The position numbers and the translations under genes are program-made. 64,000 bases of DNA from Podarcis tiliguerta (lineage: Eukaryota): the NCBI GenBank assembly GCA_965153285.1, contig OZ229111.1; one strand, 5' to 3'. The notes beneath the pieces were generated by a model. The model saw only the letters and a program-made list of their open reading frames with translations, did not search any database and was not told where the DNA came from. This document shows positions 1-64,000 of this stretch, one piece after another (the stretch's first letter is position 1; each line of letters opens with the position of its first letter).

Positions 1-502
1 AACCTTTTTCCAGTTCTGCAGTATCCTTTTTTGAGGTGAGGTAACTAGAACTGTACACAGTTTTAATTTTCAAACCCTTTCTGAAATTCACAGCTGCTGG
101 GCTCCCCCCCCCCCCAATAAATAAACGAAAACTTCAAGCTATGGTTTTCTTTGCAGGGTTTTTCTGTCCATACATTCATGTTTTAACTATCCAAGAGTTA
201 CTCTGTGATCCAAGTCTACGAAGTTTTTTCTATGATTTTAGCCATGATTGTAACCAAACATACACACAAACACTGGCTCTTTTCCTGGCATAGCAAACTG
301 CACCCCCCTACATTGCAGGCTGTCAACCTTCTGTCTATTTCTTTGCTTTTGTTCCTCCACAGTTTTTGTCACAGTTACAGTTTGAGTTAAAATATTCCCA
401 AAACACAAAAGGCAAGGTTAAAGGTACTCTGGGAGCTGTAGTTCCCAAACCTCTTGATTGCAGTGTTAAAGGTAGTAAAAAAGACTACATTTTGCCATCT
501 AA

Positions 503-631
503 GATGGATGGGAAACCTGTGGTCCTCCAGATGTTATTGGACTTCTCCCATCAATGCCAGCCAGCATGGTTTGGGGTGGTGGAAGTTGTAGTCCATCAAT
601 ATCTTCGAGCGCCACAGGTTCTCCTTACCTG
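503..631. mobile_element. Decayed palindromic hAT MITE
   Basis: acctgtggtcctccagatgtt ... ccacaggtt, same family as 63332. Confidence 0.7.
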
Positions 632-742
632 ATCTAAGACACATCCCTTTGTATCCTAAACAGGAGTGTGTCCCCATGTTCCTCAGTGAGTTACTAATAA
701 GTATTTTTTAAAAAAATGTTTAGCTTCAAATTTGGCCATTTA

Positions 743-782
<40 letters not shown>
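743..782. repeat. (CT)n(GT)n microsatellite
   Basis: Direct reading. Confidence 0.95.
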
Positions 783-2294
783 AATTTCATATTTCTGCAT
801 GAATATGCTGTTCAGTACTCCCTTTGTACTGTCCAAATACTCCCTTTAAAAAGCTTCACACTGAGGTTATACTTGAAAAAAGACAGATAATTAACTCTTG
901 AACAAATTTCTGCTTTGAGAGAGGCTTATTTTTAGCAGAGTTCGTAGTTGCTGGCTGCGTAACAACATAATTCACAGTTCATTGATCTTGCTTGTACAGA
1001 GCTATGGTGTAGGGTCAAAAGCTTCATCTGCTATCACAATGGGTCAGGATTTTGTATGCTGGATATCTGACACTGGGTAAAAATGACAGAAGAGTGACAG
1101 ACTTCCTGCCTATTTTCTCAAATTTGCCAATTTACAAACTGTAGCACAGTGCCCATGAGAGAGATTGCTATTGTTACCAGCTGGAAAAGCGTTGGGAAAT
1201 AAGCTGTAACCATACCTATTGAAAAACAGCTTGATGGTGTGGAAGATGTGTGAGTTTTTAGCCTACTTAACACATTTAGCTTTATCTGCAGCCCAGTAAA
1301 ACCAAAATTCTTGGCCTGAAATTAAATTGTAGAGAGGATTGGGTTGCCTATGTGTAATTTTTGAACCCTCTCTGGAGATACAGCGTGACTGAACCTTGGC
1401 CTTTTTATGTTCAATTACTCATAACTCTAATATTTTAAGTTCAAATACAGTACAGAAAACAAATGGAGCTTAAGTGATTTTTAAAACGTAAAAAAATATA
1501 GAATTATTCTTCAAAAGAAAATTATAATCCATCTCCTCACCACCACTACCTTTGTTCCATCAGCTATTTATTCCAATTGTAATGAAATGTTAGTCCTTTT
1601 GCATTTTTAGTGAAATTTGTACCTACATCCCCACTAAAAATGTAGTTACTAGTTTTTAGCTGCAATTTTTGCAAATTTGTCGTTTATTAATCCCTCTAAT
1701 ACTATTTTTCTATTATTTATTAGGGTTAGGTTTTTATGGATTTTTGCATCAGGTTTCTTACCAATCTAGTGAAACTTTTTAAAAAGAGTTTCAGGTGTGT
1801 ATCTTTAATGTTTCTCAAGTGTTCACTTAATAAGTTGTAGGTACTGTATTCCACTCCCTGTACACCCCTAAAATATGCTTTGGAGGGTCCCCCAGTCATT
1901 CAGAGCAGATTTGGGTGACATGTGGAGTGCTGTAGTGGAATGGAGAGAGGGGAAAGAAAAGCCATGTTGCTTGAGACATTTGCTCATACTATATTTGGTC
2001 TCATCTGTGGTATATGCAGAACAATTGAAGATGTATGGAACATACAGGAAATGCCTCTTGTAAGACTTGGAAATTTTGATTGCTTTTGTAGGGTTATTAA
2101 TTAATGCCAATTCTTTCTAAGTGCTGTTTGTTATAGTAGTAAAGAGTTGTGGGTTACTGATTTTTTAAAAAAATACACATTGTAGTATAAGATGCATTTA
2201 AATATTAGCAGCTTTGGATATCACTCAGGCTTATTTACAGCTTTGTGTAAAACAACCCACTCTAAAACAGTTACCATTCTCCCATTTAAAACAG

Positions 2295-2391
2295 GGAGAA
2301 AGAACAAACACAAGAAGAGGAACATTTGATGGAAGAAAAGAAAAAGAAAAAGCAGGAAGAAAAGAAAAAGAAGGAAGGTGCTCAGAAAAAG
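2295..2391 (+). CDS. TNRC6C: TNRC6C N-terminal Lys/Glu-rich coding exon (..EKEQTQEEEHLMEEKKKKKQEEKKKKEGAQKK)
   Basis: Acceptor tttaaaacag|G and donor AAG|gtttgt, with an open frame ending in phase 0. The peptide resembles the recalled TNRC6A/B N-terminus ([29 protein letters not shown]). It starts in phase 2, so the first exon is upstream of the window. The ORF track misses this frame. Confidence 0.88.
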
Positions 2392-3719
2392 GTTTGTTTG
2401 AATGTCTCTTTAATGATGTAATTTTAGTATTTTAGGGTGATTTCACCAGTGTGTCTTGGATTAATTATTTGGATTTGCTTTTATATATAGTCCCATAGTC
2501 TGTGACCAATATTTGTAAAAGCTACCAAATTTTATGCATATATTTGGTTTTCGTCACATTTCTTCTAACAGGCAGAAATATACCATGTGATCTATTCATC
2601 TGTGCATCTAAGAAAATGCTTTTACTATAATTGGATTAGAAATCCCCATATTTATTATCCAAGAGGGGCCAGAGGCCTCCTAAACCTAACCCAGACAACT
2701 GTTCCAAAAGAAACCCATGGTTGATGCTATCAAAGGCTGCTGAGAGGTCTAGGAAAACCAGTAGGCTTTCACTCCTTCTATCCAATCCCCATTAGAGTGA
2801 CGAAGGCTGTTTCTATCCTGAAACAGGGCTTGAAATCAGATCAAAATAGCCCATTTGTTAACACTTGGTCTATAGACCATTATGTATAATTAAGGATTTT
2901 TCTTTCATACAAATTCAGTTTATAAGTTGTAGTTTAATTATGAACAATATTTTAGTAACACATGTTGCCAGGATATAAAGAACTGTGCAGCTAGTTCCAC
3001 ATGCCTGGGGAAGGTTCAGGATTTGGGCTTGAGCTTCTCAAAAGGCAGCAGCCCCCATGCCACAGACCAATTGGAGGAAATTTTCGGGAGCAACTTGTAG
3101 TGATGAGGGTGATGGGGATGATGATAATAAATATGTTTCTGCCCCACTGTTTTTACCAGAGGGTTCAGGTAGATTTCAAATATATCAGTGTGATACACAT
3201 AAACAAAAACACAGCCTAAAATCGTAATGAATTACAACGAAAAACATTAATGTAAATCAGTAACGGAATGTATGAGAAAATCAGACACCTACAAAAGCCT
3301 GCTTAAATAAAAGCAAATTCACCGCCCACTTAAACTCAGGGAGCAAGGGGCCAAGACACTCTTCTCTCAGGAGGCTCTTTGGAATACCTGGCCCTGGAAT
3401 TCTGGCCTTGCAGTCATTTGCTCAAAGAGAAGGGGGAGCCAGAATCCCCACTGAGTATGTCCAAGCATTTGGATGTATTTTAAGTAGCTCTTTTGAGACT
3501 GGACATTAAAAATGTTAACCTTTAACACCTCTGGCATCTACTTTTTCCACCCAAAACTTAATATATTTAAACTGCTCATAAAATTCTTTCTATGATTCTG
3601 ATTTGCAAGCAACTTACAGCCATTTTATTGCATTTAAGGCGGTTTCAAGTCGATTTCTTTCAATAGAATAATGGCTATTTGCAAATATACTCATTTAAGG
3701 TACTTGTGGATTGTACTGT

Positions 3720-3806
3720 GGATTCGAACCGCCAACCGTCTGATCAGCAAGGCCAAGAGGTTCAGTGGCTTAGACCACTGGTTTAGACCACAGCACCACC
3801 CGCTCC
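3720..3806 (-). mobile_element. Sauria SINE 5' head fragment
   Basis: ggattcgaaccgccaacc...ccacagcaccacccgc matches 4619-4670. Confidence 0.75.
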
Positions 3807-4336
3807 TGTTTTACCTTGTATATCTTCAAGATATAAAAATATTTCATTACTTAGTCTAATTCTTTCATTGACACTCTAAACTATTTTCATTACTCAGTTC
3901 ATGTAATTATTTAACTGCTTGTGTGATTAGTGCCAAGAGTTCTCTGTAAATATACTGAAGTGCCTTATTTCATAATGTATCATTATGGGTGATATTCAGA
4001 TTTCAAAGCTTAATACTGCTTGTCTTAGTAGTGTCTATACATAGATAGTCTGTAAATTATAACATATATTCAAAATAAACTCTGTAGCATATGTTCTATA
4101 CATTCATTTCTTAAGTGGTAAAGCAGCAATTTGTTTTATCAAACTAGACCTATATGTTGACTTCTGCTGCTGAGGGCCCATCTTTGCTTTCACTTGAAAG
4201 CAGAATCATGAGTTAAAATGAACAAACTTCTAGAGGAAAAGATGTAAGAAACTAAAATTTTAACTTTGAAATATAGTGGCTTCCCAAGTAGAATACACAT
4301 TTTTATATGCATATAAACAAATGTTTTTAATGCCAT

Positions 4337-4673
4337 AAAGGTAAAGGTAAAGGGGCCCCTGACCATTAAGTCAAGTCGTGACCGACTCTGGGGTTGCGGT
4401 GCTGATCTCACTTTACTGGCCAAGGGAGCCGGCTTAAAGTTCTGGGTCATGTGGCCTGCATGACTAAGCCACTTCTGGCGAACCAGAGCAGCGCACGGAA
4501 ACACCGTTTACCTTCCCGCTGGAGCGGTACCTATTTATCTACTTGCACTTTGATGTGCTTTTGAACTGCTAGGTTGGCAGGAGCAGGGACTGAGCAACGG
4601 GAGCTCACCCTGTCGCGGGGATTCGAACCGCCAACCTTCTGATCGGCAAGTCCCACAGTGCCACCCGCATCCC
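4337..4673 (-). mobile_element. Sauria SINE, near full length
   Basis: (ACCTTT)n tail, read as aaaggtaaaggtaaagg on +. tRNA-like head with B-box GGTTCGAATCC on the minus strand. Approximately 16-bp TSD tttttWatgccataaa on both sides. Confidence 0.9.
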
Positions 4674-5163
4674 TTTTTTTTATGCCATAAACCATTGCAA
4701 AAATGTATACATGCATGTGCCAGAGAGTGAGGGTTGGTCACAGCTCACATTCTTCATATATGTGCTCCTAAATGTTGAGATCTCTCAAGGAAGTAGTGTT
4801 TTTGTGAAGAGATAGCTATGAAGTTATTGCCCTTTTGTGCTGAAGCCTAGTTCTACTATTGCTTGGTTGCAGTCCTAAACACCTTACTGCTTGCATCTGT
4901 AAGACTTCATTCTTCTTGTTGCACCAAGAAGAAAAAAAGTAAGCACTATAATATATTTCAGGTGTTCTGCTGCCAGTAAAAGGCTATGGAAAAACAACAG
5001 CTCTGTCCTCCTCTATTCTTAAAAAAAATGTGTATTCTAAACTGTTGAGCAAGCCATATTTGGTTATATGTTATATATGGTGTGGTTGATTGCAAGATGC
5101 TTTTCACAGATGTCTTCAGTAAAAATCTTGCTACTAACAACTTTTTTTCTTTTTGTTTTTCAG

Positions 5164-5185
5164 GCTGCTGAACAAAAAACCAAAG
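5164..5185 (+). CDS. TNRC6C: TNRC6C 22-nt microexon (AAEQKTK + first base of V)
   Basis: Long pyrimidine tract ctttttttctttttgtttttcag| and donor AAAG|gtaatt. It joins the phase-0 upstream exon to the phase-1 exon at 30140, giving EQKTKVPE as recalled for TNRC6 paralogues. Confidence 0.88.
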
Positions 5186-5454
5186 GTAATTGAATAATTG
5201 ATTCCTTATAAAATATTCATTGCTTGCAATTATTTAGAATTGTCATTTCAATGCAGAATATAGGCATTGAACTGTTTCATTGTGTGTGCAGTCTTTAGAC
5301 TTTTGTGATACTGGTTTTAAGCTCGCAGACATACACTTACTTCAGGCATCATGAGCAAGTTCCTCCTCCTCCCCTTCTCTGGTTTGAGATAGCCATAGTT
5401 TGCCATGATATCTGAATTGGGCAACCATGGTTCCTGCTAACTATAGTTTGCATA

Positions 5455-5696
5455 CAGTGGTACCTCTGGTTATGAACTTAATTCGTTCTGGAGGTCCGTT
5501 CCTAACCTGAAACAGTTCTTAACCTGAGGTACCACTTTAGCTAATGGGGCCTCCCACTGCTGCTGCACCGCTGCCGCATGATTTCTGTTCTCATCCTGAG
5601 GTAAAGTTCTTAACCCAAGGTACTACTTCCGGGTTAGCGGAGTCTGTAACCCGAAGTGTTTGTAACCCGAGGTGTTTGTAACCTGAGGTACCACTG
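5455..5696. mobile_element. Tigger/pogo-like MITE
   Basis: TIRs CAGTGGTACCTC...GAGGTACCACTG, TA TSD, and internal GGTTA/TAACC subterminal repeats. Confidence 0.9.
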
Positions 5697-7220
5697 TACT
5701 AGCCAGGGAATGAAACTTGCTTCAAAATGTGGTTTCAGTCCCTATTTTGGAGGCTTCGTATTTGAGGAGTTGACATCAGTACTGAGACAAATCTTGCCTG
5801 GATCACCTTCTCTGAGCAGAAGCTCTTTCCTACAGTCACTGGGATGAGCCACAGAGATGAGAAGGGTAATAAGGTATTTTCCTCTACTCTCTTAGCAAGG
5901 GATTGAAGGCTCACGGTGTTTCTTTTGTCACTTACATAGCTGCTATATCTAAAAAGGCCTTGAAGCTTCAAGCCACACTAAAAATAGTCATGAAAATTCT
6001 GTGCCAAGAAAGGCACATATCTATGCACATTTGCACAAGTATATGCTTATTTTCTAAAATTCTCCTGCCAAACTGCTGGAGTGGACTTGCAGTTGAATTC
6101 ATATGCCTTTCTGAACCATGATTCTGACTAGGTGACTGGATCAGTCACAACCCTTAGTTCTTATTACAGTAAATTTAGAAAACCCTATGAACGGCACCCT
6201 CAGTTTCTTGGCGAAGACAAACACATGTCACAAACAACAGCTAGAACTAGCCTGTGCCTATGGTCAAAGAGGGCAGCACCCTTTCCAAACAAGCCAACTC
6301 TCTGTCTGTCCCCCATGCTATAATAATCAAAACTCCTTGCTCAGATAGCCATAGGTGGCTTTTAAAGTACCGTGTGTCTTTAGGTATACTTTTGTGTTTT
6401 TTTATCAAAAGAGGGAAGTGCGACCAGCTGTCCATGCATGCATCACCCGCCTTGCCTTTGTAGCCTTCCAGGAAAAACAACCACTAACAAATTCCTAGAG
6501 AAAAGCCTTGAGGAGGCTGATGGATCCATTAGCTCTCCATTTAGCCTCTCACTTTTGATGGTAATACCTAGCAAATCAGAGCATCTTTGTTCACACCTCA
6601 GCTCCACTTTATGTAGAACAGGAGCAAATAAAGGTGCCTTGATTAGGTGTTGCCAGGCGTAGGGAAGAGGCTGTATGCCTCTGTTGCCCTTCCTGTGGCT
6701 TTTTTTACAGGAAGCGGAACCAATCCACTTCCAGCATGCATACCCACCTCTTGCCAGCTACTGGGCCCACACCCTAATCCAGCTTCTGTCACCCCTCTCT
6801 CATGGTATTCCCTCCTGTCTTGCCATGGTGAGGCAAGCCTTCCTTTCCAACTCCCTTGACATTTCCAAGTCCCCTTTCCTCTTTCTGTGTTTCATAGAAT
6901 TGGAAGGAACCCCAAGGTTCAATGCAATGTTGTTTCTCTCTGGGCTTCTTTTGCTTTTGGGCTTTTCTTTTGGTGTCTGCAATTTGAAGATACCAGGGAG
7001 GCAGTTACAAAGGAGTTGGTAACAGTGGCTGTGAGAAATTTTTAATCATGACCTCACCTTCTATGAAGTGAATGTAGGCCTTCTCTACCCCCACCCATTG
7101 TGTAAGGCAATGTTTCTCTTCCAGCTTCAGGGAGTGTGTAGGTAGGTGTTTTTAAGACATGTTCTCTTTTGTTTTGCATATGTGACACCTGGAAGATTCC
7201 ATGACAGAGTATGGCTGAAA

Positions 7221-7282
7221 AACGTCCCCTACCCCTGAGCCTACATGTAATAACGTCCCCTACCCCTGAGCCTACATGTAAT
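7221..7282. repeat. Perfect 31-bp tandem duplication
   Basis: aacgtcccctacccctgagcctacatgtaat twice. Confidence 0.95.
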
Positions 7283-10140
7283 ACTGAAGTCTTGCCCACT
7301 AGAAATCTTATTTAACCACACCTTTTGGTTTTGAGGTTTCATCATATCCCACCAGGCATTTTCAAGCATGCATTTGCAGTCATGAGACTAAAAATGCTCC
7401 CTCCAAAGATAAGAATAATTCTGTACCCATTGCTAGAGTCTATGTTTCTTCTTCACTTGCATAGAATACATAGAAATATGCACAGCCCTGCTTCAGATTA
7501 GCATTTCAGAGTGAGGTCAAGACTTGAGATCAGAAGTAGCAATCAGTGTTCCACCTGAAAGTCCCATTCTTCCTGATTTTGCCTCAAAAATATGGTGGGG
7601 GTTGACAGCCTTTTAGAACTTGGAGGACAATGGAACGATTCTTTCCCACTGCTCCATGTCAAGTAATTTGGGAAAGTGCCCCTCACTGTCACTGTCATGC
7701 ATCTTTTTGCTTCATCATTACAAAGAAAGTGGGTGGAGAAATACTATTCTTAAACAGGAATGAATCGAAAGGTTTCTGAAGATGTTTAGGCTGATCACGT
7801 GAGGTGTTACGATAAATCTGTACCAGGGTGACTTCTTAAGCTCCATTGACCAATGGATAATCAACATCAAAATCTTTCTCTCTCTCCATCTGGAACAGTA
7901 AGCTGTTTGTTTAGCAGGAACAAATAGTAGTTCCAATATTCAGTCCTTCTGCTTTGTTTCATTCACTTCAGCAAACCTGTTGTCCCTTGATGGCAAAGTT
8001 TCAGGAACGCGACATTCAGGGAATTACATCTTGATAACCATGATAGTGGCTCTGTCTCTGTATATTTCCCCAGCCCTGCCCATTTTCCTTTAATTGATGG
8101 GACTTTTAGGAAGATGATGGAGCCAGCAGCAGAAGTCATCCTGAGAGATCCCAGTTAGCTTGGATACCTTTGTTCCCCCAACCTGAAAGAAAATTCTGAT
8201 TGATTTGTGGTTCTTCTCAAAAATACTTTTATCTTTTTCAACAGGGACCCCTGCTGTATTTTTCTCTCTCTAATGAAAAACAACAACAGAAAACAGTTAA
8301 CTTTCATACTGTGTTTTTAAAGAAAGTGGAATCGCATATCCTGTTAGGTATAGTTTGGTGTAAAATAACACCAACTACTGCTTACTTAGCCACATTGTCT
8401 CCTGTAGTCTCAGGAAGGAGTGACTGGTTAAGCAGAAAAACGTTCTTCCTGTATGTGGGTGTATGTGGCATGCTGCCAATTAAATATTACACAGGGGCCT
8501 CATATGGCTAAATGTTTTCATTCATGGCATAGAATGTACAAACTATCCAAAATAAATATATGTACCGTCTTGCAATAGAAGGTTCTTTGGAAAAGATTTT
8601 CTGCTTTTGATGTTACTGTTCCAGTGCATAACTGAGAGCTGTTTCAAGAAAGACTTACTTTCTACACAAATTCCATAGCATTGCTGGATAACACTAAAAG
8701 TATATTGAGTTCAGCATTCTGTGTCCAACAATGGCCAGTCAAGGGACACAGGGATGCTTGCAGACAGAGCATGATGGTGAGATCCATTCCTTGATGTTTG
8801 TCTGCAGCGTACACATGTTTAGTGTTCATTTGAAAGGAACTTGCATGTGTCTAACTAGACACGGAAAAGGTTCAAAGGAGCTAAATGTGTCATCTTTATC
8901 TGCTACAATTCTTAGGATTCATGTGTTGATTACTGCAGTCTGCATTTTCTATCATGATTAGTCATGCAGATATATAGTTGATGAGATATAAAGCATATGC
9001 ATTTTTTTATTTTATTCATTCATTCATATTTATGCCTTGCTTTTTAGCCAAGATTTGCTTCCAAAGTGTATCACTGGTCACTGAAAGGAGTAGCTGCTTT
9101 CCACAGATATGTTAACCTCTTTCTTTGCTCTGGAGACCTAACAAATGACTTTTCTGCTTGATCATTTTCACTGTCACATTATCATGAGTTGTTGGGACAA
9201 TCTCTTCTATGTGATGTTAGAGGACATTCCATAGCAGCCATGGCCAAATTCATTGACTTTTCCAGAGGGGTTATTACCCCAGAAAGGGGAGTGCACTCCA
9301 GTACTACTTTTGATACCAGTATTCTCAATAGCCTTCTTTGCCTGACAACATCAGCAACTTTCTCCAGGTATGCTAGTTTGTGTCATGGAGAGTTATTATG
9401 AAGAACAAAAGTAGGTTTCTTATGACTACATAGAGAAATAATCCAAATGTTGTCATACAACCCACACTAAAGATGTGTCTTTAAATTAGGAGTGAGGAAC
9501 ATGTTAGATGCTATTTTACTGAAACTCCCACTATCCCTGCCGTGTTGCCTGGGTCTGCTGGAAGTTGGATGCAAACAACGTTTTGAAGGCAGCGTGTTCC
9601 TCATCCGTGCTTTAGGTTGTAAACTCTCAGTGTGGTTATGAAGCAAGCAAAGAGGCCAGCACTCACTACATCTCTTTAGACATGTGCAAAATAGAAGGAA
9701 AGAATACTTAACCATTGACTCTAGAACATTCTCTAAGTTGCTCTGTGGGAACTGAAAACCCATGTGTCCATTTCACAGTACACGAAGAACAACTACTCAT
9801 AGATAAGCAACTTTCTCCCCCTTTTAATTAGTTCAGGTTGTGAAGTAAAAATAAAAGAAAGTTCTAGATTTGTTGGATCCATGGAAAGTCTGTTGAGTAC
9901 ACTGCCCCTTGGTTTTCCTGATGGTCTTTGCAGAGAATGTTTAAGAGCTCCTCTTTTGCGAGTTTTGTAGTTTGTTATTCATTTTTAGAACACCATCAGT
10001 GTACAGGCCACTTACAAAGTAATATGAGGAACAAAAACACACACACCAAAAAAAACAAAAACAGAGACAGCTACTCTGTTATAGTGCTCCCTCTTCTCCT
10101 GAGACGAATCTTTCTTTTTCTTGTTACTAAGGAAGGAATA

Positions 10141-10374
10141 CAGTGTTACCTCAGGTTACAGATGCTTCAGGTTACAGACACTTCAGGTTACAGACTCTGC
10201 TAACCCAGAAATAGTACCTCGGGTTAAGAACTTTGCTTCAGGATGAGAACAGAAATTGCGCGACAGCGGCAGTGGGAGGCCCCATTAGCTAAAGTGGTAC
10301 CTCAGGTTAAGAACAGTTTCAGGTTAAGAATGGACCTCCAGAACGAATTAAGTTCTTAACCCGAGGTACCACTG
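10141..10374. mobile_element. Tigger/pogo-like MITE, same family as 5455-5696 in the opposite orientation
   Basis: TA-flanked, with CAGTG(T/G)TACCTC TIRs. The body is the reverse complement of the 5455-5696 copy. Confidence 0.9.
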
Positions 10375-12483
10375 TACACTGGATGTGCTATAAATCTTCA
10401 CTAATGAGAGGTGACAAATTGGGTACCATTCCAAAACTGCTCTTCATAGTTTAGCAAAATGTTTAAAATTCAGATAAAGCCACAGTCTGAAAAACGTGGG
10501 AATCACTTTTTGCCCTCCCCCTCTGGTTATATTTAAAGCTTAAAAGCTTTAGTCCCGATTCCCTAATGGTGGAATAGGAATAGTAGATTCAATAACTCAG
10601 CTCTCACAAATCCTCCGGTGATCCTGGTATAGACGACATCCTTGCCTTTCCCCACCTTTCCTCTGTTTTGTTTGATGAATTGAATTAAGCAAAATACTAT
10701 GCCTGCCTTTCTTTGCTTTTCTAAGGAAAAGAAGCATTAAACGTCAGTGATTTGCTGAGAGAGCTTGCGAGTTTTGTGTCGGGCCAAAAGGTCATTCAGG
10801 AAAATCAATCTCACAGAATAGCACTGTGCTGGCTAGAATATAAATTTAGCCCAACTACTCAACAATAGTTGAGGTAGTTGTGATCAAGCTTCCTGCTGCT
10901 TTATGGTTATTTATCCGCCCACAGTGTATACTTCACTGTGCAATAAAAGACTTTTTTTGCTCTAATGTGCTTTGCCTAGTGCACTTTATTAAGCCACACC
11001 AGCTGTGATGTGCCCAAACAGTTGAAATTTTAGAAATCACAATGGTTTTAGAAAATTCATTTTTATTTTGGCATGGGATAGAGTGGGATAGGCTGAGATC
11101 TATGTACTCAGGGATTATTGTCTATATGCGAAGGGCAACGTCTGATAGCTACATCACATAGCTGCAATATTTGAAGAAAGAAGACTGCTGCATATTGTGA
11201 TATACAGGAAAGATTATTCTAAACCATGTTGCAATTTTTTAGGAGTGTTTATTTCATATTTCAAAACTACATTGGCCATGATCCTGAGCACCATAGGCCT
11301 ACAAGGTCTGTGTATCTGGGAGTCCTTCTGTATGTTCAGTTTCATATGTGAAGTCACATTCCCCATGATAACAGGCATATTTTAAAAGGTGTGTTCTAAT
11401 AATTAGGACATCCTCCTCTCCATTGTTCTCTATGCAGGTAACAGTTATCAGAGGACTAATATACATTCACCATGTCACTTGTGAAGGGTACATATGTTTG
11501 TAAATAGCTGTATTTTACAGTATACAGATGCAATGACCAAAAAAGGCTCATATTTTAAAGGGAAGTGTGTTCATACAAGGATATGATCTTCACAATTGAT
11601 AGGTTGAATGTTTCTCTTATAGTCCAGTACATATCAGATGCACAATTTTTAAAAAAGGTTTTTAAACAGATGTCTCATGAATGTGCATAAATCTAAACAC
11701 AGTATTTCCCTGAATAGTGGGGATAAAGAACTCAAAAAGTGCTTGATAAATATTAAACATATTCAGCTGAGTGCCTCTTGCAAGCAGTTGGGGGGGGAGG
11801 GGGGAAATGGAGCATCCTGGAAGAGGGCATAGCTTCTTAAAAAGCCTTCCACATGGAAGCATTTGACACACCTCCTTTCCTAAAGTTTTTGAAGAAATGC
11901 AGAAAATAAGGGCCAAAGATGTTAAACATTTCTCCTTTACTGAAATGTTAACTCTTCTGTACCTTTAATGAAATGAGCATTGCATCTCCCCCGCCCTCTC
12001 TGAGTAACACCAGTATCTGCAGGATCAACACAGGCATAAGAATAGTGTGTGCTCCCTCTGCTGTTTGCAGAAGATTCCTCTTTTAGATTGTTCATAAAGA
12101 GTGGTTCTGATATGCAGGGTTTCCCTCTTCACTGATAGGATGCCATGCTGTGTGGGGTTTCCCCCTCTTCTCTGTATCTTTTCCAGTTCTTCTGTGGTAA
12201 CTCTGCACAGTACTCATTGGTGTTTCCTAATGATTCCTAACATGTGCCAATGACTTTTTGAACCTTGTCCACAGTGACTCCAAAGTATTTCTATGGAATG
12301 ATAATATGTAACTTGAAAGCCAACATTTTGTATAAATTGGAATTCTGAATTTATTAATTTTATTTCCTTTTTTAAATTCCCCCTCCTCTAAGGGTGTTAC
12401 ATTTTTCTGTAACTCTTTTTAAAGTTTGCTTTATATGTTGTTACTTCACATGTTCTTGATCTTTTCTGAGCTGCCCCTCTAAA

Positions 12484-12484
<1 letters not shown>

Positions 12485-12523
<39 letters not shown>

Positions 12524-12532
12524 GAGAGAGAG
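12485..12532. repeat. (TG)n...(AG)n microsatellite
   Basis: Direct reading. Confidence 0.95.
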
Positions 12533-12969
12533 AATATGGAGTCCACATCTTAAGCTTGAAAAAAATGTTTAAAACAGTGGTATTACAGCATGGATGATTT
12601 GATTGAAACCAACTTTGCCCTGTTCCTTGTCATAATTTGCTGTAAGCAGAGCTGTATCAAATGCAGACCATTCTAGTTAGTGCAAAGCATGCATGTGTCT
12701 AAAATCAACTGTACAGAATTTTGAATGAATGAAGTAATAGCATAATATTATTAGTGGTTTTAATAAAACATTTAATTTATTTTAACATTGATGTAATAGA
12801 ATCTGATTTACTGGGAGTGGCATTTAATTAATTTAATTCAATTTAGAGAGTTAACTCTATTACATATTAGTACAGAAAATTACCTCTGAACAGTCATTTC
12901 TCATTGGTGACATGCAATAAGTTAATTTAGCTCCGAGTTCGTTTGGGTGCATTGTGAGTTGTGCACAGA

Positions 12970-12983
12970 GTTGCCATGGCAAC
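12970..12983. promoter_or_regulatory. Perfect palindromic RFX X-box GTTGCCATGGCAAC
   Basis: Exact 14-bp match to the RFX consensus palindrome, in a segment with no recognisable TE. Confidence 0.7.
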
Positions 12984-13696
12984 GGGTGCTCAAGCAAGAG
13001 CTGCCAACTAAAACAACAAATAGAATAAGCCAGCTCTGCACACTGGCACCGTTGTTGTTAGTCTGTAAACACAGACATATGGATTCTGTTTGCTCTATGC
13101 CTGATTCTAGTCTCTTTGGTGTTTTTAGAGGAAGCCACTTGTTTATATGTTTATAATAGCTGGAATTGCCCTGGAAGATTTAGCGAACATAAATTTGAAG
13201 GCTTCTCTGGTCATGTAAAAGAGTGGCTACATCTGCAAGAAAAACAGAAGGGTTCATTGTTATGTGTGCAACAAATTGAAAGGAGCGCTGCTGGTTTTCA
13301 TCAACTCATTGATTGCAGAATTGTGTGTGTGAGAGGGAGAGAGAGAGAGAGAGAATGAGCAAGCGAGAGAGGGTAGGGTTTTTTTTATACAGCAGTTGAG
13401 AAATCTAAAAACTGCTGGATCTGCATTCCTAGTGTTGCTGAATAATTTAAATGCTGCTTCCCATATATGTCATTAATGTATGATGGCCCTGCAGACATAA
13501 AATTCTGTTAGGCTTCAGCTGAATTAATGAAGAGCTCTCCTGATACTGTATCATTCCAAGTTTTCAGTATTGAGCACTAGAATGTCTGTTTTCTTGTGTG
13601 TTTTTTTAAAAAAGAAAAGTGTACTAACCAGCAGAGAATGCTGGCCTTATTAGTCAGCCAAAGGAAACATTTTATGGTTCTGGACCATGTTCTAAC

Positions 13697-13757
13697 ATGC
13701 AAGAACTAAGGGCATTAACAAACCTAACAGATTCTTCTTTGATGTTCAGAAAAAAAG
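13697..13757 (+). CDS. TNRC6C: Candidate coding part of an alternative first exon of TNRC6C (MQELRALTNLTDSSLMFRKK|V)
   Basis: ATGs at 13697 and 13742 are in one frame, preceded by an in-frame TAA at 13625. Donor AAG|gtaaca is phase 1 and so compatible with exon 30140. The upstream region looks promoter-like. No transcript evidence is available. Confidence 0.5.
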
Positions 13758-14082
13758 GTAACACACGTGAAGATGTTCCTATCTAAAAACATTTTTTTCT
13801 GTAAATATTTTTTATTTGCTTTTCTGTTGCAATTCAGCATTAATACGTAAACTATTATATTCAAAAAGAAATAATAAGAATACATTCTTTCATATACTTC
13901 CCTTCCCCTCCTTCCATGGTTTCCTGTCTATTCCCTGCCTATCCGCTTCTTCTCCATCTTCTAAATTTTTCTCTCTCCCTTTCCTTAGCTCTTGTTATAA
14001 CTTAACACTACTGAGTTATTTAGAAACATCATTTTGAAGTTTTTAAAGGGCAGAAGCATCATGAAACAATACGTGTTATCTA

Positions 14083-14300
14083 CCGTATTTTTCGCCCTAT
14101 AGGACGCACCGGCCCGTAGGACGCACCTAGATTGGGGGGGGGGGGATAAAGGGAAAAAATGTTATTTCCGCCCCCCCAGGCGTGGGGCTGTGGCGGGGGA
14201 AGCCCGAGCTTCCCCCAACCCCAGCTCCCAGAACAGGAAACTCTCCGCAAGCCCGAGCTTCCCCCGACCCCAGCCCCCAGAACGGGACCCAGAGCCATGC
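14083..14300. mobile_element. Truncated copy of the same Tc2-like family (one TIR end plus a short internal duplication)
   Basis: TA+CCGTATTTTTCGCCCTATAGGACGCACCGGCCCGTAGGACGCACC is the near-exact reverse complement of 41606-41650, and similarity continues for about 95 bp. No second TIR nearby. Confidence 0.85.
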
Positions 14301-15959
14301 CGAAACTGTGTGCAGTTCTAGGGTAGTTCTAGGACTAGATAGCTTTAAAATTAGCTTTTTTTCAAAAACAGATTAAAAAAAAAACAGGGTCTGCCCTGGG
14401 ACTTCCATCAAAATTTTGAAACTCTTTGAGGGTTTTTTAATTATAATATAAAAGGCTTGAATACTAGGCACAGGCAAGCAGCATCAGGATAAAGATATGC
14501 ATAAATGATAGTGAAATGATACAAGTACAGAAGTCATTTGAGAGGTAGATATTTAGCAATGAGGGAAAACTAATGTTCATTGGAGTCACATAAGAGACCA
14601 TCTCATGTAGTGGGGTAGATTTCCAGCAGCAGGAGTGAATGAGGGGGTGGATAATAGAAATATTTAATAATATTCACTGTGATTGGTAATGGGAAATAAT
14701 AATAGTGACGATGATACTGAAGTCAAAAGCTTGGTTAATATGCCCACAAATAATTGGCCAAATAATAATAATTTCTTAGCAAGGAGCTACCCCACAACTA
14801 GGTTGTTAAATTGCTTAGCAGTTGGAAAGTACAACAACAACAACAATCAGAAAAACTCAAGGGTACGGCTGACTGCTATAATAATAAAGTACTAGACTGT
14901 GTTATGTATTCACAATAGACACACAAGGCTAAGTACTAATAAAGATAGACACAGAAAACTGAATACAGCTGTAAATAAACCTTACCTAAAAACTAGAGCC
15001 AAATTTTGGAGGGGGTGGGATACTAAGACAGACTTATTTGTTTTTAAGGATGGAGCTGGGATTTATTGGGAAAGAACAGGAAACAAACGCCATCTCACTC
15101 CACCATACACTTCTGGAAAGATAGAACTTGGAGAGTGTTGGGTAGAATGATAGCATTCTAGACTAGCCCTGCAGCTCCTATTAGGCAAAGGCCTGTGACT
15201 GGAGAGTGTTGGGTGGTGTGAGATCATTCTCCCCCTCTCCACACCTTGGCATATTCCTTATAGGGCGTTGTAATTAATAATTGCAGCAGTTTGAAGCTGG
15301 TATGCTTGACTTTCTGAGCTACAGATCAGTACAAATTGCTACAGATTGATTTGGGACAACTTTATCTGTTTTGATTTGTAGCTGCTTCAACCTGATGGCG
15401 CCAGGGCAGAAATTAACCAATTCAGCCTGATTCAATTCAGAACGTAGCTGAATCCGATGTTCAGACCTCATACATTGTCCTCATGAACTGGAACCTTATA
15501 CAATCTCTTCATGTGTTTTCTGTTCCATCTCCTGTGATAGATCAGTTATTTTTTACAGATTTCTTCAGAATCCTCTGAAAATTGAATTGCTTTGGCTGAC
15601 ATTAAAACATAGTCCATACTCTATAACATATTATAGCAGGTAATACATACCTTTGTCCTTACCTTCTGCTTCTTGGTGTAAAGATGTGTGACATGTTTAA
15701 TATAGTATATCATGTTGTATTCTTTGCCATGAACAATACAATTGCAGAGTTTTGTATAAGGTGCAGAATTCTCAGCATCCTGAGAAGTTCAGCTTTTGTT
15801 TGGTCTGTAAAGCAAACCTCTAGGTATTTTGGTTTTATAGGTAGGTTTGAATATGGGAGCATGTTTGGCAGTGGAGGCACTGCATAATTGCTCTGCATAA
15901 AGTCTTGCCTTTTCCCATAGCCATCACATCTATGGCAGCACAACTCCTTGCTAATTGGG

Positions 15960-16940
15960 TATGTTTAGCATGGAGAAAAGAGAATTAAGAGGTAAAATTT
16001 TAGTCATCTTCATATGATAGTCATATTTGAGAGCTGTCACATAGACAATGGAGTAATTCATTTCTGTTGTTCCAGAAGGTGGGACCTGATCCTATGGGTT
16101 CAAATTACAGGAAAGAGGATTTAGACTACATATTAGGAAAAAGTGTTCTGACATTGCAAGCTTCTTGACAGTAGAACTGTTTGCCTTGGAAGGTGGTGGA
16201 CTTGTCTAACAGAGGTTTCTAATCAGAGGCTGGATGGCTACCTCTTGGGGCTGGCCTGTCCATGAGGCAAGCTACAGTGACCACCTTAAGTAGCAGGATC
16301 CACAGGGAGTGCAGTTTCAGCCTCTGAGAAATGCATCGCCCACTGCTGCCGCCGTGTATAACATATTATAGCAGGTAATACATACCTATGTCCTTACCTT
16401 CTGCTTCTTGGTAATAGTTCTTGCAGCAACTGCAGCACACCACTTGGAGGCCAGATCTGTCTTCTCCTGAGCAACCCCACCCCCAACGATGCCTCCACAG
16501 CGGCCTCTCAGTGAATAGGAGGCACTGCTGGTCTCCTCCCATCCCTATGGGGGAAATGGCAGGGTCTCTTGGGACCTGCACCCACCTTTGATTCCCAGTT
16601 CAGCCATAGGGTAAGGTTGATTTGATCCCTCCTGCTTGTTCCCTATATCTTCATTATTTCTTTCTTCCTTGGCCAGAGGGGTGGGCACCATTTTGTGGTC
16701 CATCTCAGGTGCCAAAATGCCTTAGGCTGACCCTGCTACCTATTGGGGATGCTCCAGTAGCAGATTTCCTCATTGGCATGGAGTTGGGGGAAAATCAGAG
16801 GTGAGGAATCCATCGTGGTTGATCATTGGCCATGTTGACTGGCCAATTGAAGTTGGGAGTTCAAAAACTTCTGGAGGGCTGAAAGTTTCCCATCCCTGGG
16901 CTAGATGATCTTTGAGGTCCTTTCCAATCACATGATTTTC
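15960..16940 (+). mobile_element. CR1 LINE 3' remnant split by later insertions
   Basis: CR1-like segments at about 15960-16248 (ttcaaattacaggaaagaggatttagacta...cagaggctggatggc), 16740-16790 and 16899-16940 (ctagatgatctttgaggtcctttccaa). Confidence 0.65.
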
Positions 16941-17038
16941 ACAGCAGATGGTAAACATGGAGCAATCTTGGAACCTGACTGCTTCACAGAAAGCGCCCCT
17001 CTTTCTCCATACCTAGTCTGTTAGATTTAGAGCAGTTT

Positions 17039-17152
17039 CATAGAATCATAGAATTGTAGAGGGACCACAAGGGTCATCTAGTCCAACTCTCTGCAATGCA
17101 GGAATCTATTGTCCAATGTGGGGCTTGAACCCACAACCATGAGATTATGAGT
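17039..17152 (-). mobile_element. 5'-truncated copy of the tRNA-Lys/CR1-tail SINE
   Basis: Shares gggaccacaagggtcatctagtccaac and the tRNA 3' half with 28164-28322. Confidence 0.8.
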
Positions 17153-20100
17153 TTGTATGGGTATTATGGAAATTCACTGTTCTTTTGAATTAAAAACATT
17201 TAGAAAGACGATCCTGTAATTTTAGGAGCAGAAAGTGTGTATGTATTGAAAATAAGAAAAGAATTGCTGTTGAAACAGCCAGAAAGAAAATGTGAAGTGA
17301 AATATAGCAAAGTACCTGTTTTGACTGATCTTTGATTTTATTGCTATCTTCATGTTTGGCTTCACCATGGAATGTGTCCCTTAGAGTTCGAGACTGAAAA
17401 ATATACCAGACACCTTGATGCTGAGAAGCCTAATCTTCTTGTGTTGCTTCTGAAGTGGTGCTGAAAAGTTTGAGACTTAATATTTGTATGATATCATCAT
17501 ACCTGTGGAACTGGGCCAGCTTTGGTTCTAACCCGCCAATTCTACATGGCAGGATCATGTTGGAATTATTATTTGTGCTGGCCTGGAATGAGGTGCTGTG
17601 ACAGGAGTGTCAAAGATGCCACCATTGTGTTATTACCTTTTGCTGGCTTAGATCTCTGGCCTTTTATATCTCTTTGAATAAACTCAATTCCAGTTGCATG
17701 CCCACTGACACAGATGATTGCTCTGCTGATGGCAGAGCAGAATGCTGATCTTGGCAATGAATACAACAGCACTTGGGTGTCCTCTGCCCCCGCTGTGGCA
17801 CTACAGACTGCTGCTGTACAAGGAAGCTGATGCAGTTCAGGTGATGTGGCAGAAGACTGGAATAATACTTGGCTTGAGCTAGGACCGATCACATTTACTA
17901 CTTTTAAATTACAAATGAAACATTTTTTAAAATGTTGCCATTATGGTGTTACTTTCAGTTACTACTTTTTATTCCTATTTTGCTGCCGCTATAGCAAAAT
18001 TATGCTTGGTAGGTTTCAGCTGAAATGAGCATTTTGTGATGCATTTGTTTCCTGTTCAGATACACAATTTCTTACAGCTTGCTGGGGTTATTTAGACCCA
18101 GCTTATAGACAGAATGTAGGGTTGGGAGTGATGGCCTTGGATGGTTTTTTACTTGTAACCCACTCATGTAAAGAAGATGCCTGGGGAATGAAGACAACTA
18201 ATTGTGTAAGTTAGCGCAGATAGCAAAATGTCTACAGATGAAATCAGAATCTTTACTGATTGAGGTTGACTTCCAGCCCACAATTCCACATACAAAAGTC
18301 GCTGTTACTGGTAGTTGAGCCTTGCTTCAACATAGATTATTATTATGTTGATTATTGAATCAACATAGATTATCCACTGTACCTGAAGACTTAAGTGGGC
18401 AGCACTGTGGAGCTGGCCTCCAGCTGTAGCTGCATTACAACTTACCATGGTGGGAACACTGGACCGACTTCGTTTCTACAGCTGTTCTGGGGTACCTTGC
18501 TGCTGCCCCACCCCTACAGCATTTGGGGGAAAAGCAGTGTTGGGAGGCTAGCGGCATATTGCTGCCTTGCTCTGGCAACCACTGTCTGGCAGCAGGGGTA
18601 GCTAAGGGGTGCAGCGCAGGCATCAAGGCCAACAATAATCAAGCTTTGCTACCATTGGGACACTGGTTCAGGAGGGTGGGAAGGATGGGAATGGCTGCCT
18701 CACTTTGCCTTAAAAAGGCAGCTTTCCAACCAGTGCTACTAACCTGCTTTGGGGCAAAGTTGTCAGAATGGCTTCTAGTTTTGCAGTTTGCCAGATGCTG
18801 CTAGGAGACATACCTGATAAGGATGACGCCTCCTACTGGACTCACCTTTGCCTGTGGGTGGGCCTTACATCTTATTCAGTATTGGGGAACCCCAGCTCTA
18901 ATTTTATCACTGCATTTTTACAGTTTCTGCACTCATTTTTCTGCAATAAAAGATTCAATATGGAAGATCAAAGTGGAGCAAACAGTAGTCTAGGTAGTCT
19001 GAGGTGCTTAAGAGGAGGCCTCTGCCAAATTCACTATTGCAAGTAAAGGAGTTAAATAACTTTTGACTCACACAGACATAGGTTGGTCTATATAACCAGT
19101 TTTCCTGGCCCTCTCAGTGCTTTGTTTAGAGTCTGTCTATTCCTGTACATCAGCATTCTGAAGAGCTGTGTTAAGGATAGGTACCCATTTTCCATAAGGA
19201 CAGTTATTGATGAGGCAATAGGAAACATAGTATCAGGACAGCTAAGCTAGTTAACAAAGAAAGAAATAGATAAGTTCTGTTTCCAGATAGCAACCCTGGT
19301 TCCATATGTTCTACCAAGATTCAATATAGATGGTATGATAGCAGCATCTCCAGGGATCCTGAAGAGATGCAGAAATAATGGATTTTTAAAAGCCCAGTTT
19401 TAAGAGAGGCTGTTAATGTAGAAAAGTATACGTAAAAGCAGAATGTTTGAAGCTCTCAAAATTAAAGTGCAACACATTAAATGCTATTCTTAGTGTACTT
19501 GTATTTATATGCGTGAGGGAGGATAAGCAAGTCAGATTCAAGTGAAAATGTGTAATTTGTACTGAGTGATAGGAAATGCTCCCTATGAAAAATGTGATTT
19601 GTGACTCATTCATTGTAGAACCTATAAGTTACCATGGCTTCCTCATAAAACGTTGGTATCCCACTGATGGTTTTAAATTCTTTCTGGATGACATATTTTC
19701 AAGCAGCTTCTCTAGCACAAAAATTAGGAATTAATTTGTCTGAATCAAAAGCTGCTGAATAGATGGCAAATAAATTTCACTGTTTTATAATAGCCATTTA
19801 GGATGGGTAGTTATCTACCAACTTCATTTGATGATCATATGTCTTGGTGTGCGCTTTCAGAATAAATTATGCTTCACACCTTGAGGCCCATTAAAAAGGT
19901 ATTCAGATGAGAACAGGCTAAACTGATGTGTTGTCCCTCTGATTTAAGACCCACAGATAGAAAAGACTGTGAGTCTGTGAGTGGAACTGAACTGGAAAGA
20001 CATTCTGCATACAAATCCTTACAAAGAGAGCATTCCTCTTAGGAGTTATGCTAAAATCTTCACCAGTAGTACTTTGTTAGGATATTTGTCTCTCTGGCCT

Positions 20101-23100
20101 CTGTAGGTGCAGGTTAAAACATGAATGTTCATCAGGGGGCACCCTCTACTCACCCCAAGTGGACATGCAAATGGCAAATTGCATAATTGAACTAATGTTT
20201 ACCCATACAAGAGCTTGTCACAGTTGAGCACAAGGGCTAAAAACAGACGTGTAAATGTGGCATTTGGAATTCTTCATGAATAAGTAAATACATGAATTTA
20301 GGTATCTTTTTGTAAATTTACCAAACCCCAAAGAGTACTTTTTAGTAAAATCTTGTTTGAAAGCATTTAAAAGTCTATTTGCCAGTATAAATTTTCCTGG
20401 ATTTTATGTCTTATGTGATGTGTAAGGTTACTCTTGTAATATAAAACTTGTAAAGGCCACAATCTAAATGGAAAGTCAGGGATGTTTGGTCTCCCGCCAC
20501 CTATGCCACCACTCCCGCATCCTAATAGAATATGGTACACAAGCAACAGCAAGCAAACCTAGATGGTTATATCAAAATGCTCTTAGTATCCTGTCTATAT
20601 CTAAGTGAGTGTTTAAACAAAAGAGTTTGGTTGATACCATCTTCTAAATCTCTATGCACTCTTATGTGGCAATAAGTTCCTTTTGAAACCAGTGGAATTG
20701 TCGTCATCCTATATGCTTAGGACTGGAGTGTTAATCTTGAATCTATAAATCAGAACAGCCTTATTGTCTTTTAGTGGTGCTATTTTAGAGAAAGAGATGT
20801 GAAGATTGTAACTAAAATCTTTAAAGCAGCAGGGTTGAGGAAAAATTACAAACCTTGTTCATTTTTTTAAAAAAAGCACCAGAGTAAAACTTCATTTTAC
20901 ACATGATTTGGAATTTTCTGTGTGTAGACAGACATAGCAGAGAACTACCTACATATGAAACATTACTTATGTAACATTTGTGATACCTTCACTTTTACCA
21001 GCAGATGTCACTGTTGTCAAACTTGAGAGTTTAGTAGACAAAGGAAGTAATTTTCTGAATAAAAATTCACCATCTGAAAGTGGAATGGGGGGCAAAATAA
21101 GCATTTCCATTATAAAACTGTTTCCTTGCCCTTAAAAACATAACTTACTAAAAAGCAGAACATTTTACCCTTTCTGCTTTAGTTCCTGTGTTTCAGCTGA
21201 ACTGGGTAAGTTCTTTTCTTTGTATCTGGCTTCAATGGGGGTACCTCTTTGTGGGTGTGATTACCTTATTGGTTTTATTTAAAGGGTGTTTCCTGTTTCC
21301 TGTTCCTGTTTTGAGGTTGCTTTAACAACTTCTTTCTCTATACACCATACAGTTTTGGACACGAAGGAAGTGGCTTCATTAAGAACGGGGGGAGGGAGGA
21401 GGAGATGGGGGGGAATTGCCCATTTGATTGGCTGGATGAATAGCTCTGATTTATGGGATCCATCTGTTTCCTGTAATGAATTCATAAACCCATCAAACAA
21501 TGACCCAAACCAATTACGGGTGGGGGGGAAATACGTTGGCATGCTATGTTTTATGCAGTACGGCACTTGCATTGTATAATCAAAAATTCTTCTCACATAC
21601 AGCACTTTGTAATGGAGCTGCTGTGTTTAATGGAAGCTGTAAATAAATCCTGTCACAGCAGTGGCCAAGAATGCATTGCTGGGTTTAACTGTTCCTATTC
21701 CAGAATACTCTCTTGTGTTGCACCTCTCTTTCCTCCTGCCGAAGAAGAAATGCAAGGGGTTTTTGTTTGTGCTTGGAGGGGGTTGGGTTCCTTTATTTTA
21801 GGAGTGGAAGAGAGCATAGTACAGAATTTGATCTGATGATACTGGAAGTCTAAAACAGTGAGAAATTAACACTATGGGGATTAAGCAGTTTTTGTCACTT
21901 CTGTATGCATTCCTTCCTTCTGTTGTAGAAATGTGCTTAAAAGCTTTTGTAGTAATTGAAATCTGGGTGACTGATCCCATTCATTGCATTAATAAAATCC
22001 ATATACAATTTCTTAATGCTTTTGTGTAGAGTTGGGATTCCTCTGAGATTGTAATCATTAAAAAGCATATGTAAGTAATTATTGGATTTGTTTCTCTAAA
22101 ATTGGATTAGGAAGTTAGATACCATTAAGTATGGTGTGATTATTAGCAGCAAGCAATTTGTTTAGAATGTGGAAAGCTTTTGTGCTGTATTACAAATAGA
22201 TATCTATCATAAAAACACAAGGTAGTATTGGTTTTGTCTCTTAAAATCCACGTTTGAGCTCTCTTTGTATCAGAGTTAGCTCCTGCTCTGTTTATTTTGA
22301 AAATGCAATAGTCTGGAGTTCTTGAATGTTGTTTAGAAACCAAAACAGTGCATGAAATCCTGTCATTTAGAAATGAACAATGCAGTGCTCAAAAGTGGGC
22401 TGATCTTCTCAATGGCATCATGATGACACTAGACTAGATTTCTTTTCTGTATCTCAAGGAGCTGTTTAAATGACAACAGCACCGGCAATATATTACCTTC
22501 AGGTGAAAGGGTAGACAGGCAGCCTCTTGTGTAACTGGCAAGATCTTTTTGTAGATTGGCAGATTGGCCCTTGGGGCTGATTAACTGTGTGGTGCACAGC
22601 ATTCTAGTGTTCTAGTCAGCCTCCACTGACCACAGCCGCTGCCATGCCCTGTTGTATCATTCTATAAAGTTTGCTAGATATATGTGTGAGAGTGCTTGTG
22701 CATTCAGAAGAAAGCCCTCCCTTCCAAAATGTACCGCTTAGATCAAGAAAGGTGCTCTCTAACAATTGACAGTTTATGAGTCAGTCACTGGATCTGCTAC
22801 ACAGTAAAGAAAGCTTTAGCAAAGCTAATGCATTCACTCAAAGCAGCAGGCACTTTCCCACAATGCTGTAGGAAATCTCCACGGCTACTTAGCTGGTGGT
22901 GAGGGCTGTTATAAAATTGCATGTAAAGGATTTTATTTTAGTATGTGTTACAACTTGATGCTTTGTTGCTTTAAAATACCTTATGCAAATCATTGAAATG
23001 CTTGATACCCAAAGCAGCAGGATCATTTGAAAGCAAGCCATTTGTGATGTCTAAGGTTTTACTTTATCTTGGTGATGTAGCTGAATGCCTCTCTTCGAAA

Positions 23101-25514
23101 TTCTATAATCAAGTGAACCTTATTTTTGGCAGAAAGACTTTATTATTATTAAGTGGTTCCCTGCCTTTTAATGAACCTGAAAGTGGGCTGTTTTTGTGTG
23201 AGGATACATTCAGAATCCTTTTATAGTTTATTGAAAAATATCAGCTCTCATAAATATTTTTGAGGACATTAATTCTAAGTTAGTAGACTGATTACCTTCT
23301 TATTTCTAACTAGTGCTGTCAACTGATTAGTTTTTTAAATCATTTTATAGCTTTTAACTGATTGATTATATTTAAATACATTTGCATATTTTAAAACTCT
23401 ACTGCTCGTGCCCTTTAAAAGGCTCTTAAAGAAATGGCACAGTCTAGTCTTAAGGTTGAAATGTAGGATTTTTGTTTATTACATATCTCATTGTTTAATA
23501 GGTTAGAAACCTTTTTGGTATTTGCTTCTCCATCAAATACATCTTTGCAATAGCGCACCAGAAGCAAAGTAGCACAGAAAAAACACACAAGTTCAACTGC
23601 TATCAGTGTTTCAGAAGATCCAGGTTTAAAAGATGTATTGACATTGAATTCATTTCCATGCCAACTCTTTAGCTTCTGTTTCATATGACTAGGGGGGGAA
23701 GTTATAATTATTACACAGTTAAAGACAGTCTATTAGCCTTTGGTTGAAAAAGAAACATGCTCCTTTCCATAGAGTTGGATACACATGTAGAGATCTGATG
23801 TGTTAGTGTTGCCTTTATAGCACTGAGTCCTTCAAGAGTCTTATAATAAAGGCTCTTAATTGAAGTGGCAATGACACTATTGTTGGGCTAGTGAAACACA
23901 ATTTATAGATCACTTGCAGAAATAAACAAGGAACACTTGTGTTTCCACTCTGATTCATTTTACCACTTTGCAATTATCTGAGGCCATATTAAGAAAATTA
24001 GTAAAGAGCAACTAGCATGTTTCTCATCTTTCTTTATCATGGTCTCTCTGTGCAATCACACATAGGGTTTCTGTACCTGTGTATAGCTTAGCTCATTTGG
24101 AATATCTCTGAAGCTAGGCTAGATTTTTGGCACATGCCAAATCCTTACTGTCCATGTTCATATCTTCCTGCTCAGTTCTCTTTCTGTTATCACACTGGAA
24201 GAAGAAAAGCTCTGTGTTAGAGTGCTTTCTGTGACATGGGTGGTGGTGGTGGTGTGTGTCACAATTTTTATTTGACCGTTTTGGGGTTGTCCTTTGCTGC
24301 TCATTTGGGCCTAGGGCTCAACAAGTGAGCTACTTTGCAAGAGTTTGTCTTGTGGGAGGAAACTCGCTCAAACTCATGGGCACAACCTCTTTCTTCTTTG
24401 TTGGTTGAATCCTACAATATAAATACCTTCAGCATTGGCAGACTTCCACCAACCAGGCAAGAAAAATCTCAGCTAATTTGAGTTTGATTTCTAAGTAGAC
24501 AATGCAAACTTGTAATATTATCTAATTTGAACCTATGCCAGGAAAAGGTTACTATCTCAAAAAACAAAAACAAAAAATCTTTTGCCAAATGCATATAATC
24601 CAGGAGAGCAATTCCCGCCCCTCCCAAATCTGGGCAATGTTTTGGAGAGTACCCCCCCCCATACATTCACATAGCTAATGATGACCTTGGTAAACTAAAT
24701 AGCATCTTGCAAGAATCATTGAGGTGGTCTGGTGGGAGAGGTTATTTCCAGAGAGCTGAGTTGATGGGGTATCAAACCATGTTTCTAAGTGGAATTGAAA
24801 TAGCTACCTCAAAATGTTTCTTGTTGTTGTTTATTTCCTAAGCCCTCTGCAAAAAGGCAACTATAGTAACTACTGGTTTAACTCTCCCCCCCGCCCCCAG
24901 CACAGCTAGGCAGCTCATCAGAAGAGAGAATGTTTAGATTGAAATTTTGGTTACAGGTAAGTACTAACCAGTTTAGACCTCTAAAAAGCAGAATAGCTTA
25001 TGGAAATTGGAAGACCTCCCTCACTTGCTGCATAATGCAATTCACTACAGGCTGTGCAGAATCTCATGAGTAGAAGCCCTGTCCTTCCAAGCAGCAATAC
25101 TCCTTTACAAGACTGGCTTGAAATTCATTTCCTGAGGGACTGCAGTCAATTTAATTCATACTATACATTGTAAGTGTATTCCTTAAAGGTCACCTGCAGT
25201 AGCAGAGTCTACCACCAAGCTGCTAAATGTATTTAAGCAAAACAAAATACTTTGAAGGCATATCAGATATTTTGTAAAGCAGATGGACTTTTGCTGCAAA
25301 AGCCCATCAGCACACATCATCAAGCAAGTGTTGAATGTGGGTTAAGCTGTATTTGAAGTGGCACATATCTACTTTATAGAGAAGCATGTCTAAACGGCAG
25401 GTGCAGTGCCTTTTTGAACATAAGACTAAATTTTGGATTAAGCAAATGAGCCTCAGACTTGTGTACTCCCACCTCCCCTGTTCTACCGTTATTGAAACGA
25501 TGGCTAGTTTAAAC

Positions 25515-25640
25515 CACTGCTATTTTTCTAGAAAAAGAGGTGCTGGAACTCATCATGAATGCCTTCCTTGTTCTCTTATAATGGCAATGGCACCCACCTG
25601 AGAGGTGCTGGAACTGAGTTCTGTTTGAAAAAATGCCCTG
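25515..25640. mobile_element. Short hAT MITE
   Basis: Ends cactgctattttt / aaaaaatgccctg, 8-bp TSD gtttaaac/gttaaaac (7/8), and internal gaggtgctggaact twice. Confidence 0.7.
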
Positions 25641-28129
25641 GTTAAAACTATGATTAATTTAAACAAGCCAGGATGAACCCTTGGTATATGATCCTGGCTT
25701 CTTCACTAACTAGAATTCCCTCAAGTTCCCAAGTAATAAGGAACTTTGGTTCATTTGAGACTGGAAGCAAATACTTCTGCTCTCCTCCTTACAGCTGCCC
25801 CAGACAGGAGGATGGGGTGTAAGTGAGCATGAGTTTTAGCAATATGTCCCATCTTGTCCTGATCCCATGGTGAAGCCCACAGGGCAGGGTGAGTCTGTTG
25901 TTACGGTACCAAGGAAACTTCCCAGTGAACAACTTGCTTCAGGAAGGCTTAGAAGTGAACTGAAGCCTTTTGAACTTCTGCCTCTAAGCCCCTTCTCATA
26001 GGTTCAATCTGCTTTTGGAAAACTGGCGTCTCTGAAAGGGGCCATGTTCTGACCTAAAGCCCTTGCACCTCGTGGCCTCCCTCCTTGTGTGCTGTCTGTG
26101 CTGTGGACTGGTGAGGTGGTGTGGGAAGCATTTATTTCCTCAGATCTGGGGAAAGGTAACCCCCACAGTCCTGGCTCTTGGGATCCTGAAACTGTGAGAA
26201 CTGGCTCAGCAGGTTTTTGCTTGCCGGCCTTGGGTGCAGTAGTCTTCTGACCATCAACACCAGGCTCAGATCCAGGAACCTTAGCCAGTGACATTGTAAC
26301 ATCTAATTTGGGGTCCTGGTCACTGCTGGGCTCTGGGGTCATATCTCCAAGCATATAATTGTTTAGCATACTGTCCAAACTGACCCTTTGAATGAGAATT
26401 AACAGAGGAGTGGTTGTCTTGAATAGTTTTTAAGACTGCCTCTTTCATTTTCTGCTTTTTAAAAACTAATGGGAGCTATGTGCACAGCATTGATGAGAAG
26501 CTGAATTGTTTATTCTTCAGTTTTGTCTTAATTTAAAAAAGGAACATTTAGCTTCTAATATTATCCTCCAAATCCATTTGCTATTTAATTTTCCTTTCCA
26601 TTGTGCAATTTTTTGTTTTGATTTGTTTTGAGGCTGTCTCTGTACAAATAAAACATGTTGTTGCTTTTATTCTTTACCATATCTAGGTTCTTTGTGGAGC
26701 CCATTGGCTTTTCTCAGTTGTCATTGTGCTTTTCTACTTAACTATAGTGGTGCTTCTAGATTTTCTCCTGCAGGACAATCAAACAGCAGCTTCTGCAAAG
26801 TCTGCCTTAGATCAGTGCTTGGAATTGGTGGATTTCCCAAGGCCATATTTTTATTTGACTAGCACTCTGTGCTCTTTCAGCCATTCTGATAACTCATGTG
26901 GGCTGCCAGTTGCATTGTGTCACGAGCACCCCCTCACTGCTAGACTCCCAATTGCTCTGCGCCAGAGAATCAGGCGCAGACCAAGTGAGTTTGGCCTCAT
27001 TACTTCAGGCAAGATTAGCATGTGTGACATGTTTGATAGAAATCTGGAGGGCAGGTCTGAGGCACACATCATAACTGGGATGTGTGCAAGTGGCTGATAT
27101 AAATAAGTGAATAGGTCTGAATAAGAAAAGCCAGACAACAAAGATTTAGCATGATGATACAGAATTCACCTCTGAATTAGTCCTACAATTTTGGTTTCCT
27201 GTCTCAAAACCCTGCTTAGAGATCTACAATTTCTAATATCTTCCCTGTATAAACACTAGCCTTTCACTGTGTGTGAAATGGATACATGCAATGTCTTCTG
27301 TTTCAAAGCCTAAAGATGTGCTGTCTCCTGTGAACAAATGGCTTTCACCAAAGAGAAGATTGCAACCTGAGAAATTTTACAAGGGAAAGGTTTATTTTTG
27401 TTTGGAGTAATTGGGGAGTAAAAGCTTGAGAGCTTAAAATGGTAATGTAATGGTTTAATGCATAATAGTTGTAGAACAACTGGATGTCTTCATTATGTGG
27501 CAAATGGTTGAATGAAGGAGAAAATAGTGCAGACTTGCACATGCAGTTATTAAACCTGAGAAGTTCATTCAAATGCTTAAAGAGTATTCTATAGTGCAGT
27601 TGTAGGCATGTCTACTCTTGTGTAAGCTTCACGGACTTCAGTGGGACTTACTCTCAGGGAGGTGTGCATAGGGGTGCAGTCCTAAAGAATGGATAGATTT
27701 TTTGAATTGTGGTTTAAGCCACCATGGCAGCATTTCACATTCAATGCAATCTTACCATGTTGGTCACCCTTTCTGATTTTATTAAAGCCAGGAAGGGTGT
27801 ACACTGGAAACACTGGGAAATCTGAAATTCCCAAATGCAGACTATGCTGTCAGAATGTGAGAGATTTTGACCAAACATATATTAATATGAAAAAACTTTG
27901 GTTTGGTGTGTGTGTGTGTGTACACACACACACATGCATGCACATGAAAGGGCAGCTCCTTCTGTGCCTGACTGACAGATGCTGACAGTGCAACCCACAA
28001 AGGACTTAAGCTAGTTAAGCCAGGTGGGCTTTTGGGACCACAAAATGGAAACTATTAGAATTTGCAGCTTGAGAGCCTAGCTGTCAACATCACACACTTA
28101 TCTCCATCATATTATGGTTTCCTGTACAA

Positions 28130-28425
28130 CAGTAGTGGGGAATCTGTGGCCCTCCATATTTTGTAGAATCATAGAGCCATAGAACTGTAGAGTTGGAAGG
28201 GACCACAAGGGTCATCTAGTCCAACCTCCTGCACAGCAGTAATCTTTTTTGCCCATTGTGGAGCTTCAACCCATGACCCTGAGATCAAGAGTCTCATGCT
28301 CTACCAACTGAGCTATTCCAGCTGAACTCCAACTCCTGTTAGCCCTAGTCAGCATGCCTAGTGGTCAGGGATGGTGGGAATTGTATTCCAGCAACATCTG
28401 GAGGGTCACAGGTTCTCCACCCCTG
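28130..28425. mobile_element. Palindromic hAT MITE interrupted by a SINE
   Basis: The left arm ggggaatctgtggccctcca and right arm catctggagggtcacaggttctccacccctg are separated by the 28164-28322 SINE. Confidence 0.8.
28164..28322 (-). mobile_element. tRNA-Lys-derived SINE with CR1-type 3' tail
   Basis: The minus strand begins TAGCTCAGTTGGTAGAGCATGAGACTCTTGATCTCAGGGTC (tRNA-Lys(CTT)-like) and ends GGTCCCTTCCAACTCTACAG...TCTATGATTCTA (CR1 3' end). Confidence 0.85.
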
Positions 28426-30139
28426 TGGTACAGGATGAGCATACTGGAAATTAGAAATGGGGGGGAAAGAAGTGTTGTAGAAAAGGCAAGATAGCAACAG
28501 AGCAAAGTTGCACATCAAATTTGCACGAACGTTTTGGACTACTATCTCTGGATAATGTTCTTAACTGTAACTTTAAAAAAGAAACTGATTTCCAATAGAT
28601 CAGATTAGGTAGGAAATAGAAAATTCTGTGAAGATGTATTAAGATGTCTGTATTTAAATGGTACAAAACATTTGTATTTGGCAATGTAATTAATGTAGTA
28701 AAACTAGCTAATTTCCTCCACAAAGTTCTTTTAGTAAACACCCACACACATTCTGTTTTAATAGGATCACATTGCTTAAAATTTTCCAGGAGCCTGACTC
28801 TGACAGCAAATACTGCTGCATCAGCTGGTTAATGGTACAGTTGTGTATAAAAAAGTCATGTTATACTTCCCATCAATTACTTTGTGATTTTCTCTATCTC
28901 TAGATATTAACCTTAGCAGGTTACAGGGGGTGGGGTAGTGGGGTGGGGATTAATACAGTACAAGCATTTCTCTGTTTGATACTTCATTGTTCTTGGATAA
29001 TGTTACTACAATGGGGATCTAGCTCTGGTTTCATTCCAATTAAAAACCCAGGAAATGTTTCTAGTTTTGAGCAGCTGCAGAGGTTTAAACAAAGTCTGTA
29101 TTTCATCTGTATTCCCAGAGTATACATTCCTGGGCTGTGTTAAATGTACTGTATATGTAGTGCAGCACATTGACTTTGAGCTTTACAAATGAAGTTGAAA
29201 AGAATGTAAAACACAAGGGCTGCTGTGAATTTTGTAGAATACTTAAGCTCATTTTTATTCTGTAATTGTTCAGAGAAGCAGGGTATGAGGGAATGGCATC
29301 TCTTTTTGTACCTATGTAACAGCAGCTGATTTACAAGATAAGAGGTGAAGTTTGACATTTATGAGAAGGCACAAATTGAGTCTTCATTGTGATTTGTTAA
29401 GAAGATATTGAGATTATTCTAACAACTTGGTACCTAGGCCTGCCTGAACATTTGTGACCTAGTGTGTAAACTATACCAAACTATGATTTGCTGACTTTTA
29501 TCTGCACGAACTGTTACTATGCTGTATGAAGTTTTTCTAAGCCATCGTAACATAAGGTGTTCTGTGTGAGTGCTCAGAAACCTCAGTTGGTTCAAAATGC
29601 ATATAATACGGGACATATATTATTTCATTTGTGATGGTTATTGATTTGTTTCCAGGTTCGATGCAAAGTACTGGTTTTGACTTCTAAATCTCTCAATAAT
29701 CTGCCTTATCCTAGATGTCCCTGGCCTTCCACTTAAATCAGCATTTGAAGCCTTGCCTTGCATTCCTTCATATGCAGAAAGCAGATGGGCATATGAGACA
29801 GGGCCTTTTTAGTTGTGGAGCCATGATTAGGGAACGACATGATAATGGATTAGGGACCTGTTTCTAAAATTATTTAAATGCACATCACATACGATCCCAT
29901 CATACTTCATAATCGGTCGATATTGCCAATACATATTTTTTTAGAAAAATGATTGCTTTTAAATGTACAATGTGTTGGTTTTCCATAACACATACTTTGG
30001 GGGAAACTACTTAGTTTCTATTTAAAACAAATGTACAAAGGTGGACTGAGATCTACTTTCAGTTAAGCTGTGTTTTTAAAAGAATGTTGTTTAATTCGTT
30101 CGCCCAATAAATGTGTTCTTAATATTTCATTTTCAACAG

Positions 30140-30472
30140 TGCCAGAACCTATTAAGACCAGTTTAAGCCAGCCCCAACCTGCCGGTACCAGTACCAGTAC
30201 TTCCACCAGCACTATTACTAACAATAGCAATGGCAAGCGTGCATCTGCCAATGGGCAGCAGCCAGCTGCATCCCGATACCTGCCTCGTGAGGTGCCTCCA
30301 CGCTTCCGCCAACAAGAACAGAAGCAGCTCTTAAAAAGAGGCCAGCCTCTGCCTACTGGAACTCTGATCAGCACGAGCCCAGCGCAAGGTACTGGACAAG
30401 CAGGAGCAAGTCCTCCTCCACAGCCAGGAGTAGGTGGACATCACCACCCCAGTAAAACTCAGACCCCAACAG
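30140..30472 (+). CDS. TNRC6C: TNRC6C exon ([14 protein letters not shown]...[25 protein letters not shown]...)
   Basis: Acceptor ttttcaacag| and donor CAG|gtaagg. 333 nt, phase 1 to phase 1. Contains the conserved TNRC6 [11 protein letters not shown] motif and lies within ORF 30070..30540. Confidence 0.95.
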
Positions 30473-32120
30473 GTAAGGATTTATGCTGGGAAATGCATTG
30501 CATGAAGAGAACCTGTTCAGATTCTCAATTAAATAGTTAACCTTTAACTCAGAATTGCCTTTCTCCCATTCAGAACATAGTGGTCATTTAGAGGGGAAGA
30601 CTTTGTTCTGTTCTCTGGTCGCAGGAGTACATTCACCTAGAAAGTATGTGCGAGCAGTGTAGAAATGAGACTTAATTCTTCAGAAACACTCAAATAAAGC
30701 CATGTTGGTAGCTTATTAAGCAGTAGTCACATGCTGTTTCTGTACCAAATGTTGCCTGTTTCAACACTGCTGATCTCTGCTTACCATACTCTAGTTGAGA
30801 ACATTGCCCATGCATGCTTCCCTGAGAGGTTAGAATGTAAATGTAATTAACTAAAAGTCTTGAAACCAAGTTAGCAAGAAGCAGCTTGTAATTGTAAAAG
30901 CTTTCCTACAGGCAACAACTAGGACTAATTAATTGAGAAAGTGGTTGTTTTCAGCTAAGTTCTACTGAGGGTAAACCCACTGAAATTACTAAACCCATGT
31001 CTGTCAATTTCAGTGGGTCTACTCTTATTAGAACTTAGTTGGATGCAACCTATGTATCTAAAAATGGTGTACAAAAGGAATACAACTCTCAAAATGGAAG
31101 GTGGATCTCCATGGGAAGAGTGCATTCCTTCAACCAAAACCTTCACAGCCTGATGCTTGTATATCTGAATGGACCAAGTGATGATTGCTGATCAGCTCAT
31201 TCTGAGTCCGTACATCTTGAAGTATATTTTGGCTTAAATAATTGTTATGGTGCTTTTGCTTCCTTGATACCCCATTCTGAGTAGACATTGAAACATATTG
31301 TGCTTGAATATACTTGTACTGAGATAGGCAGATCCTATAAGCTAAGGTGTATGCTATATGGAGGCTTTACAGTTAATCTGTAACTTAAAGGGAGGCACAC
31401 ACCTTTGAAGAGTCTTGCCTGTTCACTTTATTTTGTTAATTGGTAGATTGATTTACTATGTTTTGTCAGAGCTGCATCCTTGCTACAATGTTCAGAAGCT
31501 ATAAGTGTCCTAAAAGCCATGAGGCAATGTTGCCTTCTCAATGGACTTTGGCTTCATGCTAGGTTACATGTGCATAATTTTAAGGTTTGTTCTGATGTAG
31601 CCATAATGCAGATAATCTTAAAATATTCACTGTTACAATAACAACATTAATTTTCTTCATAGTTATTTGTAGCCCACATAGGAAAACATAACACAACATT
31701 TAATCTTGCTTCATGCTTGGTTGACTTCAGGTATTCCTTTCGGATCTTCAGTTCTCATAATAGAAGGCTGTCATGGGGAAAATAGGTATATAACATGTAC
31801 TCAAGTAATGCTTCATAATATTTCTCATTAACCAATCTTCAGAAACGTTTGAAATCACACATCCCTTCTAAACTCTCTGTATCTTCTGCTCAGTCACGAA
31901 TATCTGCCTTGCTCCTCTAACCCCTGTGCAGCAGCTTCTTGTCCACTTGCTTGGATCCACTCCCATCTGTTTCTCCTTGCTGCATTTCATCTCTGCTTTG
32001 AGTAAACTGGACATCCAGGCAAGCAAGAAATATCAGCCTCCCTCCTGCCTGTTTCCAGCAATTCCAATGCAGTTATAGCTCACTGCCTATTGAGAAATCT
32101 TAAATTTTGACTGTTTATGG

Positions 32121-32247
32121 AAGGGGTGGGGAACCCGTGGCCGTCCAGATGTTGGACTACAACTCCTATCATCCATGACTGGCTGGCTGAGGCAGAGGAA
32201 AGTTGGAGTTCAGCAACATCTGGAGGGTCACAGGTCCCCCACTCTCA
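32121..32247. mobile_element. Palindromic hAT MITE
   Basis: ggggtggggaacccgtggccgtccagatgttggactacaactcc...catctggagggtcacaggtccccca. Confidence 0.75.
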
Positions 32248-32371
32248 GTTTATGACATATGTAGATATGATTCAAATATTTCATACTACCAGCTGTTCCC
32301 CTGCATAACCCAATCTGAGGAAAGCTGTCCGCAGAATTTGTCCATGAATGCATGAAGCTGTCTTACATCAA

Positions 32372-32552
32372 AGCTACATACATACTATACCTTTAAAACA
32401 CATTTCTGCCCTCCAAGAATTCTGGGCAGTATAGCTTGTTAAGTGTTGCTGGGAATTATAAATATGTGAGGGGTAAAAGACAATGCCCAGAATTCTCTGA
32501 AGGGAAAGAATGTGCTTCAGAGTTGCTTGAAAGGTATAGTATGTGTGCAGTC
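32372..32552. mobile_element. Palindromic MITE of a different family, inserted in a decayed SINE-like sequence
   Basis: Inverted arms catactataccttt / aaaggtatagtatg and agaattctgggca / tgcccagaattct. Confidence 0.6.
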
Positions 32553-33067
32553 ATAGTCAAATCATTGTTTCATCTGGTTCTGCTTTGTCTATTCCGACTG
32601 GCAGTGACTTTCTAGTGTTTCAGACTGGTCTCTTTCTCAGCAATACCGGAACATGCCAGGTATTGAACTGGGGCTTTCTGTGCAAGTTGGGTCCTGTTGT
32701 ATCTGACCAAAAGGCCATTTAGTCCTTTGCTCCAAATACTTCCTATTCTAACAGTGGTCAGCCATTTGTGAAGTTTGCAAGCAGGACCTACGTGGACCTA
32801 CCTCCAGATTGAGGTAGAGGAATGGGAATAACATAGCCCTCTTCCCTTTCTAAGAAGCTGCTGTTTATGCATTGCAATCATTGTCTGACACCACTAGATC
32901 TTCTGAGTCTTCCTTTTATAATTTTGCCAAATGCTTCTACAGCCTTTAAAATGTGTTTGTGGGAGGGGTTTTTTTGTTTTGTTGTTTTTGTTTTAACTAT
33001 TTGTGCTTTTACCTTGTATTTTTACCTTGTGAACCACCCTGATATGATGGAGGGTGGTATATAAGTC

Positions 33068-33130
<63 letters not shown>

Positions 33131-33167
33131 TGATAGGCAGGCAGGCAGGCAGGGAGGTAGGTAGATA
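33068..33167. repeat. Compound tetranucleotide microsatellite (GATA)n(GACA)n(GGCA)n(GGTA)n
   Basis: Direct reading. Confidence 0.95.
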
Positions 33168-33289
33168 GAGCATACTTTCCCCACCTTTGATATCCAGCAA
33201 CTGGTATCCAAAGGCATATGGTTTCTGATTGTGGAGGTAGTATGCAGCCATCATGGGTGGTAGAAATTGATAGTCTTGTTTTTCAACAG

Positions 33290-33790
33290 CCTCCCTGACC
33301 GAACTGGCTGAGGTTGTCTTGTTGGAGGAACCCAGAGAGGTGGTTTGGGTGACTTCAGCATGCATGGTGAGGATTCCTTATGTTCAGCTCAGGAGTTCAG
33401 GGCAACCATAGGCCTTTTTCAGATAGTCATTGTTCCAAGGCACAGAACAGGGCATAATCTTGATTTAGTCTTCACTTCATGTGAGGAGAGGTGGGTCTGG
33501 AAATAAAGGATGGTGAATATCACTCCATTATCATGGTCAGACCACTTCTTTGTGAGATATGGACTTGCAACGACAATTCTCCCTTGCAAGGGTGGGGAAC
33601 CAGTTAGGATGGTCCACCTGCTGGAGACTGATGGAATCTGATAGATTCCTAACTGCTGTGGGGATTTTTCAGTGGATAGAACAGGTGATCCTGTCAAGGC
33701 CGTAGTTTCGTTATGGAATGGTGAGACACAACTGCTCTTGAAGGCCCTTTCTAGTGCTGTGGAGTCCACTTTGTTTCGTTATATACTGAG
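33290..33790 (+). mobile_element. Decayed L2/CR1-clade LINE ORF2 fragment (APE endonuclease C-terminal part)
   Basis: Ordered motifs LGDFSMH (about 33345), GHNLDLVF (about 33450) and PLSWSDHF (about 33525) correspond to the APE GDFN, GHTLDL and SDH motifs. No continuous ORF remains. Confidence 0.75.
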
Positions 33791-36700
33791 AAAGTGTGGT
33801 TGATGAAATGGGCTGAGCTAGGGTTGGAGCATAAGTTTCAGTGAGCCACTCTATCTCTGTATTGGTTTGAATAAAATAATTTATACAGAATGTTGACACA
33901 ATTTATTTCTCAAAATCTGAGTTGGAACTTATTGTTTGTTTAAGTCAGCTGAAAAATTCAGCAGCTGTTACTTTAAGAAACCATGAGAGTTGGCAACTGT
34001 TCCTGCTATAAATGCATGATATGATATTGTAGCAGGATGAGCTAGTCCTGTGAGAGTTAATGGGCTTTAGGCCAGCTTATATCATAGCTGAGAAGAATTA
34101 CTTGTGGATCTCAGAATATATTCCTTCCCAATAATAGCCTGAGAAAAGATGAGGCTAAAAGGGGTCTACCAAAGCTGATCCAGGCAGTATGAATGAAATG
34201 CAAGGCTTATTTGGAGTAAGTAAATGGAAGGAGGCGTTCTTTCGTAAGAAGGAGTTCAAGATACACTGAGTGCAAATCTTTCCAATCCCTTATCCAAAAA
34301 CAAATGGATAAATGTTTTAGGTATATTTTTTAAAAATCCATTTTATTGATTATTGTGATTAGTAAACTATTTTGCATTTTCCCCAATCTAAATGGTTATG
34401 ACTCAGAGGGGGCAGTGCTGAAGTCTAACGGAAAGTTCTATGTCCTCTGAAACACATTCATTGGGATCAGACTGTGGTTCTTCAGACATGAGGAGGAAAG
34501 CATTCATGAACAGCAGGACAGAACCTGAGCAGTAAAGTCAAAATCAAAAAACAGTTTCAGGGGCTAAATCGTGGTGAGGTTTGAGTTTAATTGAGCCCTG
34601 ATTCCCATTTTTCTTTCATTTGTATGCCTTAATACGCTTAACAGTGATAGAAAAATGGGCTGGCACTTGATTATTGTTTGTAGCAGTTTAAGAATCCTTG
34701 TAAGCAAAAAGTGCCAACATCCTTCTTATTGGAGTTGAAGTCTTACCCCATTTCCCTCCAGCTCTTGTGCCTTTTTGTATTGTTTTTGTGCTTCCTGGCT
34801 ATGCAGTCTTAAGGCTGGCAAAATAATCTTTTCTAGGTATGCTGAATGCTGAAACATTCCTTAAATTCTTAACATTCCTTTGTTTGTTTTTCTCAAAGGT
34901 CTGAAGTCCTAGACCTTAAATGCTGGTTTTTAGTGTGGTTGTAACATTTCATCAAATTGTTACCAGCTAATATGAGATCTTTAATTGAAAATACATGTGT
35001 TGTATCCAGTGCTGTGTGAGTGAAGCTGCACTTGTGCAATGGGACTGCAGCCTTTTGTGAACTCCCAAATATGCTCTGGAGGCCTGCCCCCTTTTGGGGG
35101 TGTGGGGGACTATAGAGGACAGGACAGGAAGGTGAAGGCACCCTCAGCAGCATTTGGGTGCAACCCTATGTATTTTAATATGTTTATTCTTGAAAGACAG
35201 TTATGCTGCAGCCTCTATGCAAATTGCTTTATTTTATTCTTCCTAGTGGATTAGTTCATGTGGAGTTATACATAAACCTTAGGGTTTTGATTGAAATAGG
35301 CTGGGTTTAGAATGCATTCTCAGTTATAGCAGTGTGATTCTGCTTTGTCCTTTATTTAGGTTTTTAATTCTGCCTAGCCTTGATATTTCTGGGCGGGGAA
35401 CATATGAAAACAATAGCAGTAAAATACTTTAATAAGATAGGAAAATAAATCTGCCATCAGGTTTCATATGGTTTTGAAGCACATTCTGCTCAATCTTAAA
35501 ACAAAATGATTTTAGTTTCTTGGTTGCACATCAAATGTTTGAATGTCTGGAGAAGAACTCCACTTTTGGCAGAGGGCCTTGGATAGATTTTCTAAGTGCT
35601 GATGCTGTTGAAATCTAAATATGTAAGTGGAGAACCAACAAGAATGCTAGCACCAAATGTACACTTGAAGGAAAGATGACAGGAAGGAGAAGTAATGGAA
35701 CTGGAGGAGTTTTATGCTTTCCAGTATATCTTTAAACTGAATGAATAATAAAATTGCTAAGATACAACATAAATTTCCATGGGCAGTAATCAGTTACCTA
35801 ATACATAAAATATGTATGCAAATAAATGCCATATTTGTTAAAACATTATTATTGCTAAACTGTTTCTACCCTACTCTATCAGAGCACTTTACATATGGTT
35901 GCCAGGTGATTTCTGATCCAGGCAGCTTTACTTTCATTTCTTCAGCAGTAGAACTGTTGAGTGCATTCAGACCATTTTTGAGCATTATTGTTCCATATTT
36001 TGCTAATTAAAAACATAGTTTCATGTAGTATAGCTGACGACTTTGAAAAGCAGATGTGTTTTGGAAAACTCTCAAACTAGAGTGAAAATTAAAGGTGGGT
36101 ATGGAAGTGGAAAGCTACACACATTCCAAAATATAAGGACAACCACTTTTGTGCAATGCCTAAACAATAACTTAGCATTTAAAGAGAAGTAGACTTGTGC
36201 ATGCTATTTAATTTCTTAAAGATGGGTGACATATCTGTGACCACTATTTTAGATACACCTCTGCACATAATTTATGAGACCTTGTTAAAACTGGATGCTA
36301 GCTTAAACATTCAAACTTCACTGAATTACAAACGATTGCATTGCCTTGATTATCTTGAGGTCTAAAACTATGAAAAATATTCCTATAAATGCAGTTTAGT
36401 CCAAAGTTCACAAAGAATGAAAGGAGAATTTCCCCAGAATTCTGTAGGTTCTGATATATTTGTTAATATCCCCTTTTTAAAACCTTGTCACTTGCTGTAC
36501 CTGTTATATGATACTTATTGAAATTCAGACCCCTGATATTTCGAAATTTCTGAGTGATAGCTAATTAAGCCATATTTGGAGTAGACCCATTGAAATCAAG
36601 GTGCTTACATTACATAATTCCATTGATTTCAGTTGTTCTACTCTGAGTATGACTAATATTGGATATTGTCCACTGGTTGCCAGAATACGTTTCTTGTATT

Positions 36701-38484
36701 ATAATATGTTCCTACATTATGTTCCCAAAATACATTAAGTGCTTACTACACTTTTCATCATCATATAAACATGAAATTTAAGTAGTAGTTTGCTTAAAAG
36801 ATTTTGTCCCTGAGCCGAACATTAAAATGTGTCTTAATATAATTTTATTTCTCAATGGGGGAGAGGGAGGAGAGTGAACAAATTAACCCACTACCCAGTG
36901 GGGTATATTGGAAACTGAATGAGAATTCTTCAAGGCTATCATATCATTAAAGTTTGGCTACATGGAGAAGGGGGTACAGAACGGTCAGAAGGAGTGTGTG
37001 AGACATGGCCTTTGCATCTAATAATAGCTGAGCCTTAAAATGTTTGTCTCGAGGTTAAGGAAGAAGAGCATCACTTTGGTAGTTGGCTAAACTTGGCATT
37101 TGGGAGGCTGTGAAAAGTGTACTATGTAATCAGTAACCTTTGCTGCCTTACAATGGAGTTTTTGTATATTTTTAGCATGGCTAATCGGTTTTGACTGGGT
37201 TGGAAGTTGACCTGCTCTTCCTGCTGCTTATGTCCCACTTGAAGTCCTAATCTTCCTTTGGGATGTTTGTGACATAACACTTACTTGCTGTGGTGGAGAG
37301 GAAGGTGCCTATCATGTAAAAGAAGTTTAGGATTTCAAATGACAATTCCAGATAAATAGATTAATTTCTAAGCAGAAAGCTGATTTTAATTTATCTCCTA
37401 AAATGTATGCACATGTTTGTTTCAAGTTACATATACACAGATATGTTGTCCTAAGCATTATGATACTCTGTTAGAGGTGGCCACATTATTTTATTTATTT
37501 AAATGCATTTATAAATGTCTTATTTTTAAAAAAACCTCTGTGCGGTATACAATATTTCCGTGTAAAATTATATTAAAAAGTAAAATTACCATTTTTGTGT
37601 GCTTAGAAGATATTGCAATTGTAACTTGCACCAAAAAGAGAACACTGCTTTTATTTTCTGCTTGAGACTTGCCTAAAAAAATTCCAGACATCTGAGAAAG
37701 TAATATAACTGGAGAGTTGTAACTCTCTTTTTGCAAAAAGAAAAATATTTTCTGCAGGGCTGAAAGAAAAGAATAGCTTTAAATTGATAATCTGTAATAA
37801 ACTACATGTACACCACCTTTGGTTCTATGATGGAAGAAAGTCAGAATATAAAAGCAACAAAGGGGAAAAAATGGAAAACAGCATTAGTAATTGCTGCACC
37901 CATTACTTAGTGACATATAGGTGGTTGGGTGTAAGACTGGAAAAGTGGTTTTAATTCCTAGGGCCAGCATCACATTTTGGGGTTGCCTTTGTCATGGTTT
38001 TAAATGCCAAACTTAAACTTGTAGGTGCTTGGCTACCAGGTGCTTGGGAGTCTTCCAACATTGGCAAGATCCTGCCAACAGCTGATCTCTCTATCTAGTA
38101 TGTCTGTGAGTAATTGGAATAGTTTGGAACACATTTTAAATACCTTTGAAGTCTACCATGTTTAAAGGACAACCAAGTAGCTACAAGTGCAGAGTATAAC
38201 TCTTTCCAGATATACATTCTGGAGTGAAATATATTCCTAAATTCCCATCCCATCCCCATAGGATGCCTGACAACTATAGCTCAATTCAGGACACCTTTGG
38301 GATGGAAAAGGAAGACAGATGTTGGTTAATAGGGCAGAAGTAATTTTATTTCCTCATAAACTAATGTCTGGCTTTTCAGTATTTAGCAATTGTTAGAAAC
38401 TAACTTGTAAATAGTACTTTAGTACTTTGAACACACCACAGTGGATTTTTAAAAATTAAAAATACATATTTGATATATTTGTAG

Positions 38485-38924
38485 CAGGGCTCAAAATTAG
38501 CAGGTGCATTTTGCACCCAAAGATTCTCCATTTGCGAGCTCCTCAAAAAGTCTGAGTGCCATTTTTTTTGCGCCTGGTTATCACTCAAGGATTACTGAAA
38601 TATATGTGCTTTGAAGTCTCAAAGTATATGTTAAGGATAGACAATATGTTAAGGAGTTGAACAATAAAGAGTAGAGCGTTTTGAAAACTGAAGTACGGTA
38701 CCAATACTTTTATTTTAAACACCAAATTAAACATGTACTAACAATTTTTTCTAAAAATGTGATTTTAACAATGTGTCACTTATGTGAATTGCATATTAAT
38801 TCATGCTTATCAAAATAATAAATAAGTGTTGCTGACCCCCCTCCCCCTGGCGTCTAGACATTCTGTTTTGGCGCCCACAACCCAGGTCCCAGAAGCCATT
38901 TGGCTCCTAGCTATTCCATCCCTG
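38485..38924. mobile_element. Possible older hAT-like non-autonomous element adjacent to the Tc2-like element
   Basis: Begins CAGGG and ends CCCTG, with weak subterminal inverted similarity. The TSD is not convincing. Confidence 0.35.
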
Positions 38925-38936
38925 TTTCTAACACTA

Positions 38937-41650
38937 CCGTATTTTTCGTCCTATAAGACGCACTTTTTCCCCTCCAAAAATGAAGGGGAAATGTGTGTGC
39001 GTCCTATGGGGCGAATGCAGGCTTTCGCTGAAGCCTGGAGAGCGAGAGGGATCGGTGCGCACCAACCCCTCTCGCTCTCCAGGCTTCAGGAAGCTATCCG
39101 CAAGTCTTGCAAACCTGGCGGGAGGTCCCGCGGGCTGCCAAGGCTTGCGGGCAGCAGCCTGCAGCCCAAAAGCTCGGGGGACAGCGGGGAGGCGCAGCGC
39201 CGCCACCCCGCTATTCCCCGACCTGGTCTGGAGGCTGGCGGGGGGGGGGGAGAAGCAGGCTTGCTTTCCCCCCCCCTGACAGCCCCACAACCTCGGAGGA
39301 TAGCGGGGAGGCGCAGCGCCGCCACCCCGCTATTCCCCGACCTGGTCTGGAGGCTGGCGGGGGGAGAAGCAGGCTTGCTTTTCCCCCCTGCCAGCCCCAC
39401 AACCTCGGAGGATAGCGGGGAGGCGCAGCGCCACCACCCCGCTATTCCCCGACATGGTCTGGAGGCTGGCGGGGGGGAGAAGCAGGCTTGCTTTTCCACC
39501 CTGACAGCCCCACAACCTCGGGGGATAGCAGGGAGGCGGAGCGCCGCCACCCCGCTATTCCCCCACCTGATCTGGAGGCTGGCGGGGGGGGGGAGAAGCA
39601 GGCTTGCTTTCCCCCCCTGCCAGCCCCACAACCTCGGGGGACAGCGGGGAGGCGCAGCGCCGCCACCCCGCTATTCCCCCACCTGATCTGGAGGCTGGCG
39701 GGGGGGAGAAGCAGGCTTGCTTCTCCCTCCTGCCAGCCCCACAACCTCGGAGGATAGCGGGGAAGCGGAGCACCGCCACCCCGCTATTCTCCGACGTGAT
39801 CTGGAGGCTGGCAGGGGGAGAAGCAGGCTTGCTTCTCCCTCCTGCCAGCCCCACAACCTCGGAGGATAGCGGGGAGGCGGAGCACCGCCACCCCGCTATT
39901 CTCCGACGTGATCTGGAGGCTGGCAGGGGGAGAAGCAGGCTTGCTTTTCCCCCCTGCCAGCCCCACAACCTCGGAGGATAGCGGGGAGGCGCAGCGCCGC
40001 CACCCCGCTATTCTCCGACGTGATCTGGAGGCTGGCGGGGGGAGAAGCAGGCTTGCTTCTCCCTCCTGCCAGCCCCACAACCTCGGAGGATAGCGGGGAG
40101 GCGGAGCACCGCCACCCCGCTATTCTCCGACGTGATCTGGAGGCTGGCAGGGGGAGAAGCAGGCTTGCTTTTCCCCCCTGCCAGCCCCACAACCTCGGAG
40201 GATAGCGGGGAGGCGCAGCGCCGCCACCCCGCTATTCCCCGACCTGGTCTGGAGGCTGGCGGGGGGAGAAGCAGGCTTTCTTCTCCCCCCTGCCAGCCCC
40301 ACAACCTCGGAGGAAAGAGGGGAGGCGGAGCACCGCCACCCCGCTATTCTCCGACGTGATCTGGAGGCTGGCAGGGGGAGAAGCAGGCTTGCTTCTCCCT
40401 CCTGCCAGCCCCACAACCTCGGAGGATAGCGGGGAGGCGGAGCACCGCCACCCCGCTATTCTCCGACGTGATCTGGAGGCTGGCAGGGGGAGAAGCAGGC
40501 TTGCTTCTCCCTCCTGCCAGCCCCACAACCTCGGAGGATAGCGGGGAGGCGGAGCACCGCCACCCCGCTATTCTCCGACGTGATCTGGAGGCTGGCAGGG
40601 GGAGAAGCAGGCTTGCTTCTCCCCCCTGCCAGCCCCACAACCTCGGAGGAAAGCGGGGAGGCGGAGCACCGCCACCCCGCTATTCTCCGACGTGATCTGG
40701 AGGCTGGCAGGGGGAGAAGCAGGCTTGCTTCTCCCTCCTGCCAGCCCCACAACCTCGGAGGATAGCGGGGAGGCGGAGCACCGCCACCCCGCTATTCTCC
40801 GACATGATCTGGAGGCTGGTGGGGGGGAGAAGCAGGCTTGCTTTTCCCCCCTGCCAGCCCCACAACCTGGGGGATAGCGGGGAGGCGGAGAACCACCACC
40901 CCGCTATTCCCCGACCTGATTTGGAGGCTGGGGGGGGGGGAGAAGCAGGCTTGCTTTCCCCCCCTGCCAGCCCCACAACCTCGGAGGATAGCGGGGAGGC
41001 GGAGCACCGCCACCCCGCTATTCTCCAACATGATCTGGAGGCTGGGGGGGGGAGAAGCAGGCTTGCTTTTCCCCACTGACAGCCCCACAACCTCGGGGGA
41101 TAGCGGGGAGGCGCAGCGCCGCCACCCCGCTATTCCCCGACCTGGTCTGGAGGCTGGCGGGGGGAAAAGCAGGCTTGCTTTTCCCCACTGACAGCCCCAC
41201 AACCTCGGGGGATAGCGGGGAGGCGCAGCGCCGCCACCCCGCTATTCCCCGACCTGGTCTGGAGGCTGGCGGGGGGAGAAGCAGGCTTGCTTCTCCCCCC
41301 TGCCAGCCCCACAACCTCGGAGGATAGCGGGGAGGCGGAGCACCGCCACCCCGCTATTCCCCCACCTGATCTGGAGGCTGGGGGGGGGGAGAGAGAAGCA
41401 AGCTTGCTTCTCCCCCCCCCCCACCAGCCCCACAACCTCGGGGGACAGCGGGGCAAGCCGCTGCCCCACGGAGGCTAGAGAGGCTGTCCCTGAAGGCAGA
41501 AGAGGGAGACGGTGCGCTCCGTCTCCCTCTTCTAGCTTGGGTATGGCTGCGCAAACCTGGGGGGGAAATAAATTTTTTTTTCTTGATTTCCCCCCCCAAA
41601 AACTTGGTGCGTCCTATGGGCCGGTGCGTCCTATAGGGCGAAAAATACGG
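38937..41650. mobile_element. Non-autonomous Tc1/mariner (Tc2-like) DNA transposon carrying an internal tandem array
   Basis: TIRs CCGTATTTTTCGTCCTATAAGACGCAC and GTGCGTCCTATAGGGCGAAAAATACGG, with TA on both sides (38935-36, 41651-52). CCGTATTT termini are recalled as typical of Tc2-group elements. No transposase ORF. Confidence 0.88.
39172..41468. repeat. About 20.5 copies of a 112-bp GC-rich tandem repeat, two hairpins per unit
   Basis: The unit can be read directly. Recurrent ORF boundaries at 39784, 39896, 40008, 40120 ... 40792 are spaced exactly 112 bp apart. Confidence 0.97.
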
Positions 41651-43197
41651 TACTTTGTAGCAGATATGTTGACATATCTGATATATTTGCACCTCCCTCC
41701 TTCGACTAGTCATTTACACACATTGACAGCCTTGGGATGGGGAAACCTAACAAGCCACCAACCCAGTGGTTCAAGGTGATATTCAGTGTCACCAGCCCAT
41801 CCTGTGGGCATCTGCAGGCATCCTTGCTTTAGGCTTTCAGGTGTCTCTTGAAGACTTTCTTACACTGACAGGCCTATGCAGTATTTGATCTTTCTTTTTT
41901 TTAAAGTTTTATAATTTTTTAATATTGTTGTTGGATTATGAGAAGGTGGTACAGAAATACTTTTAAAAGAAAAATAAAATTTACAGAAAAGAGAATCCAA
42001 GAATTTGCAAAATGAGAGCAAAAAAATTAAAGAAAATACTGAAACCCAAAAATATAAATTCTTAAGAGAAGGTAAAGCAGTTGCAACAACTGAGGAATTG
42101 GTGGCAGCTGCTTATGACTAAATGTTCAAAGAGACATCAGTGATACAGTGTCATTTAATAAAAGAGATTGTTGGCCATGTATACCCTGCACTTAAAAATG
42201 GTGCCAAAGTAACCTAAATGCATAGAGGCTTCAGGATGTAGAAATTTGCAGGCAAATTCATGCAGACTAAGCACATTTGCATTTTTAATTTTACACGCTT
42301 TTTTCAGTCACACAGAGGACAGTACACTGTGCAGGTAAATGAACCCTTGCATGCTGAAGACTGCAGGACATTTGAAGTTCTGACCACTGGAAATTTTCTC
42401 CTTTCTCACCAGCTCCTCTGGCTACTTCCATTAGCAATGCCTGCTCATTTTTGAGCCTAGCATATAACTCTTATGGGCTAGAAACTTACTTTTTAAATTT
42501 ACAGTATATATATCTTAAATTCACAGAATGTTGGCTATGTTCCTTCATATGCGTGGTGCAGTTTTATGTTTATATTTTTAGGAGCTAGATAATGTTTTGT
42601 GTGCAATTTAACTTTTTTGTTTCTGAATAATTGCAGCTGATTCTTCTCCTATGAGATCCGCTGTGGCAAGTTGATGCATATTTTAGTTACTTCTGGGAGT
42701 ACTTATCCTATGCTAGGACAACTATATTATTAGTAGTAATCCCTATTGGTGGTCGATTTTATAGTCTTAAAGGCTGGATAGATGGATGGCACCGTAATTC
42801 ATAGCTTGTATGCTATAAATCGCCTGATTTGCTCTCAAAATCTAGGAAGGTTGACAATGAACTTTAAGCAGCAGTAAAAGAGTTCCCTCTGCCATTCCAT
42901 GCTTTGAAATTGCGAGAGGGAAAAGCACTTACAGCCTATAATGTATTGTTTGAGCACGCAGTGACAATGCTGTACGCTCACAAATAGAAGCTGTGATTTT
43001 TAATAGACTTGCATGTTTTCAGCTTTCGCGATAAAGGCAGAGAAGTAATTAAGCACCTGGAGGCTTGCCAGGTTCTATATAAGGTTTGTCCCCAGTATTG
43101 TAGTTAGTGCTGGTATGCCAAGTGTGTGTAGCACTGCTGTTTAGAGAAGGAAAGAAGAGGATGGAAACATGAAGGAGGCAGGAATGTATTTGCATGC

Positions 43198-43851
43198 AGC
43201 CAATCGGCAATATGCGGCTGTTCTTTTGGCTGACTTTCAAAAACCAGAAGAAAAGCAGCCACCGTGCTAATTGTGGCTAGGTCTCGAAGTGAAAATGTTT
43301 TGTGACAGTTGAAAGAATTTAAAGAGGAAGGAAGATCGGTTTAGTGTCAGCTGCAATTAGATAATCAAAGCTTTAAAATCCTCATCTGTTGATACCTTAC
43401 CCAGAGTTAAGGGGGCTGTGTGCTGCTGGAGGTGGGGGTAGGAGTCTCCCTGTGAGGAAAGGGCATTTCCAAAGCCAGCACAGCTAGGGCCTGAGCAAGC
43501 TTGCAGGTTGTCTGGGCGCACACTTGCACTGAGCGATTTTCTTGGCAGCTCTACAGGATGAGGCTCACTCTGTACACAGCCGACATATTGAAGCCGAGAG
43601 CCCAGGCGAACCTAGATGCAGGAGGGGAGACAGCTCTGCACACAATGTAGCGTCTCCTAGGATGGTTGGGCAGCACCTTTTCTCAGGTATTTCATTACTC
43701 GTTGGCCCCTATAGAGCAGCAAGGGGGGGGGGGAAGGGGGCAAATGGCATCTGCTTCTGTTAAATCAGTTTATTACATAATGTTTCAGAGACAGCAGCAG
43801 CAGCACAGCGTCCTAAGCTTTTGGCTGCCTTTCAGGTTTGATAAAATGGCG
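43198..43851 (+). promoter_or_regulatory. Possible internal promoter region (CCAAT box, YY1-like motif)
   Basis: AGCCAATC at 43198 and AAAATGGCG at 43843, with locally raised GC/CpG around the candidate exon. Confidence 0.35.
43549..43686 (+). CDS. TNRC6C: Candidate alternative TNRC6C exon: 138-nt in-frame cassette, or first exon starting at ATG 43662 (MVGQHLFS|D)
   Basis: Acceptor gattttcttggcag| and donor CAG|gtattt are both phase 1 with no stop between them. ATG 43662 is in a strong Kozak context (AGGATGG). Splices in frame to exon 45924. Confidence 0.5.
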
Positions 43852-45923
43852 TCCTCAGAGAAAGAGCTGCTTGCTAAAGATATGCTGCGCTGGGCAAAAA
43901 AATGAAGTTGTTATTTGTCATTATCTACTGCTGTTTGGTTTTGGAGTGTTAGTGTTTCATGGAGTACTCACTATCTAATAATGAAGAATGCTCTTTTTTA
44001 CGCTGCTCAGCTCTTTTTCTGAACGCATTAAAGGTTCCCACATCAGACGGAACATACTTTGTAGCATACCGTAGTGAAGAAAATTAAAAGAGTAATAGGC
44101 TTTTCCACATGCGTTGCCTAATTTTGGATTTTGTCTCTAAATAAAGCTGTTTTATTTAGCGTTCTCATCTCTTAACCCTTCCACATTTGCATATGCCTTT
44201 CTGGGAAAGTCTTGACAGCTTCAGCATTTATGGAGTCAGTGTTGTTGTGAAAGCAAACTTGCAGGACAGATTCCCACTTAAATGTTTGTGCTTTTTGAAT
44301 TCCTGACTGCATAAACAAGTATTTCAGCTACTAGAATGAAAGAAACAAATAGAAAGAAGCTGACTTCTTGGATGCTTTCAAATTTGTACTAGTTTTGAGA
44401 TTAGTTCTGACCTCAGATCTAAGTGCTGATCAAATCAGTCAATGTCTGTTCATGTTGGTAAACATACAAGCTTAACCATTTCCCATTGAAATTGAATGGA
44501 GTTTTTTTGTTCCAGGATGCACATTTATAGTGAACGTCCATGTTTTTCTTCATAAGGTTACATTTTCACTCTGATTTTGAGATTGCTTTCTGATATGTTT
44601 TGATCATTTAAAATACTGATTATGATATCAGATCTTGGAGTTACATTAAAATGTTCATTGAGGTCATGGTACTGATTACTTTGTATTTCCGTCAGGGAAG
44701 TTATTGTTGCCCCAAATTAGAATTGTGGAATTTTGTCACATCGGTCTTAAAAAACTCAAATTGTCGAAACCTACAGCATTAACAGTTTAGGGGCTGGCTT
44801 ATATCTGGACGAGGCACAGTGTAACAGCTGTTTGAGAAGATCCAGCTTATTTGTAGAGGGAGATTGGCCTGTCAATCAAGTATCATTTTAAAGTCCCAAA
44901 TCATATATGACAAGTACAGAACATGCAATTTATATTTAATAGCTATCAGTGCTATAGTACAAAATGTAAGTGATCTTCATTATTAACTACCGTCATAGTT
45001 ACCTTTTTTTTAAAGCACCCATCTTTTTGATTGTTCATATACATTAAATGAATGAAAGGCCTCAATCCTGCAGCTATTTACAAGCGGTTCTCTCTATTAT
45101 ACCTTGTGATTTCTAATCTATGACCTTGGTCTAAGAGCCTAGGCCTGTCCTTTGCTGTGATGTGGACTAGTATGTTGGCTCCTGTTCGAAGAGACCCAGT
45201 CCTGTGCACCAGAACTATGTGTGGCTCCACCTTCTGAGCTAGAGTGATAGTATGTATGCCAACGAGTACCAGACGTGTCATCAAAGTCTTAGTTTACAGT
45301 GATAATACTTTCTAAAGTATTTCTTTGATTTCATTTCATGCATTGAAAACATACAACTGAAAGTGATAACAACTCATATGTTTGAGAAATATTTTAATAT
45401 TGGAAATCAGTCCTCACAGTGAAGTTTTTATCTCTGTTTCTAAATTTAACAAGGCATGAATAACTGTTCGTTGACCACAGAATACGCTTGATTGGTTTTG
45501 TAGATTTTTTCTTTCATTTCTAGTTCCCCTTTAATAGTTCAGCTTAAAATGTATGTGGCATATAGGAAAATATTGGAAATTGCATGCCCCAAAGTATTGC
45601 TTATTATATCTGACCCTATTAGTGCAACCTAATAAAAGAGAAATAGTACTATTGTCTGCATGTAAATCCTTTGTGTATTAGCACTGAATATACTTGTTTT
45701 TTCAGAACCTAGAATTCAAAATGCATTATTATGCTTATTGAAGAATTTGTTTGTATTCACAAGCCGTGCTTCTCCAAGGCTTAGTGAAAGTTGGGAACCC
45801 CTACCCATAAGCTAGACTATAAAGGACTATAAAGAATGTAAACATAACAATCAAGCCAGAGTTCAACTGATGTATCTGGGTCATTGGATAGCAGACTAAT
45901 TTACATCATGTTTAATTTTTCAG

Positions 45924-48512
45924 ACCTTGGTCACAGCGGATTGGGAGACCATTATGAGAATACTCACTGGGGACAGCAGCCCACTTTCCGAAGTGAAGCC
46001 AATTGCAGCTGGGATAAAGTGATAATAGACAGGACTGACAAGGAAGCGTGGCCTTCCATTACAGGAACTGAGACTGAATCTGCCTCAGAATGTACTACAG
46101 ACACTGACTCTGCCTCCAACTGTGGCTCAGAGAACAGTAGCATGGCTACAGGGAGTGCCCAAGGCAACTTCACTGGACATACAAAGAAACCCAATGGCAA
46201 TAATGGCACCAATGGAGCACTCATCCAAAGCACCTCTAACCAGAGTGCCCTTGGAACTGGTGGGGCAAATGGTAATGGAAATTCAGCCAGAGTGTGGGGT
46301 GTTGCCACAGGTTCCAACTCTGGCTTAGCTCATTGCTCTGCCAGTGGTGGGGATGGAAAGATGGACAACATGATTGGAGATGGTAGAAGTCAAAATTGCT
46401 GGGGTGCTTCCAACTCAAATGCTGGCATTAATCTTAACCTTAATCCAAATGCCAATCCAGCTGCCTGGCCTGTACTCGGACATGAAGGAACTGTGGGAGC
46501 AGGCAACCCTTCCAGTATTTGCAGTCCAGTCAGTGCCATAGGTCAGAACATGGGCAACCAGAATGGGANNNNNNNNNNNNNNNNNNNNNNNNNNNNNNNN
46601 NNNNNNNNNNNNNNNNNNNNNNNNNNNNNNNNNNNNNNNNNNNNNNNNNNNNNNNNNNNNNNNNNNNNNNNNNNNNNNNNNNNNNNNNNNNNNNNNNNNN
46701 NNNNNNNNATGAACTCTTCACCAAACCCTATCAATGCAATGCAGACAAATGGACTGCCGAACTGGGGCATGGCTGTTGGCATGGGGGCCATCATTCCGCC
46801 CCACCTGCAAAGCCTTCCTGGTGCTAATGGGACATCAGTTTCTCAAGTCAGTGGGGGAAGTGGTGAAGGAATGGGCAATTCAGTGTGGGGGATATCCCCA
46901 GGTAATCCTGCCACAGGAAACAGCAATTCTGGGTTCAGTCAGGGGAATGGAGACACTGTGAACTCAGCATTAAGTGCTAAACAAAATGGATCCAGCAGTG
47001 CTGTACAAAAGGAAGGGAATGGAACAAGTGCATGGGATTCGGGGCCTCCTGCTGGTCCTGGGATCTTAGCATGGGGCAGGGGCAGTGGCAACAGTGGCGT
47101 TGGTAATATGCATTCTGGTGCTTGGGGCCACCCAAGCCGCAGCACCAGTAATGGCGTTAATGGTGAATGGAGCAAGCCCCCAAACCAGCATTCCAGTAAT
47201 GACATCAATGGGAAAGGATCAACAGGGTGGGATAGCTCTAGTGTTACCAGCCAGAATCCTGCCATGCAGCAGGGCAATGAACAAATAAACTCTTGGGCCA
47301 AAGCTGCAGCATCTGGCAACACAGGTAGTGAAGGCAGTAATGATAGCAATGGGAGTCAGAATGAAGGCAGTACTGGGAGGGAAGGAACTGGAGAGGCTCG
47401 AAGAAGAGACAAGGGAATGCTAGACCAAGGACAAGTCCAGTTGCCAAGGAATGACCTTGACCCAAGGGTTCTGTCCAACACTGGATGGGGACAGACTCCT
47501 GTAAAACAAAACACTGCCTGGGAATTTGAAGAATCCCCAAGGTCTGAACGAAAGAATGACAATGGAACTGAGGCCTGGGGTTGTGCAGCTACTCAGCCTT
47601 CAAACTCGGGGGGCAAGAATGATGGGTCCATCATGAACAGTACAAATACCTCTTCAGTATCTGGGTGGGTCAGCTCTCCACCTGCAACAGTTCCAACTAA
47701 TACAGGTTGGGGCGACAACAATAACAAAGCGCCAAATGGCCCAGGGGGATGGGGAGAGCCGGCAAGTTCTACTGCTGTCAATAATGCTGCTGCTGCCAAA
47801 AGTGGCCACACTTGGAGTGGGACCACAAATCAGGAGGACAAGTCGCCTACTTGGGGTGAACCTCAGAAACCCAAATCTCAAAACTGGGGAGATGGACAGA
47901 AATCGAATCCAGGCTGGACTTCAGGGGGTGGAGATTGGGTTGATTCCTCATCTGTCCCTGGACACTTGGGAGATGGGAAAAAGAATGGTTCTGGATGGGA
48001 TGCTGACAATAGAGCAGGGTCTGGCTGGAATGATACTACACGTTCTGGGACCACTGGATGGGGAAATGGCACAAACAGCAAGGCTAATACAGGTACGAGC
48101 TGGGGGGAATCGTTAAAACCTGGTCCTCAACAGAATTGGGCTTCTAAATCCCAGGACAACAACGTGAGTAATTGGGGAGGAGCTGCTTCTGTTAAACAGA
48201 CTGGATCAGGATGGGTTGGTGGACCAGTGCCAGCCAAACAGAAAGATAGTAGTGAAGCAACGGGGTGGGAAGAGCCCTCTCCACCATCCATTCGGCGCAA
48301 GATGGAGATTGATGATGGTACCTCAGCTTGGGGTGACCCAAATTACAATAACAACAAGACTGTAAACATGTGGGATAGAAACAATCCTGTAATCCAGAGC
48401 AGTACCACAACCGCCACCACTAGCACCACCATTATCAACGCAAACATGGCTGAACCTCAGCCACCGCACCAGTCAAGTGCCCAGTCAAACCGGTCCCCGC
48501 TGCTTGGTCCAG
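45924..48512 (+). CDS. TNRC6C: TNRC6C large GW/WG-repeat exon (Argonaute-binding domain)
   Basis: Acceptor taatttttcag| and donor CAG|gtatga. 2589 nt, phase 1 to phase 1. Contains MATGSAQGNFTGHTKK (ATG at 46142), many GW/WG repeats, and the AGO-binding motifs DPRVLSNTGWGQTP and WEEPSPPSIRRKMEIDDGTSAWGDP. Confidence 0.98.
46569..46708. other. 140-nt run of N inside the large coding exon
   Basis: Direct reading. The reading frame is continuous across it. Confidence 0.99.
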
Positions 48513-51500
48513 GTATGATACAGCTTTTGTTTTCTCAAAATATGTATGCTACCTTTTGGAAAGAAACTTTAATAAGTGTGATGTAGGCATTATTTGTTTA
48601 TATTCAAGCTATACTTCCTGCCTTAAGGATAAGTTTGTATTTAATACGAATAAGGTATAAAAAGGTGTCCAAAATACTCATTGCTATTAAAATTTATCAT
48701 TTCATTTTCCATTCTGAATTACAGCACACAGGCAGGGCAGACACAAGAGGCTAAGTTAGGGTGACCAGATGAAAATTTCATATATGAGAAATGATATGCA
48801 AAAGGATAAAAGAGGCAGACAATATGCCATTAGATCAGTCTGTGGATCATCTTTCTTTTGAAATTGTGGTTATGATAATAATTGTTTTACTAAGGATGGA
48901 GAAAAAAATCGAAAAGGTATAAAGAATTATCAGATTATGAAATGATTTTGGTAATTGGCTAGTGATACTCATACCTTGTTTTAGAATATACATAGCCAAG
49001 TTGGTGTGTTTAAAGCCATAATCTGGCAATTCTATGGGACATAATGGTTGTCAGTTCATTTGCACATGCTTGTCAGATCACTATCCCTTCATAGGACATA
49101 TCTGACAATATCATCTTCATTAGGGAGCGTTGCTGTGGCTCACATTGCTTGCCAACTCCCCCAATCCCTTTGCCAATCCCCTTCTTTCACTCAAAGCTCC
49201 CCATCCCCTCACACCTCATTTAATCTGTCTAACTTTTGCCACCCCAGTTGCAGATCCCCATCCCCCAAAACATACCCATACCCTCACAGCTTGCCTCATC
49301 CCAAGATCCTGCTGCCACTTGCAGACGACAGGGGAATGAAGAGGAGAAAGTCTTTCTCCCCTTTGCTTCACACTGCAGTGGTTTGAGGCAAGTTGTGAGG
49401 AGAGGGGGGAGTTTTTGGCAAACATTGGGCAGCAGCAACAAAGACAGGGAGCACATGAAGGTCTGCCAGGGTGCATGCTCACTCTGCTGGACTGCCTGCC
49501 TGCTCGTTCAAACCCCAGGCATCCCAGGTGGCAGTGGCTGCAGACAGAACATGGGAAGGCCTTCCTGGGTAACCCACCTGCCGTTTTGCTCTGCCAGCTC
49601 GCTCACTTGTGCTGCCAGCCTGTCTGCTCTGCTCACTTGCTCTGCCTGCTGTTGTCGCTGCAGTTCTCATGGCCACCTATTGGCAGCCACACAAACTGCA
49701 GCATGACTTTTTTCTTACAAAAATATTATATGGTAAGATATAATTTCATCATGTTTTTGAATTTACTTTCTTTGCTCTGTTGCTGTTTGTCCCTCTTTGA
49801 TGTGCATTCTCCGACACTATCCATCTGTTTCTGTTACTCTGGCTGTCTCCTGCCAAAGACACATTTCTGCAATTGTGGCTGTTACCCAAGAAGCTGCTTA
49901 GTTGTTGAACCAGTGGTTTTTATTCATTATCTCATACAAAGAGATTTTTGTCTTAAGAAATAGAAAGCTCTGTGTTTACTTTTTATTTTTTGCTGAACAA
50001 AATAATTAGCTGTAGTTTGTGTTGTCCTAGTATTAAAAAACTTCCAATTTTTTGCAGCAGTGAAGAAAACCTTTGACAATCCTTGTACTTTTCGCCAGTC
50101 CTCAAGTTTTAACTTACCACTACCAAATGAATGCAGCTCCTAATCATTAATGCTTGCCCTCCCCCCAATTTTAATGTCTTTGTGCTATTTTCGCTATTTC
50201 ACTTGATAATGTTTAAGAAAATATTTTTGGAGGAGATTTTATCCAGTCTGAATGTCTTATGTACTTGGATCTCATGCCCCTAGAAATTTTGTAACCCTTT
50301 GACCAGATTTGGTAGGGTTTCGTATAATCAGTCCTGTCTGTAGAATCCTGAGTTTTCCTGACTTTACTACATTTATAGTCACATGAAGGTAGATGAGCTA
50401 CCTGTACTGAAGTTCATAAGTAGTGACATATCAAGCTTGGGTAGGAAGATTTTAAAGCACCTATTACTTCAGCATTAAAAATGAATATTCAATCCTTTAA
50501 TGGGATGTGGACATCTCTACAAAGTGGGCATGATTCAAGCCCTACCAAGTGCCCTGGAAGCTTCACATGTGGGCAAGCAGCTGTGAACCATGATGGAACA
50601 GCTGTGACAGTCTGCCCTGATGTGGGGCCTTACAGGGGCAGATGTATCCTGTCCCCTTGCCCTTTGTGCTAACCACATCAGCTGCTGTTCTACAGCGTGA
50701 GTCTTTTAAAAGAGGCTCTCTGAAACATGTGTACTCTGTATCCACAGGGCCTCTTTTAAAGGACTCACCCTGTAAAATGCATTTGTGTGGGGGTCATAAT
50801 AGATATAAATTTGGGGACAGTCAGAGGGGTGGGATTTGTAGATTTCATTAAGATCCCCCTACCTTTCCCCCGTAATATGAGCACTGGACCCTCCTTGTTA
50901 TTGTGCTGTGGCCAAGCCATGCCTGGCCAATTGATAAATCCATTATAAATGCATTCACACACACACATGCCAATGCCCCTGGGGACTGAGCAGTCCAGCC
51001 CCTCGTGTACAGGCTGTTCCTATGTGGGATATGTCACAACCCTGTAGCCCCAAATAACGGCCAGCCCTCTCCCACGAGCCAGTATAGAAGGCAGAGTTGA
51101 TACAGAAATGAGAGTAGCCTGAGTCACAGAAGTGCCAGCAACTGATACAGCTACAATCTCAGCTCCATATATTTAGGGATCAGCAGTTGAATTCATCCAT
51201 GAAAACACTGTTTGATATTTTCAGTTTTCAACCATAAATGAAGCGATGGTATATGGCTGAATGAAATGGTAGCTATGACTCTTCCCCACTACCCTAAATT
51301 GCACTCACAAAGCGACTCTGCTGTACATTTACTGTGTGCAGACTGCTGAGTTTACATAAGCATGAGGGACTTGGACAAGGCTATCCAGATATTCTAAATC
51401 AATGTTTTTCTGGATCAATAATAGCAGCATTTGTTACAAGTTGTATAGTAATATACCAGCAGTAGCGACTCACCCAGTGGGGCAAAGCTGCAGTGCTGGC

Positions 51501-53189
51501 TTCCCAGCAGGTGTGTCACTGCCACTTGTGGGACAGGGCGAGCTGGTGTGGAGCTCGATACAGTGTGGATGTATTGACAGGAGGGGTGGATTTGCTCTAC
51601 TGGTGCATGTTGGAACTCCCCTCATAAGCAGTCGCCTGCTTAGAAAAAAGGGTCTTTTCATGGGCAAGGCAGAAGAGACAGGCAGCTGGGGTGGCTAGAA
51701 AGCAGTATGTAACAGGGAGATAAATGGTAGCTACAAAGAAGGGCTAAGGTATGAGTTTCCCCCTTCTCTCTGACTGAATCCAAAAGATGCCTAAAGATGC
51801 CCATCATCTTTCCTCACAACTACCTAGTGCAGTTATATTTACAGGCCTTTCTTTACAGCCACATAGCCTAGAAACCTTTTTGGTTTCTTTTAAAGAAAAG
51901 CTGAGATTTTCAGGCTCATCTGCAATATGTGTTTGGGGTAGTCCCGATTCTTGCTGTTGATTTGGCCCCAATATAAGCCCCTCACCTCCACTATGTAGAA
52001 AACTACCCATGTGAGCTGGGTCATCCACACAAATGCCTCTTCTCCCAGAGGGAGAGGCTTCTGTGTGACCAGGAGTTTACAGAGAAGCCACACTTCAGAT
52101 GGCAGATTATCTGCATGGTGAAGGACAAGAGATTACACCTCTCCTCCACAACATTATTTCAGTGCCAGCTCCTAATGAATTGCACAGCTGAGTTCAGCAG
52201 TACTTCCCGTTTGGGGAAACTAGCATGAAAACACAACACAATTTGAATGTAACTTAAAACTCTAGTAATGTAATGTGGTGACCTTAATAAGACATGAAAA
52301 TCTCTTACTTTGAATCATTTAAATGCCCCCAGTGACTAATAGAATCTATTTATATTGTAAGCTACAAGAGTTGCACTAGAAAAAGGCTGTTTATGTAAGA
52401 TTTTTTAAATTTCTCATTGACTCAGAATTAAATATTTCTGTGGTCTTTTATAGTTCATTGTGTGGGGCTGCTATTCCGTAGTATCAGCCTTCTTTCTAGA
52501 TAATGTAAAAAAATATTAAAACACAGCAAACTAACTTAAAATATATAGACCTAAGTTATTATTTTGTCCCCCAAAGCATGTATAGAATCATAAATCTTTA
52601 TTGAGACATTATATAGCTACATTTGAAATGGAAGTTTGCACCCTGCATGGTAACAAATGAAGCCTATATGTGCATAGAAAAGTAAAAACCTGGATTAATG
52701 CCACTTTGGCTTTCTATCCTAGCTGGGCTGGACAGACAACATAAACAGTTCCAGCAAATAAGATGACAGCACAAAACCCTTCATTTACTGATGTTTTTGT
52801 CTACCCGATGATTTATTCTCTTTGTCTGTCCTCTGTTTCCTCTGTGCTTTGAAGTGTTCCTCTAGTAAGGATGTTGTCCTGGTGAGGTACTGTAAGATAA
52901 GAAAGCCATTTCTCTGGCTTATTTTCAGCAATAGTGCAGACATAACAAAGTGAGAGGTGAGTGCCAAATTACTTCTCGCTGCCCCTTGCAGGATGAGCTT
53001 TCCCCTTCTATTATATCTTCTTACAATTCAATTACAGTGTATCTGTGGGATGTAAACAAAATTAGGAAGTATATTATCCACCTTTAGTTATACATGTGGA
53101 TCCAAAAGCACCCACATACCTTTATTTCAGTCATAGGTATCTAAAGTGTAAACATTGTTGCTTGTCGCAGGTCATGTGGGGAGTTCATA

Positions 53190-53313
53190 GCTAGTGGGCA
53201 CTCCTTCCTTGGAGGTTTTTAAGCAGAGGTTGGATGCCCATCTGTCATGGATGCTTTAGTTGAGACTAGATGACCCTCAGGAGTCCCTTCCAACTCTATA
53301 ATTCCAGGATTCT
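53190..53313 (+). mobile_element. CR1 LINE 3' end
   Basis: ttggaggtttttaagcagaggttggatg...gactagatgaccctcaggagtcccttccaactcta..attct. Confidence 0.8.
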
Positions 53314-53381
53314 TAAAATTGGGACTGTTGAATTCCAATAAATCAGTTACTTGTTGACTTTCTAGCTACAATGAAATAAAG

Positions 53382-53520
53382 CAGTGGTGGTTAACATATG
53401 GTCTTCCATATGTTCTTGGACTCAGAATTCCCATCAGCCACAAACAGCATGGCCAGTGTCAGGGATGATGGGAGTTGTAGTCCAGCAACACCTGGAAGGC
53501 AACAGGTAGGCCTCTGCTGA
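53382..53520. mobile_element. Palindromic hAT MITE (decayed)
   Basis: cccatcagcc...gatgatgggagttgtagtccagcaacacctgga. Confidence 0.65.
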
Positions 53521-56500
53521 AATAAAGTATGTTACCCTATCATCAACCAGACAGCTGGAGCCCTTTAAAAAATAAGTCTGCCTTAATGTTGGGGAAAGCA
53601 GGTTAATGTTATGGAACAGTTCTTTGTCTGGATCATCAAGGAATGCCTTCTACCAGTAGCGAGTCAGTTTATTTTGAGGGATGACACTCAAATGACTGGG
53701 GTATTTAAAAAATAAGAAGAAATAGAATGCCGAAATTCATCCCCAGTGGAGATCTCCCACTATCATCCTCCAATGCAGTACTTCTAAAGAGACCCAGCTA
53801 TCTGATCCTGTGAACCTATGAAATATCATTAGTAATATGCTTCATTGGATTGAAGGTAGTATGTGAGAGAGAGTGTGTTACTTAAGAAATGCAAATATAC
53901 ATAACCCTTCTGAAACCCCCAGTGGAGTTTGAATTGTTTCAGGGATTCAAACGTCAGCAATACCCAAGTTACTGTTTAAAGATTTTTCTAACTAACTGCC
54001 GTCATATTCAACACTGCAATTTTTTGCACCTGATTTGATCTCTTGAGAACTTTACAAACTATGGGTGTCTTAACACATGTTATTGTTTTCATGTAATTAC
54101 ATGTAATTTGCCAGGGCATGAACTCCCTTGTTGTGCGTAATAATTTACATAACATTGTGTGGCTCAAAACACAATGTATTTAACAAAATGGCTTATACAT
54201 TACAGATTGGTAGTGATTAATCATTATTATTGAATTTAAAGAGAACCCAGGGAAGCTGGTCCCTCTTTCTTTGTACTTAATAAATGAATACATGTTGCAG
54301 TGGAAATTGCAGTATTCAGCTTGAGGTTAAATGTACTGTTGCAAAGACTCAGAGCTCTTTAAATTGTGCATTCTAGCTTCCTTTCTAATAATTAATGAGA
54401 CTTAATTTCTTCTATGCCAACATGTATGTCAATATATGACCACAGGATGAAGGCAGAAATGAGGGAAAGCCTTTTAACTCCATGTGAGAGGCATCCAGCC
54501 AAAGATTGGGCTGGCTATTTCAAATCTGTTTTTCAACTTTATATTTCCTTATCTTTGAAGTTCCCCATGCCTTATGAATGGACTACTCTTCCTCCAGTCT
54601 CCACTACACAAACACCTCCATCTGGCATCAACTCTTCAGTTCTCTCCTTTTCTATGTTCCTATCTTAGGCAGCTTGCCTCCTTTTGCTACTTCACAGGTC
54701 CTCTCCTCCTCTCGCTAGTCCCAGTAGCTCTTCCACAGTCTTTGCAGTTAGCTTCACTCCCATAAAATACCTTGGAGCAGGAGTAGCTCCTATCAGCTTA
54801 ATCAGTCTGTGCAGTGGTCAAGAATAAAGGCAGTTGCAGTCCACCACACTGGCTACCCTTGTCTTAGTGTATTACACAATATACTGTCCTTTTCTGAGCC
54901 CAAGGGCACATATGGAAATCTAAGAACTGGTGTGAGCACTACAAAATACCCAGGTTACAGAAAACATCCTGGTAATGCTCAGAACCACCCCCATCCCACA
55001 CAAAAGCAGGCAAAAGCACCTTGACAGTTCCCAAACAGTCTAGCCACATCTCTACCTGCCCCACACCTGGTGTCACATACATAGGGCAGGTGGCCATGAT
55101 TTGGGGAAGTTGGCCTCGGGGACCAAATTGGGACCCATGTCAGGCCAAATTTGGCCCACGGGCCAGAGGCTTCCCTCCCCCATTAGGTATCCTTACAGTA
55201 AGGATACCCCTGAGGTAACTCCTGTTTTACACACAGACCTGGAAATAAAGACTTGCCCATTTGAACATGAAACAAGGATTTGAACCAAACTCATGGGGAA
55301 ACACCTTCCAATACCACAGCTCCCAGATCACACACAGTTAACAAATGTTATTTTCTAGATAGCTCTGCCTTGATTTCCTTTCTCTTTGTGCCTGAATAAG
55401 ATAAGATCAGAATCTGATTTTTTGAAGTCTGCCATGCAAATAAATTCAAAATAAGAATCTAAAATTAATCATGTTACTTCAACATGCTGCAGCTCTTAGA
55501 GAAGACTTATCTTAAAAAAGACAGGTCTGAGACCCAAAGCTAACAAGTGATTTTTCCTCCACTATTGGCTAGCGGCCAGGTGATTAGTGGAATGATGTAT
55601 GCTGTCTGTGATTAACCAAGCCAGACCTACTGCATTAGAGCCGGGCTTTGGTAAACAGCAGCATGACGTTTGACCTTGCAGCGTTGCCTCCTGTGGTAAA
55701 GGTTCCTTTTGGAAAAGAAGCATGAGGATTTTACTAGAGAAGGAAGGGCTGATCATTAAGATGCCAACTCCTAGTCAGGGTACAAGCTGTTTAGGAACAT
55801 AGGATGGCTCAAAGCAATTACTATGTTTCTGTTTGGGTGCAGGACCTTTTTTCTGCCTCAAAGCTTCTTAGCTTACCAACATTACAGAAAGCCACCCTAA
55901 ACAAAGATACATAAGCTGTAAGAAACCGAGGATAATGGTGAATGATAGACAGAATTCTGTAAAAGGACGAGCAGATGCGGATCGTAACGATGATCTTCCT
56001 GCAACCACCCCACATTCTCACACATCACACACGGTCGTATAGTATACACATAGAACACATGCATCACTATTTTTGGGAAAGCATTTCAACTTGTTTCAAA
56101 CCTAATTGCCAGAGGTGATCATGAACACTGAAGATGGGGAGGATTAACCTCTCATCAGCTGCAGCTGCCCATGCAGCAATTATGCTTGAAAACAGCCCTC
56201 GGCTGGCTACAGTGTTTTCAAGCCTAGTTGTAGCATGGAAGAGCTGTTTTCAATGTGAGGGGTAACAGTATATGGGAAAGGCAACCTTCATTGGGACAGT
56301 GGAAGAGCAACTCTGCCACTTCTGCTCTGTCATCCACTTTTGATACCACTGACCATGTTCCATAGCCAACTCAGTCCATCCTTGGCTCCTGATCAGGGAC
56401 TTTTGTTTCATTTTTTACAGAATCTGCATGCTGCCCAACGACAGTGTTCTTTGGAAATCTCATAACAATAAGTGAAAGCTGGGGGAGTCTTCCCTATATC

Positions 56501-57148
56501 ATACAATAATAATTTAGATAGTCACTGCATGCAAACTCTGTTTATTATCTGATCTCAAGTTGTAAATTACTTTTCTCATGTTTACTCCTTCCTCCAATGA
56601 CCATGTTATCCTTGTAAAACGCATAACGTTCTGTCACTGATAGTAACCTATTGCTCTGGATCAAATCAAGGCATACTCAGCATGTGGTCCAATCATCTAA
56701 TTTCTTTAAAAATCACTTTGGTTTTAGTTCCCAGATTTAATAACTGCTTCATATGTGTTATCAAGACACGCATTACTCCAGGTGTAGCCAAGATAGTACC
56801 TACCGGATATTGTTTGAGTCCATCTCCCATCAGCCCCTGGCAGTTTATCCAATAACATCTGGAGGGCACTATGGTGTCTACATCTTCATTTATCTGATCT
56901 GATGTGTCTTCTTATCATAATCAATTGGCATTTTGTAGGAGGTAGGGAATGCTTGAGACTCAGTCATCCAAAAGAATCCACAGGTGCTGTTTCTTATTAT
57001 GATGCAGGCACCACTTCCTTCACAATTTCAGCAAGTTATTCTTACTGTGCACAGGTATATTCTTTCTTGAAGAGGAAATGAAATGTGTCTGTCTTAATTA
57101 AATCCTCTCTCCCCCAATTGCTTCATGTTTAAAAGTTGTCCATAGCTA

Positions 57149-57172
57149 GGTATGTATGTATGTATGTATGTA
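57149..57172. repeat. (TATG)n microsatellite
   Basis: Direct reading. Confidence 0.9.
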
Positions 57173-57272
57173 CGTAACACTTTCCGGAGATGTAGTCTGA
57201 AAAGTTGATTTTATGTTTCTTTGTTTCCTCTAACCATGTCTCCCCCCACCCCCACCCCATTTCTGATTTCAG

Positions 57273-57482
57273 CAGGCTGGGGAGAGATGCCTGCTATCCA
57301 TGCAAAGCCTGAAGCTTCATGGGGAGAGCCTTCCTCCCCTTCTGCTGCAGTTGATAATGGCACTTCAGCATGGGGAAAGCCTCCCAGCAGCGGTACAGGG
57401 TGGGGAGATAACTCTGCTGAGTCAGCAGGGTCATATGGAAGAGCAAGTGCACCAGCTGCTGCCCCAGTACTGTGCAAACCAG
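57273..57482 (+). CDS. TNRC6C: TNRC6C exon with AGO-hook motif (GWGEMP...[11 protein letters not shown]); start 57273 or 57276
   Basis: Tandem acceptor ttcag|cag|GC and donor CAG|gtaagt. Phase 1 to phase 1. Contains the [11 protein letters not shown] motif. Confidence 0.95.
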
Positions 57483-58105
57483 GTAAGTGTGTGTGTTGAT
57501 TTGTCTTGGCTGAGTTGGCAAGAAGAATTATAGCTCTGTTTTCATATAGATTACTTTTTTTTAGCTTAAACAGGTATTCTGCTTGATCACTTGTACAACC
57601 AACAACAGGCCAACATGTATAACCTATGCTCTTTTTATTAATTCAGACATAAGCTCTCCAAATAGATGTAGCAGTAAAATACAGAACAAGCTCGAAAAAA
57701 TTTCCAAATATATTGACTCGCACATAATGCTTAGTGTGATCTGAGCATCTGGGGTCCTAGGGAGGGAATAGTGGCCACATTACTCCTGCTGTCAGCTTCT
57801 TGTGATTTGGCTTAGTGTGTTTCCTGAACCCAGGCTCGTGGTTTTTCTCACTCCGAACAATGGCTTGTCATTCATGATTTGGAATGAGACAAATCAAAGG
57901 CCTAGGTTCAGATGAATAAGCCACTAAGCCAATCCATGATTTGGCTCACAGTGGTGCAGCAGTGCTGGAGGGAGGAGCAAAGTGGTTGCTGCCTTCGCAG
58001 CGAGAGCCCACATGTTTGTGCTAAGTCTTGACTGATACATGTGAACGAAGCCCATAGATTTTAAAGTATAGGAAGGTCAACTGAAATGTTCCATTCCTCC
58101 TACAG

Positions 58106-58275
58106 CTTCTAAATCTTCTATGCAAGAAGGCTGGGGCGGTGGTGGAGATGAAGTAAATCTCAGTACAAGTCAGTGGGAAGATGAAGAAGGAGATATGTGG
58201 AATAATACTGCTTCACAAGAGAGTAATTCCTCTTGTAGCTCCTGGGGAAATGCTCCAAAGAAAGGACTTCAAAAG
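58106..58275 (+). CDS. TNRC6C: TNRC6C exon (ASKSSMQEGWG...WGNAPKKGLQK)
   Basis: Acceptor cctcctacag| and donor AAG|gtagga. Phase 1 to phase 0, in frame with ORF 58120..58302. Confidence 0.96.
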
Positions 58276-59148
58276 GTAGGACTAAGCACAGCTGGGTTAT
58301 AAAAATCAGTAAGATGAGATGGTTCATGCACTTAATTTTTTATACTTTATCAAACTGTTTTATAAAAGTATGAAAGTCATCATTTTCAAAAAGCACTACA
58401 ATAAGATTGTTATCCTGTAGTTACCATCACTTGTCTTGTTCAAATGGTGTTGGAAAGCTGGAATGGACTAGAGAATCAGTTGCTATGCTATGGCCCTGCC
58501 TAACAGATTCCTTTGCACCCTGCTGTAGATGCCAATCACGTGTTCTTTACAGAAACAAACAGATCTGATTTTTGCAGTATTTCAACGTTTATGCAAAGAC
58601 CACATAGTCAGAATGAGTTCTGACAAATAAGGGACACAAGAGGTTTGCAGGTCATATTGCATGTCTGCTTGCTAACAAGTGTGATAAGCTATTTCTCTGC
58701 TGTCCAACAAATTAGGTAGAAAGTAGGAATCTTTCTCAGCTGATTGTATGAGATTTGTGTAAACCTGAAAGCCTCCACTTCCAGCTTTAAAGTAACCTGA
58801 GTTCCTCCTTGCATCCACACTTAAGGAATTTTAGGTGGCAAAAATTCCAGTTAGTGAACAAGCCAGGATCAGAAACCATTTGTTTGATCCTGGCTTATTT
58901 GACCTAACGAGTTTAAACTAACCAGGGAACCGGTTAATTTAAAATCAAAAACAGACGTTCCCTACTTTTTCTACCTTTGCACAAAAGAGGAAGCTTGCTG
59001 CAACTTGTGGGTGTGATGCCCAGCCATGCTTAACCATAGAGTAATATATTTCCTTTACATCCAAACTGCTTTTCTGACAAGAAGAAACATAGTTCCCCCT
59101 CTGGTGTGAACCCAAAACATGCCACAGCTCATGCATGTAGTATTATAT

Positions 59149-59285
59149 CTGAGGTAGACAATGTGGTGCCCTCCAGATGTTGTTGGATTACAACCTCCAT
59201 CATCCCCGGCCATTGGCCATACTGGCTGGGGTTAATGGGACTTATAGTTCAACAACATCTGGAGGGCACCATGTTGCCTAACCCA
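59149..59285. mobile_element. Palindromic hAT MITE
   Basis: ggtgccctccagatgttgttgga / caacaacatctggagggcacc inverted arms. Confidence 0.75.
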
Positions 59286-59521
59286 ACACTATACAATGGT
59301 TTAACATTGCACCCAAGCCGTCTCACATTCATGCAATATTTATATGGAATGACTTCATGTGGATTTTCATTCTCTTTCCCTGCAATAAATATGACAAATA
59401 AAGAAATTTAGACTGCAATCCTATATACTGTTACCTAGAAGTAAGTCCTGTTGAATTAAATTGAGTGTAGGGTTTTCTTGTTTAAAAGTTTTCCATTTTT
59501 CCTCTCAATTAATTTTCTCAG

Positions 59522-59602
59522 GGCATGAAGACATCTAGTAAGCAAGATGAGGCCTGGATCATGAACCGTCTGATAAAACAGCTCACAGACATGGGCTTCC
59601 CA
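59522..59602 (+). CDS. TNRC6C: TNRC6C exon, start of UBA domain (GMKTSSKQDEAWIMNRLIKQLTDMGFP)
   Basis: Acceptor ttttctcag| and donor CCA|gtgagt. 81 nt = 27 codons, including the UBA signature MGF. Confidence 0.96.
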
Positions 59603-60041
59603 GTGAGTAACATTTGGTTTGTTTATTTATTAAATTTCTAGCTCATCCATCATGTGGTTCTAGTCCAGGAATATTCATGTGATAGTATGTCCTCTGGCTT
59701 TGGCTTCATGGTGTTAAGCAGTGATGAGGAACCTGTAGCCCCCCAGATGCTGGTGGACCCAAGCTCACATAAGTCCCAGCCAAAATCATCATGTCAGATT
59801 ATGATGTCTTAAGAGAGGAGGTAGTTGCTGTAAGGTGCTCTGAATCATGGCTCCTAGCAAATCCATCTCGCTCCAAATTTTACATATATATTACTGACTT
59901 GATTGCAAAATTCCTCTGTTTCAACCAGATGAATGGTTTGAAAGCTCTAGGTATGTCTCACCTTGCACCTGTTTTACAGTTCATGTAAAATCTACATTGT
60001 GTTTCATAGTTGTGAAAAAAATCAATTTCTCATTTTTGCAG

Positions 60042-60099
60042 AGAGAGCCAGCAGAAGAGGCCTTGAAGAGTAACAGTATGAATCTAGATCAGGCCATGA
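60042..60099 (+). CDS. TNRC6C: TNRC6C UBA-domain exon (REPAEEALKSNSMNLDQAM)
   Basis: Acceptor catttttgcag| and donor ATGA|gtaagt. 58 nt, phase 0 to phase 1. Encodes UBA helices 2-3. Confidence 0.96.
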
Positions 60100-60391
60100 G
60101 TAAGTATTTTTGTAACTGAAATAGACATCTGCGAGGGTTGATCTGTTACAATGAAATTTGCATCACTTTTCTCAGCAGCATTATGTCAAAGGATCGAGTT
60201 GGTTGTAAATTATCAAGTGCCAATCTTAGTGTTTTAAAAGACAAAATGCATTTTAAATTTCAAGTATGAAGTGTATTAATATCAGTGGGAGTGTAGCAAT
60301 AGTTGTATCAGTACAACAGTCATTTTGTCTTGATTTAGGGACATTTCCCTCATTTTCTTTGGTGTCTTCATATTGTGTTTACTTTTTGCAG

Positions 60392-60537
60392 GTGCTCTGC
60401 TGGAAAAGAAGGTGGAAATGGACAAGCGTGGAATGGGTGTGGCTGACTACAATGGAATGGTCACCAAACCCCTTGGCTGCCGCCCACCACCGATCTCCAA
60501 AGAGTCTTCCATGGACCGCCCCACCTTCCTTGACAAG
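60392..60537 (+). CDS. TNRC6C: TNRC6C exon (SALLEKKVEMDKRG...DRPTFLDK)
   Basis: Acceptor actttttgcag| and donor AAG|gtaggt. Phase 1 to phase 0, in frame with ORF 60373..60579. Confidence 0.96.
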
Positions 60538-60780
60538 GTAGGTGCAGCACTCTGGAAGCAGAGTGGGAAGAAACTCTAAAAGTTAGATTAACCTGGAAAA
60601 TGTGGGTGGGGCAGGTAAATGTACTGTTTTGCCTCATGAGTCTGCTCCCTTTACTTCTTAGCTTACTAGTAAAAGAAAGCATAGTTACTGGAGAGTGAGA
60701 TGTCCTATTTCATCTGCAGGTGTAGACATTTGGCATTAGCACAATATCGCCACTTGCTGTTTTCAGCTGTTCTTTTCTAG

Positions 60781-60917
60781 CAGGGCTGGCTAACCTATGG
60801 GCCTCCAGACCTTGTTGAGACTACAGCTCATGATTCCTGACCACTGGCCCTGCTGCCTGTAGCTGATGGGATTTGGAGTCCAACAACATCTGGAGAGCCA
60901 CAGGTTTCCCATTCTTG
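60781..60917. mobile_element. Palindromic hAT MITE
   Basis: cagggctggctaacctatgggcctccaga...catctggagagccacaggtttccc. Confidence 0.7.
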
Positions 60918-61197
60918 CCATAAGGCAGAGATCTTTTTTATGTTCCTCTGTGGAGGAGGAACCTCAGTGTTGTACCTCAGTGGTGCCATATCAACAATAA
61001 ATATTGAGCTGAGACATCCTCTTGCAGTGTGGATATGTGAAACATGAAAAACATAATTTATTTCTCTTGTCTTTTGCCAAGTAATCGAGAGACACCAGTA
61101 GTAGCTTTTAAACTTTCCCAAATACATTGAATAATTAAAAAAGGCTCAGCCACTACATGGAGCTTCTCTTATAGGTTTGTCCTTAGACACTCTAGTA

Positions 61198-61322
61198 CAG
61201 GAGCAACCAATGGGCTGCCATCCAGATGTTGTTGGGCTCCAACTCGCATCAGCCCCAGCCAGCATGGCCAATGCTCAGGGATGATGCGAGCTGTAGAATA
61301 AAAATATCTGGAGGGCACCACA
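61198..61322. mobile_element. Palindromic hAT MITE (decayed)
   Basis: tccagatgttgttgggctccaactc...atctggagggcacca. Confidence 0.65.
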
Positions 61323-63251
61323 TGCACTAACATTGCACTGACACATCTACCACATCCAAAATCCCATCTCAGGCCATGGCAATTTGTAATGCTCCAGAGA
61401 ATAAGACTCCAGGAAGAACACTTCTTTTGGAGTCTGTAATTGAGACATCAAGATAAAGTAATCATCATATGCATCCCCAACTTTATTTCTAAAATTATTA
61501 AGTGCTTAGCAAGTGCCTTTATTTGTTTATGAAAAGACCAGCTTTTCTACAGTTTACAGTTCTAGGTACAGTATCACACTTCTCTGTGTTTTTAAGGGTT
61601 GTAAACACAACAAATTAATACCATGTGTTCCATCCAGACTTGCCCCGCTGGTGTACAAAAGGGCTCCTTTGAGTCTGAAAATGCTCAGAATTCCTTTTCC
61701 ATTAGTATAGGACACTTTCAGGAAGTTTTTCTTGTTAATCAGGAACATAACTTGGAAAAATAATTATTATGTGGCATTAGCACATAAAGGTGTGGGGGTG
61801 GATTGCACCTAAATACAGTACTTGAAAGTTCTGTTGTGCATCAGGATCAGACTATGGAGTATGGGTCACAACAAAACATTTCATTCTCATTTCTGTTTCT
61901 TTGGCCTTTAGAGTGTTAAGGCCGCTTTCCCCTTCTGAGGAATGCTTTTCTTTCTTCTTCCAGCTATGTCCTAGCTTTCTTCAGGCCAAACTTCAGAGCA
62001 AATGACTTTTTAAGCATTCCACAATATTTTGTATGTGAATAGGAACCTTGGTTTTTAGAGCAAACCAATCCTGAGTAGAAGGCATATATAGGACACTGAA
62101 AAGTATTCCTGCTTAAGAGGCAAGAAAGGATAGCAAACAGCTCATGACCTGAACAGAAGAAATCCTTGAACCTGTTACTGTCATGCAAGCTGCAGTTTGT
62201 GGAGTATGACGGATATTCTTGCAGAATGTGAAACATGTTGAGCTGAAAGACCTTGGGGATATGATTAGAAAATATCTGTGGAGCTTCCAGCACTAAACTA
62301 AGTATCACATTGGTTGATGATAAAGAAACTTTTCATGGGCCTCTACAAGGAGCTGGCAGAAAAACTTGTATTAGCAGGAGTTTATTTAGGACTCCACAGA
62401 TATTTCATGTTTGATTGGCATGGAACAATATTTCACCGTTTTTAGGAACATGGGCTATTCCCTGACACTTAATAATCTTCTGAGTGAGTGGGTGGGAAGA
62501 TGATGCAAATTAGCTGTAAAATTACTGCTTTTAGCAAGTTAACAAAAGAGCATGCATACACTCGTGAAGCTATAATTATTTGCAAAGTACACAGCAAAAT
62601 TGAGATTTTTTTCCACATGACTTCAGGCTTTTACTTGTAGAATATTTGCCTGCGGAAGGGGATATTTAAGCATCAGAGAATAATCTGGCTCCACAAGGGG
62701 CAGAACCTTTGCTCAGCACCCTGCTGCAGTCTGTGATACTAAACCAGTAGGGGCGGGAAAGACATGCTTTTGTTTACTATCGTTCTTCCAGACAGGCACA
62801 GTGTAGCGGTAGAAGCCCCTGTTCTTACTTCTATATTAATTGCTCCACAGCACATACACTGCACATTCATAAATGTAGGCCAGTTGAAAGGTAATGCCAA
62901 AGAATAGCTTAGCATTGAAGTGAACAACCTTTTATAAGTGAAGAGCTGCATTTATTGGAAGAAAAAGTGGCTGAAGACCATGTGAGGGCAGTGGGCAGGG
63001 CCAAAGCCCAAAGTGTGCAGACACACCTCTGTTTTTCTCCCTCTCAACCCAACAAAAATCCATTCCTTCTCTTTTCACACATGGAAATCCCCAGCCATCT
63101 ATTTACACATGTACAGAAGCATGCACCATACTCATACATTCACTTTCTCTTCCACAGTTCTCTCACACACAGATTAAATTTGCAGTCCCCTTTTCCCACA
63201 CTACCTTCTTTTCTTGTGGCTCCTGCTGTTCAGTTTCAAAAGTAAGTCTAT

Positions 63252-63277
63252 ACACACACACACACACACACACACAC
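63252..63277. repeat. (CA)n microsatellite
   Basis: Direct reading. Confidence 0.9.
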
Positions 63278-63331
63278 CCTCTTACTGTTGTCTCATTCGC
63301 CTCACCAAGGACTCACTTTGTCCTTCTTGTC

Positions 63332-63467
63332 CAGGCATAGGCAAACTCTGCCCTCCAGATGTTTTGGGACTACAATTCCCATCATCCCTGACCACTGGTC
63401 CTGTTAGCTAGGGATGATGGGAGTTGTAGTTCCAAAACATCTGGAGGGCCGAGTCTGCCTATGCCTG
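63332..63467. mobile_element. 136-bp palindromic hAT MITE (best-preserved copy)
   Basis: TIRs CAGGCATAGGCA / TGCCTATGCCTG and an 8-bp TSD ttcttgtc/ttcttatc (7/8). The whole element folds back on itself. Confidence 0.9.
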
Positions 63468-64000
63468 TTCTTATCACTTACTTTCATTCCTTTCTCATTG
63501 ATCTTCAGTGCCTCCCAACATAACCTGCTCCTTCCCTTCCTAATCATTCTCCTTGTCTAGCTGTGTTGAGGAGAATGAGATTGAGACAGGCAGGCATGCA
63601 TGTGAGCTGAGGGTCTCGGAACATATATCCCACTGGCTAGAGCCTCTTATTTAAAGAAACTTGTAACTCCCACACTCTGTACTTGGGCCTCTGAGCTCAT
63701 GTGTGGGGCTGATTGCCAACTTCATGGATTGTTGCAGTTCAGGGTTTTTTATATATATATAGAAAAACCTCTAAGCAGTGAACATAATATGATAATTATC
63801 AATAAAACACAGATAAAATTAAAACAAATATACCCAAATAAATTATACATCTAGGTAGGCTTGTGGAAATAAAGAAGTTTTCAGAAGACATCTGTATTAT
63901 TATACAGTGAGGATGTCAGTAGGATGGGGGAAGCCATGAGGAAGGGGAGGAACCAATAGCCCCAGGAACCATGTACAGTGTTTATTTATTTACATAATTA

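What the first reader, a model, noticed from the sequence alone, without database searches (positions are those of the whole stretch)
38937..41650. Tc2-like transposon carrying about 20 head-to-tail 112-nt double-hairpin units in an intron of a core miRNA-pathway gene
Seen: TA-flanked TIRs enclose about 20.5 copies of a 112-bp unit in which almost every base can pair. Hairpin 1 is TCGGAG-GATAGCGGGG-a-GGCGG(agca)CCGCC-a-CCCCGCTATT-CTCCGA. Hairpin 2 is GGCTGGCAGGGGGAGAAGCA(ggct)TGCTTCTCCCTCCTGCCAGCC. Only linkers of about 5-10 nt separate them. Known: the array is transcribed as part of the TNRC6C pre-mRNA, and MITEs can both seed satellites and give rise to small RNAs. Inference: this is a mobile cassette producing about 40 consecutive stems of roughly 20 bp. 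It could act as a Microprocessor/Dicer/ADAR substrate, a cruciform array, or a satellite-seeding element. Because TNRC6C is the AGO effector, processing here could feed back on the pathway. Function is unproven, and neutral slippage expansion is the null hypothesis.
Basis: partly seen in the sequence, partly recalled or inferred. Interest (0 to 1): 0.85.

Follow-up and report, generated by a model that had tools for sequence, protein, structure and literature searches.

The report
Lizard MITE with amplified palindromic minisatellite
A 2.7-kb non-coding cut-and-paste transposon sits in an intron of the TNRC6C gene, and its GC-rich double-hairpin core has been copied head to tail about 20 times; it looks like ordinary selfish DNA growth, not an RNA-silencing device.

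Summary
Two 27-nt inverted ends (25/27 matched) with TA on both flanks enclose 2,714 bp. Inside are 20.3 tandem copies of a 112-bp unit, each folding into two hairpins of about 23 bp. The element lies in a roughly 15.5-kb coding intron of a + strand GW182 gene whose closest named relatives are TNRC6C.

The functional reading is not supported:
- Both strands fold equally well, so these are DNA palindromes.
- Covariation does not exceed the controls.
- Paired and unpaired columns vary equally.
- The stems, with 4-6-nt loops, are far shorter than the ~35 bp Microprocessor needs.
- No Rfam family reaches its threshold.

The array shows the usual marks of neutral expansion: a homogenised centre (96.6% identity), divergent edges (88%), G-run length slippage and changes at CpG sites.

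A truncated second copy in the window has the same end but a different duplicated interior. A 296-bp relative without an array occurs in a public metagenome contig.

This scan has already noted similar MITE-borne arrays on other DNA of this genome. MITEs carrying tandem repeats are known, for example Xenopus miDNA4 and clam DTC84.

Reads and orthologous contigs were unavailable, so copy number, expression and small RNAs are untested. The "Tc2-like" label is also untested.

The parts
38935..38936 (.). TA at the left flank (putative target-site duplication)
   Evidence: the same dinucleotide is at 41651-41652. It is only 2 bp, so weak on its own.
38937..38963 (+). Left 27-nt terminal inverted repeat
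   Evidence: 3 matches in the window, 0 expected in shuffles.
38937..39157 (.). Left arm (221 bp): TIR, an inverted copy of the inner TIR motif forming a hairpin (about 38945-39015), the 62-nt perfect hairpin at 39028-39089, and a third palindrome that resembles a short form of hairpin 2
39158..41453 (.). Tandem array: 112-bp unit x 20.3, each unit made of hairpin 1 (about 22 bp) and hairpin 2 (about 23 bp). Units at 39743-40750 are 96.6% alike; the outer units are 88% alike.
41454..41650 (.). Right arm (197 bp): palindrome at 41498-41533, A/T-G/C spacer, doubled inner-TIR motif (17-bp direct repeat at 41606-41639), and TIR
41624..41650 (-). Right 27-nt terminal inverted repeat
41651..41652 (.). 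TA at the right flank
14083..14300 (+). Truncated second family copy. It is TA-flanked and shares its TIR plus 95 nt with the right end of the main element. Its interior is a different GC-rich sequence with a 39-nt direct repeat at 49-bp spacing.
30139..30465 (+). Upstream coding exon of the TNRC6C-like gene (approximate limits)
   Evidence: 77-87% identical to residues about 29-137 of homologues P0019, P0020, P0028 and P0013
45923..48511 (+). Large GW-rich exon of the TNRC6C-like gene (approximate limits; holds the masked N run 46569-46708, left untouched)
   Evidence: homologues join it directly to the 30-kb exon, so about 30466-45922 is one intron that contains the element

Best explanation
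This is a non-autonomous class II (cut-and-paste) transposon of MITE type. It is inserted at a TA site in a roughly 15.5-kb intron of TNRC6C.

Its interior is a chain of GC-rich DNA palindromes. Two adjacent palindromes, together 112 bp, have been amplified head to tail into a 2.3-kb minisatellite. The inferred mechanisms are hairpin-promoted replication slippage or template switching, and unequal exchange. Recent rounds homogenised the centre of the array.

The hairpins are a property of the DNA, which is palindromic on both strands. They are not an RNA shaped by selection. The element is most likely selfish or neutral intronic DNA that is transcribed passively with the pre-mRNA.

Shown here: the anatomy, family membership, intronic position, lack of an RNA-specific signal, and the homogenisation pattern. 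Inferred: the mechanism of expansion, neutrality, and transposition by a TA-targeting (Tc1/mariner-type) transposase.
For: - Element boundaries: the TIRs and TA flanks. The GC-rich, CpG-rich block (GC 0.67, CpG o/e 0.54) ends exactly at the TIRs, against flanks of GC 0.36-0.40 and o/e 0.14-0.26.
- No coding signal in its ORFs.
- Family evidence: a second, truncated copy has the same 95-nt end but a different interior that is itself duplicated. A 296-bp relative without an array, with both ends alignable, lies in L020.
- The + and - strands fold equally well, -90.8 and -90.5 kcal/mol. The DNA fold gives z = -11.5.
- Covariation: pairs with a change on both sides number 2, against 1.5 in shuffles (245/500 reach it). 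The covariation score of 0.043 is no better than partners slid by -2 or -3 columns (0.049, 0.051).
- Variable columns: 28% of paired against 30% of unpaired. There are 42 G:T against 22 A:C mismatches, and about 20 of the G:T come from one fixed pair.
- Array pattern: centre 96.6% against edges 88% identity, two identical units, no higher-order period.
- Mutation pattern: G-run length variation, and variant sites at CpG.
- The same kind of element is described elsewhere: miDNA4-Xt, DTC84, Xstir (PMC12054243, PMC12628747, PMC3879986).
Against: - No reads, orthologous locus or genome-wide search was available. Insertion as one unit, the copy number and the absence of small RNAs are therefore unproven.
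- A 2-bp TA duplication is weak evidence for a single insertion.
- The units are young and closely related, so the covariation and constraint tests have little power to exclude function.
- One pair does switch A-U to G-C in 6 units.
- The whole-array minimum-energy fold is a long fold-back duplex, with 75% of pairs spanning more than 112 nt. That form would be a plausible ADAR or Dicer substrate.
Confidence: 0.8

Rival explanations
1. The array is a functional RNA module. Transcribed within the TNRC6C pre-mRNA, its stems or a long fold-back duplex are processed by Drosha or Dicer, or edited by ADAR. This would yield small RNAs or alter splicing or expression of the AGO partner, giving feedback on the miRNA pathway.
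For: - It lies on the transcribed strand inside a coding intron.
- Folding is extremely stable.
- The whole-array minimum-energy fold is a long duplex.
- There are weak, sub-threshold resemblances to many miRNA models.
Against: - Stems have a median of 23 bp with 4-6-nt loops, against a required stem of ~35 bp; the 4-nt loops of the central unit (AGCA, GGCU) hold no UGU (PMC6298569).
- The hairpins are not at intron ends, so they are not mirtrons.
- Both strands fold equally well.
- There is no covariation or stem constraint.
- All Rfam matches are far below the gathering scores, on both strands, and spread over dozens of unrelated families.
- Scan notes list similar arrays in introns of unrelated genes.
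Confidence: 0.05
2. The element acts at the DNA level as a mobile CpG-rich island or cruciform array, for example as a methylation target, an alternative promoter or enhancer, or a replication or transcription obstacle inside the intron.
For: - There are 165 CpGs in 2.7 kb, with o/e 0.54 against 0.14-0.26 in the flanks and GC 0.67.
- The DNA hairpins are very stable.
Against: - CpG o/e is below the usual 0.6 island criterion.
- Several variant sites among the units lie at CpG (G/A at four CpG sites), as methylation-driven decay would give; direction was not polarised.
- No transcript start, exon or conserved motif was identified.
- There is nothing specific to this locus.
Confidence: 0.08
3. 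The structure is partly an artefact or a composite. Either the copy number is inflated or collapsed by assembly, or two separate half-elements happen to flank a pre-existing satellite.
For: - Tandem arrays of near-identical units are hard to assemble.
- TA flanks are expected for any TA-targeting element, so they do not prove one insertion.
- Reads were not available.
Against: - The array has an ordered, non-periodic series of unit variants with no gaps.
- There are only two TIRs, in inverted orientation, with different left and right arms.
- The composition shift coincides exactly with the TIRs.
- The array grades into unit-like sequence in both arms.
- The relative in L020 has the same left and right arm design around a short interior.
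Confidence: 0.07

Closest known systems
miDNA4-Xt, a Tc1/mariner MITE of Xenopus tropicalis that carries a satellite motif (Scalvenzi and Pollet, as described in PMC12054243 and PMC12628747)
   Same: - Vertebrate, non-autonomous element assigned to Tc1/mariner.
- Plan of inverted end, (tandem repeat)n, inverted end.
- Repeat number varies and can grow into longer arrays.
   Different: - miDNA4 is 300-600 bp and AT-rich, and most copies hold a single motif. This element is 2.7 kb and 67% GC with 20 copies.
- Here each unit is two near-perfect palindromes.
- No sequence comparison was possible.
DTC84 / pearl-type tandem-repeat MITEs of bivalves (PMC3879986)
   Same: - Flanking 'cassette' with short inverted repeats around a core of tandem repeats.
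- A palindrome in each repeat was proposed there as the hotspot for length change.
- Every copy is different.
   Different: - DTC84 has up to five core repeats, an AA target duplication and a linked microsatellite.
- The variant order in DTC84 is fixed.
- It is from a different phylum and has no sequence relation.
Xstir (Xenopus) and FEDoR (Rana temporaria) composite MITE/tandem-array elements (PMC12628747, PMC12054243)
   Same: - Stem-loop-driven tandemisation of MITE-internal sequence.
- FEDoR is kb-sized, not AT-rich, and has a forward and a reverse inverted-repeat site close together at an end. The left arm here does the same (38945-39015).
   Different: - FEDoR has that doubled arrangement at both ends and three conserved regions. 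Here the right end has a direct doubling, not an inverted one.
- No homology was tested.
Tetris foldback transposon of Drosophila virilis (PMC4079207)
   Same: A DNA transposon whose internal tandem repeats supply building blocks for satellite DNA.
   Different: In Tetris the repeats are part of long terminal inverted repeats. Here the TIRs are short (27 nt) and the array is central.
Intronic pri-miRNA clusters
   Same: Many consecutive hairpins within one intron of a host gene.
   Different: - Stems are about 23 bp rather than ~35 bp.
- Loops are tetraloops.
- There is no strand asymmetry and no conservation signal.
- There is no Rfam membership (PMC6298569).

Membership tests
MITE / non-autonomous class II transposon | Terminal inverted repeats | tested here: met
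   27-nt TIRs, 25/27 matched, 0 expected by chance
MITE / non-autonomous class II transposon | Target-site duplication | tested here: met
   TA on both flanks, and also at the second copy. It is only 2 bp, so weak.
MITE / non-autonomous class II transposon | No coding capacity | tested here: met
   ORFs inside are repeat read-through with no Pfam match. 112 is not a multiple of 3.
MITE / non-autonomous class II transposon | Multiple dispersed copies with the same ends | tested here: inconclusive
   There is one further truncated copy in the window and a relative in L020. Genome-wide copy number could not be measured; scan notes are unchecked.
MITE / non-autonomous class II transposon | Small size (about 100-800 bp) | tested here: not met
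   2,714 bp as found. The arms alone are 418 bp, so the excess is the array.
Tc1/mariner superfamily, Tc2 group | TA target-site duplication | tested here: met
   also seen in TA-flanked relatives in metagenome contigs
Tc1/mariner superfamily, Tc2 group | TIR similarity to an autonomous element that encodes a DD(E/D) transposase of that group | not testable with these tools
   No Dfam/Repbase library and no copy of this genome was at hand. No transposase lies next to any TIR match.
Tandem-repeat-containing MITEs (miDNA4 / DTC84 kind) | Plan of inverted end, (tandem repeat)n, inverted end | tested here: met
Tandem-repeat-containing MITEs (miDNA4 / DTC84 kind) | Repeat number or content differs between copies of one chassis | tested here: inconclusive
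   Copy 2 has another interior with 2 repeats and L020 has none. No second copy with the 112-bp unit was available.
pri-miRNA / miRNA cluster | Stem of ~35 bp with basal and apical determinants | tested here: not met
   Median 23 bp, maximum 26 bp, loops 4-6 nt. Criterion taken from PMC6298569.
pri-miRNA / miRNA cluster | Structure conserved by selection (covariation, one-strand signal) | tested here: not met
   Power is low because the units are young.
pri-miRNA / miRNA cluster | Match to a curated RNA family | tested here: not met
   Best match is 39.4 bits against a gathering score of 100. Hits fall on both strands and on many families.
pri-miRNA / miRNA cluster | Discrete small RNA reads | not testable with these tools

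The most novel reading that the evidence does not exclude
This lizard genome may harbour a MITE chassis that repeatedly amplifies different GC-rich palindrome cassettes into kb-long, almost self-complementary arrays and seeds them into gene introns. In the TNRC6C pre-mRNA the 2.3-kb array would fold into a long duplex that is edited or diced. Transposon-derived dsRNA load would then be coupled to the expression of a core silencing factor.
Probability: 0.05. Interest if true: 0.7.

Novelty: new member of a known kind. Interest (0 to 1): 0.3.

Why it matters
It is a clear vertebrate example of a transposon interior growing into a minisatellite, a proposed route from mobile elements to satellite DNA. 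I found no description of such MITE-borne arrays in squamates in the searchable literature; only SINE-derived satellites are described there (PMC10702118).

It also warns annotators. Dozens of stable hairpins in an intron of a silencing gene can arise from palindromic DNA alone and draw weak miRNA-model hits on both strands.

For TNRC6C itself nothing suggests an effect. The scan has already met the same phenomenon elsewhere in this genome, so this instance adds little beyond its size.

Tried and rejected
- The findings look-up by sequence was blank.
- An exact 27-nt TIR scan of metagenome contigs found nothing. The 18-nt scan gave 82 loci: 12 belong to a TA-flanked MITE family, one (L020) holds a closer relative, and I take the rest for chance.
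- A full-text search for the TIR start found only unrelated C. elegans primers.
- A paralogous empty site in the window was not found.
- TRF did not report the two-copy repeat in copy 2; the repeat finder did.
- Pfam on the big GW exon pieces was blank. Only the 57-kb exon hit Ago_hook.
- The protein atlas leaned weakly towards TNRC6B (0.87, below its own reliability line). I set this aside in favour of the named high-identity TNRC6C homologues.
- A higher-order repeat was rejected: identity is flat over lags 1-7.
- Coding potential of the long ORFs in the array was rejected.
- The ORF beside the TIR in L020 is a host MAN1-type gene, not a transposase.

Full report
**Observation.**
- A 27-nt motif occurs at 38937-38963 on the + strand and at 41624-41650 on the - strand. 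The two copies differ at two positions, both transitions. None is expected in 100 shuffles.
- TA directly precedes the left end and follows the right end.
- Between the ends, Tandem Repeats Finder reports one array at 39158-41453: period 112, 20.3 copies, 92% matches. It is the only large tandem array in the 64-kb window.
It has 46 base pairs in 112 nt, -90.8 kcal/mol, and z = -11 against dinucleotide shuffles.
- Across all 20 units I count 41 top-level hairpins with a median of 23 bp (maximum 26) and loops of 4-6 nt.
- The two arms outside the array (221 and 197 bp) are also chains of palindromes. They include the 62-nt perfect hairpin at 39028-39089 noted separately by the scan.

**Gene context.**
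- The large GW-rich ORF at 45884-48586 (+) has its highest-identity named relatives annotated as TNRC6C. A second tier near 40% identity is, I presume, the paralogues.
- An exon near 57.3 kb matches the Argonaute-hook domain (PF10427, E = 4e-8).
- Four homologues (P0013, P0019, P0020, P0028) align to the exon at about 30139-30465. In P0020 and P0028, alignment to the exon starting near 45923 begins within two residues of where the first ends. The element therefore sits in one coding intron of about 15.5 kb, on the transcribed strand.
Transcription itself is inferred, not observed.
- The masked N run at 46569-46708 was left as it is.

**DNA palindromes or an RNA shaped by selection.** Every test points to DNA palindromes.
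- The reverse strand folds as well as the forward strand (-90.5 against -90.8 kcal/mol). The DNA-parameter fold gives the same picture (z = -11.5).
- On the alignment of the 20 units, 93.8% of pair cells are standard pairs. Only two pairs change on both sides, no more than shuffles give (245 of 500 reach it).
- The covariation score (0.043) is not above that of partners slid by 2 or 3 columns (0.049, 0.051).
- Stems are no more constrained than linkers and loops: 28% against 30% variable columns, and 4.8% against 6.0% minor-allele cells.
- G:T mismatches, tolerable in + strand RNA, number 42. About 20 of these come from a single fixed pair. A:C mismatches, tolerable only on the other strand, number 22.
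- The one pair that switches A-U to G-C in six units is what palindrome-templated repair also produces. In the two end units the G-rich and C-rich arms of hairpin 2 lengthen together, which hints at the same process.
- These tests have low power because the units are young copies of one another. They fail to support function rather than excluding it.

**Fit to the small-RNA machinery.**
- Pri-miRNA recognition needs a stem of about 35 bp plus basal UG, apical UGUG and downstream CNNC determinants (PMC6298569). Here the stems are about 23 bp with tetraloops that lack UGU. The hairpins are not at intron ends, so they are not mirtron-like.
- Rfam gives 197 weak matches scattered over dozens of unrelated miRNA families on both strands. 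The best is 39.4 bits against a gathering score of 100. This is a generic hairpin effect.
- One point keeps the dsRNA idea alive. Each hairpin is palindromic, so the array as a whole is nearly self-complementary (104-nt inverted matches at 72-74%). The thermodynamic optimum of the whole element is a long fold-back in which 75% of pairs span more than one unit.
- Co-transcriptional folding should favour the local hairpins. A long duplex, if it formed, would suit ADAR or Dicer better than Drosha.

**How the array grew.**
- Units 5-13 (39743-40750) are 96.6% identical on average, and two of them are identical. The outer units average 88%.
- Identity does not depend on lag, so there is no higher-order repeat.
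- Differences between units are mainly transitions (74 of 112). Several variant sites lie at CpG (G/A at four CpG sites; direction was not polarised). There is also length variation of a G run.
- At both borders the array grades into unit-like sequence of the arms. The left arm ends in a shortened hairpin-2-like palindrome followed by a linker that aligns with the unit junction. The right arm begins with the first 25 nt of a unit.
- The simplest reading is that two neighbouring palindromes of the original interior were duplicated by slippage or template switching at hairpins. Unequal exchange then expanded and homogenised them, most recently in the centre.
- The element is still CpG-rich (o/e 0.54, GC 0.67) compared with its flanks (0.14-0.26, GC 0.36-0.40). 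The shift coincides with the TIRs. This fits a single, fairly recent insertion.

**Family.**
- A third TIR at 14083, again preceded by TA, starts a truncated copy. It shares 95 nt with the right end of the main element. It then continues with a different GC-rich interior that has its own 39-nt direct repeat at 49-bp spacing, containing a small palindrome.
- A scan of public metagenome contigs with the first 18 nt of the TIR gave 82 loci. Twelve belong to a TA-flanked MITE family, some of them complete elements of 130-150 bp. I take the others, apart from L020, for chance matches.
- The scan also found a 296-bp, 44% GC element in L020 (6029-6324). Its left 53 nt and right 50 nt align with the arms here, including the doubled inner-TIR motif (scores 54 and 39 against a shuffled maximum of 35). 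That relative has no array, which supports the view that the array is a secondary growth inside a MITE chassis.
- No transposase was found next to any of these ends. A Tc1/mariner-type assignment therefore rests on the TA duplication alone, and 'Tc2-like' is untested.
- Earlier notes of this scan list many MITE-borne palindromic arrays in this genome: 99-bp and 118-bp units, and introns of GRIN2B and CYTH3. One follow-up reached the same conclusion for a 99-bp array. These are unchecked notes. They agree with what copy 2 shows here, and they make the TNRC6C location look like one hit among many in long introns.

**Comparison with the literature.** MITEs carrying tandem repeats are established.
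- miDNA4-Xt in Xenopus is a Tc1/mariner MITE of 300-600 bp. It is AT-rich and mostly carries one motif, sometimes more (PMC12054243, PMC12628747).
- Xstir is another Xenopus example.
- DTC84 in a clam has a palindrome in each repeat, proposed as the hotspot for length change (PMC3879986).
- FEDoR in the grass frog is a kb-sized composite element.
- Tetris in Drosophila virilis is a foldback transposon (PMC4079207).
- For squamates my searches found SINE-derived satellites (PMC10702118) but no MITE-borne arrays.
- The present element is thus a new member of a known kind. It is notable for its size, its GC content and the near-complete palindromy of its unit.

**Limits.**
- Copy number, insertion polymorphism, expression, small RNAs, editing and methylation are therefore untested.

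**Verdict.**
- The silencing-pathway function is unsupported and the neutral null is favoured at about 0.8.
- Interest is modest at 0.3.

Noticed in passing
L007 10-138; L024 259-405; L040 1110-1238; L041 2608-2755; L051 8-155; L073 955-1101: Metagenome contigs, several from the same projects, hold a TA-flanked 130-150-bp MITE family. Its ends begin with the same 20-22 nt as the lizard TIR. This terminal motif is therefore shared by MITEs of at least one other, unidentified eukaryote.
   Followed up: partly
L020 6029-6324: A 296-bp, 44% GC MITE without a tandem array. Both of its ends align with the arms of the window element, including the doubled inner-TIR motif. It sits 150 bp upstream of a 460-aa ORF with a MAN1/Src1 C-terminal domain. 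The host organism is unknown.
   Followed up: partly
window 14083-14300: A truncated family copy with the same right-end chassis but a different GC-rich interior. That interior already carries a 39-nt direct repeat at 49-bp spacing containing a small palindrome, a possible early stage of the same amplification.
   Followed up: partly
window 39177-39288 and 41313-41433: In the first and last units the G-rich 5' arm and the C-rich 3' arm of hairpin 2 are both lengthened (15/13 and 15/15 nt against 10/11 elsewhere). Arm lengths therefore change together, as palindrome-templated repair would give.
   Followed up: partly
window 38945-39015: The left arm holds an inverted copy of the inner TIR motif about 45 nt inside the TIR, forming a hairpin. 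The right arm holds the same motif as a direct 17-bp doubling (41606-41639). The two ends are therefore built differently.
   Followed up: no
window 46569-46708: A 140-N masked run lies inside the large GW-rich TNRC6C exon.
   Followed up: no
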